This document shows, in pieces, positions 1 through 64,000 of a DNA stretch of 64,000 nt. The DNA lies in the IMG/VR virus record IMGVR_UViG_3300045988_167691. One strand, given 5' to 3'. The notes beneath the pieces were generated by a model. It did not search any database, was not told the DNA's origin, and was given only the letters and a program-made list of their open reading frames with translations. How positions within the stretch are numbered: the first letter of the stretch is position 1; each line of letters opens with the position of its first letter. A program made the translations under genes and the position numbers. Origin of the DNA: a virus.

Positions 1-2
1 AC

Positions 3-55
3 CTTTGTATCAAAGAAAAGAACTAATAATAACAACTAAAATAATTACAATCATG
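3..55 (+). repeat. 53-nt leader repeat, copy 1; ends with the ATG of the downstream CDS
   Basis: ctttgtatcaaagaaaagaactaataataacaactaaaataattacaatcatg is identical at 3-55 and 1037-1089. This explains the shared MYQRKELIITTKIITIM prefix in the ORF track. Confidence 0.9.
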
Positions 56-550
56 GAAACAAAGAAATTAACAGTAAACCAGGTAAAGAGTTTTGAAGAT
101 CAGCTCGCTATTGTTAACAATGGAGATAGCAAAAAAGCGGTTTTAGACTACAACGACAAGAAAATAGAACTTACATGCACCCTATCAAATACGAAGGTTT
201 GCCGGTGGGATAACAAATACCCGGAATCGCACAACCACTATATTGTAAAGTTCAAATTTGGGGGAAATAGTGCTCGTTTCGACTTTTTCGATAGTTTGAA
301 TAATTTCGAAACAGGACAAACCGATAAAACGGAAATAGATATTTTCGAAATGCTCTATATGTTCCTTTCAGATTGTCAAGTAGCGACAAACTGCTATTCT
401 TTTGAAGATTTTCAAACAGAGTTTGGAGGAACGAAAGAAAATTACAACGCATGCAAAAGAGCTTTACAAAAGTTTGAGAGAGTGTTTGCTGGGTCTGGAA
501 TTGATTTATACGAACTTTCAAACTACATACAAGAAAAATATAATTTTTAA
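53..550 (+). CDS. hypothetical protein (METKKLTVNQ...)
   Basis: Long ORF. Start moved to the ATG that ends the leader repeat. No recognisable motifs. Confidence 0.6.
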   Translation: METKKLTVNQVKSFEDQLAIVNNGDSKKAVLDYNDKKIELTCTLSNTKVCRWDNKYPESHNHYIVKFKFGGNSARFDFFDSLNNFETGQTDKTEIDIFEMLYMFLSDCQVATNCYSFEDFQTEFGGTKENYNACKRALQKFERVFAGSGIDLYELSNYIQEKYNF

Positions 551-553
551 ATC

Positions 554-790
554 ATGGAAAAGCGGGTGTATTACTGGAGTGTTGGAGACAAAAAATTTGC
601 CTCCCTCCAGAAAGCAAAAGAGTTTGTAAAGGAAAACAACGGCGCAAATTGTAGAAGGATAACAGGGCACGACAAAAAGGGGGAAATACTTACATTTACG
701 CCCTATGAAGTAACAAAGCGCGGTATTTCCTTTAAAAAGACAGTAAAAATAAGTGTTAACGATACAATAAATAAAACAGATAAACAATAA
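554..790 (+). CDS. hypothetical protein, 78 aa
   Basis: ORF tightly packed after the previous stop. Confidence 0.5.
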   Translation: MEKRVYYWSVGDKKFASLQKAKEFVKENNGANCRRITGHDKKGEILTFTPYEVTKRGISFKKTVKISVNDTINKTDKQ

Positions 791-796
791 CAATAT

Positions 797-991
797 ATGA
801 AAGCAATGGTTTTTTCTATTATTCGAATATTTTTAGCGAGTTTGGTTTTAGCTCTTATGTTTTTGACTTTAGAAGCTAATAACATTATACATGTTATATT
901 ATCTTTCCCTGTTTTTTTGGCAGTGCTTTATGTTGGCATAGAAGGGCTATCAAAAAGTAACAAACTAAACAAAGAAAAAGAGGTAAATTAA
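797..991 (+). CDS. small membrane protein (two hydrophobic helices)
   Basis: Hydrophobic stretches FSIIRIFLASLVLALMFL and ILSFPVFLAVLYVGI. Confidence 0.5.
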   Translation: MKAMVFSIIRIFLASLVLALMFLTLEANNIIHVILSFPVFLAVLYVGIEGLSKSNKLNKEKEVN

Positions 992-1017
992 CCTTTCTTA
1001 ACTGTATTTCCCTTGTT

Positions 1018-1041
1018 ATGTAAGAATAAAGTATTTCTTTG
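1018..1041 (+). promoter_or_regulatory. putative promoter: ATGTAAGAAT-N6-TTTCTTTG
   Basis: Same 26-nt architecture as at 10303-10328 and 20888-20913 on the - strand. Lies immediately upstream of leader repeat copy 2. Confidence 0.35.
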
Positions 1042-1089
1042 TATCAAAGAAAAGAACTAATAATAACAACTAAAATAATTACAATCATG
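1037..1089 (+). repeat. 53-nt leader repeat, copy 2
   Basis: Perfect copy of 3-55. Flanks diverge on both sides. Confidence 0.9.
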
Positions 1090-1359
1090 AAAGCGAAGGA
1101 ACAAATTATAGCATTTGTTGCTACAGAATTGAAAAACGGAAACTCCGTTGTTATGGCAACTTTGGGTAACGGTGGCAGTGGTTTAACGCTATTGCAAGGA
1201 GATTGTACCGAATTTATCGAAGAACTCAACACCTACTCTTTTGACGGAAGAGTAGAAGGGTGTCCAGATATAACGGAAAGCGAATATATAGAAGAAGCAA
1301 GCGAAATATATCAGTTTTCCAGGAACGACGGCTACAAAGTGCAAATTTTAACTTATTAA
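1087..1359 (+). CDS. hypothetical protein (MKAKEQIIAF...), 90 aa
   Basis: ORF starting at the ATG that terminates the leader repeat. Confidence 0.6.
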   Translation: MKAKEQIIAFVATELKNGNSVVMATLGNGGSGLTLLQGDCTEFIEELNTYSFDGRVEGCPDITESEYIEEASEIYQFSRNDGYKVQILTY

Positions 1360-1424
1360 TAAAGCAACTAACTAAACTAATTTTTAAACAAGGTGCGCAA
1401 ACCTTGACAAAACGCAATAAAGCT

Positions 1425-2147
1425 ATGACAACTACAGCTAACAACAACGAAAGAAAAGAATTTGTAAATAAAATAGGTTTTTCTGGATCGTTTTATAAAT
1501 TTCTTGGAGAAGAAATCAAAATAGGCAATCAAATTTTATATCCTGGCAATTATGAATTTGATTATCTAATAAAATTAGATGACGAGTGTAAAAATGGGCA
1601 TTTAACGTTTTCTTTTACCGGGAAAATCAAGGTAAAGAAGGGCAACGGACGTTATTATACTTTGATTTCCGGAGCTATAGGTGAAATTATCGCCTATTTT
1701 AAACCTGAACTTTCTATATTTGAAAAGTTGCATACTTGCAACCATTTAGGGCAACCAATGTGTATCGAAAATATTCGTTATCATATCAACGAAGGTAAAT
1801 CAAATCAAGAAATTTCGGAAATGTATAATATTTCTGATATGAAAGCGATCGAAATTTTGCGTAATGTTTCAGACATTAAAGATTTGTTTTATTATTTGGT
1901 TTTTCGTTTGGGTATTGCCGAAAATTGGGGAAATTTAGCCGGTGAAGCTATCCAGGAAATAGAGAAAAGAAATGGCAGCAAATTAAAAATAGAAGGAAAA
2001 GACCGTGTATATAAGCAGCTCCTAAAAGAAGATTATGAAGTATTGGAAAATTTATATCAATTAGGCTACGCATCTAATGCACAAAAGGAACTAAGGGACA
2101 AAGCAAGAAAAAGAAGATCAAGAACAAAAGGAACTAAAAGAGATTGA
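1425..2147 (+). CDS. hypothetical protein (MTTTANNNERKEF...); possibly continues to 2310 after a frame change
   Basis: First ATG after the upstream stop. Another frame stays open from about 2125 to 2310 with no start codon of its own. Confidence 0.55.
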   Translation: MTTTANNNERKEFVNKIGFSGSFYKFLGEEIKIGNQILYPGNYEFDYLIKLDDECKNGHLTFSFTGKIKVKKGNGRYYTLISGAIGEIIAYFKPELSIFEKLHTCNHLGQPMCIENIRYHINEGKSNQEISEMYNISDMKAIEILRNVSDIKDLFYYLVFRLGIAENWGNLAGEAIQEIEKRNGSKLKIEGKDRVYKQLLKEDYEVLENLYQLGYASNAQKELRDKARKRRSRTKGTKRD

Positions 2148-2498
2148 AGAGGAAAGAAATAAAGCTATTGCAATAGCACAAAAAGAATACGAAGTTAAAA
2201 AGGCGGTTGTTTCTTTTGGCATAAGTTGGAATAATATAATATTTTATAATCATAGTAACAAACTTTGTTTTAATTATTCGGATTGCTATAAAAAATTCCT
2301 TCCGATTTGATTAACGAATTTATTTGTACAAATGTATTGCCGGAAGGTATTAATGTAGTAAATGAAGATAAAGGACACTAAACACAAAGTGCTTTATCAA
2401 TTTAAGATAGAATATAAATACCTTGTCTATTTCTATTTTGGACAAACCACACAACAAATAATAACTAATTATCAATAATTTAAAACATTTATAAGATT

Positions 2499-3980
2499 AT
2501 GAAAGCAACTAATAATACAGATACTTTATTTATGGATATTTTTGTAGAACTGTTTGCTATCGCAAAGGTTTATTTCGAGGAACTTTTTAAAAACGCTGAT
2601 CCAGGAACGTACACAATAAAAGATATCTATGCTTTTATTGAAAAGAATATAGAAACAACAAAAGAAGGTAAATTAACAAACGTTAATCCTTATTTTTCAG
2701 ATAGGTACAAAAAAACTTTGGAAAAATCACCGTATTACTCAAATATAGATACATTTAATAAATATACAATATCTTACCTTTGTCGTGTTAATGGTGATAT
2801 TATTTCTATAGAAAAGGGAAATTTTAAATGCAGTTTTGATATTATCAAAGTGTTTGAATATTTGGAAAGGTTTAAAAAACTATCTGGAGCAAAAGACAAA
2901 TTAGAGTTTACAAAAGAAACCGAAATAAAAGAAGGACAAAAATCAACTTCTTTTGAAATAGAGTTAAGTAAAGAAGATATCAAATCTTTGATATCTGCAA
3001 AAACAGAGAAAAAGGACATCGTGGGTAGATATATAGAAAATACCGCGCATTTGTCGTTAACGGATAGCACGATATATGCAACGGATTGTTTTGTGTTGAA
3101 AGCAAAAAGAGTCGATGTTAAAAATGTTTTGGGTGAAACTAAAGATATATTAATACCGTTTGACGTACTTAAAAATATCGGTGCGGGAAATTGTAATTTC
3201 ACAGTTACCGAAGGCGAAAAAACATATAATGTTGTGGTAAAAAATACAGCTACAGATAAAGTAGTGTCTTATTCTTTCAAAAAGATAGAAAAGTTTGTAG
3301 ACTACAGATCAGTTTTCCCAAAACTGTACAAGGAAATGAACATTTGCTTGAAAGATGCGAAATCATTTGTAGATTGCATTAAAACACAGCAAAAACTATG
3401 CAAGAACTTCGGACTGCTTTATTTTATGATTCAAGTTATCAAAGGATCAAAGGAAATAAAAGTTGTTACATGCAACGAAGCGTACAACATAGATAATGAT
3501 TATAAATTTTCTGAATTTTCTTTTGAACTAAAAGAAAGTAGCGAGTTCTCAGGCAATTATTTTTATAGGTTTGTTGATGTTTTAAAATGTTTAAACGATT
3601 GGAACGGTAATTTATATTTTGATAACCTCCTGTCTTTTGAGACAAAAGTAGCTGATATATGCTTTTGTATATATGATTACGATACCAATAAATATTTTGA
3701 TAAATATAGTATTGTCACTATCAAACCGGATAAACTAACTAAAATAAAAAGGGGCAAACCTATTGCACAATACACAGACGATATGTTAGAACTTGTTTCT
3801 CTCGATTTAAGTTCAATGACGTATGTCGTAAATGGAGATATAGGAACGGCAAAGAATATACAAAGCATTGTCTTGTATGACGAAATAGGGAAAATCGTTG
3901 TTTCTTGTGATGATGGGGAAAAGATAGAATGTCTTTTTGATGGTGAAAGTATTTTACAAAGCGTTTTGAAAGAAATGTAA
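2499..3980 (+). CDS. DnaN-like sliding clamp with an N-terminal extension
   Basis: STIYATDCFVLKAKRV resembles the clamp ATDGHRLA motif. KIEKFVDYRSVFPK resembles the clamp G-x-FPDY-x-x-V-I-P motif. Confidence 0.5.
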   Translation: MKATNNTDTLFMDIFVELFAIAKVYFEELFKNADPGTYTIKDIYAFIEKNIETTKEGKLTNVNPYFSDRYKKTLEKSPYYSNIDTFNKYTISYLCRVNGDIISIEKGNFKCSFDIIKVFEYLERFKKLSGAKDKLEFTKETEIKEGQKSTSFEIELSKEDIKSLISAKTEKKDIVGRYIENTAHLSLTDSTIYATDCFVLKAKRVDVKNVLGETKDILIPFDVLKNIGAGNCNFTVTEGEKTYNVVVKNTATDKVVSYSFKKIEKFVDYRSVFPKLYKEMNICLKDAKSFVDCIKTQQKLCKNFGLLYFMIQVIKGSKEIKVVTCNEAYNIDNDYKFSEFSFELKESSEFSGNYFYRFVDVLKCLNDWNGNLYFDNLLSFETKVADICFCIYDYDTNKYFDKYSIVTIKPDKLTKIKRGKPIAQYTDDMLELVSLDLSSMTYVVNGDIGTAKNIQSIVLYDEIGKIVVSCDDGEKIECLFDGESILQSVLKEM

Positions 3981-3985
3981 AATGC

Positions 3986-4324
3986 ATGGACACAAGGAAA
4001 GGCAAAACTTTACACTATGTTTCCAAAGACGGAGTAAAGTTTACTACATGGAAGTATAGTACATGTGAGTATTGTTTCTATCTGGATAAAAAAACAGATA
4101 TTGTGAAAACACTTTTGCTTAGTGATTCAGAAAGGATGCAAGGTTTTTTCTATAAAGGTTATTTTGTCAAAAACATATTAAAACCTCAAAAGCAAAAGTT
4201 CTTGCCAGGTAACTTTTATCAGTTCATATACAAATTGGTATATGTCGGATATAAAATAGAGAACGGGAAAAGGCTAAAAATGTATCAATTAAAACAAATG
4301 GCATTTTACCCGGAAGTTCGGTAA
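3986..4324 (+). CDS. hypothetical protein, 112 aa
   Basis: ORF packed directly after the clamp gene. Confidence 0.5.
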   Translation: MDTRKGKTLHYVSKDGVKFTTWKYSTCEYCFYLDKKTDIVKTLLLSDSERMQGFFYKGYFVKNILKPQKQKFLPGNFYQFIYKLVYVGYKIENGKRLKMYQLKQMAFYPEVR

Positions 4325-4418
4325 GAATAACTATCTTTACCTTAACAAAGTAGAAAACCATATTTGTCGTAATGTTAGTTTATGTTATTATTAGTATTTA
4401 GTAATTAGTTTAGTTGTT

Positions 4419-4460
4419 GTCCCTGTCGGTACGTGATGTATAGGCAGGGACTTGTTTTTG
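4419..4460 (+). terminator. rho-independent terminator candidate
   Basis: Stem gtccctg/cagggac (7 bp) followed by ttgtttttg. Confidence 0.5.
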
Positions 4461-4512
4461 TATCTCTTTTGTTGTAACTTTGTCGGAAACAAAATATTAA
4501 AAATTTATTAAT

Positions 4513-4677
4513 ATGAAGTTACAAAAGTCTGTTAGCAAGCCTTCTATTAGGTGTGAAGGTTGCAAATTTATAAACGAATGTCCCTATCTGGACAAATCGG
4601 AATGCTTTCAGTTCAATAGTGCGGAAATCATAAAATCAAATCTGGAGGATATAGACAATGAAGAAACAGAAAATTAA
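4513..4677 (+). CDS. small Cys-containing protein, 54 aa (MKLQKSVSKPSIRCEGCKFINECPYLDKSEC...)
   Basis: ATG-initiated ORF below the track size cut-off. Overlaps the next start by 20 nt. Confidence 0.3.
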   Translation: MKLQKSVSKPSIRCEGCKFINECPYLDKSECFQFNSAEIIKSNLEDIDNEETEN

Positions 4678-5800
4678 TCAGGAACTAAAGTCATTTCCCC
4701 AAATAGGACAAAAAGATTTTTTGGAAATAATAGAGAACGCGCCAGAGGTAATACAAACAGCATCTAAAGAGTTAAAAGACGCTTTTGTCGCGCTTGAAAT
4801 GGCGGAAAGAGCATTGTCGGAATCGTCCGAAAGGTTTTTTGTTTTTGAAGGCAGTCAGGGGGAAGAGTTTACGGCCGACCTTAAAAGTTATTCCGCAAAA
4901 GGTTTCGTTGTCCGGCATGGAGGAACGAAAGCAGCAGCGGAAAAGGCACAACGGCAAAAGGAAATACATATAATGCCTCTCATAGAGGATATAAGGGCAA
5001 AAAAAGCTGTTTTCAATGACATTTATAGGAAAGAAATGCTTTCATCTGTCACGCCCGATATCCTTTCCTATATCGTGAAACTATTCGGGGAAATGAACGG
5101 CGTTGAAGATGTTCAGAAAATCCTAAAACAGAAAAAGAAGATCAATCTGACACAAAAGGAACTTCTGTCCATCTTTGCAAGAAAAAAGGCGGAAATAGAA
5201 AGCAAGCGTGCCGTGTTTCTTGCTTCTTCTAATCAATATAAGGTCGCAACGGAAGCCGGGAGACTACAAATCATCAACTCCATTATCATAGACTTACAGG
5301 GAAGGTATCATAAGTACCTGGAAGAAGGTTTAGAGGACAAGGCATTGATATTTGAAAGGGAAATAAGGAATATGCTTGAACAAGCCAGGAAGGAAGTAAA
5401 GGGAAACGAACTAAAACTGACTGTGGACGGAAAGATAGATATTACGGCCACATTGCATGGACAGGAAAACGTTTCACGTGTGTTCCGTACACTTCCCATC
5501 AATTCGATTATAATCGGTCTTGTCGCTGCCAAATCCGGTCTTGATCCTACAGTATTGGTGCATCAGCTTGCTACAAGTTATTATAAGGACTTCAACGGCT
5601 TTAATAAAATGATCCTCGGTAGGGAAAAAATCATGCTGCCAGGTGATCTGATCCGTGCTGCCAATTGGGACGAACTTGAACAGCAAAACCAAAAGTTCCT
5701 GGATGAAATGTCACCTTATGAAGTGCAAGAGGCTACCTATTTGGATGATGAAGTGAAATTATCTGTGAAAGAACGCTTGAAAGCTCTTAAACTGAAATAG
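4658..5800 (+). CDS. hypothetical protein, 380 aa, coiled-coil rich
   Basis: Long ORF with no diagnostic motif. Confidence 0.6.
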   Translation: MKKQKINQELKSFPQIGQKDFLEIIENAPEVIQTASKELKDAFVALEMAERALSESSERFFVFEGSQGEEFTADLKSYSAKGFVVRHGGTKAAAEKAQRQKEIHIMPLIEDIRAKKAVFNDIYRKEMLSSVTPDILSYIVKLFGEMNGVEDVQKILKQKKKINLTQKELLSIFARKKAEIESKRAVFLASSNQYKVATEAGRLQIINSIIIDLQGRYHKYLEEGLEDKALIFEREIRNMLEQARKEVKGNELKLTVDGKIDITATLHGQENVSRVFRTLPINSIIIGLVAAKSGLDPTVLVHQLATSYYKDFNGFNKMILGREKIMLPGDLIRAANWDELEQQNQKFLDEMSPYEVQEATYLDDEVKLSVKERLKALKLK

Positions 5801-5803
5801 GAA

Positions 5804-6328
5804 ATGACTATTAAGGACAGGAAAATAAACGTGTACCTAAACCGTGTAAAAAGGTTCAATGAGCTTTGCCCTAAAAATGGTTTCTATTGGGGAGGACTGC
5901 CCATTACACCCATTACAGATAGAAATATAAAGTCCAAACTAAGGGAAATGGAAGAGGACGAAATAGGAAGGAAATTGCAATGGCTAGAAAGAGGGATAAA
6001 ACTTTTGGAAGGACAGAACCGGGAGAATGACGGAAGAAAGAAGTTGCTACCGGAACTTAAAAGGTATCTTGCAAGAATAGAAAAAGGAGGAAAGGTAAAA
6101 ATAAGTCCTTCTGTAAAGGTTTTTCTTGTGAACACAGGATTAAGAGCGAGCCTGTCTCTTTTAAAAAGAGAAGGGCAGGAATGGATATTGTGCGATTACA
6201 GAGGAACAAGGATAAAAATGAAAATGCAAGAAACAACACTGCAAAAAGAAATCCTGTTTAGATTGAAAGCAAGGTTTGACCCTTCCATCCTTCCAAACAA
6301 GAAAACAGTTTTCAGAGCTTACGATTAA
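5804..6328 (+). CDS. hypothetical basic protein, 174 aa
   Basis: ORF 4 nt after the previous stop. Last gene of the + block. Confidence 0.55.
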   Translation: MTIKDRKINVYLNRVKRFNELCPKNGFYWGGLPITPITDRNIKSKLREMEEDEIGRKLQWLERGIKLLEGQNRENDGRKKLLPELKRYLARIEKGGKVKISPSVKVFLVNTGLRASLSLLKREGQEWILCDYRGTRIKMKMQETTLQKEILFRLKARFDPSILPNKKTVFRAYD

Positions 6329-6752
6329 AGCATCCTATCCTAAAAACAACTCTCCATGTAGTTCAGGGTATTTTGAATCTTTGGGAATTGTTACTATTTT
6401 GTTGTGTCCTTTTGAAAAGGCAATGTTTCTTTTGGCTTTTCGATAGGGAAATAAAAGACCGGAATACTCTTCTTTTCGTTATACATACTTTTAAATATTT
6501 TGTTTAAACAAAGAGAAAGGGAGCGGAGAACCGACTTGATTGTTTGAGTTCAAAGCTCCCTTTCATAATAACGTAATTTACTAACAACGAGAATGTTAGA
6601 TGCCTACTCTGTTAAGGATTTTCGGCTTCCTCCTTTATTAAAACGAACTTTGTTGATATGATAAATTAGGATAGTCTTTCTTTTTCACCTCCTCTCTGTT
6701 TGATAAGTTAGACAAATCGAATTTATACTTTTGCACATTATACAGGAAAATA

Positions 6753-7190
6753 TTATTCAATTGTTATCCAAATTTCCTCCCCTTTGTTTTGAATTTCTTT
6801 CAAGATGGAAACAAGTTTTTGTTCATAGGGAGTTGAGTTAATTACTTTCCCTTTTACTTTGTTTTCACCGACAAGGATACAGCCGGCAGTGTCGGAAGCT
6901 GTGTTCCCCCGGTGAATCAAGATGCCATCGAAATTAGAGACATTTAAAAGTCTGGGAAGCTCCCTTTCAAATCTGGGAGACATGTTTACAACAACCTGAT
7001 ATCTTCCATAAGGAATGGCTGTCTTTCCGGCAATCTTTATTTCACCATTGTCAAACTTTCCGTTTTTATTGATGTCTCTTACTCGATCCTCTAAAGTATC
7101 GCAAAAATATTCTCCATCAATGTACATTTTGCCTATTGTGTATGGATAATCAATAGGTGTTATTCTTTTTACTTTTATTTCCATAACCAA
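6753..7190 (-). CDS. DUF5675-like protein with a YkuD (L,D-transpeptidase)-like His/Cys motif
   Basis: ILIHRGNTASDTAGCILVG matches the H-x(n)-G-C catalytic arrangement. TLEDR and IPYGRY are typical of the family. Confidence 0.45.
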   Translation of the reverse strand: MVMEIKVKRITPIDYPYTIGKMYIDGEYFCDTLEDRVRDINKNGKFDNGEIKIAGKTAIPYGRYQVVVNMSPRFERELPRLLNVSNFDGILIHRGNTASDTAGCILVGENKVKGKVINSTPYEQKLVSILKEIQNKGEEIWITIE

Positions 7191-7195
7191 TTAAT

Positions 7196-7474
7196 TTATA
7201 ATATGTCAATCAAATTATTTATTGAAAATTTTTCAAAATCTTTTATACCGAACTCATCTTCTATCAAGGAATTGATGTAGTCTACATCTTCATATCTTTC
7301 TGTTGCAATCAGATTGTTTCTTAATCCTAATAGGTAATTAAGCCTTACAGAATCAATTCTGGAATTGATATAAAGCGAATGATTCTTTAGGTTTTTGACC
7401 CTAAGTAGAAGGATAACAACGGCAACCAATAGGAATGCTGTCACAACTGAAAGTATTATGATTGCTAAATTCAT
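7196..7474 (-). CDS. single-pass membrane protein (holin-like position)
   Basis: N-terminal hydrophobic helix LAIIILSVVTAFLLVAVVILLL. Lies directly upstream of the YkuD-like gene. Confidence 0.45.
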   Translation of the reverse strand: MNLAIIILSVVTAFLLVAVVILLLRVKNLKNHSLYINSRIDSVRLNYLLGLRNNLIATERYEDVDYINSLIEDEFGIKDFEKFSINNLIDIL

Positions 7475-7725
7475 ATTTGTTCTTGTTTATAAGTCATTTT
7501 CTCTAATTCAGTAATCTTCATATCGTCCGGTATTGTTTTGGATCGTTTGTAACGTCCTCTTTCAATCCTTTCGATATATCCTGCCTTACAAAGATAGGAA
7601 ATTGTTTTTCTAAGCGTGCCAGCAAAGAACAAAGTATGCTTTGCAAGGTCGTAAAACTCAAAAGGGCGATCTATTGAATTAATAAGTAACGCCAACTTTT
7701 GAAACTTTGTATTTCTTTTGCTCAT
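7471..7725 (-). CDS. winged-helix DNA-binding protein, 84 aa
   Basis: TLRKTISYLCKAGYIERIERGRYKR is a typical wHTH recognition helix plus wing. Confidence 0.45.
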   Translation of the reverse strand: MSKRNTKFQKLALLINSIDRPFEFYDLAKHTLFFAGTLRKTISYLCKAGYIERIERGRYKRSKTIPDDMKITELEKMTYKQEQI

Positions 7726-7746
7726 ATTGATATAGTTTTTGTGTAG

Positions 7747-7773
7747 TTAAAAATCGGGAAAGATTATTTTCCC
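7747..7773 (-). terminator. rho-independent terminator candidate after the MTase gene
   Basis: - sense GGGAAA-ataatc-TTTCCC followed by GATTTTTAAC. Confidence 0.4.
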
Positions 7774-7836
7774 AAACCATCTTTCCCTTGCGAATCATCT
7801 AACTTAAATTACTATGGAAAATACAAAAACTGTTTC

Positions 7837-8553
7837 TTATTCTATTATATAACTGAATATATGCTTTATGACTTCTACTGTCCAGCCGTTACCCAGCATC
7901 TTGTATTGTTGAGTGTTGCTACATTGCCATTTGTACCACTCAGAAATGGTTTGCAATTTTGCACATTCAGTAGGAGTAAGTCTTCGTATGCGGAAATTAT
8001 CTAATATAGCATGGCTTCCGCAACTCATGTTTGCCAAAACCGCAGGAGATATTCCTTGTGGATCATATATTCTGTTCTGTTGTCTTGGTTGTTTCCCAAA
8101 TTCATTTGTTTTGTTCAACTGGATTACTTTTCTTGAAGGAATACTTACCAAATCATATACGCCTTTTCCACCTACTCGTATGGTTTGGGATTTGTCAGAA
8201 GGATTTCTTATGTCTGCACCGAACCCGTTTTTCTTTTCTTTGTTTCTTTCTTTGTGAAGTTCGATCCCTTTAAGAGCCTTTTCAGAAAGAAAGAAGTGTT
8301 CATCCACCTCATCTTCCAATATATCTCTTAAAAACAATCCTTCATCTTTAGGTTGCGGAATGTTTCCGTCATTTATGTTTGTCCAATAAATCCTTCTTCT
8401 GTTTTGAGCAGATACAAGAGATGAATTAATATGGATTCCTTGCGTTCCAATGGCTTTATTAAAAACAGACTCCCATTTCTTTCCCATTTCTACATTTTCC
8501 AATAGAAACAATATATTGGGGTTGTATTCTCTTATTTCTGTAAGTATTCTCAT
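7837..8553 (-). CDS. dcm: DNA (cytosine-5)-methyltransferase, C-terminal fragment (motifs VI-X)
   Basis: LLENVEM (ENV), SAQNRRRIYW (QxRxR) and MLGNGWTV (GNG). The frame is open upstream to the G7 tract. Confidence 0.8.
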   Translation of the reverse strand: MRILTEIREYNPNILFLLENVEMGKKWESVFNKAIGTQGIHINSSLVSAQNRRRIYWTNINDGNIPQPKDEGLFLRDILEDEVDEHFFLSEKALKGIELHKERNKEKKNGFGADIRNPSDKSQTIRVGGKGVYDLVSIPSRKVIQLNKTNEFGKQPRQQNRIYDPQGISPAVLANMSCGSHAILDNFRIRRLTPTECAKLQTISEWYKWQCSNTQQYKMLGNGWTVEVIKHIFSYIIE

Positions 8554-8635
8554 GTACTCCCAAAATAAATAGGATTGCCCTTCAAATTCAAAGCCTTGTT
8601 CTTTTAGTTCAATGTATTGATCGAGCGATAGGATT

Positions 8636-8911
8636 TCAATATTTTCTTTTGTGCAAAGACCTTTTCTTGTCCCTGCAAATGAAAGATTGGTGCAAGGAGA
8701 CCCCCCCTATTAATAAATCAATGGGTTGTAAATCCAATACATTCACTTTCTTAACGTCACCTATTTGAATTGTATTGGGAAAATTGAGTTGTGTTTGTGC
8801 AATGGCAAATCTATCTATTTCAGAAGCATAATAAGTGCCAACGGAAATATTCAATTCCTTTAATGCTATTTGTCCGCATGGCATTCCATCAAATAAACTA
8901 AGTACATTCAT
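8636..8911 (-). CDS. dcm: DNA (cytosine-5)-methyltransferase, N-terminal fragment (motif I)
   Basis: VLSLFDGMPCGQIAL is the AdoMet motif. The frame breaks exactly where GGSPC should follow DLLIGG. Confidence 0.8.
   Translation of the reverse strand: MNVLSLFDGMPCGQIALKELNISVGTYYASEIDRFAIAQTQLNFPNTIQIGDVKKVNVLDLQPIDLLIGGVSLHQSFICRDKKRSLHKRKY
8701..8707 (-). repeat. G7 (C7 on +) homopolymer causing the frameshift in dcm
   Basis: Removing one G gives IGGSPCTNLSFAGTRKGL...LFLLENV, in frame with the downstream fragment. Confidence 0.85.
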
Positions 8912-9346
8912 TTATTCGTCTGTTTTAAGATATTCTTCGATTTCCGTTAATGTAACAGCTTTAATTACTAACTCGTCTCTTGCGGGAAGAAAATCGAAAT
9001 ACTTCTTTACAACCTCGATCGCTTCTACATCTGATGCGGATTGAACCATTAAAGAGACCTTTTGCATTCTGATTTTCCCTTTAGGCGTTTCTTCTGGGTA
9101 AAGGACATCAACCTTAAAGAATTTGCCATCAGGATCGCTTTCTATCACTGTATAAATGGATAGCTCCTTAATAGGTGATATTTTGATTTCTTCCTCTGTT
9201 TCTTTTGTTCCCCATTCTATAGATATTGCTTCCGCTTCCGTATAGGTATAACCTCTAACAAGAAGATGCCTCTTTACCTGGATTCTTGGAGGTTTGAAAC
9301 CGTCCGGGTTATCTGTCCAATAATTTACAACTGATTCAAAGTACAT
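8912..9346 (-). CDS. hypothetical protein, 144 aa
   Basis: ORF abutting neighbours. Confidence 0.5.
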   Translation of the reverse strand: MYFESVVNYWTDNPDGFKPPRIQVKRHLLVRGYTYTEAEAISIEWGTKETEEEIKISPIKELSIYTVIESDPDGKFFKVDVLYPEETPKGKIRMQKVSLMVQSASDVEAIEVVKKYFDFLPARDELVIKAVTLTEIEEYLKTDE

Positions 9347-9350
9347 AATG

Positions 9351-9845
9351 TTACTCTTTAAATAATGATTGAACCACTATCCCTTTTGTATAATCACACT
9401 CTTTGCTTCCTTTAGGAAGAATAACGAAGTTTTGGGAGGGGTCATCTGTTTTAAGATTAAAAATAATTTCCGGCAGTGGAAGGAAGTTTACTTTTTCTAT
9501 GAAAAGAAAGTCTTTAGCTTGCTTGCTGTCTTCAAGAAAATCATAGGAAAATAGCGGTATCCCTTCCGATCTTAGAACTGTAATCCAGTCTCCCCACATA
9601 TCCATTAAAAGAAGTCCGCTTGTGGCTCTGAAACTGTCGCCTGTGCTCAAAATACATTCCACAACATAGGAGTAGTCATATTTTATAGCTTCTGAAAGAC
9701 TTCTTCCAAACTTATGGGTATTTTTCAAAGAAACAGTCAGCGCGAGCTTTCCTTCTTCTTGAATCTGGTCGCATCTCATTGCTTGCTTTTCACTGTCTAT
9801 AGCAATGAAAGTATTCCCTACGATCCCATCAACTATGTTCATCAT
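9351..9845 (-). CDS. hypothetical protein, 164 aa
   Basis: ORF abutting neighbours. Confidence 0.5.
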   Translation of the reverse strand: MMNIVDGIVGNTFIAIDSEKQAMRCDQIQEEGKLALTVSLKNTHKFGRSLSEAIKYDYSYVVECILSTGDSFRATSGLLLMDMWGDWITVLRSEGIPLFSYDFLEDSKQAKDFLFIEKVNFLPLPEIIFNLKTDDPSQNFVILPKGSKECDYTKGIVVQSLFKE

Positions 9846-10155
9846 CTTTCTGTGGGATTAAAAGTACCGAAGGAACACCGTTGCATCCTTGATTGACAGG
9901 TATTTCATTCCATTTCCCACCTGTAATAGTTTTCACTTTCAGAAAAACATCTAAAGGAACACTAAGTGTAAGTGGTTGAGGTTTGTAGGAATGGTCTCTT
10001 TCCCATTTTGCCACTTGAAGTTCTACATTTGTTTTTATTGCTTCCATTGAAGGAAGGAAAGGAACAAGTTCTTCTATTTTGTCAGCCGAAAAAAGGGTTA
10101 CTTTCCCATTCTCACGAGGTACAATGATGTACAGTTTAGTCTTCTTTTTCTTCAT
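9829..10155 (-). CDS. hypothetical protein (MKKKKTKLYIIVP...)
   Basis: Internal ATG chosen. The longer track ORF overlaps a small upstream ORF. Confidence 0.45.
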   Translation of the reverse strand: MKKKKTKLYIIVPRENGKVTLFSADKIEELVPFLPSMEAIKTNVELQVAKWERDHSYKPQPLTLSVPLDVFLKVKTITGGKWNEIPVNQGCNGVPSVLLIPQKDDEHS

Positions 10156-10270
10156 CTCCTTTTTCAAAATTTTCACTCTTAAAATAAATGTAACTATCAA
10201 ACATTGAATTAACCGTGAAACACGCTACAATAAACATGATTGTTATGCAAATCCATCCACATATTCCCAT
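10136..10270 (-). CDS. small membrane protein, 44 aa (MGICGWICITIMFIVACFTV...)
   Basis: ATG ORF about 33 nt downstream of a TACATTTG box. One hydrophobic helix plus an acidic tail. Confidence 0.3.
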   Translation of the reverse strand: MGICGWICITIMFIVACFTVNSMFDSYIYFKSENFEKGDEEKED

Positions 10271-10302
10271 AATCTAAAAATTTAATTGTTGCTTTTAATG
10301 CT

Positions 10303-10328
10303 GCAAATGTAAGAATATATTATTACAT
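10303..10328 (-). promoter_or_regulatory. putative promoter/operator: ATGTAATAAT-N6-TTACATTTGC
   Basis: Contains TACATTTG (TAnnTTTG -7 box). The ends ATGTAA/TTACAT form an inverted repeat. Same 26-nt layout as 20888-20913. Confidence 0.4.
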
Positions 10329-10329
10329 A

Positions 10330-10386
10330 GCAAGGTGAAATGTGTAAACACTTGTTAAAAGTAATATTTCAACGTCATTTCACCTT
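10330..10386 (-). repeat. 12-bp inverted repeat (caaggtgaaatg / catttcaccttg) with a 33-nt spacer, just downstream of the helicase stop
   Basis: Perfect 12-bp arms read directly. Possible terminator or protein-binding site. Confidence 0.5.
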
Positions 10387-10397
10387 GTGATGTTTTG

Positions 10398-12935
10398 TTA
10401 CTTATTGAGATTAGTATCGGTATCAATATGACAATAAACCAATTCTTCTTTTGCTCTTGTGATTGCTACAAATTTAAGACACTCTTCTGCATATAACGCT
10501 TTAGATGTCTTTGCATATTTGGACGGAAGTAACTCTGGATTCAAAAAGAAAACACGGTTAGCCTCCAGTCCTTTGCTTTTGTGAATAGTGGATAGGATGA
10601 TGCCTTTGCTATCGCCAGAGAAAACGTTTCTGACCTTTTCTTTCAAAGAAGAAAAATTTTCTTGATACGATTCGTACAGCAATTCCACAATCTTTACCTT
10701 TTCTTCTAAAGAAACGTAAGACGGATGGTTTTTCACAAAGGCAGGATTAATGCCTCTTTCTATGAGTTTTTGTTCTTTGTCGTCCAATAGAAGATACATA
10801 TCATCAAGACTATTTTGATTTTCCATCAGGCGGCAAATATTTTCTCCAAAATCGCGTCCCATTATAGATGATTTCTTTCCTGCTTTAAGAAATTGCAAAA
10901 AAGCTGCCACCAAAGGAAGGTTATTCCGGCACAAAACGAAATCTCCGTTATCAGCTTCGTTTAGTTCGCCTTTTCTGACAATACCTTCTTTTGCTCCTTC
11001 CGCGCATTCTGTCCCAGGGAATACCTTATTAGCTTCTTCAACTATTCTTTTGCTGCATCTGTATGTGACAGAAAGAGGAAGCGTAATCGTGTTGGGACTA
11101 TTTTTTAAGGAATTAAACACATTCAAGTCGCTACCCATGAAGGAATAAATTATCTGTTTTTTATCTCCTACAGCAATGAATCTGCCTCTTGCCTTTATTA
11201 AATTTTGCATGATTTCTTTTTGTAATAGAAAGGTATCGTTTGCCTCATCCACCATTACAACATTGTATTTAGGAAAACTTTCTGGTTCCAGAAATGTGTA
11301 AGGAACCCAAAGCATATCCACAAAATCTATTTCAAAAGCAAGATTGTTGTTTATCCTTGTGCAGTCACTTCGCCATGCCTTTTCAATTTCAAGAAGGTCG
11401 GGAATCATTTCTTCTTCATATTCCAAATCAAATTCTATCGTAATAGGAACAATGTTTTCTTCATTTATCTTGCAAAGAGACAGTCTTGTTTGTTCCCATA
11501 ATGTCTGGAGCGAAAAGAAATACTTCATTCTTTCTTTAAATTCCAGTTTTTTATATTGGAACAGTTTCGTACAAAGGCTGAAACATTTGTTGTCATTCAC
11601 TTTTGCTTTAAAACGGAAATTTTTCATCATTGTACGAAGTCCAAGCGCATGGAAAGTATAGCAATCGACATAATAAGGGAGTTTCGATCTTAATTCTTCC
11701 GCTATACTCTTGTTGAATGCCATAAAAAGACAAGACTTGTTTTCTGGCGTGCGATTACATAACTCTTTGAGTGTATGTGTTTTACCTGAATTATGAGTGA
11801 TAGTGAAATCTCCTAATAGAAATCTTTCATCTTTGTCAACTTTAAATCCATACCATTTTCCTACGCCTATTTCTTCTATCCAAAATCCTGTCCTTAAAAC
11901 TGTTTTTATTTGTTTTCTTTCTTTTGCTTTTTTTCTCTCCACCTTTACTGGGATAATATTTGTATTGCCACTAATACTAATGCTATAATATTCCCCCTCA
12001 AAGTTTAAAGATTTTATTCTTCCAATCTTTTTACAACAATACGCTGCTAAACCAAGACTTCTACAAAGAAATACTACCAAATCAGATATTTCTTTGTATT
12101 TAGTAATTAATTGATAGTAATTATTGTTATCAAGGTGTCCATCTCCATCTAATATGCCGGCAATAAGATTTAACCTGTTTTCCTGTGAATTTATAAAATA
12201 TTCTTTTGGTATATTCAAACGCCCCTTTTCTTTGGCAAAATTTTTTAATATTGCTCTAATAGGATTTATTCTACCTTTTCTCAATTTCACGTTTATACCA
12301 TAGCAGCCTCTTTCTTTTCTTTTATGTACAGATACCTTTTCTCCTTCAAATTTAAAATTTTCAAGATAGTTTATTAATACTGTATCATTTTCATTTATAG
12401 AAAAATTAGAAACATCATTTTTATTTTTGCTTCCTTCTGCTATCCATAATCCTACAAAGTAAGGATCAAGTGGCAATTCCTGCTCAGGGAAATCAACTCC
12501 AGTCCTTTGTAATTGAAGTTTCATCTTTGTTCCTGTTGTTTTTTCAACAGGTCTCTTCAAGATTTTAGATATAGGATAGTCTACTAAAGGATTTAATTGA
12601 TTTTCTTCTTTCTTTACCTTATTGTTTCTTGCTATATTTTGATCATAAACAGTCAATAAATGCTGACTATTACAAATCCAACTATCACCTTTAACTGGTT
12701 TTATTTTATATAGCTTATCAATACCTGTTGATACCGATAAAACGTTTCTTGGTGTTGAATCTACACCCATCACCTTATCACCTACCCTTATGTCCTGTAC
12801 AGGTTTGATAGAACCATCGTGCATTAATATGGGAGTGTCCTTACCTAAACACCCCGCCGTTGCGTCAATCACTATGTTTTTGTTGGTGTTTTCGTAAGCA
12901 TCAAAAATGTCCAACTGATATTTACTCCATTTCAT
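10398..12935 (-). CDS. UvrD/PcrA-like superfamily 1 helicase interrupted by an intein
   Basis: After intein removal: DATAG-SGKTHT (Walker A), MVDEANDT, TIHKSKGLEANRVF and VAITRAKEEL. Confidence 0.85.
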   Translation of the reverse strand: MKWSKYQLDIFDAYENTNKNIVIDATAGCLGKDTPILMHDGSIKPVQDIRVGDKVMGVDSTPRNVLSVSTGIDKLYKIKPVKGDSWICNSQHLLTVYDQNIARNNKVKKEENQLNPLVDYPISKILKRPVEKTTGTKMKLQLQRTGVDFPEQELPLDPYFVGLWIAEGSKNKNDVSNFSINENDTVLINYLENFKFEGEKVSVHKRKERGCYGINVKLRKGRINPIRAILKNFAKEKGRLNIPKEYFINSQENRLNLIAGILDGDGHLDNNNYYQLITKYKEISDLVVFLCRSLGLAAYCCKKIGRIKSLNFEGEYYSISISGNTNIIPVKVERKKAKERKQIKTVLRTGFWIEEIGVGKWYGFKVDKDERFLLGDFTITHNSGKTHTLKELCNRTPENKSCLFMAFNKSIAEELRSKLPYYVDCYTFHALGLRTMMKNFRFKAKVNDNKCFSLCTKLFQYKKLEFKERMKYFFSLQTLWEQTRLSLCKINEENIVPITIEFDLEYEEEMIPDLLEIEKAWRSDCTRINNNLAFEIDFVDMLWVPYTFLEPESFPKYNVVMVDEANDTFLLQKEIMQNLIKARGRFIAVGDKKQIIYSFMGSDLNVFNSLKNSPNTITLPLSVTYRCSKRIVEEANKVFPGTECAEGAKEGIVRKGELNEADNGDFVLCRNNLPLVAAFLQFLKAGKKSSIMGRDFGENICRLMENQNSLDDMYLLLDDKEQKLIERGINPAFVKNHPSYVSLEEKVKIVELLYESYQENFSSLKEKVRNVFSGDSKGIILSTIHKSKGLEANRVFFLNPELLPSKYAKTSKALYAEECLKFVAITRAKEELVYCHIDTDTNLNK
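11790..12851 (-). mobile_element. class 1 intein (354 aa) with a LAGLIDADG homing endonuclease, in the helicase P-loop
   Basis: Starts CLGKDTPILMHDG and has block B NSQHLLTV. LAGLIDADG motifs are FVGLWIAEGS and LIAGILDGDGH. Ends FTITHN followed by SGKT. Confidence 0.85.
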
Positions 12936-12960
12936 AACATCTTCTTTTCGTTTGCTTCTG

Positions 12961-13299
12961 TTATCCTCTCAAATAATGAACCCATTCGTAAGGTTTCCTT
13001 ACGCCTAAATATTCATCATCATATTCATTTTCATATGCCTCTCGCTCAAAAGAAATGTTTCTGTAAGCCTCATGGGAATCCTTATATTGAATTAATCTTA
13101 CAAGCCATTCTATCCCATACCACAAATAGAAGAACACTATAAGAAGTTCTATTTGTTGCTTTAAATGGATATTCTCATGTATGATCGTTCTCATTCCTAA
13201 AGGTTCGTATTCTTTCCTTGCAAAAATGAAAGGAAACAGAGTGATTGCTGTAAATCCCTTAAAAGGGATCAAGTTATTGTAAATGATTTTCTTTTTCAT
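12961..13299 (-). CDS. small HExxH-motif protein with hydrophobic segments (putative metallopeptidase-like)
   Basis: IIHENIHLKQ contains HExxH. Start set at the MKKKIIYNN ATG. Overlaps the RNase H end by 26 nt. Confidence 0.4.
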   Translation of the reverse strand: MKKKIIYNNLIPFKGFTAITLFPFIFARKEYEPLGMRTIIHENIHLKQQIELLIVFFYLWYGIEWLVRLIQYKDSHEAYRNISFEREAYENEYDDEYLGVRKPYEWVHYLRG

Positions 13300-13771
13300 A
13301 CTCTTTAAAATTTTTGTAATTAGCCATATAGTCTGCAATGAAATTGCCACATACAATAGGATCACTATAGTCTTTCTGGTGGCTTCTTATCCATTTTACG
13401 GAAACACGAAGTTTTCTATGCAACAACATTTCCGAAAATATAGCATCCCACAAATCCTGATTTTCTACATGAAGATTCTCCCTTGCCCAATCAAGGAACT
13501 TGTGACGAAACTGATTGGCAACATACTGGCTGTCGATATAGAAGGTTGCCTTTACATTCAAATTCTTTTTTATCGCTCGAAGTGCAAGAAGAATTGCTTC
13601 CGTTTCTCTTCTTCCTGTCGTAGTATAGGAACGTCCTTTGGTTATATGATATTCCTTGTCTTTCCATTTGATGTAAACGGCAGAACCTCCCAGTTTTTTG
13701 GGATGGTTAGCATTGCAACTTCCATCCGTCCAAACCTCAATGATCCGTGTTCCCTTTCGTTTATCGCTCAT
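13274..13771 (-). CDS. rnhA: ribonuclease HI
   Basis: IEVWTDGSC, ETEAILLAL, YIDSQYV, WIRSHQ and GNFIADYMA match the D-E-D-H-D catalytic pattern. Confidence 0.8.
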   Translation of the reverse strand: MSDKRKGTRIIEVWTDGSCNANHPKKLGGSAVYIKWKDKEYHITKGRSYTTTGRRETEAILLALRAIKKNLNVKATFYIDSQYVANQFRHKFLDWARENLHVENQDLWDAIFSEMLLHRKLRVSVKWIRSHQKDYSDPIVCGNFIADYMANYKNFKEYEKENHLQ

Positions 13772-15449
13772 TCTTATACTTTTGAAGGATCATAAGACTG
13801 GTATCGTCCTGGAATCCTTTGTTCAACATGTCCGTAACATCTTTCTTTCCTTTCAGCATCTCCCACAAGTCCTGGTCAATCGTTTCCGGTGATAGCAGGT
13901 ATTGGATTGTAACCGGATTTTCCTGCCCGCTTCTTTCCAATCTTCCTATAACTTGCACAAGGTCGCTCGGACGCGGTGGAAGTTCTAAGATAGCCATATT
14001 GGAACAAACCTTTTGAAGCCCGTCCACACCAGTACCAAGACAGCCTATATTTGCAAAAAGCACCCTACTTTCCTCTTGTAAGAAAAACTTTTGCAAAATT
14101 TCATCTCTTTTCTTTGTGGTAGTGCCCCCTGTAATAAGAAGCCCTTCCTTAAACTCTCCGGCTATCTTTGTAAGGATTGTGGATTGTGAGGCAAATACCA
14201 AAAGTTTTCCTTCTTCGTTTGCTTCCATCCATTCTTCCACCCATTTTTTGATAAATTTTTCTTTACCTTCTAAGGATAATTGCTTTAATGTCGAGAGTTT
14301 TACAAGGAACTCTGCCCTTGCAGCTTTTTCAACCTTTTCTTCGTCCTTAAACTTATCTTCAATGAACTGCAAAAGATCACCCTTTGCCTTTTTATATGCT
14401 CTTTTATTTGTAATCTCGCATTCCACAACATTTTCAGAAATAGGGGGGAGTTCTTTCAAAGCATCCCTCTTGCTTACCTGGAAATAGCAGCATTCTTTCA
14501 AAAGACGGTTCAGTTCCTTGATATTGGATGCTCCCGAAATATCCAGACCAAAATTCGTTTCCTTCATATTGCAGTACCTTTCGAAGAAATAGTGATGATA
14601 CTGGTCGTTCGGAGCAATTTCCTTTATCCTTTCTATTAACATCAGGATGTTTAGAAGCTCTGCCGGACGGTTCATGATAAGTGTCCCTGTAAGCCCTATC
14701 ACGGAAGGAACTTTATATGCCAGTTTCTTGAAAGACTTGCTTCTGATGGACTTTCTGTTTTTGAGAAAATGAATTTCATCTGCTATCACAAGAGAGAATG
14801 ATTTCTTTTTCATTCCATCCAATCTTATTTCAAGAGATGTTTTCCCGTTTTCTTTCGTGACCCTTTTCCCAAGTATGTCATAGTTTATCACTATCACGTC
14901 TGCTTCAAAATCTTCCGGTGGGGAAGATGTGGAAATGATAGATACCCGTCTGTTTGGGTTCGTTTCTTTCCACTCTCTCAACCAACCGGATTTTACAGAA
15001 GTCGGACAGACTACCATACAAGGAAAAAGATCAAGCATTTCAGCATAGAGAACAGAACATAGACTTTTGCCTGTCCCCACTGAAGAGCCATTTATATGAT
15101 TTCCGTGATTGACTGCGTAATATAGATAGTCCATTTGATAGCTTCTCGGCTTTTTTAAAAGAGGAAGATTGTCTATCAATAGTTCTATATCCTTTCGGGA
15201 TAAAAGTTCCTTGTAAGGCTTTATTTCGGCTTTGCAGCCAGGGCGGACTATTGAAAGAGGATTGGCTTCTTCTATTTCGTTGTCGGAAACAAACTCTTTT
15301 AAAAGGAAATCTTTTGCCGGATCAGATTTTATGTATATTTCCTTATTGGTAGCATTGCGTTTAAAAGAGGAAATCAGTTTAAGGTTCTTGTAAACTGATT
15401 TTTCCAAAGCACCAAAATACCAATAGTCCTTTTCCTTGTAATAATACAT
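13761..15449 (-). CDS. SNF2-family DEAD/H helicase
   Basis: SSVGTGKS (motif I) and IADEIHFLKN (DExH). Helicase C-terminal motifs GCLGTGVDGL and QVIGRLERSGQ. Confidence 0.8.
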   Translation of the reverse strand: MYYYKEKDYWYFGALEKSVYKNLKLISSFKRNATNKEIYIKSDPAKDFLLKEFVSDNEIEEANPLSIVRPGCKAEIKPYKELLSRKDIELLIDNLPLLKKPRSYQMDYLYYAVNHGNHINGSSVGTGKSLCSVLYAEMLDLFPCMVVCPTSVKSGWLREWKETNPNRRVSIISTSSPPEDFEADVIVINYDILGKRVTKENGKTSLEIRLDGMKKKSFSLVIADEIHFLKNRKSIRSKSFKKLAYKVPSVIGLTGTLIMNRPAELLNILMLIERIKEIAPNDQYHHYFFERYCNMKETNFGLDISGASNIKELNRLLKECCYFQVSKRDALKELPPISENVVECEITNKRAYKKAKGDLLQFIEDKFKDEEKVEKAARAEFLVKLSTLKQLSLEGKEKFIKKWVEEWMEANEEGKLLVFASQSTILTKIAGEFKEGLLITGGTTTKKRDEILQKFFLQEESRVLFANIGCLGTGVDGLQKVCSNMAILELPPRPSDLVQVIGRLERSGQENPVTIQYLLSPETIDQDLWEMLKGKKDVTDMLNKGFQDDTSLMILQKYKNER

Positions 15450-15451
15450 GA

Positions 15452-15946
15452 TTAGTTGAGCTTTATATATTTACCTGGTAGCTTCAAATTCTTTAGAATT
15501 TCATCTCCTTTTTCTCCATAAGCCACAAAGCAACTATCTGTGCCAGGAGATCCACCTTCTTTTCCTGTTTCATCAATAAACTTTATTCTTTTCCTAAGAA
15601 AATAAATAGAAGTAGCTTTACACCAAACACATTCATGAAACATTGAATTTCCTACTCTTGCATAAACAAGAGCTATGCCATTCCCATATTCAGACAACTT
15701 TTTCATGAAAAGTTTAATCGTAGGATTCGAATAAGGAGGGTTAAGAAACACAAACCCTTTCCAATCTTGAGCTAATCCATCGTCTTCTTTAGTAAAGCAC
15801 TTTCTTGCTGTATACCAATCTTTTTTAGGTGCAGCAGGATCAAGATCAAAATTATTCCCCAACGCTTCAATAATATAAGGTGGCGTGTACCATTCTACTG
15901 TTGCAGCTTTACCACCTCCAAATTTGGTTTCAAAATTCGTGTTCAT
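15452..15946 (-). CDS. phage Dam-type DNA N6-adenine methyltransferase
   Basis: EWYTPPYIIEAL, FDLDPAA and FLNPPYS (NPPY catalytic motif). Confidence 0.75.
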   Translation of the reverse strand: MNTNFETKFGGGKAATVEWYTPPYIIEALGNNFDLDPAAPKKDWYTARKCFTKEDDGLAQDWKGFVFLNPPYSNPTIKLFMKKLSEYGNGIALVYARVGNSMFHECVWCKATSIYFLRKRIKFIDETGKEGGSPGTDSCFVAYGEKGDEILKNLKLPGKYIKLN

Positions 15947-16194
15947 TTCTTCCTGTTGTCTATAAATTCAAAATAATGCTTTCCGTCTCTGCATTTGATT
16001 TTCTTGATAATACAGAAACCTCTAATATTTGCACTTCCATCTCTTTCTAGTTTATCAAATATGATCTCAAAAAGTAGGGAGATAACCTTCTCTGCCTTCC
16101 GCATAGAGATGAAACTTCTGGCACTTGTCCTTAATTCCAATTTGTTCAATGCTTTGGTGAAGTTGAAGGCTATCTCTTTGTAAATCTTATTCAT
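15943..16194 (-). CDS. HU/IHF-like DNA-binding protein (tentative)
   Basis: KAEKVISLLFEIIFDKLERDGSANIRGFC resembles the HU helix-helix-strand core. Confidence 0.35.
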   Translation of the reverse strand: MNKIYKEIAFNFTKALNKLELRTSARSFISMRKAEKVISLLFEIIFDKLERDGSANIRGFCIIKKIKCRDGKHYFEFIDNRKK

Positions 16195-16777
16195 TCTTTT
16201 CTTCTTCTTTCTTCTCTTCTTTTGTCACTTCAAAATTGTCAGGTAAAAAAACGGAATCAGTAGAACCGTATATTGAATCTACCGGAAAATAAATAGGGTA
16301 CATAAATGCAATCGCCGTATTGTCATCAATACCTCCAAAATGTTTTTGGTGTTCTGTTAAAACTTCCGAAGAATCCAACGGCTTATCCAACTCTTTCGAA
16401 ATTTTATGCAAATTAGCCATCATTTTGCCAAGTTTCAAAGGGTCGAGAGCGTTCTTCCAATATGCAAACTGATGCAACGGATACATCGTCATCGCCTCTT
16501 TCCAAAAATCCATTTTTGAATAACCTACTTCTTCTATCAATTCCTTTTCCCATTCATCCTCTTGTTTTAGTTCTTCTTCGGTAGGATGATAGATTTCTCT
16601 TACTATTTCTTTTATCCTTTCTTCACTAAAGCGGAATCCTAATTCCCTGTTCTGTACATGAGGAAACAACATCCAAGTAAGATACCGATCTTCTTCTATC
16701 CCTAAAAAATCAAGAAGTTCTTTTAACCATTTATTGGGGATAGATACTGATTTTCTTACAATTTCTTTTTCTTCCAT
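16187..16777 (-). CDS. hypothetical protein, 196 aa
   Basis: ORF overlapping neighbours by a few nt. Confidence 0.5.
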   Translation of the reverse strand: MEEKEIVRKSVSIPNKWLKELLDFLGIEEDRYLTWMLFPHVQNRELGFRFSEERIKEIVREIYHPTEEELKQEDEWEKELIEEVGYSKMDFWKEAMTMYPLHQFAYWKNALDPLKLGKMMANLHKISKELDKPLDSSEVLTEHQKHFGGIDDNTAIAFMYPIYFPVDSIYGSTDSVFLPDNFEVTKEEKKEEEKNE

Positions 16778-16867
16778 AACTTATTGTTTTAAAATATGTT
16801 TACTCAAACTGATCATCATCGTTCAGATCAAAATCTTCGTCACTTTCAAAGTCATTGATCCAATCTT

Positions 16868-18796
16868 CTATTTCTCTTTCCATCTCATTTTTGTTTCAAA
16901 CTCTTCCGGTGTCAAAATAGGAATGGAAAGCTCTTTTGCTTTCTTCACTTTTGAAGAAGAACTTTCTTTGTCTTTCGTTACAAGGATGGTCGTGTTCTTT
17001 GATACTCCCGAAACGACTTTGTGTCCTTCTTTGGATAGTCTTTCTTCCCATTCTTTATTTCTGAATCCTGTAAAACATACCGATTCGGGATTGTCTGCAA
17101 GAACAACATTGTTCTTTACATAAGAAATAGGGAACGGTGAATTTTCAATGATGTAAAAGAAAACTGCAAGTCCATTATTAAAAGAAGTGGCAGTAGTTTC
17201 AGCAACACCATCAATAGAAAGAAGTGTTTTGTTGGGTAATGTACCGTCATTAAACAAGACTTTTACATCTTCGTCCGACAAAGAATCAAAAATCATCTGA
17301 CAAGTCTTTTCTCCTATCACACCACCGAACACATTATAGGCAGTAAGGATTTTTGCAAAGGAAACTCCATTGTCCGCATATTTATCGAATTGACCTCGTA
17401 ACTTTTTGGACAATTTCGCTCCTATTCCTCCAATTTGAGACAATTCCTTTTCGCTTGCATTCACAATCTTCTCTACACTATCAAGTCCTCCTTCATAGAA
17501 TTTTCTGATAGTGGCTTCTTGCATTTCTTCCGTTTCAAGCGTTGCAAAGAAATAAGCGATCTGTTTTATTTTCTTTTCTTTGCAATCAGGATTGGTGCAA
17601 ACAATATCTGTAAGCGTTTCGTCCCATTTTAACGGATTTCCGCAAGAAGGACAAATCATCATACCATCGCACATTTCACGGAAAAGTTCCACACTGTAAC
17701 TGACCGTTTCCAAATGCTTAGGGATTACATCTCCGCTTCTTGACACAACGATATAGGCATTTGGTGAAATATGATTGTCCGTAATATATTTAGCGTTATA
17801 TCCGGTGCATCGTGAAACAGTCGCTCCGTCAAATTCCACCGGACTGAATACAATTACAGGTTTTGCTTTGCCGTCTTTTGAAATGCTCCATTCGATTTTT
17901 TGAACTTTTGTCGTGTATCGTTCTTGCCAGTCGGGATTCTTGTAAGCAATAGCGTAACGCGGATTCCCATTAGGCAACCGTCCCAATTCTTCTCGTTTTG
18001 TTTTGTTATCAACTTCGATTACAAGTCCATCGCATTTAAAATTCTTGATTGATTCAAACAAATCGTTTAGATAGGTGAGGGCTGTTTTATTATCATCGAA
18101 CACGCCGGCAGAAGTTACCCAATACTGTGTAGCGTAATTCCCGTAATCGTTTCGAAGTTCTGCAAGCTGCATGGATTTATCTCTGTCGGAATCCATAATG
18201 CCATATCTCACATAAGCGGTATTTCCAAGAACTTGTGCATTGAAATCATCTGCATTGAATGCACCGGCAACAGCGTTTCTTGCACTCTTATACCCAAGAG
18301 GTTTTACGTTTTTCAAGAACATGCCGATAGGGATAATCGCTTCACCGAAAGTAAAGCAAGATTTCTTTCCCATAGGGTTGCCATGATTGACATATTCGTA
18401 ATGCCGGTCACTTCTTTGTCCTTCTACTCCATCACCCCTTGTCCAACATTCATTTGTCGATTCGTCCACCAAAAGGGAAATGCCGTCATATTTAGGTGTA
18501 ATGACAACTTTGTTAGTAGGATGAAGTTCCCATACATCTTTAACCCATCTTCTGATCTCACTGATTGTTTTTACCTTTTCTAAAGAAAACATAGGATACG
18601 GTAACTTTTCCATCCTGTCACCCTTTTTATTTTCCTCAATGATAGGCTTTGTCAGGATTTCACTATCAGGATATTCCTTTTTCAACTGGTCGATCAAAAG
18701 ATCATACTCCTTATCGCTCATAATAGGAGTGCCTTCTCTGTATTTCTGGTTGGCTTCTATTATTTTGCCTTCCAATTCTTTTTGTTTCTTCGTCAT
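16868..18796 (-). CDS. ligA: NAD-dependent DNA ligase
   Basis: ITPKYDGIS (KxDG adenylation site) and Zn finger CPSCGNPL...CTNPDC. HhH region and C-terminal BRCT-like VCFTGFRNKEWEERL. Confidence 0.85.
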   Translation of the reverse strand: MTKKQKELEGKIIEANQKYREGTPIMSDKEYDLLIDQLKKEYPDSEILTKPIIEENKKGDRMEKLPYPMFSLEKVKTISEIRRWVKDVWELHPTNKVVITPKYDGISLLVDESTNECWTRGDGVEGQRSDRHYEYVNHGNPMGKKSCFTFGEAIIPIGMFLKNVKPLGYKSARNAVAGAFNADDFNAQVLGNTAYVRYGIMDSDRDKSMQLAELRNDYGNYATQYWVTSAGVFDDNKTALTYLNDLFESIKNFKCDGLVIEVDNKTKREELGRLPNGNPRYAIAYKNPDWQERYTTKVQKIEWSISKDGKAKPVIVFSPVEFDGATVSRCTGYNAKYITDNHISPNAYIVVSRSGDVIPKHLETVSYSVELFREMCDGMMICPSCGNPLKWDETLTDIVCTNPDCKEKKIKQIAYFFATLETEEMQEATIRKFYEGGLDSVEKIVNASEKELSQIGGIGAKLSKKLRGQFDKYADNGVSFAKILTAYNVFGGVIGEKTCQMIFDSLSDEDVKVLFNDGTLPNKTLLSIDGVAETTATSFNNGLAVFFYIIENSPFPISYVKNNVVLADNPESVCFTGFRNKEWEERLSKEGHKVVSGVSKNTTILVTKDKESSSSKVKKAKELSIPILTPEEFETKMRWKEK

Positions 18797-18800
18797 GATT

Positions 18801-19352
18801 TTATTTGTCTAAGGATGAAAGAAATGCTCTGGTATTCTCTACAGAATCACACTTGTTTTCTTCTTTTTGCTTGCCTTTGATTTCTATCAAAATCTTATAG
18901 GCTTCCGGGAAGTTGTCTTGTAATTGCTTTTCTGTGTTGATATGGTCGAGAGCACAAGCAACTCTGTTTCTGGTTTCGTTTTCCAGCTTTTTAAACTCAC
19001 ACGCTTTCTTGCTCCATTCCAAAATATCTTTTTCGAAAAAGCGTTTCAATTCGTCCAGATATTCATTATAAAACATTTTGGGCATCCCTATTCCATCAAA
19101 AGGAATGGTTTCATAGATACAGACACCCTTTATTTTTAGAAGATCGTTTATGGGAATACTTCTGTAAAACAAAAGTGGCTGCATGGACGGATATCTATCT
19201 ACAATAGATTCTATTTCTGGCGGCAGAATAGCATTCACTCTATCTTGCAATTGTGTTCCAATTTTCGCCAAATAATCACTCAATTTCTTTCCTGCTTTTT
19301 GGACAAATTTATTTCCAATCAGTTCTTTGTCCGATACTAATAGTTTAGCCAT
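18801..19352 (-). CDS. hypothetical protein, 183 aa
   Basis: ORF only. Confidence 0.5.
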   Translation of the reverse strand: MAKLLVSDKELIGNKFVQKAGKKLSDYLAKIGTQLQDRVNAILPPEIESIVDRYPSMQPLLFYRSIPINDLLKIKGVCIYETIPFDGIGMPKMFYNEYLDELKRFFEKDILEWSKKACEFKKLENETRNRVACALDHINTEKQLQDNFPEAYKILIEIKGKQKEENKCDSVENTRAFLSSLDK

Positions 19353-19356
19353 AATC

Positions 19357-19839
19357 TCAAATTCTTTTCGTTACTTTTAGTAATATGAATAATGCAATCA
19401 AAACCGTAAAAGCACCCATCCCTATACCTCCCATGAAAGAAAGCAATCTATTAGGAGCCGCCTTTACCTCTTCTTTCAAGTTTTCGTTTTCTTCGCTTAC
19501 TTTAGACAACCTTTCTCTAAGGCTTTTCACTGTTAATTCAAGACTATCACAAGATGCTTCTATGAAAATGGTGTCTCCTTTCTTTTCTATGGAAAGGTTA
19601 GCTTGTCCTTTGTTTGTCTCTTTCTTCTCCCCATCTTCCATTTTCGAAGGGTTGACTACCATATTGACAATAGAATAGGGAACTTTTACAAGGCTGTCCG
19701 TCATTTCTCTTTCCCAGACTAAAGAGTCCTTTAAGGTAAAAGTGTAATCCATCTTTGTGGAAACACGGCTTTTGCAGCCTCCCAGTCCTATGGAAAGACA
19801 AATAGAAAGACAGGTGATTAACAATACATTCTTTTTCAT
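19357..19839 (-). CDS. lipoprotein with a C-terminal transmembrane helix (u-spanin-like architecture)
   Basis: Signal peptide plus lipobox LGLGGC, a coiled-coil centre, and C-terminal LLSFMGGIGMGAFTVLIALFILL. Confidence 0.45.
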   Translation of the reverse strand: MKKNVLLITCLSICLSIGLGGCKSRVSTKMDYTFTLKDSLVWEREMTDSLVKVPYSIVNMVVNPSKMEDGEKKETNKGQANLSIEKKGDTIFIEASCDSLELTVKSLRERLSKVSEENENLKEEVKAAPNRLLSFMGGIGMGAFTVLIALFILLKVTKRI

Positions 19840-20042
19840 TTGTCCTTTAAAATTGCTGTTTTCAAAAACCCTGTGATACCCATTCGGATAGATTTCAACT
19901 TTCCGCTTTTCAGAATGTCTATCTCTATACTTCGGTAATCTCTTCCTACGCGAACAGACCTCACTTCCGCTTCTTCACCGGTAGGAAGAACAAGCATCTT
20001 TCCTACTGCTTTATCAAGAATACAATCATTTGCTGAGTTCAT
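19836..20042 (-). CDS. hypothetical protein, 68 aa
   Basis: ORF with 4-nt overlaps. Confidence 0.4.
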   Translation of the reverse strand: MNSANDCILDKAVGKMLVLPTGEEAEVRSVRVGRDYRSIEIDILKSGKLKSIRMGITGFLKTAILKDK

Positions 20043-20346
20043 GAGGCTTCAATACATTTCTGTAAGTTATAAAGTTATCGTGTCCAAACGCTACAGACAC
20101 AAAATCACTTTCTTCGATAAATTTCTCTACAGTAGCTTCCGAGTAATTGGTAAGGTTCACTTTGTTTACAGTATTTGTAATGTCGTAACCCTCCGCTTCA
20201 TTCATAAAAAAGTCTCTTGTTTTTCCTTTGAAGTTAGTAAGAGATATACATCTTTCCATTTCTCCTTTTGAGTTGACAAGCACGAGAGTGTTCCTTTTTG
20301 TCACCCTATAGATGTATTTCACATTTTCATACAATAAATTTTCCAT
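20026..20346 (-). CDS. hypothetical protein, 106 aa
   Basis: ORF only. Confidence 0.45.
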   Translation of the reverse strand: MENLLYENVKYIYRVTKRNTLVLVNSKGEMERCISLTNFKGKTRDFFMNEAEGYDITNTVNKVNLTNYSEATVEKFIEESDFVSVAFGHDNFITYRNVLKPHELSK

Positions 20347-20349
20347 ACC

Positions 20350-20682
20350 TCATAATTTTACGTTCAACATGTTTCTGATTGCTTTTTCCTTGTAGTGACG
20401 TATCTTGTCTTCGCTGTTGTCCTTTTTAGAAAGTGCCTTAGACCTTTCCTTCAACACCTTTTTCTTGTCAGAATCAGACATCATTTTAAACTCGCCTATT
20501 GAAAGATTAGGCATTTCTGTGCTCTTTTCTTCCTCATAAGACATTTGCTTTCCGCATTCAGGACAAACTGGAATGTTCATAGGAACAAGTTTTCCGTCAC
20601 GAAACACATACTTAGGATTAGCAATTGGTGACCTTACTCCTTTTCGGGAGCAATTATCGTTCTCGCAAAAAATTATTATCAT
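20350..20682 (-). CDS. zinc-ribbon protein, 110 aa
   Basis: CENDNC ... CPECG four-Cys arrangement. Confidence 0.45.
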   Translation of the reverse strand: MIIIFCENDNCSRKGVRSPIANPKYVFRDGKLVPMNIPVCPECGKQMSYEEEKSTEMPNLSIGEFKMMSDSDKKKVLKERSKALSKKDNSEDKIRHYKEKAIRNMLNVKL

Positions 20683-20851
20683 GTTGCAATTGTTTTATTT
20701 TATCTTTCAAAATATGAAGTGCTTCTTCCACTGATTCAATGCTGTTAATGTCTTTCGCACTTTTTTTCAAGTAGCTCAAATCGTGTTCAATCCCTTCAAT
20801 CCTATCAAGGAAGGAAAGTACAAAAATGTTAAAATACTTCTGATTAGCCAT
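20654..20851 (-). CDS. hypothetical protein, 65 aa
   Basis: First ORF downstream of the promoter motif at 20888-20913. Confidence 0.4.
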   Translation of the reverse strand: MANQKYFNIFVLSFLDRIEGIEHDLSYLKKSAKDINSIESVEEALHILKDKIKQLQHDNNFLRER

Positions 20852-20887
20852 TGTTTTATAGTTTTTGTTTGTTACTTTTTTGATGTG

Positions 20888-20913
20888 GCAAATGTAATAG
20901 TTTATTCTTACAT
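20888..20913 (-). promoter_or_regulatory. putative promoter/operator: ATGTAAGAAT-N6-TTACATTTGC, with an extra ATGTAAGAAT half-site at 20924-20933
   Basis: TACATTTG fits TAnnTTTG exactly. Lies in a 108-nt intergenic gap, 53 nt upstream of the ATG at 20851. Confidence 0.45.
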
Positions 20914-20959
20914 GTCAAAATATATTCTTACATTTTCTCACTTTCCTTCTGTTGGTTGT

Positions 20960-21472
20960 TTAGAGAAGGCATTTCCTTCTTGCGTATTCCGCTATCAAAA
21001 TTCCATCTCTATCGGGGTGCTTGTCCTTGATTTCTGGGAACAGCCTTTTTCCTATATCAAGGGATGCCTTCTTCAATTCTTTAGTGCCTACAACCCCTTT
21101 AGGTAGCATTTCCTTTTGCCATTCTTTAGAGTCTATGAACATATAAGGAACATCATAAAGCTCCAATACGGTAAGTTCCGCTTCCAAAGCACGCATAGCA
21201 GAACATGTAGCATCAAATCTTGCCGGATTTTTCATGGGACGTTCCAAGACGGCCACACACAAACCATATCCCTTTAGAGTATGAATTACTTCGGCAAGTG
21301 CCGTTACGTTCACCCTTGACACATTCTTCTTTGCTTTTGTGTAATCCTGCCCAAATGTGATAGGTGTTTCCATGAACTCATAATAGGTCAGTTCTTTTCC
21401 TACTATGCCAATAGAACCGGTCACACCGTTGTCTATCCCTATGTAAAACTTCGATTCTGTTTTCTTGTTCAT
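20960..21472 (-). CDS. RuvC-like Holliday junction resolvase
   Basis: FYIGIDNGVTGSIGIV (N-terminal catalytic Asp strand) and C-terminal HPDRDGILIAEYARR. Confidence 0.6.
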   Translation of the reverse strand: MNKKTESKFYIGIDNGVTGSIGIVGKELTYYEFMETPITFGQDYTKAKKNVSRVNVTALAEVIHTLKGYGLCVAVLERPMKNPARFDATCSAMRALEAELTVLELYDVPYMFIDSKEWQKEMLPKGVVGTKELKKASLDIGKRLFPEIKDKHPDRDGILIAEYARRKCLL

Positions 21473-23880
21473 TGTTCAATACGGCTTATGCCGTTCTCCT
21501 TTACTATTTTAAGCGTTTTGCATGAAGCGTTTTCATTCGAAATATGAGTTGTAACAAGTATAGGAAACTGAATGAACTCCAATGCTTCTATCACGTCATA
21601 TAGGCTTTCTTTCGATAGTCCTTCTGTGATTTCATCAATGGATAGGAATTGCAATCCTCCCCATTTGTTCGTCTCGTTTATCATTCCTTGTATGGCTATA
21701 ATCAAAGCGATTTCCACCCTTGCACGCTCTCCGCCACTGTAATACCAGAAGTTTTCCGCCTCGTCCCTAACAACATAAGGCGTTATCTCTTCTTTTATGT
21801 CTCCGTCTGCTTTCGTCTTAAATCCTTCTATGACAATTCTAAGATCGCTGTTTTCTGCTTTCAGAATATTGTTTGCCCGAAGCTGGATATTCTTTAACTG
21901 TTCTATCGCAAGATACATCTTGAATGATTTGAATCTTCCTATCCACTCTTTCTTGCGAAACATTTCGTTTTCCAATTCCGTCATTTCCTTGTCATACCCT
22001 GCGATAGCAAGCATCATTTCTTCTATTTGCTTTTCCTGTGAAGAAGTATCAATAGAAGAAGGCGTTTCCTTTTCGATTTCCTTTATCTGTTTTTCCAGAC
22101 GTTTTACATCTTCTTTTCCGGTAGCTATGTTTTCTAAAAGCCCTTTGTTTCGCTTTTCAAGAATGGAAATATTGGACTTTTGAGATTCTATTTCACTTGT
22201 GATCTTATAGACAGCAGATGAAATTTCTTTTCCTGCTTCCCGGATTTTGTCAAGTTCATCCTCCTGTTCGTTTTTCACTTGAATGAAAGAAGAAATAAGG
22301 TCTTCGTATTCCTTTAGGGATTCATCCAAAGATGTTATTTCCCCGACAACTTCCTTTTCCTGTTTCCCTATTTTCTCTTTTTTCTTCTCTTCCTTTTCAA
22401 GCGTAGTGTCTTGAAGTGTCAAGAACTTATGCTTGCATTTAGGACACGTAATCGTCCCAGAAAGGCTTACAAGAACTTTCCGAAGAGACACTTTCAGTTC
22501 GTCATGGATTTTCAAAAGCTCTTCTTTTGTTTCCAAAATCTCATTCTGATCTTCTTTGGCTTTTCCAAGTTCTTTTTTGACGGATTCAATCACATCTTCT
22601 ATTTCCTTAGTAGAAGGAAGTTTCTTTTTCTTTTCTTCGGCTTCTCGAAGTTCTTCTTCCAAGACTTCAAGTGTTTTCTTTCCTTTGTCAATGTTTTTCT
22701 TGTTATAGTCAATATTGTATTTAGCAGAATCAATATCTTCTTTTAAAGACTTGATTTTACTTTCCACCCTTTCGATCCTTTCCTTTCGATCCGCTTCGAA
22801 GTCGAAATTAACAGCATCTTCTATCATTTGCCGCAATGCTTCTACACTCCCTTCCGCACGATCTCTTTTGCTTTGGATAACTGATTTCTTAGATGAAATT
22901 TCGTCCAGTTCCTTTTGTATAATATCCTTACTGCCATCCAAGAAGTCATAATTGATAAAACGACTTATGAGAGCCAATTTGTCCGTATTGGAACTTTTAA
23001 AGAACGACTTATAGTATTCCTTGCAAATAAGAAAATAACTTTTCAAATCTTCCGGTGAAATACCCATCCATGAAAGGATATAGTTGTTGCCGTCTTTTAC
23101 GGTAGCAAGACTGACTGACTCGCCATTTAACGACACATTAAGTTTGCTGCTTCCTTTTAAGGGCAAAATGCGCTCAATATGGAGAGTTTCTTTCCTTATG
23201 GGACATTTTATATCAAGTAATACTTTTGCTTCCTTCTCACCGTTTCTAATCAGTTTCTTGTCAATACTGCTTCGGTAGTTGTTACCTGTTATGGCAAAAT
23301 AAACTGCCTGTTGCATGGAAGAATTATGAGTAGGCGTATAGTTGTTCGTAACAAACATCCCGTCTTCTCCCGAAACGGTAATACATTGTTGCTCTTCCGC
23401 ACCCATACAAGTAAAAGAAACCATTTTTTTAGACGGTCTGCCAAGACATCCTGGAACTTCAAAAAACACTTCTTCATCTTTGCTTCTTTCCATGATCTTT
23501 CCAAGTGAAAGTACAGACCATTCCTCGCTTTGATTTGTTCTTACTTTCCATAGATGCTCTTTGTTACATTTTATTTCCGTACTGTCGGAAAAAGTAATCT
23601 TATATGCAATATCTATATCGTGAAACGGGATTGCTCTTACCGTTTGATAAGCACCGGAAGGATGAAGAACAATATCACCCACCTGAATATTCCTCATTTT
23701 TACAAACCCATTAGGGGTAAGAATATCGGAATCCATTGTCAACGCTTTACCGCTACCGTTACTGCCTTGATTGTCGTCTGTTTTATTCAATCCCACAAGT
23801 GCGGTTACCCCATCTTGAAATGTGTATTCAAAATGCTCGAATGACACAAAATTTGTTGCTTCAATCTTGATTGGCTTCAT
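21469..23880 (-). CDS. sbcC: SbcC/Rad50-like ATPase interrupted by a mini-intein
   Basis: GSNGSGK-[intein]-SSMQ Walker A, long coiled coil with CPKC zinc hook, YSGGERARV signature and FLSIDEITEG Walker B. An alternative start lies at 23901. Confidence 0.8.
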   Translation of the reverse strand: MKPIKIEATNFVSFEHFEYTFQDGVTALVGLNKTDDNQGSNGSGKALTMDSDILTPNGFVKMRNIQVGDIVLHPSGAYQTVRAIPFHDIDIAYKITFSDSTEIKCNKEHLWKVRTNQSEEWSVLSLGKIMERSKDEEVFFEVPGCLGRPSKKMVSFTCMGAEEQQCITVSGEDGMFVTNNYTPTHNSSMQQAVYFAITGNNYRSSIDKKLIRNGEKEAKVLLDIKCPIRKETLHIERILPLKGSSKLNVSLNGESVSLATVKDGNNYILSWMGISPEDLKSYFLICKEYYKSFFKSSNTDKLALISRFINYDFLDGSKDIIQKELDEISSKKSVIQSKRDRAEGSVEALRQMIEDAVNFDFEADRKERIERVESKIKSLKEDIDSAKYNIDYNKKNIDKGKKTLEVLEEELREAEEKKKKLPSTKEIEDVIESVKKELGKAKEDQNEILETKEELLKIHDELKVSLRKVLVSLSGTITCPKCKHKFLTLQDTTLEKEEKKKEKIGKQEKEVVGEITSLDESLKEYEDLISSFIQVKNEQEDELDKIREAGKEISSAVYKITSEIESQKSNISILEKRNKGLLENIATGKEDVKRLEKQIKEIEKETPSSIDTSSQEKQIEEMMLAIAGYDKEMTELENEMFRKKEWIGRFKSFKMYLAIEQLKNIQLRANNILKAENSDLRIVIEGFKTKADGDIKEEITPYVVRDEAENFWYYSGGERARVEIALIIAIQGMINETNKWGGLQFLSIDEITEGLSKESLYDVIEALEFIQFPILVTTHISNENASCKTLKIVKENGISRIEQ
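23323..23745 (-). mobile_element. class 3-type mini-intein (141 aa) in the SbcC P-loop
   Basis: Starts ALTMDSDILTPNG, so there is no Cys/Ser at position 1. Block B is NKEHLW, block F is QQCITV, and it ends TPTHN followed by S. This is the WCT signature. Confidence 0.75.
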
Positions 23881-24949
23881 CTTCCACCTCCTTGTTTTCA
23901 AATGTTACTTCTTTCTTTCTGAACTCTGAAAGGACATCTTTTTTAATCTTGTCAAAAAGTTCTGTTTCTTTGATTAGTTTCTTCCTTGCGGCAGGGAATC
24001 CGAATCCTATCTTTTCTTCCCCGTAATAGATGTACGTTCCTTTCTTTGTGAGTACACCTAAGTCCAATCCCATGTTAAGCATTTCCATCACCTTGTCAAT
24101 ACCTACACCAAAACGGATAACAATATTGCAAGTTTTCATAGGTGGAGCAACTTTGTTTTTCCTGCATGTGATCTTCACTTTGTTTGCAACGGACACTTCA
24201 CCTTCCTTATCAGAACCTACACGGGCAAGCTCAACCCTTTGACTTGCATAAAAAGGTATTGCAAATCCTCCCGGCGTAGTAGTGGCATTGCCATATCCGC
24301 CTATATTCGATCTTATCTGATTGATACAGAATAGAATGCACCCTGTTTGCTTGCAGATGTTTTTCAAGATATTTACCTGTGAGCTTAAAAGCCTTGCTGT
24401 AAGTCCTATGTGAGCATCTCCGGCTTCCCCGTTCAAAAGAGCGGTCGGGACAAGTCCTGCAATAGAATCAATCACCACCAATCCGATAGAAGGTTCATTG
24501 CACATTTCCTTTGCTATTTCTAACGTTTCCTCTGCCGTAGAAGGTTGGGAAAGGATAAACTTGTCAGGAGAAAGGTCTGCGCCAATAGCTCCCATGTATT
24601 TCGGATCAACTGCATTTTCTGTATCAAGATACCCTACCGCCATTCCTTGTTTTTGGATTTCGGTAGCAAGATGGAAAGCTATGCTTGTCTTGCCGGAAGA
24701 AAAGCCTCCGTAGGCTTCCACAATACGCCCTTTTGCCCATCCTCCGCCAAGTATTTCATCCAGCAGGAAAGAACCAGAATGTACGAACTCTATATCTTGC
24801 TTCTTCCCCGCTATGGCTTCCTTTCCAAACCTACTTTCAATCCGGCTTATAAGATCACTGAGACGGTTCGGTTTCTTTTCTTCTTTAGGTTGCTGCACTT
24901 CCCCAGTTACCGCTTCTTCCGTTTTTTTAGTTTCCTTTTTCTTCGCCAT
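23861..24949 (-). CDS. recA: RecA recombinase
   Basis: EAYGGFSSGKTSIAFH (Walker A), VVIDSIAGL (Walker B) and the RecA-like L1/L2 region. Confidence 0.85.
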   Translation of the reverse strand: MAKKKETKKTEEAVTGEVQQPKEEKKPNRLSDLISRIESRFGKEAIAGKKQDIEFVHSGSFLLDEILGGGWAKGRIVEAYGGFSSGKTSIAFHLATEIQKQGMAVGYLDTENAVDPKYMGAIGADLSPDKFILSQPSTAEETLEIAKEMCNEPSIGLVVIDSIAGLVPTALLNGEAGDAHIGLTARLLSSQVNILKNICKQTGCILFCINQIRSNIGGYGNATTTPGGFAIPFYASQRVELARVGSDKEGEVSVANKVKITCRKNKVAPPMKTCNIVIRFGVGIDKVMEMLNMGLDLGVLTKKGTYIYYGEEKIGFGFPAARKKLIKETELFDKIKKDVLSEFRKKEVTFENKEVEDEANQD

Positions 24950-25976
24950 ACATCAACTTGTCTAAAATTTCTTTTCCTTCTTTTTCGTCATATTCGTTTT
25001 CCTTACAAAAAGCAGAAAACCTTTCTTCTATGTCCTTTTTGTCAAGTGCCTTTACTTCTGTCAACATAGAATGTTTTTCTTCCACTTCCTTAAACTTTTT
25101 CTTGATATCTATGCCTTCTTTTGTAAAGACATCCTTATCAAAGGCATCAAGTGAAGATTGTTCTCCCCAGACTTCCACTCTTACACGGGCAGTAGGGTTC
25201 TCCTTTTTGAATTTCTTGATAAGTGACACTGCCTGTTTGTGGGGAGTTTCCCCCAAATCAATTTCCAGTTTCTTAAATACTTGTCCTTTTGTAGAAGAAA
25301 CAAGATCTACATTCAAATCCGAATCCAAAAGCCAGAAACCCTTCTTTTCATCTTCCCCGAAGTTGTTTTGTTGGACACTTCCTAAATGATAGATATTCTC
25401 TCCTACCCGTTGATAGTTATGATAGTGCCCCAAGTACACTTTTTTGAACATCTGGAACATGGAAGGTTTTAAAAGGTTGGACACTTCCGATCCGTCCATG
25501 TTCTTGCTTCCTGTGACCGCAAAATGTCCAAAGAGGATATTCTTCTTTCTTTTGTCCCCTATTTCTTCCAGTTCATCCAAAAGAATATCATCTGTAAAAA
25601 ACGGAAGAAAAAAACAATACACACCTTCTACTTGCATTCCGTCCAATTCTTCTACCAAAGTAAAAGACGGATGATATTTAAAAGGAGTAAGAAACGATTT
25701 CTTGCTTGTGTAGGATGTTTTGTCATGGTTGCCGGGAATACAGATCACATGGTGTCCGCGTTTGTCGTATTCTTCCAGGACATCATTCAATGTGGAAAGG
25801 CACACTTCTCTTTGCGATACTCTGTTATCAAAAATATCACCCAACCATATATGGGTTTGTATCTTTTTCTTTTCTGCCAAGTCAAGTTCTTCCAAAAGAA
25901 TATCTTTTATAATAGTGGCATTATCGGCAGTAAGATGATGATCCGTTGAAATTATAGCTAAATATTTGCTGTTCAT
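24927..25976 (-). CDS. sbcD: SbcD/Mre11-like nuclease (metallophosphoesterase)
   Basis: ISTDHH, WLGDIFD, PGNHD, FGHFAV and LGHYH. Start placed at MNSKYLAI. The track ORF extends to 26018. Confidence 0.75.
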   Translation of the reverse strand: MNSKYLAIISTDHHLTADNATIIKDILLEELDLAEKKKIQTHIWLGDIFDNRVSQREVCLSTLNDVLEEYDKRGHHVICIPGNHDKTSYTSKKSFLTPFKYHPSFTLVEELDGMQVEGVYCFFLPFFTDDILLDELEEIGDKRKKNILFGHFAVTGSKNMDGSEVSNLLKPSMFQMFKKVYLGHYHNYQRVGENIYHLGSVQQNNFGEDEKKGFWLLDSDLNVDLVSSTKGQVFKKLEIDLGETPHKQAVSLIKKFKKENPTARVRVEVWGEQSSLDAFDKDVFTKEGIDIKKKFKEVEEKHSMLTEVKALDKKDIEERFSAFCKENEYDEKEGKEILDKLMYGEEKGN

Positions 25977-26058
25977 GATCGAAATTGTTAGGAAAGGGGA
26001 GAACACAAAGTTCTCCATTCCCTTTCGGATTGATATATTAGAAAAACGAAAAGAAAAA

Positions 26059-27459
26059 TTATTTCTTCTTCATTCGGGCTTTTAGAGCCTGCAAACGCTT
26101 TTTGGCTTCCAATAACTTTTCATCATTGTCCGTCTGTTCTTCGTCAATAGGAGATTCCTCTTCCTCCCCTGCGGGATGTTCATCTTCCCCATCTTCCTTT
26201 TCCGGTTCGTCTTTTGCCCGATCATCGTCATATTCAGTTTCATGTTCCTGTTCTGTATCCTCTTCTTCGCCTTCCGGGAAAGGCAACGCTTCTCCCTTTT
26301 GTGCCAGATCGTACCATTCACGAAGTTCTGTGATTGTAAGATCGGATGGAATTTCCATGCCAGGATATTCTTCATCAATATATTGCGACAAAAAGGCTTT
26401 CATCTTAGAAAGCGGAGGATAGGAAGCGACTTTTGCTGCCTTTTCCGAAGCTGGAGCTTTTACAACCTGTTTCTTGGGTGCAGGTTTTTCTTCTTCATCT
26501 TCGTCCTCGTCAAATGGGGTTTTCTTATCTTCCTCTGATTGACTATCGTCTGGAAGCATTGCTGCCATTTCTTCAATTTCATTCAAGAACTCGTCGTCAG
26601 AAAAGATATCATAATTGTTTTCTTCATCGAAGCGTTTCAATCCATCCAAAGCCATTTCAAAATCCTTTGCTCTGTAAGAATCCTTGTAAATCTCTTCAAG
26701 CGAAGGCACTTCATTCAAGAAATATTCCATGTCTTCGTCCGGGATAGCAGTTTCTTCAAAAAATTCATCCCATGACTGACCTTTCTTCGGTATGCCGGCA
26801 GATAAAGAATAAGTCTTTTTGCCTTTATCATCTTCTCCCATCGTGATTACAAGAGGATAAGCACCCTCCATCTGTGAGAAGATATCAAATGAAACCGTAT
26901 CATCATCAGATTGTTCTACAGAAATTTCCTTTATACGGTTCATCCATGTTCCATAAAGCTGCAAACGGGCAAAATCTTTATTCCCTTGATACACATAGCA
27001 AACATAAGCCAGCGTAGGATTGATACCCCATACAAACTTGTTACCTTTCTTGTAACCCATGATAGGGTTGAGGTACTTGCGTCTTTCCGTATCATCTTGA
27101 TATTCTTCGGATGCTTTCTTTCTCACATAGTCGCAATAAAGGACGATAGGGTCTTTCCCTTTAAGAAGGTTGCGTCCATGTACGTCCGCGCAAAAAATGT
27201 TCTTGTCTTTAACTTCCTTTCCTGTTACATTACCGTTCTCGTCATAAGTAGGAACTTCCACGCGGAGCTTTGACATTTTGCAAGCGACATAGGCTTTACC
27301 CATTGAAGGAGCTACACGGAATGTATTCTTTCCTTTTTGGACGGTAGCAAATCCGGTATAAGATTTACCACCCTTTCGCATTGTCTTTTCTGCTTGCTTT
27401 ACTTCTGAATCCAAATCTTCTACTGACTGTTTTTTGAACTTCGATCTGTCAAATTTCAT
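26059..27459 (-). CDS. putative ssDNA-binding protein (gp32-like layout) with a long acidic C-terminal tail
   Basis: KGKNTFRVAPS resembles the gp32 N-terminal strand. About 120 C-terminal residues are rich in D/E. Sits among recombination genes. Confidence 0.4.
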   Translation of the reverse strand: MKFDRSKFKKQSVEDLDSEVKQAEKTMRKGGKSYTGFATVQKGKNTFRVAPSMGKAYVACKMSKLRVEVPTYDENGNVTGKEVKDKNIFCADVHGRNLLKGKDPIVLYCDYVRKKASEEYQDDTERRKYLNPIMGYKKGNKFVWGINPTLAYVCYVYQGNKDFARLQLYGTWMNRIKEISVEQSDDDTVSFDIFSQMEGAYPLVITMGEDDKGKKTYSLSAGIPKKGQSWDEFFEETAIPDEDMEYFLNEVPSLEEIYKDSYRAKDFEMALDGLKRFDEENNYDIFSDDEFLNEIEEMAAMLPDDSQSEEDKKTPFDEDEDEEEKPAPKKQVVKAPASEKAAKVASYPPLSKMKAFLSQYIDEEYPGMEIPSDLTITELREWYDLAQKGEALPFPEGEEEDTEQEHETEYDDDRAKDEPEKEDGEDEHPAGEEEESPIDEEQTDNDEKLLEAKKRLQALKARMKKK

Positions 27460-27494
27460 AACTATAATGTTTTAAAATGTTGATAATAAAAATG

Positions 27495-28025
27495 TTACTT
27501 TTCTTTTTTAATTATGAATGTATTTATTTCTCCTTCCACTAAATTATCCAAAAACTCTTCCGGCGTAACTTTTGGAACTAAATTGTTCAATTTTCGGTCT
27601 TTCGACTGCAATGCCCAATAGAGACTATCTATTTCCGCCAAATGCTTTTTCTTCTTGACAAGTGTCTTTTGCATTGCATTAAGCTCTGGATTGATAGTAA
27701 GAATATCTTCCAAAGAACTTTCTGTAAGTTTCACAAGTCCTATATCTTCCACTTTGACCTTTCCGGCATTCACAATAGATTCCCGTCTTATCTCTGTAGA
27801 AAGCTGTGCTTTATGTACAGAAAATTCCAACTTTGCGGCTTCATATTCGGATTCAGCCTGCGCACGAAGAAGTCCTACTTTGTTCAATAAGACTGAACTT
27901 GTAGCTATCTCCCCGTACAGATTGGAATGGTCTATAGAAGTTACAACATCCATATCCAGTTCATTTTTAAGGTCATTTGAAATCAAGACTATAGCCTTGT
28001 CACCAATATTCCTAACCAATTTCAT
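27495..28025 (-). CDS. hypothetical protein, 176 aa
   Basis: ORF only. Confidence 0.5.
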   Translation of the reverse strand: MKLVRNIGDKAIVLISNDLKNELDMDVVTSIDHSNLYGEIATSSVLLNKVGLLRAQAESEYEAAKLEFSVHKAQLSTEIRRESIVNAGKVKVEDIGLVKLTESSLEDILTINPELNAMQKTLVKKKKHLAEIDSLYWALQSKDRKLNNLVPKVTPEEFLDNLVEGEINTFIIKKEK

Positions 28026-28173
28026 TTTCTTTCATCTTTAAATTAGCATACTGCTCCATTGCATCTAAAATGCCATTAAAAATATCTATCGGAAATGAAA
28101 AAATCTTTTGCCCTTTCACCGGCACGATTTTCAATACAATCCCATAAAATCTTTTCTTTCTCTTCTTTTTCCA

Positions 28174-30246
28174 TCACACTCCCAATTTTATAAATTGACT
28201 GTTTCCATTTGCTTGTATCACATATTCCTCTTTAAACCTATCAAAAGAAACCTTTCCAGTAAGCAGTAAGATGTTCTTCTTGCAACTTTGGATATATTCT
28301 TCTTTATCCATATAGTCGGCAGGGAATATCACCACACGAAGGAATTTGTAGTTGTTTTCAAGTAGAAGGCTGGCAAATGCCCCTGTTTTTGACTCCTTTT
28401 CTTCCACTTCCAACACATATCCTCCCACCATTGCCATTTTATAAGTAGAACCGTCATAGTTCTGCAAATCGTCCACATCGTAATATTCCGCAGTCTTTGC
28501 TTTCGGACGAAGGTATTCCTCTACCAATTTCTTGTAATCAAAGAAAGCGAAACCGGACTTGTTTTTCTGTTGCAAAAGCCACCACCAATCCTTACCTATC
28601 TTGTTTTTGCTGAAAGCAATGCTGTATTCGTCCTTTTCCCTATCTATCTTGATACGGTTCTTTTCTCGATATTTCCCAAGCATATATTCCCTTGCAGAGA
28701 AGATATTGGAAAATCCCCTTGTTTCTTTTATATCGTCAAAAGCACCTGAATAAATAAGGTTTTCAACAGTGGACTTATTAACAGAAGAACCTTTAAAGGA
28801 ATGACGGTCTACAAACTCTTCCAAAGAAAAATACTCTCCATTCTTTTCCCGTTCCTCAATGATCTGCTGTTGTGCTTTTTCTCCGACTTGTTGAGTGGCA
28901 TTAAGTGCCCAGTAAACACTATTGCTCTTTTTATCACCTACGATACCAACATCAGATTTGTTGATATTGACAGGTTTGATTTCAATCCCTTCCGTTTGGT
29001 TCATCTCATTAATATAACGAGGAAAATCATCTTTACTTGCACGAGATAAGGCAACCGACCAAAACTCCAACGGATAATGTACTTTCAGCCACAAGGAATT
29101 GTAAGCGTTAATAGCGTAAGCAGCAGCGTGGGATTTATTGAACGCATACAAACCAAATTTTTTCATTTGTTCCCAAAGTGCTTCTGCATACTCCTTCGTC
29201 ACTCCTTTATCTTTAAATTTGTTTACATAACCATCAACAAATTTTGGATGAATTTTTTCAACCTTATCTTTCTTTTTCTTCGCAATAGCTGCACGAGTGC
29301 CGTCCGCTTCTTCTTCTGTAAATCCAGCAAGAGTTTGAACTGCTTTGATTATCTGTTCTTGATATGTCCAGGTAGAATAAGTATCTTTCAATATTTCTTC
29401 TGCGCCAATAGGATATTCAGGTTCTTTTTCTCCATTTTTCAATGCAATATAATCCATGTGAAAACCGTTTTCCATTGGCCCAGGACGAAACAAGGAGAGT
29501 GCAGCAATCACATCATCCATATTTTTAGGCTTCATTTTCTGCGTGTAAGAAGAAAGTCCCTTTGCAGAGAATTGGAATATGTCGCTAAGCCAACCGTTTG
29601 CAAAATAGCGGTACACTTCTGGATCATCATATTCTATATCTGTATAGAGATTGATCTTCTTTCCCGTATTCTTTTCTATCAAGACAAGAATATCGGTAAA
29701 TTTATCAAGCTGCTCGATTCCCAGAATATCTTCTTTCAAAAAGCCTGCCTCATCCATTTCTCCGCCTTCCCATTCGCTAACGACAAGATCGTCCACTTTT
29801 CTTACAGGACACCACTCGTACATTGTCTTTTCCTTTGGGAAAATCATCATGGCACAAGCATGAATGGAAGCTGCCTTTTGTTGCCCAAGAAGAAGGAAAA
29901 CGACATTCATCATTTCGGGATATTTGTTCACGAATTGTGCTATTTCTTCCTTTCTACAGGCAAGTCTTAGAAAATCTTCCTCCGTCTTCACATCTTCTAT
30001 CATTTTGGAAATTCTTCTAAGCGTAGGAATGGAAGCTCCATAAATCTTTCCTACGTCATTTATAGCTTGTTTTATCTGCAAGGTAGTGTATGTACCTACA
30101 GAACAAACCTGTGTTTCTCCAAAACGTTCTTCCATGTATTTTTTAACTGCCGGACGATACTCTCCCGGCACATCTGTATCAATGTCTAACTCTCCCCCTT
30201 GTCCGAAAACAAGGGGGTAATTAATCAGGGAGCGATCCAGACACAA
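28174..30246 (-). CDS. dnaE: DNA polymerase III alpha (DnaE), C-terminal fragment: end of PHP, palm, fingers, OB
   Basis: ELDIDTDV (PDxDxDF motif), SVGTYTTLQ, LFRPGPM and FNKSHAAAYA. The only in-frame start is a TTG. Confidence 0.8.
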   Translation of the reverse strand: MCLDRSLINYPLVFGQGGELDIDTDVPGEYRPAVKKYMEERFGETQVCSVGTYTTLQIKQAINDVGKIYGASIPTLRRISKMIEDVKTEEDFLRLACRKEEIAQFVNKYPEMMNVVFLLLGQQKAASIHACAMMIFPKEKTMYEWCPVRKVDDLVVSEWEGGEMDEAGFLKEDILGIEQLDKFTDILVLIEKNTGKKINLYTDIEYDDPEVYRYFANGWLSDIFQFSAKGLSSYTQKMKPKNMDDVIAALSLFRPGPMENGFHMDYIALKNGEKEPEYPIGAEEILKDTYSTWTYQEQIIKAVQTLAGFTEEEADGTRAAIAKKKKDKVEKIHPKFVDGYVNKFKDKGVTKEYAEALWEQMKKFGLYAFNKSHAAAYAINAYNSLWLKVHYPLEFWSVALSRASKDDFPRYINEMNQTEGIEIKPVNINKSDVGIVGDKKSNSVYWALNATQQVGEKAQQQIIEEREKNGEYFSLEEFVDRHSFKGSSVNKSTVENLIYSGAFDDIKETRGFSNIFSAREYMLGKYREKNRIKIDREKDEYSIAFSKNKIGKDWWWLLQQKNKSGFAFFDYKKLVEEYLRPKAKTAEYYDVDDLQNYDGSTYKMAMVGGYVLEVEEKESKTGAFASLLLENNYKFLRVVIFPADYMDKEEYIQSCKKNILLLTGKVSFDRFKEEYVIQANGNSQFIKLGV

Positions 30247-30254
30247 ATCGCTCC
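30194..30254 (-). other. two adjacent GC-rich hairpins at the 5' end of the DnaE C-fragment
   Basis: - sense GGAGCGAT-uuguguCUGG-ATCGCUCC (8 bp, with the TTG start in the loop) and CCCCCUUGU-uuucgg-ACAAGGGGG (9 bp). Confidence 0.8.
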
Positions 30255-30303
30255 ACTGTTATTTTTTTAAGTTCTTTAATTTTCATATTTTCTGTTCTAT
30301 CTA

Positions 30304-31854
30304 TTAAACCAATATATCGTCACCTACTTTTAAATTTTTGGTAGTAACATTGATAGGAAGAATCTTTTTAGTTCCATCTTCCAGTGTCACTTCGTAAACT
30401 TCCTGCTTTTCAAAGTGTCCCAAACGTCCTTTTGTCAAAAATCTTTCAAAAAGTAAGTTAAACTTCAAAGGATGCGTATTTATGATACCAAAAAGATAAG
30501 AAATTAGTGAACCTGATGCACTTCCACGACCGGCACCTAACAAAATGTTGTTTTCCTTACACCAATTTACAATATCTCTTAGAACCAAAAAATAATCAAT
30601 AACACCACCAAATTTAATAATGGATGATTCCCTTTCAATCCGTTCTACTAATACATCTTCCGAATAGTCTTCTAAAAGTTCCGGCTTATTCTCTATGCCT
30701 TCGTAGATAAGGGAATCAAACATATCTTCGTTGGATTCATACTTTTCTTTTTCCTCTTTTGTCATTTCGTACCGAGGAAGATGCCTGCTGTCAGTAGGAA
30801 TTTCAAAGTTGCAACTTTCTGCAATCATATCCATGTTTTCCCGTGCCTTTAAATAAAAGGCTTCCCCTACAGACTGATCCCCAAAAAGAGAAAGAAGCTC
30901 TTCCATATAGGTCACCTCATCCTTGAAATACTGATTGTAGGATTTATGGTTGACCTTCTTTCCTATCTTGTTTACAGTTTCCCTTAAAATGTAATATTCC
31001 GGTTCAATATAGAAGGCATCGCAAAGTGCTACAGGTTTCATTTTCGACTTGTAAAAGGCTTCAAAGTTTGTAAGGTATTCTGTATCTCTGTTGAACTTTG
31101 CATATTCCACTGTATCAGCTTGCCAAAATACGTTATGCTTGTTTCTTAAAAGAATAGGAACATCAGTATAATCAATTGTTTTTGGATCAAAAACAATAAA
31201 CACATCCTCCGTATGCTCCGATATGTCTTTAGGGGTTATGAATTTCCCGGAAGAATCACAATTGATTATTTTATTGATGGCAAGAAGATGCTGCCACCCC
31301 TTTTCGTTTTGGGCATAAATTTTGTAAGTGAACGAAATGTCTTTTTTTTCATCTTTTACAGGGACTTCCAACCCAAACACAGGAATGATCCCTACAGATT
31401 TGCAAGCATTCTGAAATTTCAATGCCCCTGCAAGTGTCCCTTTTTCCACTATACCAAGACGTTCGATTCCTAAGAATTTGGATTTCTTTACCCAATCGGA
31501 GTATAGGCTTGTTCCGTTCAGAAGCTCAAACGAACCATGTACACCCAAAAAATTGGAAGAAAGCCCTGTCACTTCGCTTTGCCCTCTCCATTTTACACGA
31601 TTCAGCTTAGGGTCACGTTCCTGTCCTTTCTCTATAGTGTACCATACGCCACCAAAACGAAAGACATATCCATCGTATTCGGTAGTTTCATTATCCCACC
31701 GGAAGTCTTCATCAAAGAAATATCCATCGTCATTCGAAGAAAAAAGCTCATATGTCTTTCCATCAAATGACACAGTATAGTTTTCCCTGTCAGAAGTGTA
31801 TTGTATTGTATTGGAAGAAAGATATTCTTCCAACTCGTTAAACAGATTTTCCAT
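30304..31854 (-). CDS. dnaE: DNA polymerase III alpha (DnaE), N-terminal fragment: PHP domain plus a 40-aa non-DnaE tail
   Basis: GVHGSFELLNG, IIPVFGLEV, GAGRGSASGSLISY and LLFERFLTKGR. This is followed by LGHFEKQEVYEVTLEDGTKKILPINVTTKNLKVGDDILV and a stop. Confidence 0.8.
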   Translation of the reverse strand: MENLFNELEEYLSSNTIQYTSDRENYTVSFDGKTYELFSSNDDGYFFDEDFRWDNETTEYDGYVFRFGGVWYTIEKGQERDPKLNRVKWRGQSEVTGLSSNFLGVHGSFELLNGTSLYSDWVKKSKFLGIERLGIVEKGTLAGALKFQNACKSVGIIPVFGLEVPVKDEKKDISFTYKIYAQNEKGWQHLLAINKIINCDSSGKFITPKDISEHTEDVFIVFDPKTIDYTDVPILLRNKHNVFWQADTVEYAKFNRDTEYLTNFEAFYKSKMKPVALCDAFYIEPEYYILRETVNKIGKKVNHKSYNQYFKDEVTYMEELLSLFGDQSVGEAFYLKARENMDMIAESCNFEIPTDSRHLPRYEMTKEEKEKYESNEDMFDSLIYEGIENKPELLEDYSEDVLVERIERESSIIKFGGVIDYFLVLRDIVNWCKENNILLGAGRGSASGSLISYLFGIINTHPLKFNLLFERFLTKGRLGHFEKQEVYEVTLEDGTKKILPINVTTKNLKVGDDILV

Positions 31855-31880
31855 ATTTCTTCTTTTCGTTTTTCTACCGG

Positions 31881-31888
31881 CAAATATA
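31881..31888 (-). promoter_or_regulatory. -7 box TATATTTG upstream of the dnaE N-fragment
   Basis: Exact TAnnTTTG, 26 nt upstream of the ATG, in an 82-nt gap. Confidence 0.3.
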
Positions 31889-31936
31889 CAACTACCGCAT
31901 ACAATAATTGAAGTTTTGCCGATTTTAACAATGAAT

Positions 31937-32485
31937 TTAACGTAAATTCATTCTTGTAGAAAGTACACCCTTTATGAACCTTACCCTATTAAAAGGAGTG
32001 TCATTTGGTATTACTTCGTAAGGCAACCTCTTGTCTATTAAAAATCTCCTTATCTCACTGTCCCATTTTCTTCTCCTGTTTTCATCGCTCAATCTTTCTC
32101 CATCACTTTCAACATTCCAATAGATAGGAAAATAAAAGATAACGGGAAGATAATATTCATTAAGACTTATCAAGTCTGACTGCCGCCTTAATTCATTATC
32201 TAACGAAATCGAATAGGGGAGTGTCCTTGTGAAAGTATGAACATCAATAACGCTTCTATCGGAAATATAGTTTTCACCGTGCAGCACTTCAAGATACTTG
32301 TCAAATATCGCCCTTTGACTGGGGACAGAATTAAAGGAAGGGTCTATTTCCCCTTCCTTTACAAGTTGTCTTGATATGCTGCCTATTTTGGCGAATCTGG
32401 CAAACGACCTATCCTTTTCGATAAGATCAAAAACAGATGTCTTTCCAACGCAAGAAGCTCCTAAAAAAGTAACAGCACGTACCAT
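31937..32485 (-). CDS. P-loop NTPase / nucleotide kinase-like protein
   Basis: FLGASCVGKTSV Walker A at the N-terminus, and kinase-like size. Confidence 0.45.
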   Translation of the reverse strand: MVRAVTFLGASCVGKTSVFDLIEKDRSFARFAKIGSISRQLVKEGEIDPSFNSVPSQRAIFDKYLEVLHGENYISDRSVIDVHTFTRTLPYSISLDNELRRQSDLISLNEYYLPVIFYFPIYWNVESDGERLSDENRRRKWDSEIRRFLIDKRLPYEVIPNDTPFNRVRFIKGVLSTRMNLR

Positions 32486-32490
32486 AATCG

Positions 32491-33033
32491 TTACCGGTTG
32501 TCACCGTCCCCATGTATTTTATTCTCGGCTTTTCTTTTAGCCAACTTTTCCACATTCCCCTTTGCAATAGACATTAAAGAATAGTCACCTTTGTCTCCTT
32601 CAATGTAAATGGCAAGGTTCTGCAAGCCTTGTAAAATTTGTTCCAAAGCCTTGTGACACGCCTCTTTTCTTTTTTTCGAGAATCCAGCTTTGTAATTATC
32701 ATCCCGGAAGAATTTCTTTACATGTCCGCTGATAATGCCTACTTGTTGTAGCAAATAAGAAGGGCTTAAACGATAAACATCCTCGTCATTCAGTTTTAAA
32801 ATGATTTCGGGAAATTCCAATTCCGGCAAATCAAGTTCCTGTCTTATCATGGCAACATACCAAAGGACATCTCCTATTTCCTTTATAATTTCCTTTGCTT
32901 CGGCTGCGCAATCTACTTTTTCATAAACTTCTGCCAGTTCATCGGTAAGACCCATTGTCACATACGGAATAGCTACCTCTTTTGGATAGCAAGCTGTTGA
33001 AGCTGCGTGAGCTTCATACTCTTTAAAATTCAT
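32491..33033 (-). CDS. mazG: MazG-like nucleotide pyrophosphohydrolase
   Basis: LTDELAEVYEK and EIGDVLWYVAM (E-x2-E ... E-x2-D motif). Confidence 0.65.
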   Translation of the reverse strand: MNFKEYEAHAASTACYPKEVAIPYVTMGLTDELAEVYEKVDCAAEAKEIIKEIGDVLWYVAMIRQELDLPELEFPEIILKLNDEDVYRLSPSYLLQQVGIISGHVKKFFRDDNYKAGFSKKRKEACHKALEQILQGLQNLAIYIEGDKGDYSLMSIAKGNVEKLAKRKAENKIHGDGDNR

Positions 33034-33054
33034 AGTTCGAAATAATTTATTGAT

Positions 33055-33543
33055 TTATAATAATTTACCATCAAAACACATCACAAGTTTCTGTATCTTG
33101 ATTTCTGAATATTTTACATTTTTCTTCTTTTTGCCTATCTGAATGCAAACCGTCTGATCCTTCATGTTGTTTCCCAATACAGAATATTCATTGTCTTTAT
33201 AAATGACAACCTGATTCTTCCCAAGCAAATGAACAACATCCCAATACCACTGTGAAGCACGCTTTTTATTATCATTACTATACTGGAAATTGGGAAGTCC
33301 GAAAGGATTCAAGAACTCGTTCTCATAAAAGTTCAAAAACTCTTCCGTTGACATAAAAATAGAAGATTTGAAGTGACGTTTGGAAAGAAGCTCTATCCTT
33401 TCCTTTTTGAACTCTGCTATATCAGAAGCCATCTTGACAAATTCAGGACGATCAAAAATAAGGCTTCTTACTTTGTTTGTAAGGTATTCCAGTTGAAGTA
33501 CCTTCAAATATTCGTCTACCGACAATTCTCTGCTTTTTTCCAT
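33055..33543 (-). CDS. hypothetical protein, 162 aa
   Basis: ORF. TAACTTTG box at 33563-33570 upstream. Confidence 0.5.
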   Translation of the reverse strand: MEKSRELSVDEYLKVLQLEYLTNKVRSLIFDRPEFVKMASDIAEFKKERIELLSKRHFKSSIFMSTEEFLNFYENEFLNPFGLPNFQYSNDNKKRASQWYWDVVHLLGKNQVVIYKDNEYSVLGNNMKDQTVCIQIGKKKKNVKYSEIKIQKLVMCFDGKLL

Positions 33544-33577
33544 GATGATATATGATTTTCGACAAAGTTAATTCTTA

Positions 33578-34582
33578 CTACCACAACTTTTTAATTTTAG
33601 ATACATAAAAATTAATAGGATCATAGAGATTGCTTAGCACATCGTCCAAATAATCTATATCCATATCTCCTGGATCAACCCCTGGCTTATAAAGATAGGC
33701 TATCTTTGTGTTGAATTTCTTTCCCAACATAAGTCCTGCGCTTTTCGATTCTTCCACAGTTGCATCATCATACATAAGGATCACATTCTTGATACCTTTT
33801 CTTTCCAAGTAGGAGATTTGTTCCTTGCTGATGCTATTTCCAAACGTAAAAACACATTTCAAACTGTTGCAATCCCAAAGCTGCAAAAGATTGTCTATTC
33901 CTACCTTGTCAAACAACCCTTCCACTATGATAACATCTTTGACCGAAGAAGAAAGCTCGTCAAAGCCTCCCAGTATCTTCGTGAAGTTCGTTCCTATGCT
34001 GTTTTCGTATCTTAAATGAGGCTTAGTTCCTGTTTCCTTTGCCCTTTCCAAATCCTTTTTATGCCATTCTTTAGAATACCTACTCCTTCCAAGCCATCCT
34101 ACCAGCTTACCATCCATCTTCACTTTGAAAATGATATAGTTTCGCAAGTTCTTTTCAAGAACGGAATTTGTTTCGGAAGGCTCAAAAAGATCGTAATGGC
34201 ATTTCTTAAAACCCCTTCCATCAAGATAACTGTCTGATAATATTCTTTTAAGACGGAAAGGAAGTTTCGGAATAGGAAGTTCTTCTTCCTCGTTTTCCTC
34301 TTTCTCATCTTTCAAAGGAGTAAGTTTTGTGCTTATGGAATTTTGATATTCCATCCGTATAAGGTCTTTTCTTCCTACCTTTTCCAGAAAATCCTTGAAA
34401 GATGTTTTTGTTCCACATTTCCAGCAATGGAAAACTCCCCCGTGCACATTTATCTTGACACCCCATTTCTTTTCCTTTCCACAATAAGGACAAGGCATCT
34501 CTTTATTTGAAAGCCACCCTTGCGAACCGAATATTCTAAGTCCGAACACAGCCTTTACTTCTTCTTCGTCAATCCGTATCAC
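33578..34582 (-). CDS. dnaG: DNA primase (zinc finger plus Toprim)
   Basis: CPYCGKEKKW...HCWKCG zinc ribbon, IIVEGLFDKVG (Toprim Glu) and ILMYDDATV (DxD). Confidence 0.75.
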   Translation of the reverse strand: MIRIDEEEVKAVFGLRIFGSQGWLSNKEMPCPYCGKEKKWGVKINVHGGVFHCWKCGTKTSFKDFLEKVGRKDLIRMEYQNSISTKLTPLKDEKEENEEEELPIPKLPFRLKRILSDSYLDGRGFKKCHYDLFEPSETNSVLEKNLRNYIIFKVKMDGKLVGWLGRSRYSKEWHKKDLERAKETGTKPHLRYENSIGTNFTKILGGFDELSSSVKDVIIVEGLFDKVGIDNLLQLWDCNSLKCVFTFGNSISKEQISYLERKGIKNVILMYDDATVEESKSAGLMLGKKFNTKIAYLYKPGVDPGDMDIDYLDDVLSNLYDPINFYVSKIKKLW

Positions 34583-34608
34583 ATCACTAAAATTTTAGGT
34601 TATTCTTT

Positions 34609-37134
34609 TTAAATGCTTTCCATCTTTTGTTCGTCAGACTTTTTCTTCCTTGCCGTCTTTTTCGCTTCCTTCCTTTCAGATATTTGGTTGTACATCTCCA
34701 TTGTCCGTCCCCTGTGATAGAACCTGCGCTTGTCATAATTGGTGGCAATCGTTATCACTTCTTGACTTTCTTTGTAGTCACGCAATTTGTCCACATAAAT
34801 ACGTGCCGTGCCGTTGGACTTTTCCTCTATTGTCATATTTAACGTGAACACAAAGGAAAAAGGTTTTACAAGTGTCTTGTCTCCTTCCGTATAGGAACGG
34901 TCTATTACTTTGTCAGGATTGTTCCATACTTCAAAAGGCACATCACTTGTTTGTGTTGCTGTGATAATAGGAGCTTCAATCTCGTCGGCAAGGTTCTTTA
35001 GAAGCTGCGCACAAGTCTGTAGCTTTTCTTTCTTATGATCGGGATCACTGTCTATCTTTTTGGAAATGCCGGTCTTTACCAAATCCAATGAATCCAAAAC
35101 TACCAACCCAGGAAAACGCCCGTGTGTATTGAAATAGTCGTAGCATAGCTGCCTTACATCGCTCATAGAAGCCTGTCCGAACTTCTTGAAACCGTACACC
35201 TCTATATCTGAACCGGCTTCTTTAATTTCTTCAATCGCCTTTTCGATCTTTTTCTTATCGTTGGGATCAATGTTGCCTGACTTGATATTGGAATAGGACT
35301 GGTTTGACCAAAGCTGATCATATATCTGCATACAGGCTTTAACGCCACCTTCCAATTGAATATGAAGAACCGGGACACCTCTAAGGGCAGCAGAATAGCC
35401 GTGCCATTTTAATACAGTCGTGTTGTGAGTAACGATAAAATCATTTGTAAGAAAAAGTCCTTCTTTTCCTGACACTTTTATGCACTGCATTTCTTTTATG
35501 CCAATATATTCAACGGACACAATTCTTCTTTCAACAAAATTCTTTTTCTTAGGATTTATCTCTCTTTCGTGTTTCCTTGAAAGATGAAATAAATCTAATC
35601 CTTTAGGAGGGGTGATTCTCAATCTATATCTGTATTTACAAATAACCCTTTCTCCTTTTTTGTTTACATAAGAAGCTCTTTTTGGTTCTGATATTTTACA
35701 CAAACATCCTAATGACCTTGCAATAAAAGTAGCGTCTTCTATTAATTGTTTAGAAGATAGAGAAAGTTCTATTTGTCCTGTTTTTTCAACATACCCGTCT
35801 GTATCTAAAAGCCCTCTAAGAACCTCTAATCGAACATTCTTATTGTTGAAAATATAATCTTTTGGAATAAACTTTTCGTGAGAAAGTTTCCCAAAAAGTC
35901 CGTATTTTTTTAAGTAATAATGAAAATTATGTTCACTTTCCCCTTTATTAATCCTATACGCATACCTTGCTACATATTTAAGGTATATCTGTTCTGGGAA
36001 CTTCAATTTTTCCATAATTTCATTGTCTGGCAACGTTACAGTTAAATTACCAGCTTTATCAGAAAAACTTCCATCGCCTAATAAAACGCCTAACGTATAA
36101 GGATCAATAAAAACTTCTTTTTCTCCTAAATCAACGCCTTCCACCAATGGTATAGAAAAACGAGGACGCGGATAAGAACCGTATCTTACAATATTGTTTT
36201 TAGTAAGATATTTTTGTCCGTTATGGTGTCCGCCAAATTTAATTCCTTTCTCCATCATTTCCGACAAAGGCATAGTTTCATAACCTTTTGAGTTGTGATA
36301 ATTATCCCATATCGTCCAAAGATGATCTTTGCTACAATCAACAAAACTTCCATCTGCAAAAGTTACTCGATACGCTTTCTTTCTTCCTTGAGGATATACG
36401 CCAACTATTGTTTGAGTACCGCCTTTTCTATCACAAATAATATCCCCTACCTTAGCATCTTTCATCAAAATATAACCAGTAGGAGTGAGAATTTTGCTGT
36501 CCAAAGTCAACGCTTTACCCGTACCACTGCGAGCAATCCAAAGCGTTGTGTCCCCTATTTCCATGCCACCGAAAGATACATCGTCCAACCTGTCGATTCC
36601 AAAAGGAATTTTTACTGGCTTTTCCGTTATCGTAGCAGCTTCCATGCGTCTTTCAATCATACGTTGCTGGAAACCCCCGAAAACAGACTGAAAACCCCCT
36701 GATTTGGAACGAAAAGACATCTCCACAATCCTTTGCGATTCTTCCGCGTTCACACGGATAGCTTCTTCCTTCTTTCCTTCTTCGTAAAGGTCATGTACCC
36801 TTTTGGAAAGAAGTTCGAACTCCGTCTCTTTCACAAACGATTGAAGTTGGTCTATTGCTATTTCTCTGTCTATCAGATTGGCTTTCTTTATTTCCTTTGC
36901 AGCATCCAACACAAAGTCATTATCAGAAAATTTTTGACAGATAGCACCAAGCGCGGGAAGCTTCCCCTTTTCTCTATATTGATCGACAGCTTCTCTTAGT
37001 ATGAATTTGTATCCAGACCATTCTTTAGGGATCAATTCATATTTCAGATGCTCCGATGCTATGCACATTATGACTTCATCCGAAAACATCAATTTAAATA
37101 TTTCGGACATAAAGCCAGGATTCAATTTATTCAC
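34609..37134 (-). CDS. dnaB: DnaB-type replicative helicase interrupted by an intein
   Basis: TTLWIARSGTGK-[intein]-TTVLKW Walker A and LVVLDSLDLV Walker B-like. RecA-fold C-terminal domain. Confidence 0.8.
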   Translation of the reverse strand: MNKLNPGFMSEIFKLMFSDEVIMCIASEHLKYELIPKEWSGYKFILREAVDQYREKGKLPALGAICQKFSDNDFVLDAAKEIKKANLIDREIAIDQLQSFVKETEFELLSKRVHDLYEEGKKEEAIRVNAEESQRIVEMSFRSKSGGFQSVFGGFQQRMIERRMEAATITEKPVKIPFGIDRLDDVSFGGMEIGDTTLWIARSGTGKALTLDSKILTPTGYILMKDAKVGDIICDRKGGTQTIVGVYPQGRKKAYRVTFADGSFVDCSKDHLWTIWDNYHNSKGYETMPLSEMMEKGIKFGGHHNGQKYLTKNNIVRYGSYPRPRFSIPLVEGVDLGEKEVFIDPYTLGVLLGDGSFSDKAGNLTVTLPDNEIMEKLKFPEQIYLKYVARYAYRINKGESEHNFHYYLKKYGLFGKLSHEKFIPKDYIFNNKNVRLEVLRGLLDTDGYVEKTGQIELSLSSKQLIEDATFIARSLGCLCKISEPKRASYVNKKGERVICKYRYRLRITPPKGLDLFHLSRKHEREINPKKKNFVERRIVSVEYIGIKEMQCIKVSGKEGLFLTNDFIVTHNTTVLKWHGYSAALRGVPVLHIQLEGGVKACMQIYDQLWSNQSYSNIKSGNIDPNDKKKIEKAIEEIKEAGSDIEVYGFKKFGQASMSDVRQLCYDYFNTHGRFPGLVVLDSLDLVKTGISKKIDSDPDHKKEKLQTCAQLLKNLADEIEAPIITATQTSDVPFEVWNNPDKVIDRSYTEGDKTLVKPFSFVFTLNMTIEEKSNGTARIYVDKLRDYKESQEVITIATNYDKRRFYHRGRTMEMYNQISERKEAKKTARKKKSDEQKMESI
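35422..36513 (-). mobile_element. class 3-type intein (364 aa) with a LAGLIDADG endonuclease, in the DnaB P-loop
   Basis: Starts ALTLDSKILTPTG. Block B is SKDHLW. LAGLIDADG motifs are LGVLLGDGS and LRGLLDTDGY. Block F is MQCIKV, and it ends IVTHN followed by T. Confidence 0.8.
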
Positions 37135-37145
37135 GATACCAAATT

Positions 37146-39245
37146 TTAAACCAGATTAATGCTAAAACCACTGCTTTCACCTTCCTCACGTAAGGTATTT
37201 ATTGCAAACCAGCTTGAGAGGCATAGATCGTCATGTCCTGAACTTGCTTCCAGTTTTCCTTTATCGCTTCTAAAAGTGATAGAAGAAAATTCACTAAACA
37301 TCAATTCCACCTTTTCCCTTGTCTCGCCCTCCTTATAAGGCGTTCTGATTTGTCCTCTTTCAAACATAGCAGACAAAGACGGAAGTCCGGTGTACAAGTC
37401 CTTCTTGTTTCCCTCCGTAGTGGTAAATTGTTCGATATTGGTAAGTCCTCTTTCTCTTGCAAGTGCTGACAATATCCCTTGGAATCCGTTAGCCTCGCAC
37501 ACGATCTTGTCAGGCTTATACAGACGATTGAAAAGAACAATCTTGTCCACCTGCTCATTGTGAGACATACCTTTTGCCCTGAAATAATTCACAAGATGGT
37601 AATTACCAGAAAAGTCAACTCCCCAAACGGAATAGACGGTGTAGTCAGCACCAATATTACCGGAAACAGCAAAGTCGCATCCCACTACCACCCTTTGAAG
37701 TTCGAACGGATAAAACTCTATGCTGTCCGCAAAGGAAACCTTATCCATGCCGGTAGTTGCCCTTCTAAGATATTCATATGGGAAAATAGTTGAGTTGTCC
37801 GAAATAGGAATCACAAGGTACTCTCGTGCAAACACAATAGAACCAAGTTCTGTCCTTTTCCTTTTTATATCTTCAAACATATACCTGTCAGGAGCAAGAG
37901 GTCGTCCGTCCGGGAATATGATAGGATATTCAAACAGATAAAAACGCTTATCTCCCTTAATGACATTGTACAATTCGTTAGGAGCAGTAGAATAAGGCGT
38001 ACCTGACACAATCAGATATCCGTAAGGCTCAACAATAGGAGTAATAGTCCCTCTAAATGTTTCCTTTAGCTTTTCTCTTTGCTCATCACTGTAAAGAGAA
38101 CTTTCATCTGGCATATCATCTATGATTGCTGCTCCAACGTGCAAACCACGAATAAAACCATCCTTACCACGAACATGAAGAATCGCACCATTTTCACCTT
38201 CTATTGCCGTTTCTCCAAGTTTAGCCTTGCCGTTCGGATCAAGTTTTTCCTTCAATATATCATTGGTGGATATTTCCTCTATAATCTTGTTCACATGCAC
38301 TTTTGCAAGTGTCATTGTATTTGTGATCATAGCGGTTTCTTTCCGGTTCTTGTTGTCTATCGTATCCCCTCCATACAACATAGGACGTGTATAGGAGTAT
38401 AACCTCCATAAAGGGAACGCATAGCACCACTCGAAGCTGTTGTGCATTACTGTGCCGTCAGCGAGCAAAAACTTATGATCTCCGTCACAAGCAAAACCGT
38501 AATACTCACCTTCATCCAGTAAGGTTATAAAGATTTCCGTTTTCTTGAATTTCCCATCTCTTGAAACTCTGTAACCTTCATATTTAGTGCCTCTCCTTTG
38601 GTTCATTTCGGCGATTTCAACAGGAATGTAAGTACCGTCAGCAAGACAAAGGATGTGTCCTTCGCTTACTATATAGCTATCTCCGCCTTTCTGTCTTACT
38701 TCGTACATATAGGTTTCTCCGTGATGCAGTTCCAAGACATTGCGACATTTCAAGTCTTGTCCCATCACCTTGTCACCTACTCTTATATCCTGGACTTTTT
38801 TTAACGAACCATCTGCCATAACTATCAAAGTATCAGGAGAAACGCACTTTCCACTACTTCGCGAACACAAATAACTACTCCAAGGAAATAGCTGCGTAAG
38901 ATTCCCCCATTCCAAGTTTCGCCATCCCATATTGAAATTAGAAAGGACTGTCGCCTTGAAATAATTAAAAGACAGAATCCTTAGATTTTCATCCATTGAA
39001 GCAAACAGATTGTCCACATACCCCAGCTTTTCCGTGTCAAGCGAACGTCCAAAATTCATGGCATACTCGGTCTGATTGATTATAGTGTCTAACATTTTAT
39101 CCAAATCCTTTCTGCTGCCACCAGAAAACAAGGATCGCACAGTAGTGGAAGGAAGTCGGTCTATAATATCGTCCACCGTTGCAAACAACCTTTTTGACTG
39201 TAGCTCGGTAAGTATTCCTCCTTTTGAATTATATATGACTGCCAT
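37146..39245 (-). CDS. terL: terminase large subunit interrupted by a mini-intein
   Basis: CSRSSGK-[intein]-SFEW Walker A, AAIIDDMPDE Walker B-like and VVGCDFAVS nuclease Asp. Confidence 0.75.
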   Translation of the reverse strand: MAVIYNSKGGILTELQSKRLFATVDDIIDRLPSTTVRSLFSGGSRKDLDKMLDTIINQTEYAMNFGRSLDTEKLGYVDNLFASMDENLRILSFNYFKATVLSNFNMGWRNLEWGNLTQLFPWSSYLCSRSSGKCVSPDTLIVMADGSLKKVQDIRVGDKVMGQDLKCRNVLELHHGETYMYEVRQKGGDSYIVSEGHILCLADGTYIPVEIAEMNQRRGTKYEGYRVSRDGKFKKTEIFITLLDEGEYYGFACDGDHKFLLADGTVMHNSFEWCYAFPLWRLYSYTRPMLYGGDTIDNKNRKETAMITNTMTLAKVHVNKIIEEISTNDILKEKLDPNGKAKLGETAIEGENGAILHVRGKDGFIRGLHVGAAIIDDMPDESSLYSDEQREKLKETFRGTITPIVEPYGYLIVSGTPYSTAPNELYNVIKGDKRFYLFEYPIIFPDGRPLAPDRYMFEDIKRKRTELGSIVFAREYLVIPISDNSTIFPYEYLRRATTGMDKVSFADSIEFYPFELQRVVVGCDFAVSGNIGADYTVYSVWGVDFSGNYHLVNYFRAKGMSHNEQVDKIVLFNRLYKPDKIVCEANGFQGILSALARERGLTNIEQFTTTEGNKKDLYTGLPSLSAMFERGQIRTPYKEGETREKVELMFSEFSSITFRSDKGKLEASSGHDDLCLSSWFAINTLREEGESSGFSINLV
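38439..38846 (-). mobile_element. class 1 mini-intein (136 aa) in the TerL P-loop
   Basis: Starts CVSPDTLIVMADG, has block B SEGHILCL, and ends GTVMHN followed by S. Confidence 0.8.
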
Positions 39246-39247
39246 TT

Positions 39248-39901
39248 CTACAAAGCAAATTTTTCTCGAAAGGGATTTCGCGCAGATGAAGTTCCACCGT
39301 CAGATACACCTTCTCCCCTTAACTTTTTTACAAAATTAATCATAAGTAGTGCGTTGGCATAGGTATCATCACCTGCACGATGAGCGTTCACCAAATCAAT
39401 GCCCTCTTTTTCACAAACAGTATGAAGTTGGTAATTCTCTATTTCCGGGTAAGACATGTGTGCCATTTGCATTGTATCGATAGAAAACTTTACATACTTC
39501 TTTAAATCGTCCCCCATGAACTTGAAGAAGTTCTCCAAAAAGGCATTATCAAACCCTACTATGTTATGACCGCATAATGTACACATTTGTCTGGGATTCT
39601 TGTACTTCTTAAAAAGTGCCTGGCATTTCTTGAATATATCCTTCAAAGGAATAGCCTTTTCCTTTTGGATTGTTTCTGTTATCCCGTGTATCGCTTCTGC
39701 TTCCGAAGAATAGATAAGACCTTCTTTGTAATCACGCGGGAATATCATAGACAGTTCGTCGCAAACTTCCAATTTCTCCATATCTATTACAACAAAAGCC
39801 AATTCTATTAATGCTATGGCGTCAAAAGCCGGTTTTTCTGCGGAAGGAATTGATCCTGTCTCGCAGTCATAGCATATTATATATTTACTTGAACTTTTCA
39901 T
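39248..39901 (-). CDS. DEDDh 3'-5' exonuclease (DnaQ/epsilon-like)
   Basis: ICYDCETGS (Exo I), GHNIVGFDNAFL (Exo II) and HRAGDDTYA (Exo III, H-x4-D). Confidence 0.75.
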   Translation of the reverse strand: MKSSSKYIICYDCETGSIPSAEKPAFDAIALIELAFVVIDMEKLEVCDELSMIFPRDYKEGLIYSSEAEAIHGITETIQKEKAIPLKDIFKKCQALFKKYKNPRQMCTLCGHNIVGFDNAFLENFFKFMGDDLKKYVKFSIDTMQMAHMSYPEIENYQLHTVCEKEGIDLVNAHRAGDDTYANALLMINFVKKLRGEGVSDGGTSSARNPFREKFAL

Positions 39902-39904
39902 CTC

Positions 39905-41234
39905 TACATCAGGTAACTATATATTAGTTTATACTAACACATATTAGTTAATAAATTTCTTAACTGGGTTATACTCAAACCCTGTATAGGGTGGCATTAC
40001 TGCATCCCCTTTTACTTTTCTCATGATGTTATAACTTCCGTTGACATCAGCATTAAGTAAGATCCCATCTTTTGTTTTAAAAAGTCCTCTTTTTACTCTT
40101 TTACCAACGTAAGTATCATGATGTTCCACAGATTCTAAATCAAAAGAACTGCATTTTGACGTATGAGATTCGTTTACTTCAACAAATCTTAGCCCTTGTC
40201 TTTCTGATTTATACCTTAACATTGATATGAACATATCGAAAGGAATTGAAACAAAATTCTGATTGTTTCTTTTCCCAAGATTGGATTCTTGCTTCCATCC
40301 GTCATTATGTCCGACTATCAATGTTGTTATATTATCTTCCAAACAAGTATTGATTATTTCTTTACTTGCCTTGTGAAGATAATCCTTTGCTTTGTTGTTT
40401 CTCTTTCTTGTAAGAGACATTAACCGTCTTGAATTTTCTTTTCCATTTACTTTTTTTAATTGTTGTTGAATTTTCGATCTTTTCTTGTTGTAATACTGAT
40501 TGATGGATTTTAATTTCCTTCCATCAATCAAAACAGGTTTATTGTTTGTATTAGTTACAATAGAAGCTAAATTGTTTACACCTAAATCAATAGACATGAC
40601 CCTATTGTTATCGGGAAGCTGTTCTTTTACAGAAGATTCATAAACAACTTCTATAGAATAACAATCTGCTTTAGGAATAAACCGAACTTGTTTTACAGAA
40701 CCTTCTTTGCAATTCGTTTTCAAAGGTGACAGCCCTTCTTTCTTTGGAAAGAAAATGAAGTTTCCTTTGTGTTTAAACTGAGCATAAGAATAAGAAAATA
40801 CATTTCTACCTTTTGTTTTATGTTTATATCTCGGAAACTTAGGACAACCGGTAAACTTTTTGTTATCCCGTTTCCAAGACTTGATAGCAGAAAAATAAGA
40901 TTTTAGGTTCTTGTCTAAAGCCATAAGAACTTGTTGAGAAGAATTTGCACTCATTGCTCTATAGTCTATATTATCCTGTTTTCTAAACATACTATCAAGA
41001 TCAGTATATCTTATCCACTTTCCCGTACTAAGAAACTCTTTCTTTATTGTATATAAAGCAGCATTATACAAGTTCTTAGACAAGAAACAAATTCGATCTA
41101 AATCTTTGTATCTCTTATCATTTACAGAAATAATATGTTGTTCTACCAAATACATAGTGCAAATTTAAATAGAATATTTGAAATTTCCTATTTAAAATCT
41201 ACAACTTTAAATATTTCTGTAAACTGGTATATAG
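39905..41234 (-). mobile_element. IS200/IS605-family-like element carrying only tnpB (approximate ends)
   Basis: tnpB plus about 40 nt and about 80 nt of flanks fills the whole gap between two unrelated genes. An 11-bp inverted match (gtaactatata at 39912-39922, tatatagttac at 41228-41238) lies near both ends. Confidence 0.45.
39944..41155 (-). CDS. tnpB: TnpB (IS605 OrfB-type RNA-guided nuclease family)
   Basis: SIDLGVNNLA (RuvC-I Asp), LIVGHNDGWKQESNLGKRNNQNF, VNESHTSKCS and LNADVNGSYNIMRK (RuvC-III Asp). Confidence 0.8.
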   Translation of the reverse strand: MYLVEQHIISVNDKRYKDLDRICFLSKNLYNAALYTIKKEFLSTGKWIRYTDLDSMFRKQDNIDYRAMSANSSQQVLMALDKNLKSYFSAIKSWKRDNKKFTGCPKFPRYKHKTKGRNVFSYSYAQFKHKGNFIFFPKKEGLSPLKTNCKEGSVKQVRFIPKADCYSIEVVYESSVKEQLPDNNRVMSIDLGVNNLASIVTNTNNKPVLIDGRKLKSINQYYNKKRSKIQQQLKKVNGKENSRRLMSLTRKRNNKAKDYLHKASKEIINTCLEDNITTLIVGHNDGWKQESNLGKRNNQNFVSIPFDMFISMLRYKSERQGLRFVEVNESHTSKCSSFDLESVEHHDTYVGKRVKRGLFKTKDGILLNADVNGSYNIMRKVKGDAVMPPYTGFEYNPVKKFIN

Positions 41235-41525
41235 TTACATCATTATTTGTTTCCCGTAAACTCTTGCTATTTCAAACTCTGCCATACAACCTTTTGATGT
41301 TGCCCAATCAAAAACAAAATAAACGGCATCACACTCTAAAAGAGCTTTAATGCTCTCTCCCATGTAATAGGAATAGGGTTTATCCGGTTCACTGCAATCG
41401 TCAAAAGGTGTTATCACTTCATATCCCTTTTCTTCGATCCATTTCTTGACTTGATTTGCATATTTCTTTGTTTCTTCCAAATCATGCCCTGTTATAGGCA
41501 AGCTAACATACACTTTTGTTTTCAT
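41235..41525 (-). CDS. DUF4406 / nucleoside 2-deoxyribosyltransferase-like protein
   Basis: KVYVSLPITG ... YEVITPF ... LLECDAVYFVFDWATSKGCMAEFEIA matches the family pattern. Confidence 0.55.
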   Translation of the reverse strand: MKTKVYVSLPITGHDLEETKKYANQVKKWIEEKGYEVITPFDDCSEPDKPYSYYMGESIKALLECDAVYFVFDWATSKGCMAEFEIARVYGKQIMM

Positions 41526-41764
41526 CTTCTAAATTTTTGTCTATTTGTATCTCTTACAAGCTGCCAAAGTCTTACATTTCCTCCTTCCGGTACACATGGA
41601 TCGATATACAGATTTCCTCCACCTATATAAGCAGGAACATTCCCTGTCGTGCTATAAGCTCTAATATCCCACAGAGTGAATTTCTTGCCATTTCTTTTCG
41701 AGAAATGTTGATTGAAATACTCTGTCATCCCTGTAAGATTCAAATTTTTTGTTAATATTTCCAC
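41522..41764 (-). CDS. hypothetical protein, 80 aa
   Basis: ORF only. Confidence 0.4.
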   Translation of the reverse strand: MEILTKNLNLTGMTEYFNQHFSKRNGKKFTLWDIRAYSTTGNVPAYIGGGNLYIDPCVPEGGNVRLWQLVRDTNRQKFRR

Positions 41765-41770
41765 ACTCTA

Positions 41771-42181
41771 TCAGTTTAAAACTAATTTCAGTCTATCAAA
41801 ATCACGAGAACAATCATCCTCGTTTTCATATCGTATATGGATATTTTTATAGGGGTTGTCTTTTAAATTGACAGCATCCGGCATTTCATTTATGATTATT
41901 TCCGGTATCCCCTCATCCGTATATTTCATTTCAGCAGAGACTATGTATATCCTTGTAAGCGCCAGTTTCCCGTTTGAAAAGACAAACAGTCTCTCTTTCT
42001 TGAAATAGTTCTTTTCGCTCCATTTTGTGTATTCTTCTATGAAATCCGCTACACTTGTGTCACTTGGAAGAGCAATCACCTTCTCCAGTTTCTCTTTGAA
42101 AACGTTCATTTTCATATCCCCAAGCAATTCGGAAATAGAAGTAAGAAGCAATTCCATGTTTTCATTCAATCGCATTTCCAT
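41771..42181 (-). CDS. hypothetical protein, 136 aa
   Basis: ORF only. Confidence 0.45.
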   Translation of the reverse strand: MEMRLNENMELLLTSISELLGDMKMNVFKEKLEKVIALPSDTSVADFIEEYTKWSEKNYFKKERLFVFSNGKLALTRIYIVSAEMKYTDEGIPEIIINEMPDAVNLKDNPYKNIHIRYENEDDCSRDFDRLKLVLN

Positions 42182-42363
42182 CCCCCCCCTATTTCAATTA
42201 ATGTGTTCCATTCTCTAAGAACGAATCGGTTTCTGCCATTCTCTGCTTCTACCACTAACATCGTCCCATCTTCCACAGGGTAGGAATCAATCACTTCCCC
42301 TTCGAAGTAGTTTCCTTCTTCTGTCCAACGCACTTTCATGGCATCAAAATTTATAAATTGCAC
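42166..42363 (-). CDS. hypothetical protein, 65 aa
   Basis: ORF only. Confidence 0.4.
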   Translation of the reverse strand: MQFINFDAMKVRWTEEGNYFEGEVIDSYPVEDGTMLVVEAENGRNRFVLREWNTLIEIGGGWKCD

Positions 42364-42770
42364 ATTTCGCTTTTAACTTTCTTGATATATTTCTTCGAAA
42401 CCTTTCCTCTATGAAGAACAATCGCCCTATCAATATCCTTAGATGGATTGTAGTGTTGTTGATAGATTTCAAACATCTCTCTTGCTTTAGTAGGATTGAG
42501 CCTATCGTTATAGGAATAAGCTCTCTTTCCTTTGATACGGTTCACTTCATCCACATAAATTTTCAACATTTGAAATCTGCCGGAAGCTGAACTTTTAGGA
42601 TTTCTTGCACTATCGTCACAGCCTGATTCAACCATGCAAATAGCATGAACCAATCTTTCCCAAACCACCCTGTCCATCGCGTCTTTCTTGTCACTAATAG
42701 TAGGAACTCTAGCATCAGAAACAAGTAACGGAAACAAAGATAATATTGACACGACAATTATTCTTCTCAT
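42351..42770 (-). CDS. secreted lytic transglycosylase (SLT-domain lysin)
   Basis: N-terminal signal/anchor IIVVSILSLFPLLVS, then CMVESGCD ... ASGRFQM (catalytic E-S and G-x-x-Q motifs). Confidence 0.65.
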   Translation of the reverse strand: MRRIIVVSILSLFPLLVSDARVPTISDKKDAMDRVVWERLVHAICMVESGCDDSARNPKSSASGRFQMLKIYVDEVNRIKGKRAYSYNDRLNPTKAREMFEIYQQHYNPSKDIDRAIVLHRGKVSKKYIKKVKSEMCNL

Positions 42771-43249
42771 AAAATTTCCCTTTCTCCAAATTCATGTAAC
42801 CTATGACAAGCGGAGCAAAGAAGTTCAATGTTATCTTTGTCCATTTTCAAGTCCGGTCTCGCTCCGCGTGATCGTATGTGTGAAAAGAAAATGGCTTTTG
42901 GTTCATCTCCCAAAGGCTTTCCACATTTCGCGCATACATGTTCTCTTTCTCCCCATATTTCCATGAATAGGGTTTTAAGATCACCTCTCCTTTCTTTCCC
43001 TATTTTCTTGTCACATTCTTTACAGAGCCACTTCATCCTATTGTAGATGTAATGATTTTCACCACATCTTTTACAAGGACGATATTTGTATTTCTCCTTC
43101 TTTTTCAGCACGTTACTCAAACTTATAGCTTTTAATTCTTTCAATCTGATTTTCAAGATACTGAACTCTCTTATCAACCGTTGCGTTAATAGCTTTCTTT
43201 GCTTCTTCTTTTGTGAAAAACACATCTCTGCCAATTTTAGCCATTTCAC
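42767..43249 (-). CDS. HNH endonuclease
   Basis: CxxC pairs (CKRCG, CKECD, CAKCG) and CSACHRLHE. The real start is probably downstream of 43249, because the ORF overlaps the upstream gene by 137 nt. Confidence 0.6.
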   Translation of the reverse strand: MKWLKLAEMCFSQKKKQRKLLTQRLIREFSILKIRLKELKAISLSNVLKKKEKYKYRPCKRCGENHYIYNRMKWLCKECDKKIGKERRGDLKTLFMEIWGEREHVCAKCGKPLGDEPKAIFFSHIRSRGARPDLKMDKDNIELLCSACHRLHEFGEREIL

Positions 43250-43370
43250 GTTCTCCTTCCGGGATGATATACTCCAGACCTCTGAAAGTAGTTGTTTCCC
43301 ATTTTTTTACTTCTTTAATTTCACCTGTCATAAGTGCTGAACGCACGTCATACATTACTTTTTCTTCCAT
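43113..43370 (-). CDS. hypothetical protein, 85 aa
   Basis: ORF only. Confidence 0.4.
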   Translation of the reverse strand: MEEKVMYDVRSALMTGEIKEVKKWETTTFRGLEYIIPEGEREMAKIGRDVFFTKEEAKKAINATVDKRVQYLENQIERIKSYKFE

Positions 43371-43590
43371 AACAATTTAAACTTTGTATTCTGTTAAACC
43401 TATCTATTAATTCACACACATAGTCCATCTTTTTCTCACTTTCCTTACTCGAAAGATAGATAAACCCGAAACTCCTTACAAACTTAGGGTTTCCAAACCA
43501 TCCGTACCTTACGATCAAAAGCTCTGCTCTTTTCGTATCGTAAAAACAAGGGACAATTTTAACTTCAAGTTCCTTTCTTCTTTTTCTCAT
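43348..43590 (-). CDS. hypothetical protein, 80 aa
   Basis: ORF only. Confidence 0.4.
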   Translation of the reverse strand: MRKRRKELEVKIVPCFYDTKRAELLIVRYGWFGNPKFVRSFGFIYLSSKESEKKMDYVCELIDRFNRIQSLNCYGRKSNV

Positions 43591-44087
43591 CTGTCCTTAT
43601 ATTTTTCTTCACACAATTTTATATACCTGCATCCTTTGCATTTCTTTTCATGATACAAAAACCCATCATAGCTTTCACAAAGGATGTATCCTCTCGGAGA
43701 ATCAAAATAAAGCTGTCTTTCTTTATCCAAATAGGAATCAGACAAGGCTTCTTCTTTCTGGATAGGGTTTCTAAGGTCGTATTCCATAACGAATTTAGAG
43801 GTAAACCACATATCCTTTTGTGTTCGTTTTCTCCATCTTTCAATAGCTGCTTTCCCTATCACATTAGGAAGAGGAATAATACTCAATTTCGACACCGACA
43901 AAATAAAAACCTGCCTATTAAATTGAAAAGTAAGATAGTTCCAAAGATTCCCCACTATTTCATTTTCAAGAAAATCTTTTATCCTTTCCCTGTCCTTTCT
44001 TTTTGCATGAAACTCATACTTCGGGTTGTTTGTCAGTTTCCCCTGTAAGTATTCATAAATCGTTTCAAATTCTTCTCGTCTTGTCAT
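43587..44087 (-). CDS. hypothetical protein, 166 aa
   Basis: First ORF after the terminator/promoter gap at 44088-44202. Confidence 0.5.
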   Translation of the reverse strand: MTRREEFETIYEYLQGKLTNNPKYEFHAKRKDRERIKDFLENEIVGNLWNYLTFQFNRQVFILSVSKLSIIPLPNVIGKAAIERWRKRTQKDMWFTSKFVMEYDLRNPIQKEEALSDSYLDKERQLYFDSPRGYILCESYDGFLYHEKKCKGCRYIKLCEEKYKDR

Positions 44088-44142
44088 TGCTGTCGAAATT
44101 AGATTATAAAATCATTGCATACAAAAGTTGTATATTTTAAGT

Positions 44143-44171
44143 GATAAAAGAAGGGGAAGTTTTTGTTCCCC
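44143..44171 (-). terminator. rho-independent terminator closing the structural operon
   Basis: - sense GGGGAA-caaaaac-TTCCCC followed by TTCTTTTAT. Confidence 0.55.
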
Positions 44172-44202
44172 TGTCTCGCTGACAAAACTACAACTTTTGT
44201 AA

Positions 44203-44769
44203 CTATTCCCAAACCAAATTAATGTTAAAAATCTCATCGGTCTCTTTTTCAACCTTCTTATAGCGGTTCTGCGTGTTCATATCTCTCTCTGCCACAAGAT
44301 CATAGTCATTTTTTATAATTTTCTTATCAAGCGACCGACAGAACCACAAACAGATTTCATCCCCAGCTTCCATATCACCAAGCGATACCGGTTCTTCCTC
44401 TTTTGCTTCATAAAATTGAATCCAATAAGGTTTTTCGTTCATGGAAGATGTGCGCGAAGTAACCGGATTTTCTTCTTCATCCTTTCCCATCCCTATAGCT
44501 CCTACCGTGATTGTCCCGTAGGGGTTATCCGTTACAGAAGAAAACCATAATTCGACATTTTTAAGCGTTTCTGTGCCCTCATTTTTCAAAACAAGAGCAA
44601 CGTATTGGCTATGAGGATTTGAAGCCAAATTAAGGCTTATTTCATCAAATAAATTGCCAAATACATCATTAGGCACAAGAGTGGAAGATTTATATCCACC
44701 CAACGAATCTGAAACTTTGGACTGCGGACTGTTATATCCCGAACTGACCGTATAATAAAACCGTAACAT
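44203..44769 (-). CDS. structural-module protein, 188 aa (unknown)
   Basis: Last ORF of the fibre operon. Confidence 0.5.
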   Translation of the reverse strand: MLRFYYTVSSGYNSPQSKVSDSLGGYKSSTLVPNDVFGNLFDEISLNLASNPHSQYVALVLKNEGTETLKNVELWFSSVTDNPYGTITVGAIGMGKDEEENPVTSRTSSMNEKPYWIQFYEAKEEEPVSLGDMEAGDEICLWFCRSLDKKIIKNDYDLVAERDMNTQNRYKKVEKETDEIFNINLVWE

Positions 44770-44774
44770 AAGCC

Positions 44775-45620
44775 TTAACTTTTAGAAGTTGACATGAATA
44801 TATTCCCAAGCGACCAATATTCGCTTTTCACTTCATTGTAAACAGATACCGTGCCGCCAGAATTTTGTACACGAGCGATATAATATTCATCCACTTCTTT
44901 GTCTGGCGGAGTGCTGATGCTTACTTCTGGGACTAAAGAAATGACATAATCATCATAAGTGTACAAACCGTTTCGCTGCTCGGAAGTCAATACACCTCCC
45001 AAAGGAAGTGTCCCAAGCACAATAGCTCTTAAATTCGATTCCGCTACAAATGTAGTTGCGGATGTAAGAAGTAAGTTTTGGCTGTCAATTATGTTTACAA
45101 TCTGATAAACGCCATTATTCAAAAGAACAGAACCGTCTTGTTTTTCAAACCTAATAGAAATAGGAGTTGACGAAGACTGCCCTCTCACCTTGCCTGAAAA
45201 ATCAACCGAACCAGACACAATACCTTGTGAGTTTACGCTTACATATCCCTTTTCGTAATTTCTTGTTTTGTAAGCAATCTTCACCCAATAGAAATTGCTG
45301 TCGTTCGGTACAAGAATATTATCTTCTACATTGATATCTATAAAGTTCCCGGCACTGGTAAGAGCCATCCCAGGAAGTACCTTAATAGTGCCAGAGTTTG
45401 TTCCTGTTTCCACTTTAAAAGGTTCTACAAGATTTTCGTTTTCTTCCGGTTTATTGACTGTATTAGGATTGATCTTAGACGGGTCATTCGTAATCATCCC
45501 AAAAGAATAAGATGCCTGTAGCACCGCCTTCATAAGCGGTGCTGTAGCAAAGAAAGAAATCATATTTGAAAGTTCTTCTTTCTCTAAAAAAACATTTCTG
45601 CTAACATTTAACTTGCTCAT
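44775..45620 (-). CDS. structural-module protein, 281 aa (unknown)
   Basis: ORF between the fibre genes. Confidence 0.5.
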   Translation of the reverse strand: MSKLNVSRNVFLEKEELSNMISFFATAPLMKAVLQASYSFGMITNDPSKINPNTVNKPEENENLVEPFKVETGTNSGTIKVLPGMALTSAGNFIDINVEDNILVPNDSNFYWVKIAYKTRNYEKGYVSVNSQGIVSGSVDFSGKVRGQSSSTPISIRFEKQDGSVLLNNGVYQIVNIIDSQNLLLTSATTFVAESNLRAIVLGTLPLGGVLTSEQRNGLYTYDDYVISLVPEVSISTPPDKEVDEYYIARVQNSGGTVSVYNEVKSEYWSLGNIFMSTSKS

Positions 45621-45646
45621 TCTCAGTATATTTTAAAATTTTCAAC

Positions 45647-48600
45647 TTATTTCCATCCACTTGGAACACCCTCGCAATTTGTGCCTGTAAAAGTCTGACT
45701 ATGACTTGTTACATTATTGTTCCCAGACTCCGTTATCTTTACATAATTGGATGATCCGGAAAGAATTTGAATAACAGGGACAGTTCCAAGTTTCGAGCAA
45801 CCATAAAACATTCTGTCCATATTAACCTTTCCTACACCTGCTGATGATCTATCGTATAGGGACGTGTATGAAACTGCATAGGTCTGTTCTGTTCCTAAAG
45901 AAAGATTTGTACAGTTTGCAAACATTTCAGTACAATTCAAATTACCACTGATATTCTCAAAATTGGTATCATTAAACTGATTTCCTATATCCACATTCAC
46001 AGGTCGTGCAGATGTTCCTGGTTGTCCTACATAATTCCCTGTTCTTCCAAAAGAAGTGAGTGACGTGCATCCTGCAAAGCATCTCCTAAGATTAGTAAGT
46101 GTCGTAAGATCATTAAAGAACTTAGCGGGAATTTGTTTCACACCCGTGTTCTCAAACATACTTTCTGCATTCTGCAACTTTCCATTCTTCATATTAAAAG
46201 AAGATATATCAGATAAATTCCTACAATTCGCAAACATTCTTGAAGCGTTTGTTACACTTGACGGAAGTCCCTGTCCATAAGGAATAGACAAATAAGTACA
46301 ATTCTCAAACAATGACTGCATATTTGTTGCCTTCGAAGAGTAAGAAAACATAGCGGTAGACCAGCCGTCGACAAGACTTGTACAACCGACAAAGCAACCA
46401 ACAAAAGAAACAATGTTTGTGCAATATCTGAACCATAATACCGGAAGTTCGGTTATGGCTGTGCAGCCTTGAAATGTATATTGCATATACTGTGCATTCG
46501 TTGAATTGCTAAATGGAGAACTTGTAGCTGATTGACCTCCTGTATTTTTCAAAGCCGTACATTCAAGAAATACAGCATGGAAATCTTCTGCGCCACCTCC
46601 CCTTCCAAAAGTACCATTGCCAACGCATGAAGTCAAACTCTTACAACTTCTAAACAAGGAAGAATGATAAACACATGAAGTAGGAACAAGTTGACCACTC
46701 GGGAGACTTGTAACCCCACTGCTCCAGAAAGCACCCGCACAAGAATTACCTGTCATTTTGGTAAACAAACCAGAAGGAATAGACCTAAGACTTGTGCAAT
46801 CTCTAAACCAACAGATAACACCCCCTGAAATAGAAGGAATTGTGTTTGTTGCAATCGATGAAAGACTTGTACATCCTCTAAAGGCAGAATGGTTGCCGCC
46901 GGCATCGTCCACATTATAAGTGCCAGAACTTCCCTGAATAGAAAATGATTCGGGCCACTGTTTGATTGCAGTAGCTCTTGTATGATTTCTGAAATTGGCA
47001 TACACAGTAGAAGGGTTACTTGTATTTCTACTTCCGCCTTGTACCCTTACCTCTCTCCCCACTATTTCATAAACGCCATTTGATACAGATGGCGTTTGAG
47101 GCGATCCGCTATAAGAAACGATAAGAGCTTTCCAAAGATAAAGGTAAATACTGTTCCCTCCTGCGTTCGTTGATTCATCCCCTGTCCCTACACATTCCGA
47201 ATCCGTAGCGGAAGCATACACATAACCTCCAGAAGGAGAAGAAACCGTTATCCTACCACTTCCATTTGTCTGATCTGTACCACTGTAATAAGACGATCCG
47301 TCAGGCGCGGTAGTTCTTATATTCACGGAAGCATAAGGTTGCAATACATTTTCCTTTCTAAGATAAATATAAGTTGTCGTAAGCTCATAGTCAAGGGTGA
47401 AATCTATATACGTGTCAGCTCCCGATATTGCAATATTGTTTTTCGTTTGGGATTGATAATTGTCTGCCGTACAAGTGGCATTATACGACCCTGATTGTAT
47501 TCCAGTAAGTGTAAGCTGTCCTTGTGAGTTGGTGTACCCACTCTTTCCTCCATAAGTTACGTAAGCTCGATTAATGTTATATCCATTTCGGGATTTCACT
47601 GTAATATGAGCACTGTAAGTCTTGTTAGAAACACCTACCCTTTGTTGTGGCATTGATTCCTGATTAACTGTGACAGAACCTTCCGTAGGCTGATAGTCAT
47701 AAACGGAAACTTCATATCTGTAAGTTTTCCCCATCTGCATCATAAAGGTCGTTGTACCGTCCGACCCTGTATTTTGCGTACTAAGTCCTTCTGGTTTTAC
47801 AGAAGCTCCTGAAACTGGAAGCCCTGTATCGGAATTATAAACATAGAACTGCACTCTCGTTTCTTTTCTTGGCATTGCAACATTCACCGTCTTTGGAAGG
47901 TCATTTGGTTGCACAACCCCTGTCTGGTTACTGAAATATTGCTTCGAAGCCACCCAATCATAACGCATTCTCGGAACAGAGAATTTGCTCTGTCCGTTAT
48001 TAGTCAGACCTGTTTGTTCTCCTGCACCTCCTTGATTAAGCGTTATCCTTGTACCGTTGGAAATGATACCGTTATCCTCTGTTACAACAAATGTAAGATC
48101 ATACAAGGTTTGATCCATATAGATGCTCACCACTTGATCATTTCCATTTACAGTAAATTGCTGCTCTCTGTCCTCATATTCCTCATAGGATGCTATGACA
48201 GTGTATTGTCCATTGGGAAGTTCCAACACAACACCAGAAGAATCTTCCTGCACAAAATCCTTATCGTTTACTTTCACTTTCGCACCTTCAACGACTGTTC
48301 CTCCTGCGCCATACACCTTGATAGTAGTCTTATAGGTAAGCTGTTTCAAGTCTATCGTAAGGTTCGAATTATTATAAAACTCATAGTTTTCCACATATAC
48401 CCGTTGATGATTGTTGTCGTAAAATACATCATAAGAATATTTTCCACCCAACACTCCTTCAAAAACAGCCTGCCCATTGTCAGAAGTCTGTTTTGTCAAA
48501 CCTGCAAATCTTACGGTAGCTCCATTTAAAGGCTTTTTCTCTCCTGTAAAAGTGTTGTAGTCATTCACAGCAAACGTCATGCCAAAAGTAGGCATAGGAT

Positions 48601-50593
48601 TGAAATTCACTTGTATATCCTTATTACTGTCCACAACAACATCCCCATTTACAGGAATCCAGTTTTGCTTTTCAACAAGATAAGTGTAATCACCTCCCAA
48701 TATATTCGTGAATGTCACTTTCCCATTCGTGCCCGTTCTTTTGCTTTCCGAATAAGCGACAGTATCCTCTGTTGCCAGTCTGTCCTTTGCGGTAAGTGTC
48801 ACATTTGCACCTTCCACTGCGCCAGTAGATGAATTTGTCACCGTAAATGTAATCGTATATCTTGGTATCAATATAAGCGTTACAGGTTCGGATTGATCGT
48901 CTTGTACATTGATGTTCTTCCTTATGGTATAATAATCCGTCTTGCTTACAGTATAAGGGTATAAGCCAGGAAAAGCCATAAATATGGCATTACCAGAAGA
49001 ATCCGTATGTTTAAATTCACCATTAAAAGTAACAAGGGCATTTTGTATAGGTCTTTCATTTTCGTCCTTTACAACGAACGTGACTTTTCTTTCATACACA
49101 TCTCCTTGCATTTGAATATATTCCACCTGCGTTTCTTCATCGTCTTCCAATACCTGAAACAATCTATCTTCTATATTCATGAACAAAGACTTCTCCACAT
49201 CAATAGAATAATCACCAGGATAAAGTACAATAGATGCTTCCCCGTTTCTGTCCGTCACAAGACGTTTGTCTAAAATGGAAATAGAAGCTCCTTCTATGTA
49301 AGCTCCCCTATCCGACAATACTTTGAAAATAACATTCTTCTCTTTCAAAGGCTGAATATCCTCACTACCCATTATGTTTTTGTAGGTAACAAGGTAATCT
49401 TCTGTAAATCCTTTTACTCCTTCCTCGCTTGTAAGGGAATTATTAAGATAATAAGCAGCTATCACATCCTTTTCCCCTAAATTACCTTGATAGAATGGAA
49501 GGAAAAGTGGCTTTATCTTTATATCATAAATATACACGGAAGAGGAAGGATTTGACCTGTCTTGTGTAAGACTTAATGACAAGAATTTCATTCCGTCTTT
49601 CATTTGAAGCCCTCTCCCTTTCGGGAAATTAAGCTCTAACTGCTTCGCGTATGCCCTGTTCTTTCTCGATAGAATTGCCCGGCATTCATAATACACTCCA
49701 GCTACAGGAAGTTCCAGGATTCCTTTACTGCCGGAAACAAAATTGTTGCTCTCTGCACTTCCATAAGATTCCTTGCATATCATAGGTTGAACGGCTTCGT
49801 TAAACACTTCCACACCGAATTTCAAATTTTGGTTGCTTGCGGAAGATGTTTTAACCTTAAAAGAAATCTGATAAGAAAGATTTTCTGAAATAGGAAGGAG
49901 CTTCGTTTTGTCAATTTCAGAAGAAATACCCACCAAAGCATTTCCAACGAAAGTCATTGCCTGTATAGGAGTGCCATTGTTGTCTATATCATCCACAATA
50001 ACAACACCTGTAGGGTTCACAAGTGGATAGGCATTCAAATCTTTTACGCTTTCCGTTGTCTCATACCCTTTTGTAACATTCAAAACCGTGTCTGTCCTGT
50101 TCCATGTAGGAGAGCTATGTCCCATTGTCCATCCAGTATCACGAGACATCAAAAGGGCAAATATAAACTCATCCTCCGTCTTATATCTAATAAGACGGAG
50201 AAGCTCCCCAAGTATCGCGCCTTCCTTGTTTACAATATCAAGTGTTCCTCTTTTTCTATATTCCTTCACATAATTATTGAACAGATATTTCATCTGTTCG
50301 AGTGTGTCCACTTCATCTGTCACAAGTCCTCTGTTTTCAACAAAAAGTTCAAACAGAATCTTGTTCGTATCAATCTCGTTATATTGCTTTGCATACAAGA
50401 CAACAAGCGCAAAGATATGACAGACTGTTTCCCAATACGCCTTAAAATCCTCTCCGTCCTTCTTTATAAAAGTAGGAAGAATGCCGGGAGAAGATACCTT
50501 TTCAAGTACATTCTCCGCCCATTCCATTACGGCAGGGTCATTTTCTTCAAAGAACCGTTTGAACACGGTTTTATTGTAAATTTCCTGCGACAT
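45647..50593 (-). CDS. giant tail fibre (1648 aa): carboxypeptidase-regulatory-like beta-sandwich repeats plus a C-terminal BspA-type leucine-rich repeat domain
   Basis: Repeats of the type G-x-Y-x-Y-x-V-x-K-x-x-Y (PGLYPYTVSKTDYY, GGDYTYLVEKQNW). The C-terminal array includes FRGCTSLSSI, FRDCTSLRSIP, FQGCTAITELP, FAGCTSLTSF and FYGCSKLGTVP. Confidence 0.7.
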   Translation of the reverse strand: MSQEIYNKTVFKRFFEENDPAVMEWAENVLEKVSSPGILPTFIKKDGEDFKAYWETVCHIFALVVLYAKQYNEIDTNKILFELFVENRGLVTDEVDTLEQMKYLFNNYVKEYRKRGTLDIVNKEGAILGELLRLIRYKTEDEFIFALLMSRDTGWTMGHSSPTWNRTDTVLNVTKGYETTESVKDLNAYPLVNPTGVVIVDDIDNNGTPIQAMTFVGNALVGISSEIDKTKLLPISENLSYQISFKVKTSSASNQNLKFGVEVFNEAVQPMICKESYGSAESNNFVSGSKGILELPVAGVYYECRAILSRKNRAYAKQLELNFPKGRGLQMKDGMKFLSLSLTQDRSNPSSSVYIYDIKIKPLFLPFYQGNLGEKDVIAAYYLNNSLTSEEGVKGFTEDYLVTYKNIMGSEDIQPLKEKNVIFKVLSDRGAYIEGASISILDKRLVTDRNGEASIVLYPGDYSIDVEKSLFMNIEDRLFQVLEDDEETQVEYIQMQGDVYERKVTFVVKDENERPIQNALVTFNGEFKHTDSSGNAIFMAFPGLYPYTVSKTDYYTIRKNINVQDDQSEPVTLILIPRYTITFTVTNSSTGAVEGANVTLTAKDRLATEDTVAYSESKRTGTNGKVTFTNILGGDYTYLVEKQNWIPVNGDVVVDSNKDIQVNFNPMPTFGMTFAVNDYNTFTGEKKPLNGATVRFAGLTKQTSDNGQAVFEGVLGGKYSYDVFYDNNHQRVYVENYEFYNNSNLTIDLKQLTYKTTIKVYGAGGTVVEGAKVKVNDKDFVQEDSSGVVLELPNGQYTVIASYEEYEDREQQFTVNGNDQVVSIYMDQTLYDLTFVVTEDNGIISNGTRITLNQGGAGEQTGLTNNGQSKFSVPRMRYDWVASKQYFSNQTGVVQPNDLPKTVNVAMPRKETRVQFYVYNSDTGLPVSGASVKPEGLSTQNTGSDGTTTFMMQMGKTYRYEVSVYDYQPTEGSVTVNQESMPQQRVGVSNKTYSAHITVKSRNGYNINRAYVTYGGKSGYTNSQGQLTLTGIQSGSYNATCTADNYQSQTKNNIAISGADTYIDFTLDYELTTTYIYLRKENVLQPYASVNIRTTAPDGSSYYSGTDQTNGSGRITVSSPSGGYVYASATDSECVGTGDESTNAGGNSIYLYLWKALIVSYSGSPQTPSVSNGVYEIVGREVRVQGGSRNTSNPSTVYANFRNHTRATAIKQWPESFSIQGSSGTYNVDDAGGNHSAFRGCTSLSSIATNTIPSISGGVICWFRDCTSLRSIPSGLFTKMTGNSCAGAFWSSGVTSLPSGQLVPTSCVYHSSLFRSCKSLTSCVGNGTFGRGGGAEDFHAVFLECTALKNTGGQSATSSPFSNSTNAQYMQYTFQGCTAITELPVLWFRYCTNIVSFVGCFVGCTSLVDGWSTAMFSYSSKATNMQSLFENCTYLSIPYGQGLPSSVTNASRMFANCRNLSDISSFNMKNGKLQNAESMFENTGVKQIPAKFFNDLTTLTNLRRCFAGCTSLTSFGRTGNYVGQPGTSARPVNVDIGNQFNDTNFENISGNLNCTEMFANCTNLSLGTEQTYAVSYTSLYDRSSAGVGKVNMDRMFYGCSKLGTVPVIQILSGSSNYVKITESGNNNVTSHSQTFTGTNCEGVPSGWK

Positions 50594-50610
50594 CCTTAAC
50601 TTATTAATAA

Positions 50611-51267
50611 TTAAACTTTCTCAACATATAATCCAACAAGGGCTGATAAATCATGTGTAAGAGGTTGTTCACTATTTCTTGTACATTTATATTTTATACC
50701 ATTTTGGATATAGTATTTGTCTTTGAATATTTCCATAGGTGGAATGTAAACAATAGGATCATCGATAGTTCCTTTATGTTCTTCTTCTACTACTTTCCAC
50801 AAGCTTGCAGTAGCCATAGAAGGTTTCCAGTTTTCCTGTGTTGTGTGCCCCTGGATACATTCCCAAAGAATATCATCAGATAAATATCTTTCTCCTACTT
50901 TAACAGTAATACCAGCAATCCATTCTAGATAACGATCTTTTACCTGTAAGGCTTCACTTGGAGTTAATTTATATGTATTTATATTCTTAGCTACTTCTTC
51001 ATCAAGAATGTTTAAAGCCAATATGCGACTAAAATCTCTGTTAATTACAGGTTCTTCTCCTTCCGGATAAGTCCATTCGTCGCTTGATAAAAGGTTAATA
51101 AATTCCGGATCGCTAAACGAATATCTCGGAAAATCTTCGTCACTAAATGGTAATAGCATCTCTTCGTGCAGGATCACTTTGCTTTGATCCACACTTGTTC
51201 TCATTTCGGGCAGTATTTCAATACCGTGGGACTTTACCCATAATAAATCAACAATTGCGTACACCAT
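50611..51267 (-). CDS. fibre-associated protein with a CBM5/12-like aromatic motif (tentative)
   Basis: LWECIQGHTTQENWKPSMATASLWKVV resembles the carbohydrate-binding module 5/12 signature. Confidence 0.35.
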   Translation of the reverse strand: MVYAIVDLLWVKSHGIEILPEMRTSVDQSKVILHEEMLLPFSDEDFPRYSFSDPEFINLLSSDEWTYPEGEEPVINRDFSRILALNILDEEVAKNINTYKLTPSEALQVKDRYLEWIAGITVKVGERYLSDDILWECIQGHTTQENWKPSMATASLWKVVEEEHKGTIDDPIVYIPPMEIFKDKYYIQNGIKYKCTRNSEQPLTHDLSALVGLYVEKV

Positions 51268-51269
51268 AA

Positions 51270-53285
51270 TTATTTTGCTTTTAAAGTTTGTAAATAGTTA
51301 TATGCTTTGATACAGTCGTCTTTGGAGAGGAGTTGATCGTTGTAGATGCCTAAGTTTTTTAGGGCTATTTTGGTAAAATTTGATTCATAAAAACCTAAAA
51401 ATAAACGTTTTGAAATATCAATATCACTTCCAATAGGATAAACTTTGTATTTATCCCATTTTTCATCATACACCCATCCATCAGAAGTCAAAGCGTTAAT
51501 CTTTTTACAAGAAAAAGGATAGCTTCTTAAACCCTGTTTTAAATAAATCCTCATTCCTGTTATAGCATTATAGATGTAAATTTGATTTGCTTTCAATAAT
51601 CCTGCATTATCTTTTCTATCTTCCATAAACTTCCAATCACCAACAATGGTAAATTTATCTGCGAATTGAATTGGTTTAGCACTGATTATTCCATCATCCA
51701 CCCCATCAGTAATGAGGTATCCTTCGTATTCGGGGATTTGCTCAACTAAAACATCTACTTCTTGTGAAGAATTATACCATATACCATTTGTCGAAGTTGC
51801 AGCATACTGTTTTTGGAAAGTGTATGTACCATCTTCATTAACGCTAATATATTCACCGCTTTTGTTTGCATTTCCAATAAAACAACGATCACCTTCTTTC
51901 ATGCCTGTGATACGTATCTTCCAATCAGCAGAATTAGATGTATTTAATAAAACCAAAGCATTACTGTTGTTCCCAGTTCCGATTATTCTAAATGAATCTT
52001 TTTTTACATCTGTGGGCTTAACTACATTATCTTTAAGATTAAATGAGTTGAAGTTATATGCATACAACCCATACCCACTCCCTTCTGCAAACCCAAAATT
52101 AGACAGCACAAGATCATTACCATTGCCCGTAATGTTGGCAATAGTAGCACGATCTTCGTCCTCATTGGTTTTGCCGGTGACAGTCCATGCCTGGTCGGGG
52201 AAGAGCCAGGGATAGGTTTTAACGAAGTAGTCTTTGATCTTGGTCAGCTCTTCTTCAGTGGCATCGTGGTCGAGAAATACAAGTTCCCAAATAGCAGCGT
52301 TAATACAAATTCCTACATTTCTTGTAGCTAATTTTCCAACATATAGCACATCTGTTCCTGTAAAATTACCAGTTATAATCGAAACACCATTATAACTTTT
52401 AGATGTCTGATAAGTAAGGATGTGTGGTGAATCCTTTTCACTCCCTATTGTTCCAAAAGACATCGGACGATTAAAATAATTGGTATTTACATTACGATAT
52501 TCTAACAAGAAGGCACCATCATTGAACCAATCCTTTACATTAGATACTAATCCTGAGACTATTTCACCCCTTGTAATCCACTGTCTCAACGCCACAACCG
52601 TATATCCCTTTTCTTTAGTCAGAATAGGGAAGTTATCACAGGTACCGTAATCATCTACTCCGTCAAAAACGAGTGCACCGGGGTAGAGAGGTAGTTGTTC
52701 GATGGTGATATTGCATGATTCCTGTAATTTTAAGAACCTGAATCCGTAATAAGCTTTTTTAGCTCCAAAATCAAAACTTGGTAGATGATATATACCATCA
52801 TTTTCAATTCTCATTATAACAGTTGCTTGTGTCCCATTCGAAACATATTCAATTCCTTGTCCGTCTGTTAAACCAGAAACTTTGATAGTACATGATAAAA
52901 CCCTAAATCCAGTATCACTTAGTAATGATTGATAAAATAATTGAGCTAATCCATTATCCTTTATTGATCTTGCATTAAAAGACTTATAAGTCCAAGTGAC
53001 ATCAATTCTTGATTCTACCTTATACCATTTATTACTATTATAGTTCTCTGTATATCCACCTACCCCACTCATTCCACCCCAAGCAAAATTCTTCATCTGT
53101 AAATCATGTCCATTGCCTGTAAGGTCTTTCCATACAGGGTTCTCTGCCATCTGTTCATTAGTAAGACCTAATGCTGAATACCTTGCAATCATACCAGGTA
53201 CAGATGGGAAAGGAGTTACTCCACCCCCTCCCCTAAATCTCCTAAAAGGAATTGCATTAATATTTCCTATTAAATTCATTGTCAA
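51270..53285 (-). CDS. tail fibre / receptor-binding protein with two LamG (concanavalin-like lectin) type domains
   Basis: LVFDGVDDYGTCDN and YLITDGVDDGIIS are characteristic LamG_3 strands. Confidence 0.5.
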   Translation of the reverse strand: MTMNLIGNINAIPFRRFRGGGGVTPFPSVPGMIARYSALGLTNEQMAENPVWKDLTGNGHDLQMKNFAWGGMSGVGGYTENYNSNKWYKVESRIDVTWTYKSFNARSIKDNGLAQLFYQSLLSDTGFRVLSCTIKVSGLTDGQGIEYVSNGTQATVIMRIENDGIYHLPSFDFGAKKAYYGFRFLKLQESCNITIEQLPLYPGALVFDGVDDYGTCDNFPILTKEKGYTVVALRQWITRGEIVSGLVSNVKDWFNDGAFLLEYRNVNTNYFNRPMSFGTIGSEKDSPHILTYQTSKSYNGVSIITGNFTGTDVLYVGKLATRNVGICINAAIWELVFLDHDATEEELTKIKDYFVKTYPWLFPDQAWTVTGKTNEDEDRATIANITGNGNDLVLSNFGFAEGSGYGLYAYNFNSFNLKDNVVKPTDVKKDSFRIIGTGNNSNALVLLNTSNSADWKIRITGMKEGDRCFIGNANKSGEYISVNEDGTYTFQKQYAATSTNGIWYNSSQEVDVLVEQIPEYEGYLITDGVDDGIISAKPIQFADKFTIVGDWKFMEDRKDNAGLLKANQIYIYNAITGMRIYLKQGLRSYPFSCKKINALTSDGWVYDEKWDKYKVYPIGSDIDISKRLFLGFYESNFTKIALKNLGIYNDQLLSKDDCIKAYNYLQTLKAK

Positions 53286-53294
53286 TTCCTTTCC

Positions 53295-53621
53295 TTAAAA
53301 ACCTATACTAAGATTGGTTGCCGTTGTCCCTTCTTTCAAAATCTTCTGAACCATGTACATGAGTGGCATTCCTATATTTGCACTCACTTCCGCTTCCGAA
53401 ATGGTATATTCCATTCCACCTGAAAGGATTACCTTAATTGCCCCTTCGGAAAGAGGAATAACTACAAACGGAACTTCTTGTCCGTTTTGGTCAATCAGCA
53501 CAATATCTTCTTCAATTGTGGCAAAATTCCATGCACTGCTGATTAAAGAAGGTGCTGCTTCACCATTAGTAGTTATCAGCTTATTGGAATTAGCTGTTAC
53601 TGTTCTTTTAACTATATCCAT
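53295..53621 (-). CDS. hypothetical protein, 108 aa, next to the invertible segment
   Basis: ORF only. No recombinase motifs. Confidence 0.45.
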   Translation of the reverse strand: MDIVKRTVTANSNKLITTNGEAAPSLISSAWNFATIEEDIVLIDQNGQEVPFVVIPLSEGAIKVILSGGMEYTISEAEVSANIGMPLMYMVQKILKEGTTATNLSIGF

Positions 53622-53685
53622 GATTATGAAATTTTTAAACGTTTAAAACAAAGTATATACTTACCCACAAAAATAACCTTTCTTT

Positions 53686-54504
53686 TTGAGAAAATACAAA
53701 ACCTACCTTCTTTTCTTTCGCCAATCCAATTACCAATTAGATACATCATACAAATACGTTTCCCTTTTGATAGTTGGAAGGGGAGGTTACGGTAAAGATA
53801 CCGACAATGCTCCAAATGCGCCTGAATGGTATGGAGGTTGCATGGGTGGAGACAGTGCAATTGTTGCTTATCAGAAGAATTTTATAATAAGTCAATCTAT
53901 AGACGGAATGTGGAGATATGAAACTATAGATTTCAGAAAATCAATATCAGGAAACATGGGTCTTTACGTAAAATTTGTGTGTTATGGCTCTACATATGAA
54001 GTGTTTTTGGGCGATCAAAAAAATGGACAAGAACATAGAGATACATATTGGTTTTTCAAAGTGAACGGGCAAGGAAATCTTTCGCCGTTCATTTATGGTA
54101 GAAACGAAGGAGGTCTCGCAACACCTGAATTGGTTGCAGGAGCAGGAGGAAGTAGCAGTAGCGGACAGTATAGTACATCTATTTCTGGTATGAAATACGG
54201 TGGGGTAGGTGGAGATGGAAGATATGGCAATCAAGGTCCAGAGTATAATTCAGGACTAAAAGCTGATTCTACTATCCCTGTTCAATCTATTTTTGGAGGT
54301 ACAGGGTACGGAGCAGGGAGTTATTTCGCTTCAACCGACAACTGCAAAGCCGGCGGCGCGGGAGGTTATGGAGATGGAAGTATGAACGGCAGAGCTGGAT
54401 ATGGTGCTGGCGGAACAGCTTTCAAAATATCTTCATCTTCAACTGATTTTTATAATGAAGGCAACGGGATTGTCTGCTTGTATTATCATAACAACCCTCT
54501 GTAA
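53686..54504 (+). CDS. silent alternative tail-fibre C-terminal cassette (no ATG, no promoter; paralogue of the last 280 aa of the 2297-aa fibre)
   Basis: The track start is a TTG. The sequence begins with the IR-encoded peptide. It shares IPVQSIFGGT, Gly-rich tracts and a C-x-YYHN-x-P terminus with the expressed tip. Confidence 0.7.
   Translation: MRKYKTYLLFFRQSNYQLDTSYKYVSLLIVGRGGYGKDTDNAPNAPEWYGGCMGGDSAIVAYQKNFIISQSIDGMWRYETIDFRKSISGNMGLYVKFVCYGSTYEVFLGDQKNGQEHRDTYWFFKVNGQGNLSPFIYGRNEGGLATPELVAGAGGSSSSGQYSTSISGMKYGGVGGDGRYGNQGPEYNSGLKADSTIPVQSIFGGTGYGAGSYFASTDNCKAGGAGGYGDGSMNGRAGYGAGGTAFKISSSSTDFYNEGNGIVCLYYHNNPL
53721..53787 (+). repeat. 67-bp inverted repeat, left arm
   Basis: Exact reverse complement of 55340-55406, checked base by base. 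Confidence 0.95.
54277..54303 (+). repeat. inner inverted repeat, left arm (25/27 match)
   Basis: cctgttcaatctatttttggaggtaca compared with the reverse complement of 54794-54820. Encodes PVQSIFGGT in both cassettes. Confidence 0.8.
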
Positions 54505-54514
54505 ACAAAAAGAA

Positions 54515-54543
54515 AAGGGAGAGTGAAAAATATGCTCTCCCTT
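54515..54543. terminator. hairpin between the two convergent cassettes
   Basis: aagggagag / ctctccctt form a 9-bp stem with an 11-nt loop. A T-tract (TTCTTTTTGTTT) follows only on the - sense side. Confidence 0.55.
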
Positions 54544-54559
54544 AATGATTCTCAACAAG

Positions 54560-57500
54560 TTATATAGGTTCGTTGTGGTAGTATATACAAAATATACCTT
54601 CTCCTGGTCTTGTAATATTTCCCGCATCATCATCTGCCGGAGAAGATTCTTCTCCAGAACCATACCCAGCAATTCTTGTCTTTCCTCCGTCTGGAGAAGT
54701 GAAATAAGAATCACCATAGCCTGCGCCTCCATATGCGGATGCACCAGTTCTTTGTCCAGATAAAGTGTTCAAATACCCAGCTCCACCTTTACTTGTACCA
54801 CCAAAAATAGATTGGACAGGAATAACAACTGAGGATTGAATAGGTTTAGTCACTTTTCCCAAAACAGTATCTTCATAAGAACTTTTAAATCCATATTTAC
54901 CATCTCCACCTGGTGCACCGTCTGGTTGTATTCTTAGACCTGTAGAAGGATAAGTTTCTTCTTTTGCGTTTTGGCTTCCCGGACTTCCACTACAATAGAA
55001 TGTACCTATCATGTGGGCAGCAAAACCACCGGAACTTTTTGCATTATATACAGAATAATTGCCCAATCTACTTCCTTGTGGCATGGGGAGATCGGCATCA
55101 TTTTGAGCATTACCTTTCCCATTATAGGCTCTACATTCATAAGTTGTTATTCCTAATCTTATGGAATACTCTGTGCCTTCTGTCCAACTGCCTGTATTTG
55201 GTATAGAACTAAATGTAATTTTATTTATTTGGCCATTTGAAATATCCGACATCAATATATTAGGAATATACACAATTTGTCCAGTTGTTCCACCCATCAA
55301 TACAAATTCATTCCAAGAATCCCAATACTCAAATTTTTCACCTCCCCTTCCAACTATCAAAAGGGAAACGTATTTGTATGATGTATCTAATTGGTAATTG
55401 GATTGGTCACTTGTTATCTGCACCAACTTGTTCGGTTTAGTTAGGGTGTATTCCAAATTCACACTTGTTTGATAAACCCCACTTATACTTCCTGTCGTTG
55501 AAAAATCACTGAAACCAGAAGATGTAATCTTAATCTGATAATTTCCCGCAGGAATTTTGTCAAACCGTGCCGTGTATGTTGCTGGTCCTGCCGAACCTGT
55601 ATGCTTCTGCCCTTCTGAATCTGTAAATTCCACATTACCACCAGTAGGGTTTACTTTTACTTGCACCATATACAGCGGAGTAAGATTTACTTGCACCTGC
55701 ATTCCTTCACTGTTCACAGTAATGCTTTGGGATGTTTCTTTGGAAAAATCCCCTTCCGGTACATACAAGATATACTGTCCGTATGCGACATTGGCGAACG
55801 TTACGGTAGTGGTTATATTTTTAGTCTGAATCACCTCTAGCCCCGTACTGTCCTTTAGTTGGATTTGGCTTGGCATACCTTGCATTTGTCCAACTCTTCT
55901 TACCTGAACATTCAGAGCACTGTATATCTTCTTTAAAGAAATATTTATCTCTTTAGAAGAAGTTACATAGTCCGAATAGACTGTGTTTTCATAGCCACTC
56001 TTTTCTACGGTAAAGATATTTGAGCCACTCTTTACCGTAAGAACAGCATTCCCTTGCGAATTTGTAACGCCCGTTACTTTTACATTCCCGTTTTCGGCTG
56101 TAACCTTTGCGCCTGAAACAGGAGAACCGCTTGATGTATTCTCCCTTACAGTTACAGTTACACTCACACCCTTTTCCAATGTAACAGAAATACTTTTTAT
56201 TTCAGAAATAACACCAGTTTCTCCAGTTGCAGTCATATATCCATCGGCAGCAACTTCATAACTGAATGACTGTCCTAATGGGACATTTATTCTTGCCACG
56301 CCATCTTGTCCTGTCGTACCGGAATATATTTTCCCATCAGTTTCCGATACAGTAATCCTTGCACCCTCTAAAAAAGTTGTTCCGCTATCGCCACCATACA
56401 CCAAGAAAAGCAATGTTGTAGTTGAAGAAATAAACACTTCTTGATTTACAGAGGGCAAATGAACAGACATAAAGCCTTTTTTAGGCTGCAATGGTAAAGG
56501 TGGGGTTACCACATAATCATAACTTCCATACAAAACTTTATTTTCTGGAATATCCGAACTTTTTACCTTCTTTCCGTAGAAAGAGAATGTGATATTCAAA
56601 TCTTTCAAATCATCTGCGGATAATGTACCTCCGTCAAAAGATTGCACATACACTGACCAAATGGTAGGATTACCTATTGTTTTTGTATCCAACAAAAGAT
56701 CAGAAAGCTGGAATCTTTGAATTACATCATTTTCCATCTCCACCGTTAAGGGAGCGTTTTGCGAGCCATAAGTTATAACTATCTTCAGATTGGACGGAAC
56801 ACCACTTACCTTAAAACCAAAATCCAAAGCCTTGTGATAATCCACTGTCTTTTCTGTGCCAATTTGGAAAAGACCATTCGAAAACCCTATAAGTCCGGCA
56901 TCCACATTAAACAAAACATAAGTCTCTGTAGAAGCTGTCGATGTCTTAATTACACTCGTTAAAGTAAGGTTCTTTTTCGTTTTATCCCAGCTTCCCTCCC
57001 AGCCATCTATTTTATTTGAATTGTAAATTCTGGTAAGACTTTCCGTAATACCACCATTATCCTTATCCTGAACAATTGTCAATGGAGAAACAATTACACC
57101 ATTGGGGAAATAGGTTTTTAATTGATCTGTTGTTACACCTTCCGATGGAACAAGATATTTTTCATCTTCTTGAAAAACAGGACAACCGGAAAAATCCGCA
57201 TCGCTGTCTTGTGACCACTCAAACTCTCCACCATCAAACGTCATAATAGCAACACCACTGCTGTTTGTAGTTCCTTTATATTTATTGGAAGAGTTATTTC
57301 GATCAACCATCGTCACGACAGCGTTTTCTATTGCAGTATTTTCATCTTCAACCTTGACGGTAAACTGGACATCTGATATTTGCTTCATTTCAAAGCTAAT
57401 ATCAGCCTGTCCATTGCTTACCGTAAACTCGCCACTAAAATCCAAATAGCCGTCTTTTGTTGCTGTATAAGTGTAATTCCCGTTTCTGTTCTGGAATGTA

Positions 57501-60500
57501 GCAACACCACTCGATGCTTTGCCTGAATCAATCACCGTGCCAGGAGCTTCCTTTCTATAAATATTGATATCTGGATTTGCATAAGCAGGCGTTATCTGAA
57601 ATATAATGCTATACTTCACGTAATCAGTAAGGTCAATATCAACCTGTTTCGCTTGTAATCCAACTTCAAAGCTGCCGTCCGGTACATCTATCAAATCAGA
57701 ATTATTGCTTTCGTCAGTCGGGATCGAATAAGTATAGCTCCCCTCCGGTAAAGAAATAGTAGCTATTCCACTTTGATTAGTAACGATCGTTTGGGGAAGA
57801 ACCCTTTGTGTCGCACTATTTACTACAATCTTAACATCTGACTTGACACTGTTACTTACTATTGTCTTAAACGTGACAATAGCTCCCCGTATCATCGTTA
57901 TACTTACACTCGTTTCAGCTTCGTTTACCCTTACCGTGCCGTTCCCAGATTGATAACCTTCCTTCGAATAGGTGTATGAATGTGTACCTGTAGAAAGATT
58001 TGTTTTTGCTGTACCATCCTGTGTTGTTGTGATTGTTTCTGCGTTATCTATAACAATTTTAGCACCATCAACAAAACCTCCTTCTTCGTCTTTTACAGTA
58101 AATGTCGTTTCAAACCCAAAAACCAGTTCAACTGCTTTTTCTTGGTCGGCATCCTGTATGCTGCCTACACCTTCTTCTGGTGAGTATCCTGCAAGTAACG
58201 CACCCCAATCATAAGCACCGTTTATTACCTGTACAGGGTCAGTCGTACCATCGTCTTTTGTTTTGAGGCTTACAGTGTTCCCACTTAATATGGCTGCACC
58301 ACTCACACTGACGGCTACATCCTTTAATCCTGATTTTCCTGCGGCAGTCACTTTAAAGGTAAGATTCCATATCTTCTTTAAAATCTGTGTAAACGTTTCC
58401 TCTTTTGTTACTTCAAAAGGTAGTTCTTCACCCTTATACCCTTCTTTTGAAAATGTAGCCGTGTATCGCCCTGCTTTCAATTTTAAAGTAGCTTCACCAT
58501 TTGTTCCGGTAACAAGAGCTTCTTCTTTACCGGAAATCCCAATAGATACGCCTTGCAAAAGATTGGGGGAACTCATATTGTCTTTTGCAATAAACGTAAT
58601 ATTGTAAGACATAGGAACAAGCTGCACCAGCACATCTTTATTGCTGCCAGAAACCGATATGCTACCTTGTGTCTGTACATATCCGTCTTTTGTTACAGTG
58701 TAAGGGTAATCTCCATCAGAAAGACGAACTGTTACCAATCCACCCTGCGAAGTCTGATAGTCCTTTTCGTTGATATGAATATTAGCGTTTTCAATTGCAA
58801 CACCTTCATCTGTCTGTACAGTAAATACAATATCGTATTTCTTGTACTCCATATTTACAGGGAAAGACGGAATATCCGCACTTACAACTTCCAGCTCGCC
58901 TAAATAATCGTCCATACCATTGGCAACCACCGTAAACGGATATGTACCATTTTTTAACTGCAAGGACACCTCACCATTATCCTGTGTCTGATAAGACGTT
59001 GCATTTATCTCCACTGTAGCCCCCTTAATAGGTTCTTTCAATGGATTTTTTACCGTCATTATGACATTGTAAAGTCTTGCCTTTAAACTTATTACACTAC
59101 TGTTATCACTGTCAAGAACAGTAACCGAAGAACTGCCGTCATAATATCCCGACTTTGTTACGGTATAAGGATATGTCCCGTTTTGAAGGCTTGCAACAGC
59201 TTGACCTCTTTCATTTGTAGGATAAGAAGAGCCATTGATATTTACTGCTGCTCCTTGTGCCGGACTACTGTTATCACTGTTCTTGACAGTGATAACCACA
59301 TTATAATGTTTCAATACAAGGGTTCTTCGAATTAATGTATCCTGTCCTTCTACGTTGAACGATCCGGTCAAATCATCATATCCCTTTTTCTGCACGGTGT
59401 AGCTGTAATTTCCACTCTTTAATTTTATAGTAGCTTGTCCAGAACCGTTTACATTCAATACTCCCGGCTGTCCTTCTATTTTGATTGTAGCTCCTTCTGC
59501 CGGATTCCCCTGATTTACCTGCGAAATATTAAATTCCACATTGTATAAAAAGAAATCCATCTCAAAGGTAACGTCCGCATTCTGGTTGTTGACCTTAATT
59601 TCCCCCTGTAAAGTATCATACCCTGTCTTTTCGATTGTTACAGGATATTCACCATTTACAAGTGGTATTTCCACCTCTCCATGCTGGCTCGTAAGATATT
59701 CTCCATTGTTCACCTTTACAATGACATTCGGTATAAGCTGATTTTCCTTATCCTTTACAATGACAGTAATCGTCCATACCTTAAATTCCAATTCAGGATA
59801 TACTTCTTTATCTCTACCATCCACAACTACACTGCCGGAATACTCATCATATCCCAACTTTTCAATAGTGTAGGGATAGTTCCCGTTCCTTGCGGACAAA
59901 GAAGCCACACCTTGCAAATTGGTAGTGGTTGTTCTGTTATCCATCGTTACATTTGCATAAGGAACAACCCCTCCCTTTTCGTCCGTCATATGGAAAGTGA
60001 CCGTATAAGGAGCTAAAACCATTTGTACATCAATGAAAACACTACCGTTCAACACTACAAACATTCCTTCTGCGGGGATATATCCCGAAGCGGAAACAAT
60101 ATATTCATACTGTCCGTTTGCAAGTTGGATAATAGCTTGTCCGTTGTCATTAGTTACAACCGCATTGTTTCCTATAGAAATATTTGCACCCTCAACAGGT
60201 CTCCCATCCGAATCTGTTACATTGAAATAAACCTCTTGATAAAGGTTAAGTGAACTGTCATTAATACCCACAAACAAATCTTCCGATTCTGCCGGATAGA
60301 ATAGTGGTGAAAGGTTGCTGTCAGAATCGTACAAAACATTGCCGTCTTGATCTCGCATAACGAACCCTCTGATACGCGGTAACTGGTTTGCCGGAACTTG
60401 CTGGTCGTAATACGGAAAAAAGTATTCGTCCGGCACATATTTTACACCATCGGTCTTTTTTACAATATCCAGCAAATCGTCCCATTCTACGATTTTTCCA

Positions 60501-61453
60501 GGTGTCCAAAAACGAAAATCAAGATATTTAGTAAGGCTCACTTGTATGTTCTGACGCACAGTAGACACATCGTAATCCGGTTGAAGCTGAACACGGAAAT
60601 CCAACCCCCTTTCTGAACCCACATAGAACCAATCAATATTCTTGATACCAATACCAACTACTTTCCCTTCAATATTCAGTTCTGAAATACCAAAATATCC
60701 TTGTGCGCTTTCAAGAAGTGTATCAAGTTCTTCTTCGGTAAAGAAAATACCGTTCTGCGAAACAACATAGAGATTATATATGCCCTTTTCGTCCAGACCG
60801 GCACTCATTACTTTTAAGACACGATCGTCTATGTTGCTAAGTGTCTGTGTCCAGTATTCTATTGTATTCTTGCTAAGGATATTCAGATTGTTCTTAATAC
60901 GGATTCTAAACGTTTCATCATCCTCACTATCACGTCCTCCAATAGCATAATATTCATTCGTACATTCGATATGACCTTGTGGCTGCGGAGAAACATTAGT
61001 AATGCTATTAGGCGGTACGTTTGTGGAATACCCTGCGTTGATACTTCTTACCTTTACATATCCGTAACCACTTTCCCCTACAGTCAATGCTTCGTCAACT
61101 TGGAAACGAATACCGTTCTTGTTCACAAAAGTAACGTCAGTACCATACACAGTACCAGGATCAGCAGACACCCTTATATATGTCGAAGAACCCAAAGCAC
61201 CTTTACGCGGGCTGACACCATACAAAGCAGCAGCCTTATCCAGATAAACGCCTGTAGCTGTATCTGGAAATATCTGCGCTTCCTTTATGGCAATATCCTT
61301 CATTGCCTTTTGAGCAACTTTCGCTACACCGAATGCCGTAGCATTCACAACCGAACCGTCAGCTACATTACTTACCTTGGCAGTCTTATCCAAAAACATC
61401 TCTATAAAGAGATTTTTCAAATTGGTTATCGTTGCACTTGTTTTTGTAATCAT
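54560..61453 (-). CDS. baseplate J-like protein fused to a giant fibre (2297 aa) with a switchable Gly-rich C-terminal tip
   Basis: The N-terminus (AFGVAKVAQKAM..., YLDKAAALYGVSPRKGALGSS) resembles Baseplate_J. It has more than 10 carboxypeptidase-regulatory-like repeats (NGNYPYTIEKLGYD, NGTYPYTVTKSGYY ...). The C-terminus is Gly-rich. Confidence 0.75.
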   Translation of the reverse strand: MITKTSATITNLKNLFIEMFLDKTAKVSNVADGSVVNATAFGVAKVAQKAMKDIAIKEAQIFPDTATGVYLDKAAALYGVSPRKGALGSSTYIRVSADPGTVYGTDVTFVNKNGIRFQVDEALTVGESGYGYVKVRSINAGYSTNVPPNSITNVSPQPQGHIECTNEYYAIGGRDSEDDETFRIRIKNNLNILSKNTIEYWTQTLSNIDDRVLKVMSAGLDEKGIYNLYVVSQNGIFFTEEELDTLLESAQGYFGISELNIEGKVVGIGIKNIDWFYVGSERGLDFRVQLQPDYDVSTVRQNIQVSLTKYLDFRFWTPGKIVEWDDLLDIVKKTDGVKYVPDEYFFPYYDQQVPANQLPRIRGFVMRDQDGNVLYDSDSNLSPLFYPAESEDLFVGINDSSLNLYQEVYFNVTDSDGRPVEGANISIGNNAVVTNDNGQAIIQLANGQYEYIVSASGYIPAEGMFVVLNGSVFIDVQMVLAPYTVTFHMTDEKGGVVPYANVTMDNRTTTTNLQGVASLSARNGNYPYTIEKLGYDEYSGSVVVDGRDKEVYPELEFKVWTITVIVKDKENQLIPNVIVKVNNGEYLTSQHGEVEIPLVNGEYPVTIEKTGYDTLQGEIKVNNQNADVTFEMDFFLYNVEFNISQVNQGNPAEGATIKIEGQPGVLNVNGSGQATIKLKSGNYSYTVQKKGYDDLTGSFNVEGQDTLIRRTLVLKHYNVVITVKNSDNSSPAQGAAVNINGSSYPTNERGQAVASLQNGTYPYTVTKSGYYDGSSSVTVLDSDNSSVISLKARLYNVIMTVKNPLKEPIKGATVEINATSYQTQDNGEVSLQLKNGTYPFTVVANGMDDYLGELEVVSADIPSFPVNMEYKKYDIVFTVQTDEGVAIENANIHINEKDYQTSQGGLVTVRLSDGDYPYTVTKDGYVQTQGSISVSGSNKDVLVQLVPMSYNITFIAKDNMSSPNLLQGVSIGISGKEEALVTGTNGEATLKLKAGRYTATFSKEGYKGEELPFEVTKEETFTQILKKIWNLTFKVTAAGKSGLKDVAVSVSGAAILSGNTVSLKTKDDGTTDPVQVINGAYDWGALLAGYSPEEGVGSIQDADQEKAVELVFGFETTFTVKDEEGGFVDGAKIVIDNAETITTTQDGTAKTNLSTGTHSYTYSKEGYQSGNGTVRVNEAETSVSITMIRGAIVTFKTIVSNSVKSDVKIVVNSATQRVLPQTIVTNQSGIATISLPEGSYTYSIPTDESNNSDLIDVPDGSFEVGLQAKQVDIDLTDYVKYSIIFQITPAYANPDINIYRKEAPGTVIDSGKASSGVATFQNRNGNYTYTATKDGYLDFSGEFTVSNGQADISFEMKQISDVQFTVKVEDENTAIENAVVTMVDRNNSSNKYKGTTNSSGVAIMTFDGGEFEWSQDSDADFSGCPVFQEDEKYLVPSEGVTTDQLKTYFPNGVIVSPLTIVQDKDNGGITESLTRIYNSNKIDGWEGSWDKTKKNLTLTSVIKTSTASTETYVLFNVDAGLIGFSNGLFQIGTEKTVDYHKALDFGFKVSGVPSNLKIVITYGSQNAPLTVEMENDVIQRFQLSDLLLDTKTIGNPTIWSVYVQSFDGGTLSADDLKDLNITFSFYGKKVKSSDIPENKVLYGSYDYVVTPPLPLQPKKGFMSVHLPSVNQEVFISSTTTLLFLVYGGDSGTTFLEGARITVSETDGKIYSGTTGQDGVARINVPLGQSFSYEVAADGYMTATGETGVISEIKSISVTLEKGVSVTVTVRENTSSGSPVSGAKVTAENGNVKVTGVTNSQGNAVLTVKSGSNIFTVEKSGYENTVYSDYVTSSKEINISLKKIYSALNVQVRRVGQMQGMPSQIQLKDSTGLEVIQTKNITTTVTFANVAYGQYILYVPEGDFSKETSQSITVNSEGMQVQVNLTPLYMVQVKVNPTGGNVEFTDSEGQKHTGSAGPATYTARFDKIPAGNYQIKITSSGFSDFSTTGSISGVYQTSVNLEYTLTKPNKLVQITSDQSNYQLDTSYKYVSLLIVGRGGEKFEYWDSWNEFVLMGGTTGQIVYIPNILMSDISNGQINKITFSSIPNTGSWTEGTEYSIRLGITTYECRAYNGKGNAQNDADLPMPQGSRLGNYSVYNAKSSGGFAAHMIGTFYCSGSPGSQNAKEETYPSTGLRIQPDGAPGGDGKYGFKSSYEDTVLGKVTKPIQSSVVIPVQSIFGGTSKGGAGYLNTLSGQRTGASAYGGAGYGDSYFTSPDGGKTRIAGYGSGEESSPADDDAGNITRPGEGIFCIYYHNEPI
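54794..54820 (-). repeat. inner inverted repeat, right arm
   Basis: tgtaccaccaaaaatagattggacagg. Partner is 54277-54303. Confidence 0.8.
55340..55406 (-). repeat. 67-bp inverted repeat, right arm (inside the expressed fibre gene)
   Basis: Exact reverse complement of 53721-53787. Confidence 0.95.
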
Positions 61454-61464
61454 CTGAATATCAA

Positions 61465-62412
61465 TTATATAGGAACATTTACTAAATAATCTTTCTTTGT
61501 TACCGTTTTACATTGCAAAGAAAGGAACACGGCATCTTCCTCTCTTTTTACATCCATCAACTCCACAGAGTCCCATCTTGAATCCCTTTGGAACATATTC
61601 ATTACATCCTTAAAAATAGAAGGGTACTGGATTGCGTTCACCGTTGTTCCTATGAACTCATTTGCAATTCCATAATCCTTAAACTCTGGTATACAACCTT
61701 TCTGTGCTGACAAAATAGCATCAAGAGCTTGCTTTATCGCATCATCTCCCACTACTATTTTCAAATCATTATTCTCAAACACAAAATTAAGGTCTATATC
61801 TCTTCCCAATATGTTTTCTCCTACCAGCACATCCACTACCGTATCAAGATAATTTCCTCCAATGTTTCTAAGATTGACGTAGAACCTGTTCCCTCCATCT
61901 GAAAAAGAATAATCTGTTTCTTCTATATACTGCGGAATGGTAATATCCATCCAATCGTCTTCCGGGTTCTCACTATTAAGTTGTCTTGCCACATCTTCAA
62001 ACCGCTCTCCCGTCCGAAGTGTCTTTTCAAGCTGTAAAGTATTGTTCTTGTCCAAAGAGGAACTGCGAAGCCACCTTGCAGAACTCTTTATAGTGGAAAG
62101 TTTGGTCTGTGTTTCAGTAAAATTATCCAAAATATCCCACATGGAAATATCATCCAAAGTGTTTTCATGTAGGATAAACAAAGGTTCAATAGTTTCTGAT
62201 TCCTTTGTAAGTTCCACAAGACGTAAAAAAGAATCCTTGTCCACCTCTCCGCCGTTGCTATAGTAGTCAACAATCAAAGGATAGTCGTTGGTACAGAAAT
62301 CCACAAACTTTTGAAAATAGGATTTAATGTCGTACCCTGTTATGTTATAAAATTTTTCAAACGCTTTATCCATTGCCCAACAAACCTTTTGAAAGTGAAC
62401 TTGCGAACTCAT
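61465..62412 (-). CDS. baseplate wedge protein with a gp25/GPW-like C-terminal domain
   Basis: IKQALDAILSAQKGCIPEFKDYGIANEFIG resembles the gp25 family core. Confidence 0.5.
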   Translation of the reverse strand: MSSQVHFQKVCWAMDKAFEKFYNITGYDIKSYFQKFVDFCTNDYPLIVDYYSNGGEVDKDSFLRLVELTKESETIEPLFILHENTLDDISMWDILDNFTETQTKLSTIKSSARWLRSSSLDKNNTLQLEKTLRTGERFEDVARQLNSENPEDDWMDITIPQYIEETDYSFSDGGNRFYVNLRNIGGNYLDTVVDVLVGENILGRDIDLNFVFENNDLKIVVGDDAIKQALDAILSAQKGCIPEFKDYGIANEFIGTTVNAIQYPSIFKDVMNMFQRDSRWDSVELMDVKREEDAVFLSLQCKTVTKKDYLVNVPI

Positions 62413-63148
62413 TTACACCTTTTTGGATCACATTGGAAGCACATGCAGACACCAAAGAACCTTTAGCTCCCTTAGTTCCCAAAACAGCTTCCATAGGAGC
62501 AATAACAGTCATTTCAAGATTATATTCCCAAATCATGTTCTTTGATACATTTTGACTGAAAGTAATCCCTCTTGGCGGAATGGTAACCAAATAGCTTTCA
62601 CCAAATGCCATGTTATAAAAATATAGCTTCATAGGGAAACCCAGACTATCCACACCGTTACTTTTGTCTATGATAGACTGCAATATTTTTATACAACCGT
62701 ATCCTGTTTTTATTCCTACATCAAAAGAAGGCATTTTTAAAGAACTTGTGCTCTTACCTTGCAACTGATACAAATAGCGTTTTCCGGCAGATATACTGAA
62801 AGCTGCACCTGTCAAGGAAACACTATCAGAACCGGATAGAAGAATCTTGAATGTCCTACCGAAGTTCCCTTTTATGGATATTGACTGTGGTGTAAACACC
62901 GGAGAAGTAAGAACCGTTATGCCACCTGCCGTATTAACTACTGTAGTTCTTTTCGGTTCACTCTTGTCTATGCTTTCCGGGCTGATGGGGAAAGTAAAGA
63001 CATCAATCGTATTGTCCTTAGAATCTGTCAATTCCAAAGAACACATATACACTTCAAAATCATTCGGGAATTGCGTTGCCATCATGGAACGTCCCAAATT
63101 TTTAAGCGTTGACTTTGCTGTTTTTACTACTGAATCCAAAACTGCCAC
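62366..63148 (-). CDS. baseplate/tail protein, 260 aa
   Basis: ORF between the spike-like and gp25-like genes. Confidence 0.45.
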   Translation of the reverse strand: MAVLDSVVKTAKSTLKNLGRSMMATQFPNDFEVYMCSLELTDSKDNTIDVFTFPISPESIDKSEPKRTTVVNTAGGITVLTSPVFTPQSISIKGNFGRTFKILLSGSDSVSLTGAAFSISAGKRYLYQLQGKSTSSLKMPSFDVGIKTGYGCIKILQSIIDKSNGVDSLGFPMKLYFYNMAFGESYLVTIPPRGITFSQNVSKNMIWEYNLEMTVIAPMEAVLGTKGAKGSLVSACASNVIQKGVNEFASSLSKGLLGNG

Positions 63149-63202
63149 GGCTATAGATATTTAAATTGTTTATCAAAAATACAAACTTTTCTTCGCAACT
63201 CC

Positions 63203-64000
63203 TTATCCCTGTGTTATTTTTTCATTCTCATAATCAGAAGCATTGAAAGATTGTGCCGACTGCATGGGAAAAGTTACAGGTACAGGTGCAGGACTTGGTA
63301 CGCCTGCTGTTGCTCCCACAAGAAAAGAACCTGCTGGTACATTATGAGTATGAGAATTGAATGTATTTACAAACGTATTCAGCTTGCTTGTAAGATTATC
63401 CAATTCCACCAATCCTTTCAATCCACCACCATTAAACTCAATTATATCATTGTTCATTTTGAGTGTAGAAGCTCCTGTTTTCAAGTCCAATTGTTCTTTG
63501 GTTATTGTACTTTGTACATTATCCCCTATTTTGACCATAACACCTGTATTATCCACCTGTAGGGATTGCTCCATTTCTTCTGTTTTCCAATGGAAAGAAA
63601 CCTTTTCCAAATCCATAGAAACACGTCTTTCTTCTTCCTCCGGTTTTTCAGGGTTTACGACTTTCGCTTCCATTTGAGTATAACTCTTTACAGAAACCAT
63701 TTCTCCACCCAACACATTCACGCTTCCAGTTGATTCAACGTTTACTTCCGATTCTAAAGAACCTGTTGACCTAACGCTGACGGAAGCCTTTTCAGGGGAA
63801 TTAATAGAAACCATAATTGTGTTGTCGCTCGGATTGACCACCAAAGAAGCTGTTACATTCCCTACCGTCTTTCTAAATTGAAAAGTATTTTCTTTCCACA
63901 TAGGAGACTGATCGTTTCTGCAATAACTACCTATCACAATAGGGATACCGTCATACGGATTGCTTGCCAACACAACTGCCGACCCTTGCTCATTTTCTTT
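63203..64000 (-). CDS. baseplate spike / gpV-like protein (5' end outside the window)
   Basis: The frame is open to position 64000. VLASNPYDGIPIVIGSY and C-terminal FNSHTHNVPAGSF resemble the phage_base_V / Mu gp45 type. Confidence 0.5.
   Translation of the reverse strand, partial: KENEQGSAVVLASNPYDGIPIVIGSYCRNDQSPMWKENTFQFRKTVGNVTASLVVNPSDNTIMVSINSPEKASVSVRSTGSLESEVNVESTGSVNVLGGEMVSVKSYTQMEAKVVNPEKPEEEERRVSMDLEKVSFHWKTEEMEQSLQVDNTGVMVKIGDNVQSTITKEQLDLKTGASTLKMNNDIIEFNGGGLKGLVELDNLTSKLNTFVNTFNSHTHNVPAGSFLVGATAGVPSPAPVPVTFPMQSAQSFNASDYENEKITQG

Follow-up and report, generated by a model that had tools for sequence, protein, structure and literature searches.

What kind of insert splits the Walker A P-loop of two different ATPases in one phage genome, and how did the two come to lie in the same DNA? 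The window analyzed here, a 64,000-nucleotide stretch from IMG/VR record IMGVR_UViG_3300045988_167691, carries one insert in a DnaB-like helicase gene and another in an SbcC-like ATPase gene, and the initial annotation read both as class 3 (WCT) inteins. The evidence presented below makes it highly probable that both are class 3 inteins, each lodged in the Walker A P-loop of a phage ATPase of DNA metabolism, with a splicing chemistry predicted from their conserved residues.

The DnaB-like replicative helicase precursor is encoded on the minus strand (34609–37134) and comprises 841 aa, divided into a 477-aa extein and a 364-aa intein (35422–36513, minus strand) at a DnaB-b type site, where it splits the P-loop as GTGK|T. 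The intein reads ALTLDSKILTPTG...FIVTHN between the flanks ARSGTGK and TTVLKW, with Thr at position +1. Its N-terminal side contains Ala1 (36511–36513) and His64-Leu-Trp66 (Trp66 at 36316–36318), and its C-terminal side contains Cys344 at block F4 within a QCI motif (35482–35484), Thr362 (35428–35430) and Asn364 (35422–35424). A homing endonuclease domain at about residues 96–325 (35539–36228, minus strand) matches Pfam LAGLIDADG_3 (2.2e-9), Hom_end (2.5e-6) and PI-PfuI (1dq3; 9.7e-6). Both LAGLIDADG motifs, LLGDGSF (residues 144–150; 36064–36084) and LLDTDGYV (residues 235–242; 35788–35811), lie between blocks B and F and retain their acidic residue, bearing out the earlier proposal that the DnaB copy keeps its endonuclease; the domain looks intact and is predicted to be active. 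The C-extein matches Pfam DnaB_C, and the host protein matches the phrog_19 DnaB-like helicase (1.8e-38). In 70 related contigs DnaB is an uninterrupted 477-aa protein in which SGTGK runs into TT without a gap, and an intein-free allele reads ..AGCGGCACAGGAAAA|ACGACTGTATTG.. across the insertion point. A primase-like open reading frame (33578–34582) adjoins the helicase gene.

The second host gene (21469–23880, minus strand) encodes an SbcC/Rad50-like ATPase precursor of 803 aa, of which 662 form the extein and 141 the intein. As called, this reading frame spans 21469–23901 on the minus strand, having been extended to a TTG at 23901; the ATG at 23880 is the likely true start. The insert (23323–23745, minus strand) is a mini-intein without an endonuclease, located in the Walker A motif between GSGK and S. 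It reads ALTMDSDILTPNG...YTPTHN between GSNGSGK and SSMQQA, with Ser at +1, and its key residues are Ala1 (23743–23745), His64-Leu-Trp66 (Trp66 at 23548–23550), Cys121 at F4, again within QCI (23383–23385), Thr139 (23329–23331) and Asn141 (23323–23325). The Pfam SMC_N match of the host protein is weak (0.0019). Its identification as an SbcC/Rad50-type ATPase, also made in the initial annotation, is sustained by a phrog_77 'SbcC-like subunit' match of the spliced extein (1.2e-49), by the motifs SNGSGK-S (Walker A), CPKC (zinc hook), SGGE (signature), LSIDE (Walker B) and TH (H-loop), all conserved with intein-free Cbastvirus homologues, and by a nearby SbcD/Mre11-like nuclease gene for the partner subunit (24927–26018, minus strand; Pfam Metallophos 3e-8, phrog_100 SbcD-like subunit 1e-44), which lies two genes upstream with RecA in between. 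SNGSGK-SS is contiguous in the Cbastvirus homologues, in four relatives at 44–48% (L064, L065, L068 and L072) and in one closely related allele, P0276/L151. Both inserts occupy exactly the intervals first assigned to them, on the minus strand only; a plus-strand reading of either interval was rejected, as its translation is full of stops.

The inserts match each other (E = 3e-20 and 2e-10) and both match solved inteins (E from 5e-12 to 1e-13). Together with the intein-free homologues that are contiguous at both junctions, these matches show that the inserts are not chance features. Four signature positions are common to the two: Ala1, a block B His-x-Trp (DHLW and EHLW), a Cys at F4, and a terminal Thr-His-Asn. 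Class 1 inteins begin with a Cys, Ser or Thr that initiates splicing through an N-S/N-O acyl shift; here Ala stands first in every one of the 66 SbcC alleles and in 8 DnaB alleles. The final His-Asn is followed by a +1 Thr in DnaB (THN|T) or Ser in SbcC (THN|S), an arrangement that is invariant in the 66 SbcC alleles. The Trp-Cys-Thr triad that defines class 3 has been assigned to positions B12, F4 and G5 (PMC3196547, PMC5050341). A HMMER alignment places H64/W66, C121 and THN of the SbcC intein on H65/W67, C118 and T137-H138-N139 of Mycobacterium smegmatis (Msm) DnaBi1, in which C118 is the proven initiating nucleophile (PMC6195587), and C344 of the DnaB intein aligns to the engineered Cys107 of gp41-1_WCT.

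These residues are also the conserved ones among relatives. The only invariant columns in an alignment of 20 diverse mini-inteins (A2) were G13, H64, W66, C121, T139, H140 and N141, and Cys F4 was likewise invariant in a second alignment that includes full-length SbcC inteins (A3). A word-index homology search with the mini-intein alone returned two near-identical fragments and nothing further, because such an index cannot reach relatives at 35–45% identity. An exhaustive phmmer search of a 1.84-billion-protein library, at E ≤ 1e-3, returned 6363 representatives. Nearly all of the nearest 150 relatives contain HLW, xCI and THN. Ala occupies position 1 at 146 of 213 aligned intein N-termini, most of them directly after GxGK, and some natural relatives combine Cys1 with the full triad.

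Structure prediction leads to the same assignment. Pfam Hint models scored below threshold against the mini-intein; the AlphaFold (AF2) model of the SbcC insert, with a pLDDT of 97.1, gave 44 PDB intein/Hedgehog matches at E ≤ 1e-3. The top match was 6bs8, the class 3 M. smegmatis DnaBi1 intein (5e-9; TM 0.76/0.85), followed by MchDnaB1 and then gp41-1, with 6rix and 6riy also among the top matches. Sequence searches of the PDB matched the DnaB intein to gp41-1 and DnaBi1 inteins, and by raw sequence score the SbcC insert is closer to the class 1 intein gp41-1 (7.5e-10) than to Msm DnaBi1 (2.5e-5).

The affinity with gp41-1 was examined in twelve quartets of 63 HINT columns, in which class 1 inteins from the window itself provided the root. 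A grouping of the window intein with Msm DnaBi1, apart from gp41-1 and the outgroup, appeared in 65–95% of bootstraps, a weak signal at 63 columns, and in one of the twelve (SbcC intein/P0052/UvrD) the figure was 50%. Quartets that included a second class-1-like sequence, P0032 intein 2, settled no grouping. An unrooted neighbour-joining tree, similarly weak given the 63–102 columns available to the tree and quartet work, placed gp41-1 among the Trp-Cys-Thr sequences. A tree in which gp41-1 nests within the class 3 clade, rendering class 3 non-monophyletic, was set aside because the rooted quartets mostly favour the window inteins with Msm DnaBi1. Class 3 inteins are said by Tori and Perler to form a monophyletic clade. 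The class 3 reading first proposed for both inserts is thus supported by the four signature positions, the triad in the nearest 150 relatives, the fold match to 6bs8 and, at 63 columns, the quartets. An interruption of DnaE was also considered as a recognised group I intron and rejected, as it had no Rfam match at E ≤ 1; the 283-aa reading frame in its long form had no Pfam match.

By the class 3 route, splicing would begin in the absence of a position-1 nucleophile, with C344 (DnaB) or C121 (SbcC) attacking the peptide bond that precedes Ala1. The block B His, together with Trp B12 and Thr G5, would hold this Cys in position, and its attack would leave the intein branched through a thioester. 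The N-extein would then pass to the +1 residue, Thr in DnaB and Ser in SbcC, which in the mature P-loop also binds Mg. Cyclization of the terminal Asn would release the intein, and an O-to-N shift would restore GxGK[T/S]. Since the ATPase site is split before splicing, the unspliced host protein should be inactive.

A different chemistry could start from the same ends. In class 2-like splicing, direct attack on the N-terminal junction would come from the +1 Ser or Thr, leaving the block F Cys a purely structural or regulatory role. Both inserts lack a position-1 nucleophile and have His-Asn and a +1 nucleophile, and the same criteria led a July 2026 preprint to label viral Rad50-like inteins 'class 2' (bioRxiv 10.64898/2026.07.21.739742); that work scored position 1, His-Asn and +1 only, calling nucleophile-less inteins class 2, with no test for the Trp-Cys-Thr triad and no insertion site given. 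Class 2, however, is known only from KlbA genes and without the triad (PMC3196547), which is complete here and whose three residues, Trp B12, Cys F4 and Thr G5, vary little or not at all across more than 200 relatives. C121, moreover, aligns to a residue that is a proven nucleophile, and in the class 3 inteins that have been tested the +1 residue does not substitute for Cys F4 (PMC5222942). We therefore regard a class 2-like route as quite unlikely.

The two inserts differ in their behaviour in the phage population. Every one of the 66 close IMG/VR contigs carries the mini-intein, whose catalytic residues are invariant in 48 distinct sequences. Its dN/dS of 0.07 equals that of the extein, and between clades the intein has a dS of 1.7 and the extein one of 2.1. 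One exception to fixation is the P0276/L151 allele, a 662-aa intein-free SbcC that is 93% identical and belongs to the same 90% cluster. From its presence throughout, its divergence in step with the host gene and its low dN/dS, we conclude that the mini-intein is old, vertically inherited, constrained and almost fixed in this phage clade.

The DnaB intein, by comparison, occurs in 7 of 77 related contigs. Its DNA is 99.9–100% identical in L145, L146 and L148, whose exteins are only ~80% identical, and co-conversion tracts are evident as a rise in identity to 0.9–0.98 in the 90–180 nt beside the intein. Intein-free DnaB alleles have synonymous differences just 5′ of the junction. The near-identical intein DNA in divergent exteins, together with the co-conversion tracts, indicates at the population level that the DnaB intein is actively homing and spreading now among related gut phages. 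The HINT part of the window intein has no differences from that of the divergent L147 copy, so dN/dS could not be computed there.

These patterns weigh on a further possibility, that the inserts derive from class 1 inteins, lost Cys1 and no longer splice, leaving DnaB and SbcC inactive or as precursors only. The missing N-terminal nucleophile would fit such a history, and there are two precedents for failure: gp41-1 engineered to carry the Trp-Cys-Thr triad does not yield a splicing intein (PMC7664689), which means that the triad alone is no guarantee of class 3 chemistry, and Arth_1007, a natural class-3-like intein, is a pseudogene (PMC3196547). Arth_1007, however, lacks Cys F4, which both window inteins have. 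A dead insert is also hard to reconcile with an intein dN/dS equal to that of the extein over a dS of ~2, or with catalytic residues that have all stayed invariant. With 141 or 364 aa inside its P-loop an ATPase would lose its function, the replicative helicase included, and a lethal insert could not spread into intact genes as the DnaB intein does. Loss of splicing is accordingly very unlikely. On the preferred reading, as functional class 3 inteins, the SbcC copy would have lost its endonuclease and been kept splicing-competent by selection on SbcC function; by occupying the site, it would also split the target of any related endonuclease.

Where did the mini-intein come from? Sister phages (P0180, P0188 and P0202) carry full-length class 3 inteins of 361–363 aa, with LAGLIDADG motifs, at the same K|SS site of SbcC. 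The mini-intein is 52% identical to the N part of the P0202 intein versus 37% to the DnaB intein, and in alignment A3 it corresponds to a full-length SbcC intein minus the endonuclease, which confirms its earlier description as a mini version. By these comparisons, the mini-intein is evidently a reduced form of the full-length intein of the SbcC site and not of the DnaB copy.

The two window inteins had been called clear paralogues. They are homologous and belong to the same family; they are not, however, nearest relatives, since they share ~43% identity on HINT columns, and in ranks out of 143 the DnaB intein comes 27th for its SbcC counterpart, which in turn comes 75th for the DnaB intein. 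This bears directly on a recent origin within the genome, in which the DnaB intein was copied into the SbcC P-loop by extein switching and the endonuclease was then lost. Besides their homology, the inserts share an uncommon ALT[LM]DS start, 10 of the 12 nt on the 5′ side of the sites agree (GGTACGGGTAAA versus GGTAGCGGTAAA), and class 3 inteins have been proposed to switch exteins between nucleotide-binding sites (bioRxiv 10.1101/2025.01.02.630785). The identity and the ranks are too low for such a pair, however, and the mini-intein is closer to full-length inteins resident in SbcC; on these two observations a recent within-genome pair was rejected. The order of events is also wrong, in that the mini-intein predates the two-clade split (dS ~2) and the DnaB intein is a recent arrival, and the similarity between the sites does not continue 3′ of the junction. 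Taken together, these points make a within-genome origin highly improbable. Action of the DnaB endonuclease on the SbcC site likewise finds no support, given that the shared nucleotides are confined to the 5′ side and that the SbcC site is occupied. Related full-length inteins at 40–53% identity are found at SbcC, DnaB and Snf2 sites, and, with full-length identities of 45–53%, an older switch between these three sites within the intein family is likely.

Class 3 inteins, and their insertion between the invariant Lys and Ser/Thr of a P-loop, are already established, and the mechanism considered here is not new. The closest counterparts are the P-loop DnaB-b class 3 inteins of mycobacteriophage Bethlehem DnaB, M. 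smegmatis DnaBi1, M. leprae DnaB and M. chimaera DnaB1. Like the DnaB intein of the window, they reside in the same host family between the P-loop Lys and a +1 Ser/Thr, and they share with both window inteins Ala1, His B10, Trp B12, Cys F4, Thr G5-His-Asn and the predicted fold. In contrast, identity to Msm DnaBi1 on HINT columns is only 31%, block B contains SKDH or NKEH where the mycobacterial inteins have DxxH, and the host is a ~100-kb human-gut phage related to Bacteroidota phages rather than an actinophage or actinobacterium. The best PDB sequence match to both inserts, gp41-1 (6qaz; engineered Trp-Cys-Thr variant, 6riz), is a class 1 intein from a cyanophage-like metagenomic helicase; it is 35–36% identical on HINT columns and shares the terminal Thr-His-Asn, but it is naturally split, has Cys1, Phe at B12 and Asp at F4, and in the 63-column quartets is separated from the window inteins and Msm DnaBi1, which group together. 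Its engineered Trp-Cys-Thr graft is non-splicing, whereas the window inteins occur naturally and are subject to purifying selection.

Two sets of viral inteins are comparable in other respects. The 'Rad50-like AAA+ ATPase-Hint' fusions of the 2026 preprint are likewise inteins in Rad50/SbcC-type ATPases, some with homing endonucleases. Their endonuclease is read there as a replacement for Mre11 (bioRxiv 10.64898/2026.07.21.739742); the window phage, in contrast, has a separate SbcD gene. The extein switching described for actinobacteriophage terminase and Cas4 class 3 inteins similarly involves related LAGLIDADG inteins in different nucleotide-binding sites. In that study the actinophage exteins with class 3 inteins number only four, and SbcC is not mentioned (bioRxiv 10.1101/2025.01.02.630785). 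Divergence in the present case is much deeper than in the terminase/Cas4 case, and no recent switch is therefore demonstrable.

The initial annotation did not recognize the SbcC P-loop as a commonly cited intein host site. The site is indeed rarely written about: a literature search for SbcC or Rad50 inteins found nothing, and SbcC and Rad50 are not mentioned in the mycobacteriophage, actinophage, bacterial and archaeal intein surveys that we examined. It is not, however, unseen. Viral fusions of Rad50-like ATPases with Hint domains appear in the 2026 preprint, and well over a thousand sequences of this kind are present in public metagenomes, in clusters of 658, 829 and 260 members whose source annotation is 'DNA repair exonuclease SbcCD ATPase subunit'. 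As a class 3 site, the SbcC/Rad50 Walker A motif is thus recurrent, abundant in public gut metagenomes and annotated there only by its host function. As the exhaustive search indicates, the few dozen curated examples greatly understate the size and diversity of the Trp-Cys-Thr class, which is mostly unannotated; this matters for surveys that assign to 'class 2' any intein lacking the position-1 nucleophile. At 141 aa and with a +1 Ser, small natural mini-inteins of class 3 are candidate parts for protein engineering. The relatives that combine Cys1 with the triad, along with gp41-1 and the present set of inteins, could provide the natural intermediates for deciding whether class 3 arose from class 1 by divergence; the alternative, convergence, was argued after the failed gp41-1 graft.

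For the phages themselves, a homing intein and a long-fixed mini-intein of one family within one phage population provide a natural system for the intein life cycle. A bolder idea is that the long-retained mini-intein, which contains Cys60, Cys100 and Cys113 besides Cys121, might now control the phage SbcCD nuclease as a switch that responds to redox state or timing. More broadly, we tentatively suggest, as a possibility that we favour less than its opposite, that one endonuclease-bearing class 3 family may have moved repeatedly among the Walker A loops of the unrelated ATPases SbcC, DnaB and Snf2 within a single group of human-gut phages. If so, the SbcC site would display each of the three stages of the homing cycle: empty, occupied by a full-length intein, and occupied by one that has lost its endonuclease.

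Both inserts are encoded on the minus strand (plus-strand translations are full of stops), and the coordinates in the initial annotation proved exact. The 364-aa insert at 35422-36513 (ALTLDSKILTPTG...FIVTHN) lies within an 841-aa ORF (34609-37134) for a DnaB-like helicase (Pfam DnaB_C; phrog_19, 1.8e-38), which adjoins a primase-like gene. The 141-aa insert at 23323-23745 (ALTMDSDILTPNG...YTPTHN) lies within ORF 21469-23901, whose spliced extein (662 aa) hits phrog_77, annotated 'SbcC-like subunit of palindrome specific endonuclease' (1.2e-49); its zinc hook is CPKC, its signature motif SGGE and its Walker B motif LSIDE. Members of its cluster bear the JGI name 'DNA repair exonuclease SbcCD ATPase subunit'. 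An SbcD-like metallophosphoesterase (phrog_100, 1e-44) is found two genes upstream, with a RecA homologue between and a RuvC-like ORF after the SbcD-like gene. The window comes from a family of human-gut phage genomes of ~100-105 kb, and its closest isolates infect Bacteroidota. As judged from the flanks, ARSGTGK/TTVLKW in DnaB and GSNGSGK/SSMQQA in SbcC, each Walker A motif is split between the invariant Lys and Ser/Thr, a 'classic' intein site (PMC5050341). Intein-free homologues are uninterrupted exactly at both junctions: SGTGK-TT is contiguous in 70 related DnaB alleles, SNGSGK-SG in the SbcC homologues of Cellulophaga phage phi13:1 and Tenacibaculum phage Larrie, and SNGSGK-SS in four IMG/VR SbcC relatives and in a 93%-identical SbcC allele, P0276, on a contig with the same synteny (L151).

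By definition, class 3 inteins lack a nucleophile at position 1 and have Trp at B12, Cys at F4 and Thr at G5, and a branched intermediate specific to the class is formed by Cys F4 (PMC3196547, PMC5050341, PMC5222942); DnaB-b inteins are the type examples (PMC6195587, PMC3196547). The signature previously read in both inserts is confirmed: Ala1, His64-Leu-Trp66, a Cys in ..QCI.. (C344 in DnaB, C121 in SbcC) and terminal Thr-His-Asn. With HMMER, H64/W66, C121 and T139-H140-N141 of the SbcC intein align with H65/W67, C118 and T137-H138-N139 of Msm DnaBi1, the M. smegmatis class 3 DnaB intein, in which C118 has been shown to be the nucleophile that starts splicing (PMC6195587). When 1.84 billion representatives were searched exhaustively with phmmer, 6363 matched at E <= 1e-3. 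In the best 150 of these proteins HLW, xCI and THN occur in nearly every aligned intein, position 1 is Ala in 146 and Pro in 27 of 213 aligned N-termini, and most inteins are inserted directly after GxGK. When 20 diverse mini-inteins are aligned, invariance is limited to the columns of G13, H64, W66, C121, T139, H140 and N141.

In PDB sequence searches the top match of both inserts was gp41-1, a class 1 split intein, at E 5.5e-12 to 8.8e-14 in its engineered Trp-Cys-Thr form (6riz) and 7.5e-10 and 8.6e-11 as wild type (6qaz); the M. smegmatis and M. chimaera class 3 DnaB inteins ranked after it. An AlphaFold2 model of the SbcC insert (mean pLDDT 97.1; input alignment of 20 sequences) had Msm DnaBi1 (6bs8) as its top Foldseek PDB match (5e-9; TM 0.76/0.85), followed by MchDnaB-1 and gp41-1. 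Grouping with class 1 was weighed in bootstrapped quartets of 63 columns, with outgroups taken from the window itself, namely its two class 1 inteins: a 136-aa mini-intein (CVSPDT...TVMHN/S; 38439-38846, minus strand; Pfam Hom_end_hint, 5.5e-20) in the large terminase P-loop (RSSGK/S; ORF 37146-39245), and a 354-aa intein with Cys1 and a LAGLIDADG/Hom_end domain (CLGKDT...TITHN/SGKT; 11790-12851, minus strand) in a UvrD-like helicase (ORF 10398-12935). The window inteins joined Msm DnaBi1, apart from gp41-1 and the outgroup, in 65-95% of bootstraps, except for one quartet at 50% (the SbcC intein with P0052 and the UvrD outgroup). Because the quartets use only 63 columns, and gp41-1 fell among Trp-Cys-Thr sequences in an unrooted neighbour-joining tree, membership of both inteins in the class 3 clade is rated as no more than likely. 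The triad alone is insufficient, as its graft onto gp41-1 failed (PMC7664689). The class 3 reading of both inserts is supported, and by homology both would splice by a class 3-type mechanism. The UvrD-like helicase intein and the terminase intein are relatives (1.4e-22), the former being placed one position earlier in the P-loop (ATAG/SGKT).

The two inserts had been called clear paralogues. They do belong to one intein family (3e-20, 37% identity in the N part; 2e-10, 47% in the C part), but a recent within-genome pair is ruled out by ~43% identity over 104 columns of the HINT (splicing) domain, by identity ranks (the DnaB intein is 27th of 143 as seen from the SbcC intein, and the reverse 75th of 143) and by closer full-length relatives at the SbcC site. 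The spliced SbcC extein, used as query, recovered, at 43-48% extein identity, empty alleles (~660 aa) and 1020-1029-aa proteins (P0180, P0188, P0202) with LAGLIDADG-bearing class 3 inteins of 361-363 aa at the same K/SS site, both lengths being mixed in the P0188 cluster. Over their whole length these inteins share 45-48% identity with the window DnaB intein, 51-53% with the DnaB intein of P0011 and 40-43% with the Snf2 P-loop intein of P0071. Nearest to the SbcC mini-intein is that of P0202 (52% over the N part), and the 141-aa insert is indeed a mini version, aligning as the P0202 intein minus its endonuclease, of which the short stretches FEVP and GCLGRP remain. Three states of the SbcC site are therefore represented: empty, with a full-length intein and with a mini-intein. 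These comparisons indicate that inteins of this family have passed from one ATPase P-loop to another, with no recent transfer in the window's genome.

The P-loop of the window's Snf2-like helicase (13761-15449, minus strand) is uninterrupted (SVGTGKSL). In the homologue P0071 (2e-109) the P-loop holds a 352-aa class 3 intein, which ranks with the nearest relatives of the window's DnaB intein (57% identity over HINT columns). Many metagenomic ATPases (P0004, P0020, P0022, P0031, P0033, P0046, P0111) hold two class 3 inteins in one P-loop, with mini-exteins of just 3-6 residues between them (such as THN/SGTGK/ALASEE and THN/CGK/AQPFTS), and several hold three or more. Cys1 and Trp B12 occur together in natural inteins of P0033 (217-358), P0094, P0025 and P0016; those of P0033 and P0025 also have Cys F4 and Thr-His-Asn, and the alignment covered the N-terminal halves of the other two. 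Their sequences may represent class 1/class 3 intermediates or dual-nucleophile forms.

The populations of the two inteins differ. The SbcC mini-intein is present in 66/66 close IMG/VR contigs, in two clades (94-99% and ~80% protein identity), and Ala1, HLW, QQCI, PTHN and the +1 SS are invariant in 48 distinct sequences. Within and between clades dN/dS is 0.07 for intein and extein alike, and dS between the clades is 1.7 (intein) and 2.1 (extein). The mini-intein is therefore old, passed on with its gene and constrained like it, as expected if splicing is required for SbcC function. It is not absolutely fixed: the intein-free P0276 allele falls within the same 90% cluster, with nucleotide differences concentrated in ~25 nt at the insertion site. 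In contrast, 70 of 77 related contigs lack the DnaB intein, one of them with a 100%-identical extein. In three of the seven intein-bearing contigs (L145, L146, L148) the DnaB exteins are only ~80% identical to the window in DNA and the inteins 99.9-100%, with identity climbing to 0.9-0.98 over the flanking 90-180 nt; intein-free alleles have three or four synonymous differences immediately 5' of the junction. This is the signature expected of recent endonuclease-driven homing with co-conversion. The LAGLIDADG endonuclease domain reported in this insert was recovered (Pfam LAGLIDADG_3 and Hom_end; PI-PfuI), with acidic residues kept in both motifs. A further copy (L147, 418-1509) is 93% identical; its 25 amino-acid differences are all confined to the first half of the endonuclease (residues 81-231), and the HINT parts are identical in nucleotide sequence, a pattern that suggests recombination inside the intein.

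DNA polymerase III alpha is split into two same-frame ORFs (30304-31854 and 28174-30246), between FERFLTKGR and GGELDIDTD, by a 225-nt insert with four stops (30199-30423, minus strand). Among 76 related contigs the gene is uninterrupted in 43, has the 225-nt insert in 25 and a 1.1-kb version in two (L203, L218), whose 283-aa ORF is GIY-YIG-like by eye and gave zero Pfam matches. No Rfam group I intron match was found at E <= 1; the interruption may be an intron that went unrecognised, or a homing endonuclease gene may have left the polymerase gene in pieces. A 403-aa ORF (39944-41155, minus strand), just downstream of an exonuclease-like gene, is by eye a putative IS200/IS605-type TnpB/OrfB, and the only part of the window to exceed an Rfam gathering score is 6601-6635 (minus strand), which matches DUF805b RNA (RF02914, 55.1 bits, E 5.5e-13).

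That SbcC/Rad50 is not a commonly cited host holds for mycobacteriophage, actinophage and bacterial/archaeal intein surveys, from which both are absent, and our literature search found no paper naming an SbcC or Rad50 intein; it must be qualified by viral Rad50-like ATPase-Hint fusions reported in a July 2026 preprint (bioRxiv 10.64898/2026.07.21.739742). As described there, only position 1, His-Asn and +1 are scored and nucleophile-less inteins are labelled 'class 2'. To judge from the two window inserts, calls of this kind call for a look at whether the Trp-Cys-Thr triad is present. A study of actinophages proposes that their class 3 inteins switch exteins via nucleotide-binding sites (bioRxiv 10.1101/2025.01.02.630785). 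The inserts described here place a known intein type at a little-documented host site, SbcC, and offer a clear contrast between a homing DnaB copy and a fixed SbcC copy.

Follow-up and report, generated by a model that had tools for sequence, protein, structure and literature searches.

A candidate DNA-inversion switch of tail-fibre tips, with no recognisable invertase, in a family of large gut phages

Alternation of tail-fibre tips by DNA inversion is known from the G segment of phage Mu and the C segment of P1 and P7, which are flipped by the serine invertases Gin and Cin (e14 with Pin and p15B with Min are further examples). In these switches, a segment bounded by inverted repeats is located at the junction between the constant N-terminal part of the fibre and its alternative C-terminal parts. 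Only one of the tips is expressed at a time, the other being silent and without a start, and inversion is presumed to alternate the host range. Silent cassettes are also used in the antigenic variation of Neisseria, where recombination between pilS and pilE is RecA-dependent. Programmed inversions that alter genes have been described in bacteria and prophages, some of the prophage tail-fibre inversions being confirmed by long reads, and viruses were explicitly named as not yet surveyed (Milman et al. 2023, PMC9881135). Genome isomerism of Anabaena cyanophages involves a ~30-kb segment between inverted repeats of 400-700 bp (bioRxiv 10.64898/2026.02.14.705889).

Here we analysed a fibre locus in a 64-kb stretch of DNA (hereafter the window) from a large, uncultured gut phage of roughly 105 kb, contractile-tailed and non-integrating, whose hosts are probably Bacteroidales (Bacteroides or Parabacteroides). 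The best explanation of this locus, to which we assign a probability of about 80%, is a two-state DNA-inversion switch for the distal 240-260 residues of a baseplate-anchored long tail fibre. The proposed segment (53721-55406, 1.69 kb) consists of two convergent cassettes, A and B, with a hairpin between them, and the arms bounding it encode the conserved ...SYKYVSLLIVGRGG junction. Recombination of one arm with the other would flip the segment, so that the constant body continues into the alternative tip, leaving the displaced one as a silent cassette with no start. On our best reading, what is new here is an invertase-less variant of the known Mu-G-like host-range switch; full-text literature searches returned no account of this switch, nor any of tail-fibre inversion among phages of this group.

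The gene content resembles that of the proposed 'Gratiaviridae', which are characterized by a DnaE polymerase, a primase, SF1 and SF2 helicases, SbcCD, RecA, a contractile tail and baseplate genes (Benler et al. 2021, PMC8008677). This gene set is found in the window, with DNA_pol3_alpha, PHP and finger domains, UvrD and SNF2 helicases, contractile-tail genes (sheath initiator, tube initiator and Baseplate_J) and, for the primase, a weak Toprim match only. Several window ORFs, such as those of 493 aa and 380 aa, have no family match at all. The lifestyle appears to be virulent, as judged from the absence of an integrase. Neither tip was found in species-representative bacterial and archaeal genomes, which is consistent with a non-integrating phage and provides no prophage context or host. 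Matches among GenBank phages are only unannotated 'Bacteriophage sp.' fragments. Protein databases returned no long fibre proteins, even for tip A, and the missing long B-fused proteins are therefore uninformative.

The fibre locus and its inverted-repeat arms

The fibre gene (54560..61453, minus strand; 2297 aa) encodes an N-terminal Baseplate_J domain followed by ~10 CarboxypepD_reg repeats, as assigned by Pfam. A perfect inverted repeat of 67 nt per arm (53721-53787 and 55340-55406, 100% complementary and 1552 nt apart) is present around its distal part, and chance can be ruled out for this pair because a scan of the whole 64-kb window revealed no other long perfect inverted repeat. In-frame translation of both arms gives QSNYQLDTSYKYVSLLIVGRGG, and the arm within the fibre gene begins at residue 2017. 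Equivalent arms, 35-68 nt in length, are present in all two-cassette relatives; their inner edge is fixed and their outer edge variable, and the reach of arm homology into the outer flank differs by lineage. Coordinates of the features are presented in Table 1.

Table 1. Features of the candidate switch and recombination genes in the window
Feature	Position	Strand	Description
Constant fibre body	55407..61453	-	Baseplate_J and ~10 CarboxypepD_reg/PEGA Ig-like repeats; outside the invertible segment
Inverted-repeat arm in fibre gene	55340..55406		Residues 2017-2038; junction of constant body and exchangeable tip
Tip A cassette	54560..55339	-	259 aa + stop; expressed in this genome, as the fibre C-terminus
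Spacer between convergent stop codons	54505..54559		Contains hairpin with 9-bp stem, 54516-54524 / 54540-54548
Tip B cassette	53788..54504	+	238 aa + stop; own start codon absent; silent in this genome
Inverted-repeat arm, g108 side	53721..53787		In frame with plus-strand tip B; heads the silent tip B cassette
Outer flank, g108 start codon to arm	53622..53720		Stays with g108 in either orientation
g108	53295..53621	-	108 aa, conserved, downstream of the switch; fixed landmark for orientation calls
Metallophosphoesterase	24927..26018	-	PF00149, E = 3e-8; judged SbcD-like from its location near RecA and the SbcC-like gene
RecA	23861..24949	-	PF00154, E = 7e-68; candidate catalyst of arm-to-arm recombination
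SbcC-like protein	21469..23901	-	phrog_77, E = 3e-41; recombination/repair module adjoining RecA

Tips A and B are ~31-33% identical over their alignable stretches only, and both contain the motif IPVQSIFGGT, Gly-rich tracts and a C(I/L)YYHN end. On the plus strand, the tip B frame lacks any ATG from the upstream stop as far as the arm, and the mechanical start of the ORF is a TTG at 53686. The first-pass annotation had described the exact 67-nt repeat, the in-frame reading of both arms with the fibre-gene arm at residue 2017 of 2297, and a start-less plus-strand ORF that is a diverged paralogue of the fibre C-terminus, with variable parts of 238 aa and 259 aa carrying common motifs; our analysis agrees with it on each of these points. 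A U-run follows the hairpin in the spacer when it is read in the fibre (minus) sense but not in the opposite one, and a homologous hairpin is present after the fibre stop in single-tip relatives. No family match was obtained for g108.

Structural searches with tip B returned little. An AlphaFold2 model built from a 17-sequence input is poor (pLDDT 55.8, pTM 0.62), and its best match in the PDB by Foldseek, a chain of the Bxb1 tail tip, is not significant (E = 0.11). No match was obtained when PDB sequences were searched with a profile, and Pfam gave a sub-threshold match to Gly_rich_2 only. The distal position of the tips suggests that they might set receptor or host specificity.

It could be argued that tip B is an independent gene translated from an internal start, for example the Met of CMGGD, to give a separate protein of 220 aa, the inverted repeat being incidental. 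Gene callers do annotate ORFs of 214-291 aa at this place, and a nearly invariant Met is located 31 residues into the cassette. However, the called starts are inconsistent across tip B homologues, among which no conserved start codon was found, and the same Met is also conserved internally in tip A. Moreover, the 22 in-frame arm codons upstream of the cassette are identical to those of the fibre, and direct fibre-B fusions exist (see below). We therefore consider an independent tip B gene very improbable.

Orientation of the segment in related genomes

Scans seeded on tip B irrespective of orientation provided the first set of loci, 33 with two cassettes, of which three are flipped. Look-ups of short A-type ORFs added the flipped contigs L225-L230, L233, L234/L235 and L237, bringing the full flipped set to L009/L013/L228/L229, L069, L225-L227, L230 and L233 together with the short contigs L234/L235/L237. 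In these contigs, the B-type tip is in frame on the fibre body and the A-type tip is silent on the opposite strand, beside g108. The flipped fibre ORFs stay open through tip B to the stop. When loci are clustered at segment identities of 99.5% or higher, flipped members occur in 5 of 25 clusters, and both orientations are present in public assemblies for at least four lineages. The flipped arrangement, which the first-pass annotation had proposed to seek in related genomes, is thus present, and its prediction that recombination between the arms keeps the frame and replaces the distal domain is matched by the intact fibre-B fusions.

Comparison of flipped and unflipped relatives (L009 with L011, L069 with L067/L017/L019, L225 with L062 and L233 with L018) reveals collinear flanks and an exactly inverted segment. 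Overlaps of the alignments are limited to the arms, placing the breakpoints inside them. Across the segment, only 7 of 1522 nt distinguish flipped L225-L227 from unflipped L006/L007/L063. No locus contains more than a single segment with its pair of repeats, which are 1489-1562 nt apart. Sequence comparison thus shows that each of the two orientations occurs in nature, and a DNA-inversion switch of the fibre tips is very probable.

An extremely improbable alternative is that the flipped contigs are assembly errors in which the inverted repeat was resolved the wrong way. The repeat does disturb assembly, since L060 and L061 end within an arm. However, neither typical reads nor the k values of the contig names (k119, k127) are as short as the arms (35-68 nt). 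Three different assemblies (L225-L227) also agree on the same flipped state, which is seen in separate samples and lineages as well. Contigs that end at the arms, or that are ~1.6 kb long, were considered as evidence for mixed orientations inside a single sample and rejected as non-diagnostic, because repeat-induced breaks also arise with a single orientation; the short contigs inspected are low-coverage fragments. An insert of ~1.3 kb between the fibre gene and g108 in some single-tip relatives is a TnpB element and neither a third cassette nor an invertase.

Tip B is present in about a third of the related ~100-kb gut phage contigs, about two thirds being without it, and the A-on orientation accounts for about 80-90% of assemblies. 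Switching may therefore be rare.

Selection on the cassettes and routes of exchange

Tips A and B are intact at all 34 loci examined, with the same median dN/dS of 0.33, and the reading frame across the arm is kept in every lineage. With all copies intact, equal dN/dS values and no conserved start, the silent cassette is, on this comparative evidence, functional. On a reading without any programmed switch, tip B would be what remains of an inverted duplication, or else a piece acquired horizontally, and flips would be rare, selectively neutral accidents of homologous recombination. This would agree with the lack of tip B in most relatives, with the A-on state of most two-cassette genomes and with the failure to find a dedicated enzyme. 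Set against this, the start-less tip B has remained open although it diverges down to 48% amino-acid identity between lineages, it is as constrained as the expressed tip, and at least four lineages have flipped independently of each other, in one case very recently. Such an unprogrammed origin is very improbable in our view.

The preferred two-state switch raises the question of what drives the exchange. No Resolvase or Phage_integrase domain was found by Pfam and PHROGs in window ORFs of at least 100 aa, PF00239, PF07508 and PF00589 matching none of them, and no serine or tyrosine recombinase was found in the other 42 kb of the relative MT835500. The absence of an adjacent invertase noted in the first-pass annotation thus extends to the whole window and, in relatives, to the remaining genome. 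A comparison of 14 two-cassette genomes with 22 single-tip ones over ~62 kb revealed no gene, other than the cassette itself, that co-occurs with tip B; the replication half was inspected in this window only. For the hix/gix half-site, which we take to be TTATCAAAAACC, neither arm contains a match with up to two mismatches, and matches in the whole window are fewer than expected by chance.

The arms themselves evolve in concert. Within a 34-nt arm core, the two arms of one genome differ by 0.77 nt as compared to 5.5 nt between genomes, and up to 7 of 19 mid-arm positions differ between lineages, although each genome has the same sequence there in both of its arms. Mosaic conversion patches with variable end-points are seen in the close relatives L016, L067 and L069. 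The two arm copies are thus homogenised within a genome and diverge between genomes, with variable tract ends, as in homology-driven cassette recombination, and the earlier proposal that perfect arms signal ongoing exchange gains support from this concerted evolution. We lean slightly towards homology-dependent recombination as the driver of exchange, with the phage RecA/SbcCD as the prime candidate in place of a dedicated site-specific invertase.

The same layout might instead be flipped in trans by a site-specific recombinase that recognises a core site in the arm and is either a host Bacteroidales invertase or a phage protein not recognised as such. Conservation of TACAAATAC and of the GGRAGRGGRGG arm end in all lineages would fit such a site, several phage ORFs lack a family assignment, and invertible regions without a nearby recombinase were noted by Milman et al. 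(PMC9881135). However, the conserved peptide YKY...GRGG also accounts for the conserved arm motifs. A fixed core site also agrees poorly with the co-varying mid-arm, the variable conversion end-points and arms that do not match the assumed hix/gix consensus, and neither a recombinase domain nor a gene co-occurring with the cassette was found within the scopes given above. A recombinase supplied in trans is therefore unlikely, though far from negligible. Returning to homology-dependent exchange, we propose, tentatively and at somewhat less than even odds, that a virulent phage operates an invertase-less host-range switch through its own RecA-type recombination of 35-68-nt repeats, with flips frequent enough for purifying selection on a start-less tip across a family of gut Bacteroidales phages.

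Implications and comparison with described systems

Phase variation of capsules and surface proteins allows Bacteroidales to evade phages, and diversity-generating retroelements are, to our knowledge, among the few ways known for their phages to keep pace. For a widespread family of ~100-kb gut phages, paired fibre tips flipped by DNA inversion would offer an answer that is concrete and can be tested and, if true, recombinase-free phase variation would be a phage counter to phase-variable host surfaces. It would also mean that a dedicated invertase is not required for such a switch to persist. Since searches for a neighbouring recombinase would overlook it, virulent phages deserve systematic screening for short intragenic inverted repeats. 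The cassettes represent natural, frame-compatible swap modules and might guide the engineering of host range in Bacteroidales phages.

The switch logic of Mu G and P1 C, to which the locus had been likened at first pass, is borne out by the comparative data. An inverted-repeat segment is found in both orientations, the constant fibre lies outside it and the alternative C-termini inside it, in frame either way; expression is predicted for one tip, the other lacks a start and is silent, and host range presumably alternates. An adjacent serine invertase and fixed crossover sites of ~26 bp, by the consensus as we assume it, were not found. Among the differences from Mu and P1 claimed earlier, the lack of an accessory gene and the lack of an invertase stand. 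Arm length and intragenic position are not distinguishing, because the Mu sites also lie at the constant/variable junction of the S coding sequence and the inverted repeats of the P1 C segment are much longer. The locus is rather set apart by the lack of a Gin/Cin-type or other recognisable site-specific recombinase, by the lack of U/U'-type accessory genes inside the segment, and by arms that appear to act as homology tracts, variable in length and co-varying between lineages in contrast to a fixed site of 26-34 bp. In addition, Mu and P1 infect enterobacteria, whereas the present phage is apparently virulent (no integrase) and probably infects Bacteroidales.

Other rearranging systems differ further. 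The shufflon contains several segments with sfx repeats and the rci gene for the tyrosine recombinase Rci, as compared to one segment, one repeat pair and no tyrosine recombinase here. Diversity-generating retroelements consist of a reverse transcriptase and a template/variable repeat pair; no reverse transcriptase domain was found in Pfam scans of the window and of the remainder of MT835500, and no direct repeat matching the tips, as expected of a template, was found in the window. With pilE/pilS of Neisseria, the locus shares promoter-less and start-less cassettes used via junction homology, with conversion-like patches here, but a reciprocal inversion of a single cassette pair takes the place of non-reciprocal copying from a cassette archive. 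The loci of Milman et al. (PMC9881135) similarly swap C-termini through intragenic repeats, are enriched in tail fibres and in some cases have no nearby recombinase; however, they reside in chromosomes and prophages, usually with an adjoining recombinase, in contrast to a free, non-integrating, uncultured gut phage family. In the Anabaena cyanophages, as here, close relatives carry either orientation irrespective of phylogeny and a dedicated recombinase has not been identified. Their repeats are ten times longer and a whole genome module is inverted with no coding sequence re-spliced, whereas here the C-terminus of one protein is rewritten.

Inverted-repeat arms and alternative fibre tips

A repeat search of the window identified two arms of 67 nt that are 100% complementary and separated by 1552 nt, as the first-pass annotation had described, and a whole-window scan showed no other long perfect inverted repeat. 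Translation of both arms gave the same in-frame reading, QSNYQLDTSYKYVSLLIVGRGG, and the annotated start of one arm within the fibre ORF was also reproduced. Pfam placed Baseplate_J at the N-terminus of the fibre ORF and found about ten CarboxypepD_reg/PEGA repeats in it, so the product was assigned as a baseplate-anchored fibre. The fibre C-terminal cassette expressed in the window (tip A) and the silent, start-less cassette (tip B) had been described as diverged relatives. In agreement with this, they are ~31-33% identical across their alignable stretches and have in common IPVQSIFGGT, Gly-rich tracts and a C-terminal YYHN motif. The tips are putative receptor-binding parts, judging from their distal position and by analogy; fold and sequence searches with them returned no match and the predicted structure was poor.

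A U-run is present 3' of the inter-cassette hairpin only in the fibre sense (A-on direction). A flipped fibre-B transcript would therefore meet the hairpin without the U-run, and orientation may also alter how often transcripts read on into the silent cassette and into g108, the 108-aa gene downstream of the switch.

Coordinates of features in the window and of corresponding features in relative contigs (L numbers)
Feature	Coordinates	Strand	Remarks
Fibre ORF	54560..61453	-	2297 aa; one arm begins at residue 2017
Arm within fibre ORF	55340-55406	-	
Second arm	53721-53787	+	in frame ending at 54504; heads tip B
Tip A			259 aa; expressed in window
Tip B			238 aa; strand opposite to tip A
Inter-cassette hairpin	54505-54559		9-bp stem, between the convergent stop codons
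g108	53295..53621	-	108 aa
g671	51270-53285	-	downstream of g108; stretches matching other phages at 52061-53211
Fibre-body inverted repeat	59091-59122 / 59276-59307		32 nt, imperfect (84%), 153 nt apart
Second very long structural protein	45647-50593	-	1648 aa; CarboxypepD_reg repeats and DUF285 domain
TnpB element	39944-41155	-	OrfB_IS605 and Cas12f-like TNB
TnpB in relatives	L074 20618-21829; L028 10971-12182; L034 10952-11974; L225 725-1909		positions differ
Variable-length fibre bodies	L009 2189-10792; L028 2834-10870; L225 4920-8876 and beyond		
DnaE-type polymerase	28174-30246, 30304-31854	-	two consecutive ORFs ~57 nt apart
Intein-like insertions	10398-12935, 34609-37134, 37146-39245	-	Hint and/or homing-endonuclease/LAGLIDADG domains
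Direct repeat	3-67 / 1037-1101		65 nt, 94% identical; ends in ATG before two + strand ORFs

Inversion among relatives

Scanning IMG/VR with the tips as seeds gave 58 loci on contigs of ~100 kb, which were sorted by tblastn together with the GenBank relative MT835500. Tip A alone is present in 40 and the window-like arrangement, A-on with silent B, in 17, while L009 and the short contig L013 have the opposite state, in which the fibre body continues in frame into a B-type tip, with an A-type tip beside g108 on the other strand. A metagenome scan seeded on tip B alone added 14 loci with two cassettes, of which one, L069, is flipped. In scans unbiased for orientation, the B-on share is ~9% (3/33 loci).

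Flipped arrangements in relatives had been proposed as a check of the switch, and this was carried out by pairwise blastn of flipped genomes against their closest unflipped relatives. In L009 against L011 (flank identity 90-91%), L069 against L067, L017 and L019 (82-95%), L225 against L062 (96-99%), L233 against L018 (84-98%) and L230 against L008 (82-96%), the flanks are collinear, the middle is exactly inverted and the alignments overlap inside the arms only. The flipped fibres are intact ORFs with the B-type ...YYHN end, bearing out the prediction that recombination keeps the frame and swaps the tip. A protein-database search with tip A returned many short A-type ORFs, nine of which were looked up. 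Seven, including P0018, P0039, P0044, P0028, P0035 and P0043 on their carrier contigs, occupy the silent position beside g108, opposing a long fibre gene; the remaining two are A-on fibres broken by a stop or frameshift.

Clustering of all two-cassette segments at >=99.5% identity gave 25 clusters, five of which have flipped members. Both states occur within one cluster, where the flipped L225-L227 (three assemblies) differ from the unflipped L006/L007/L063 at 7 of 1522 positions. On the evidence of public assemblies, inversion therefore arose independently in at least four lineages, and at least once very recently. The switch itself is well supported.

Single-tip genomes have a homologous hairpin directly adjacent to the fibre stop and to the leader of g108, so the extra element of two-cassette genomes is exactly one arm plus tip B. 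In some of them TnpB occupies precisely the space separating g108 from the fibre stop, which marks this intergenic spot as an insertion hot-spot. The tip types assort semi-independently (L002-L020, L060-L073): A-tips ~85% identical to that of the window pair with B-tips of 99%, 93%, 91% or just 50% identity, so exchange of cassettes also takes place across lineages. Fibre bodies range from ~2290 to ~2860 aa through domain blocks inserted in their middle and C-terminal parts. The fibre-body inverted repeat, which lies in the repeat region, has a 27-nt core with matches in each orientation to L001, a relative.

Use of tip B and mechanism of the flip

The called starts of tip B homologues are inconsistent (MLLVGRGG, MIVGRGG, MGGD, MIAF and others), indicating that tip B has no conserved initiation codon, as its annotation without an ATG had implied. 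All A and B cassettes examined are open from arm to stop and conserved in length, and the median Nei-Gojobori dN/dS is 0.33 for both tips (>120 pairs each). Since tip B diverges between lineages down to 48% identity and is start-less but under the constraint of the expressed tip, it must be translated regularly, and fusion by inversion is the sole route seen. That phages can do without tip B in many settings is shown by the pronounced A-on bias and by the large number of single-tip genomes.

The reported lack of an adjacent invertase extends further: Resolvase, Recombinase and Phage_integrase domains are absent from window ORFs >=100 aa (Pfam), PHROGs added no recombinase among the Pfam-unassigned ORFs, and none was seen in ~42 kb of genome beyond the window, read from MT835500. 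We also compared gene content between 14 two-cassette and 22 single-tip IMG/VR genomes over ~62 kb each (fibre +/- 10 kb, plus the 42 kb beyond the window), and tip B was the only two-cassette-specific ORF. A host invertase acting in trans is the main rival explanation for the flip; the arms contain no match to a hix/gix half-site consensus. Their inner edge is constantly at GRGG, the point where A/B alignability ends, and their outer edge is lineage-dependent (35 to 68 nt). The 34-nt arm core differs by a mean of 5.5 nt between genomes compared with 0.77 nt between arms of one genome, which upholds the earlier suggestion of ongoing exchange. Close relatives (L016, L067, L069) have differing within-arm mosaics of A-linked and B-linked variants, a pattern expected from gene-conversion patches whose ends vary. 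In these respects the arms resemble homology tracts, and a phage RecA gene adjoins SbcCD-like genes. Taken together with the lack of a recognisable recombinase, these features lead us to favour homology-dependent recombination, plausibly independent of any invertase. In the simplest route, the phage's own RecA would recombine the arms during replication.

Genome type, likely host and comparison with known systems

Nearly all window genes are on the - strand. Pfam and PHROGs identified SF1 and SF2 helicases, NAD-dependent ligase, RecA, an SbcCD-like pair, terminase, and tail-tube and sheath initiators. The DnaE-type polymerase has PHP and the initial portion of the NTPase domain in one ORF and the remainder, fingers and HHH in the next; the gene is either split or interrupted by an insertion that escaped recognition. 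Intein-like insertions hit three essential genes (UvrD-type helicase, DnaB-like helicase and large terminase). This gene set matches that described for the proposed 'Gratiaviridae', whose hosts by CRISPR spacers are Bacteroides and Parabacteroides (PMC8008677). Short stretches of g671 are 82-94% identical in DNA to crAss-like phages (cr1_1, cr55_1, csAssE-Sib 'pentaxin family protein') and Parabacteroides merdae phages, which suggests, from sequence identity, recent exchange of adhesin modules among unrelated gut phages. These matches and a BACON domain in one relative fit a Bacteroides/Parabacteroides host range. As species-representative bacterial genomes contained no relatives of the tips and no integrase was found, the phage looks non-integrating. 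The second very long structural protein showed no inverted repeats or alternative cassette. The 65-nt direct repeat resembles a leader or promoter region that has been duplicated.

No description of this switch was found in the literature searched, and Milman et al. (PMC9881135) explicitly left viruses unsurveyed. Shufflon and DGR identities were rejected on membership tests. The locus follows the logic of the Mu G and P1 C switches, with a constant fibre body outside and, within the segment, alternative tips of which one is expressed while the other is silent, yet it stands outside that family on three counts, having no recognisable invertase, no fixed crossover sites and no accessory genes. 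Some features are common to RecA-dependent silent-cassette variation and to the genome isomerism without recombinase recently described in cyanophages (bioRxiv 10.64898/2026.02.14.705889), but the locus is unlike both because a reciprocal inversion re-splices a single protein.
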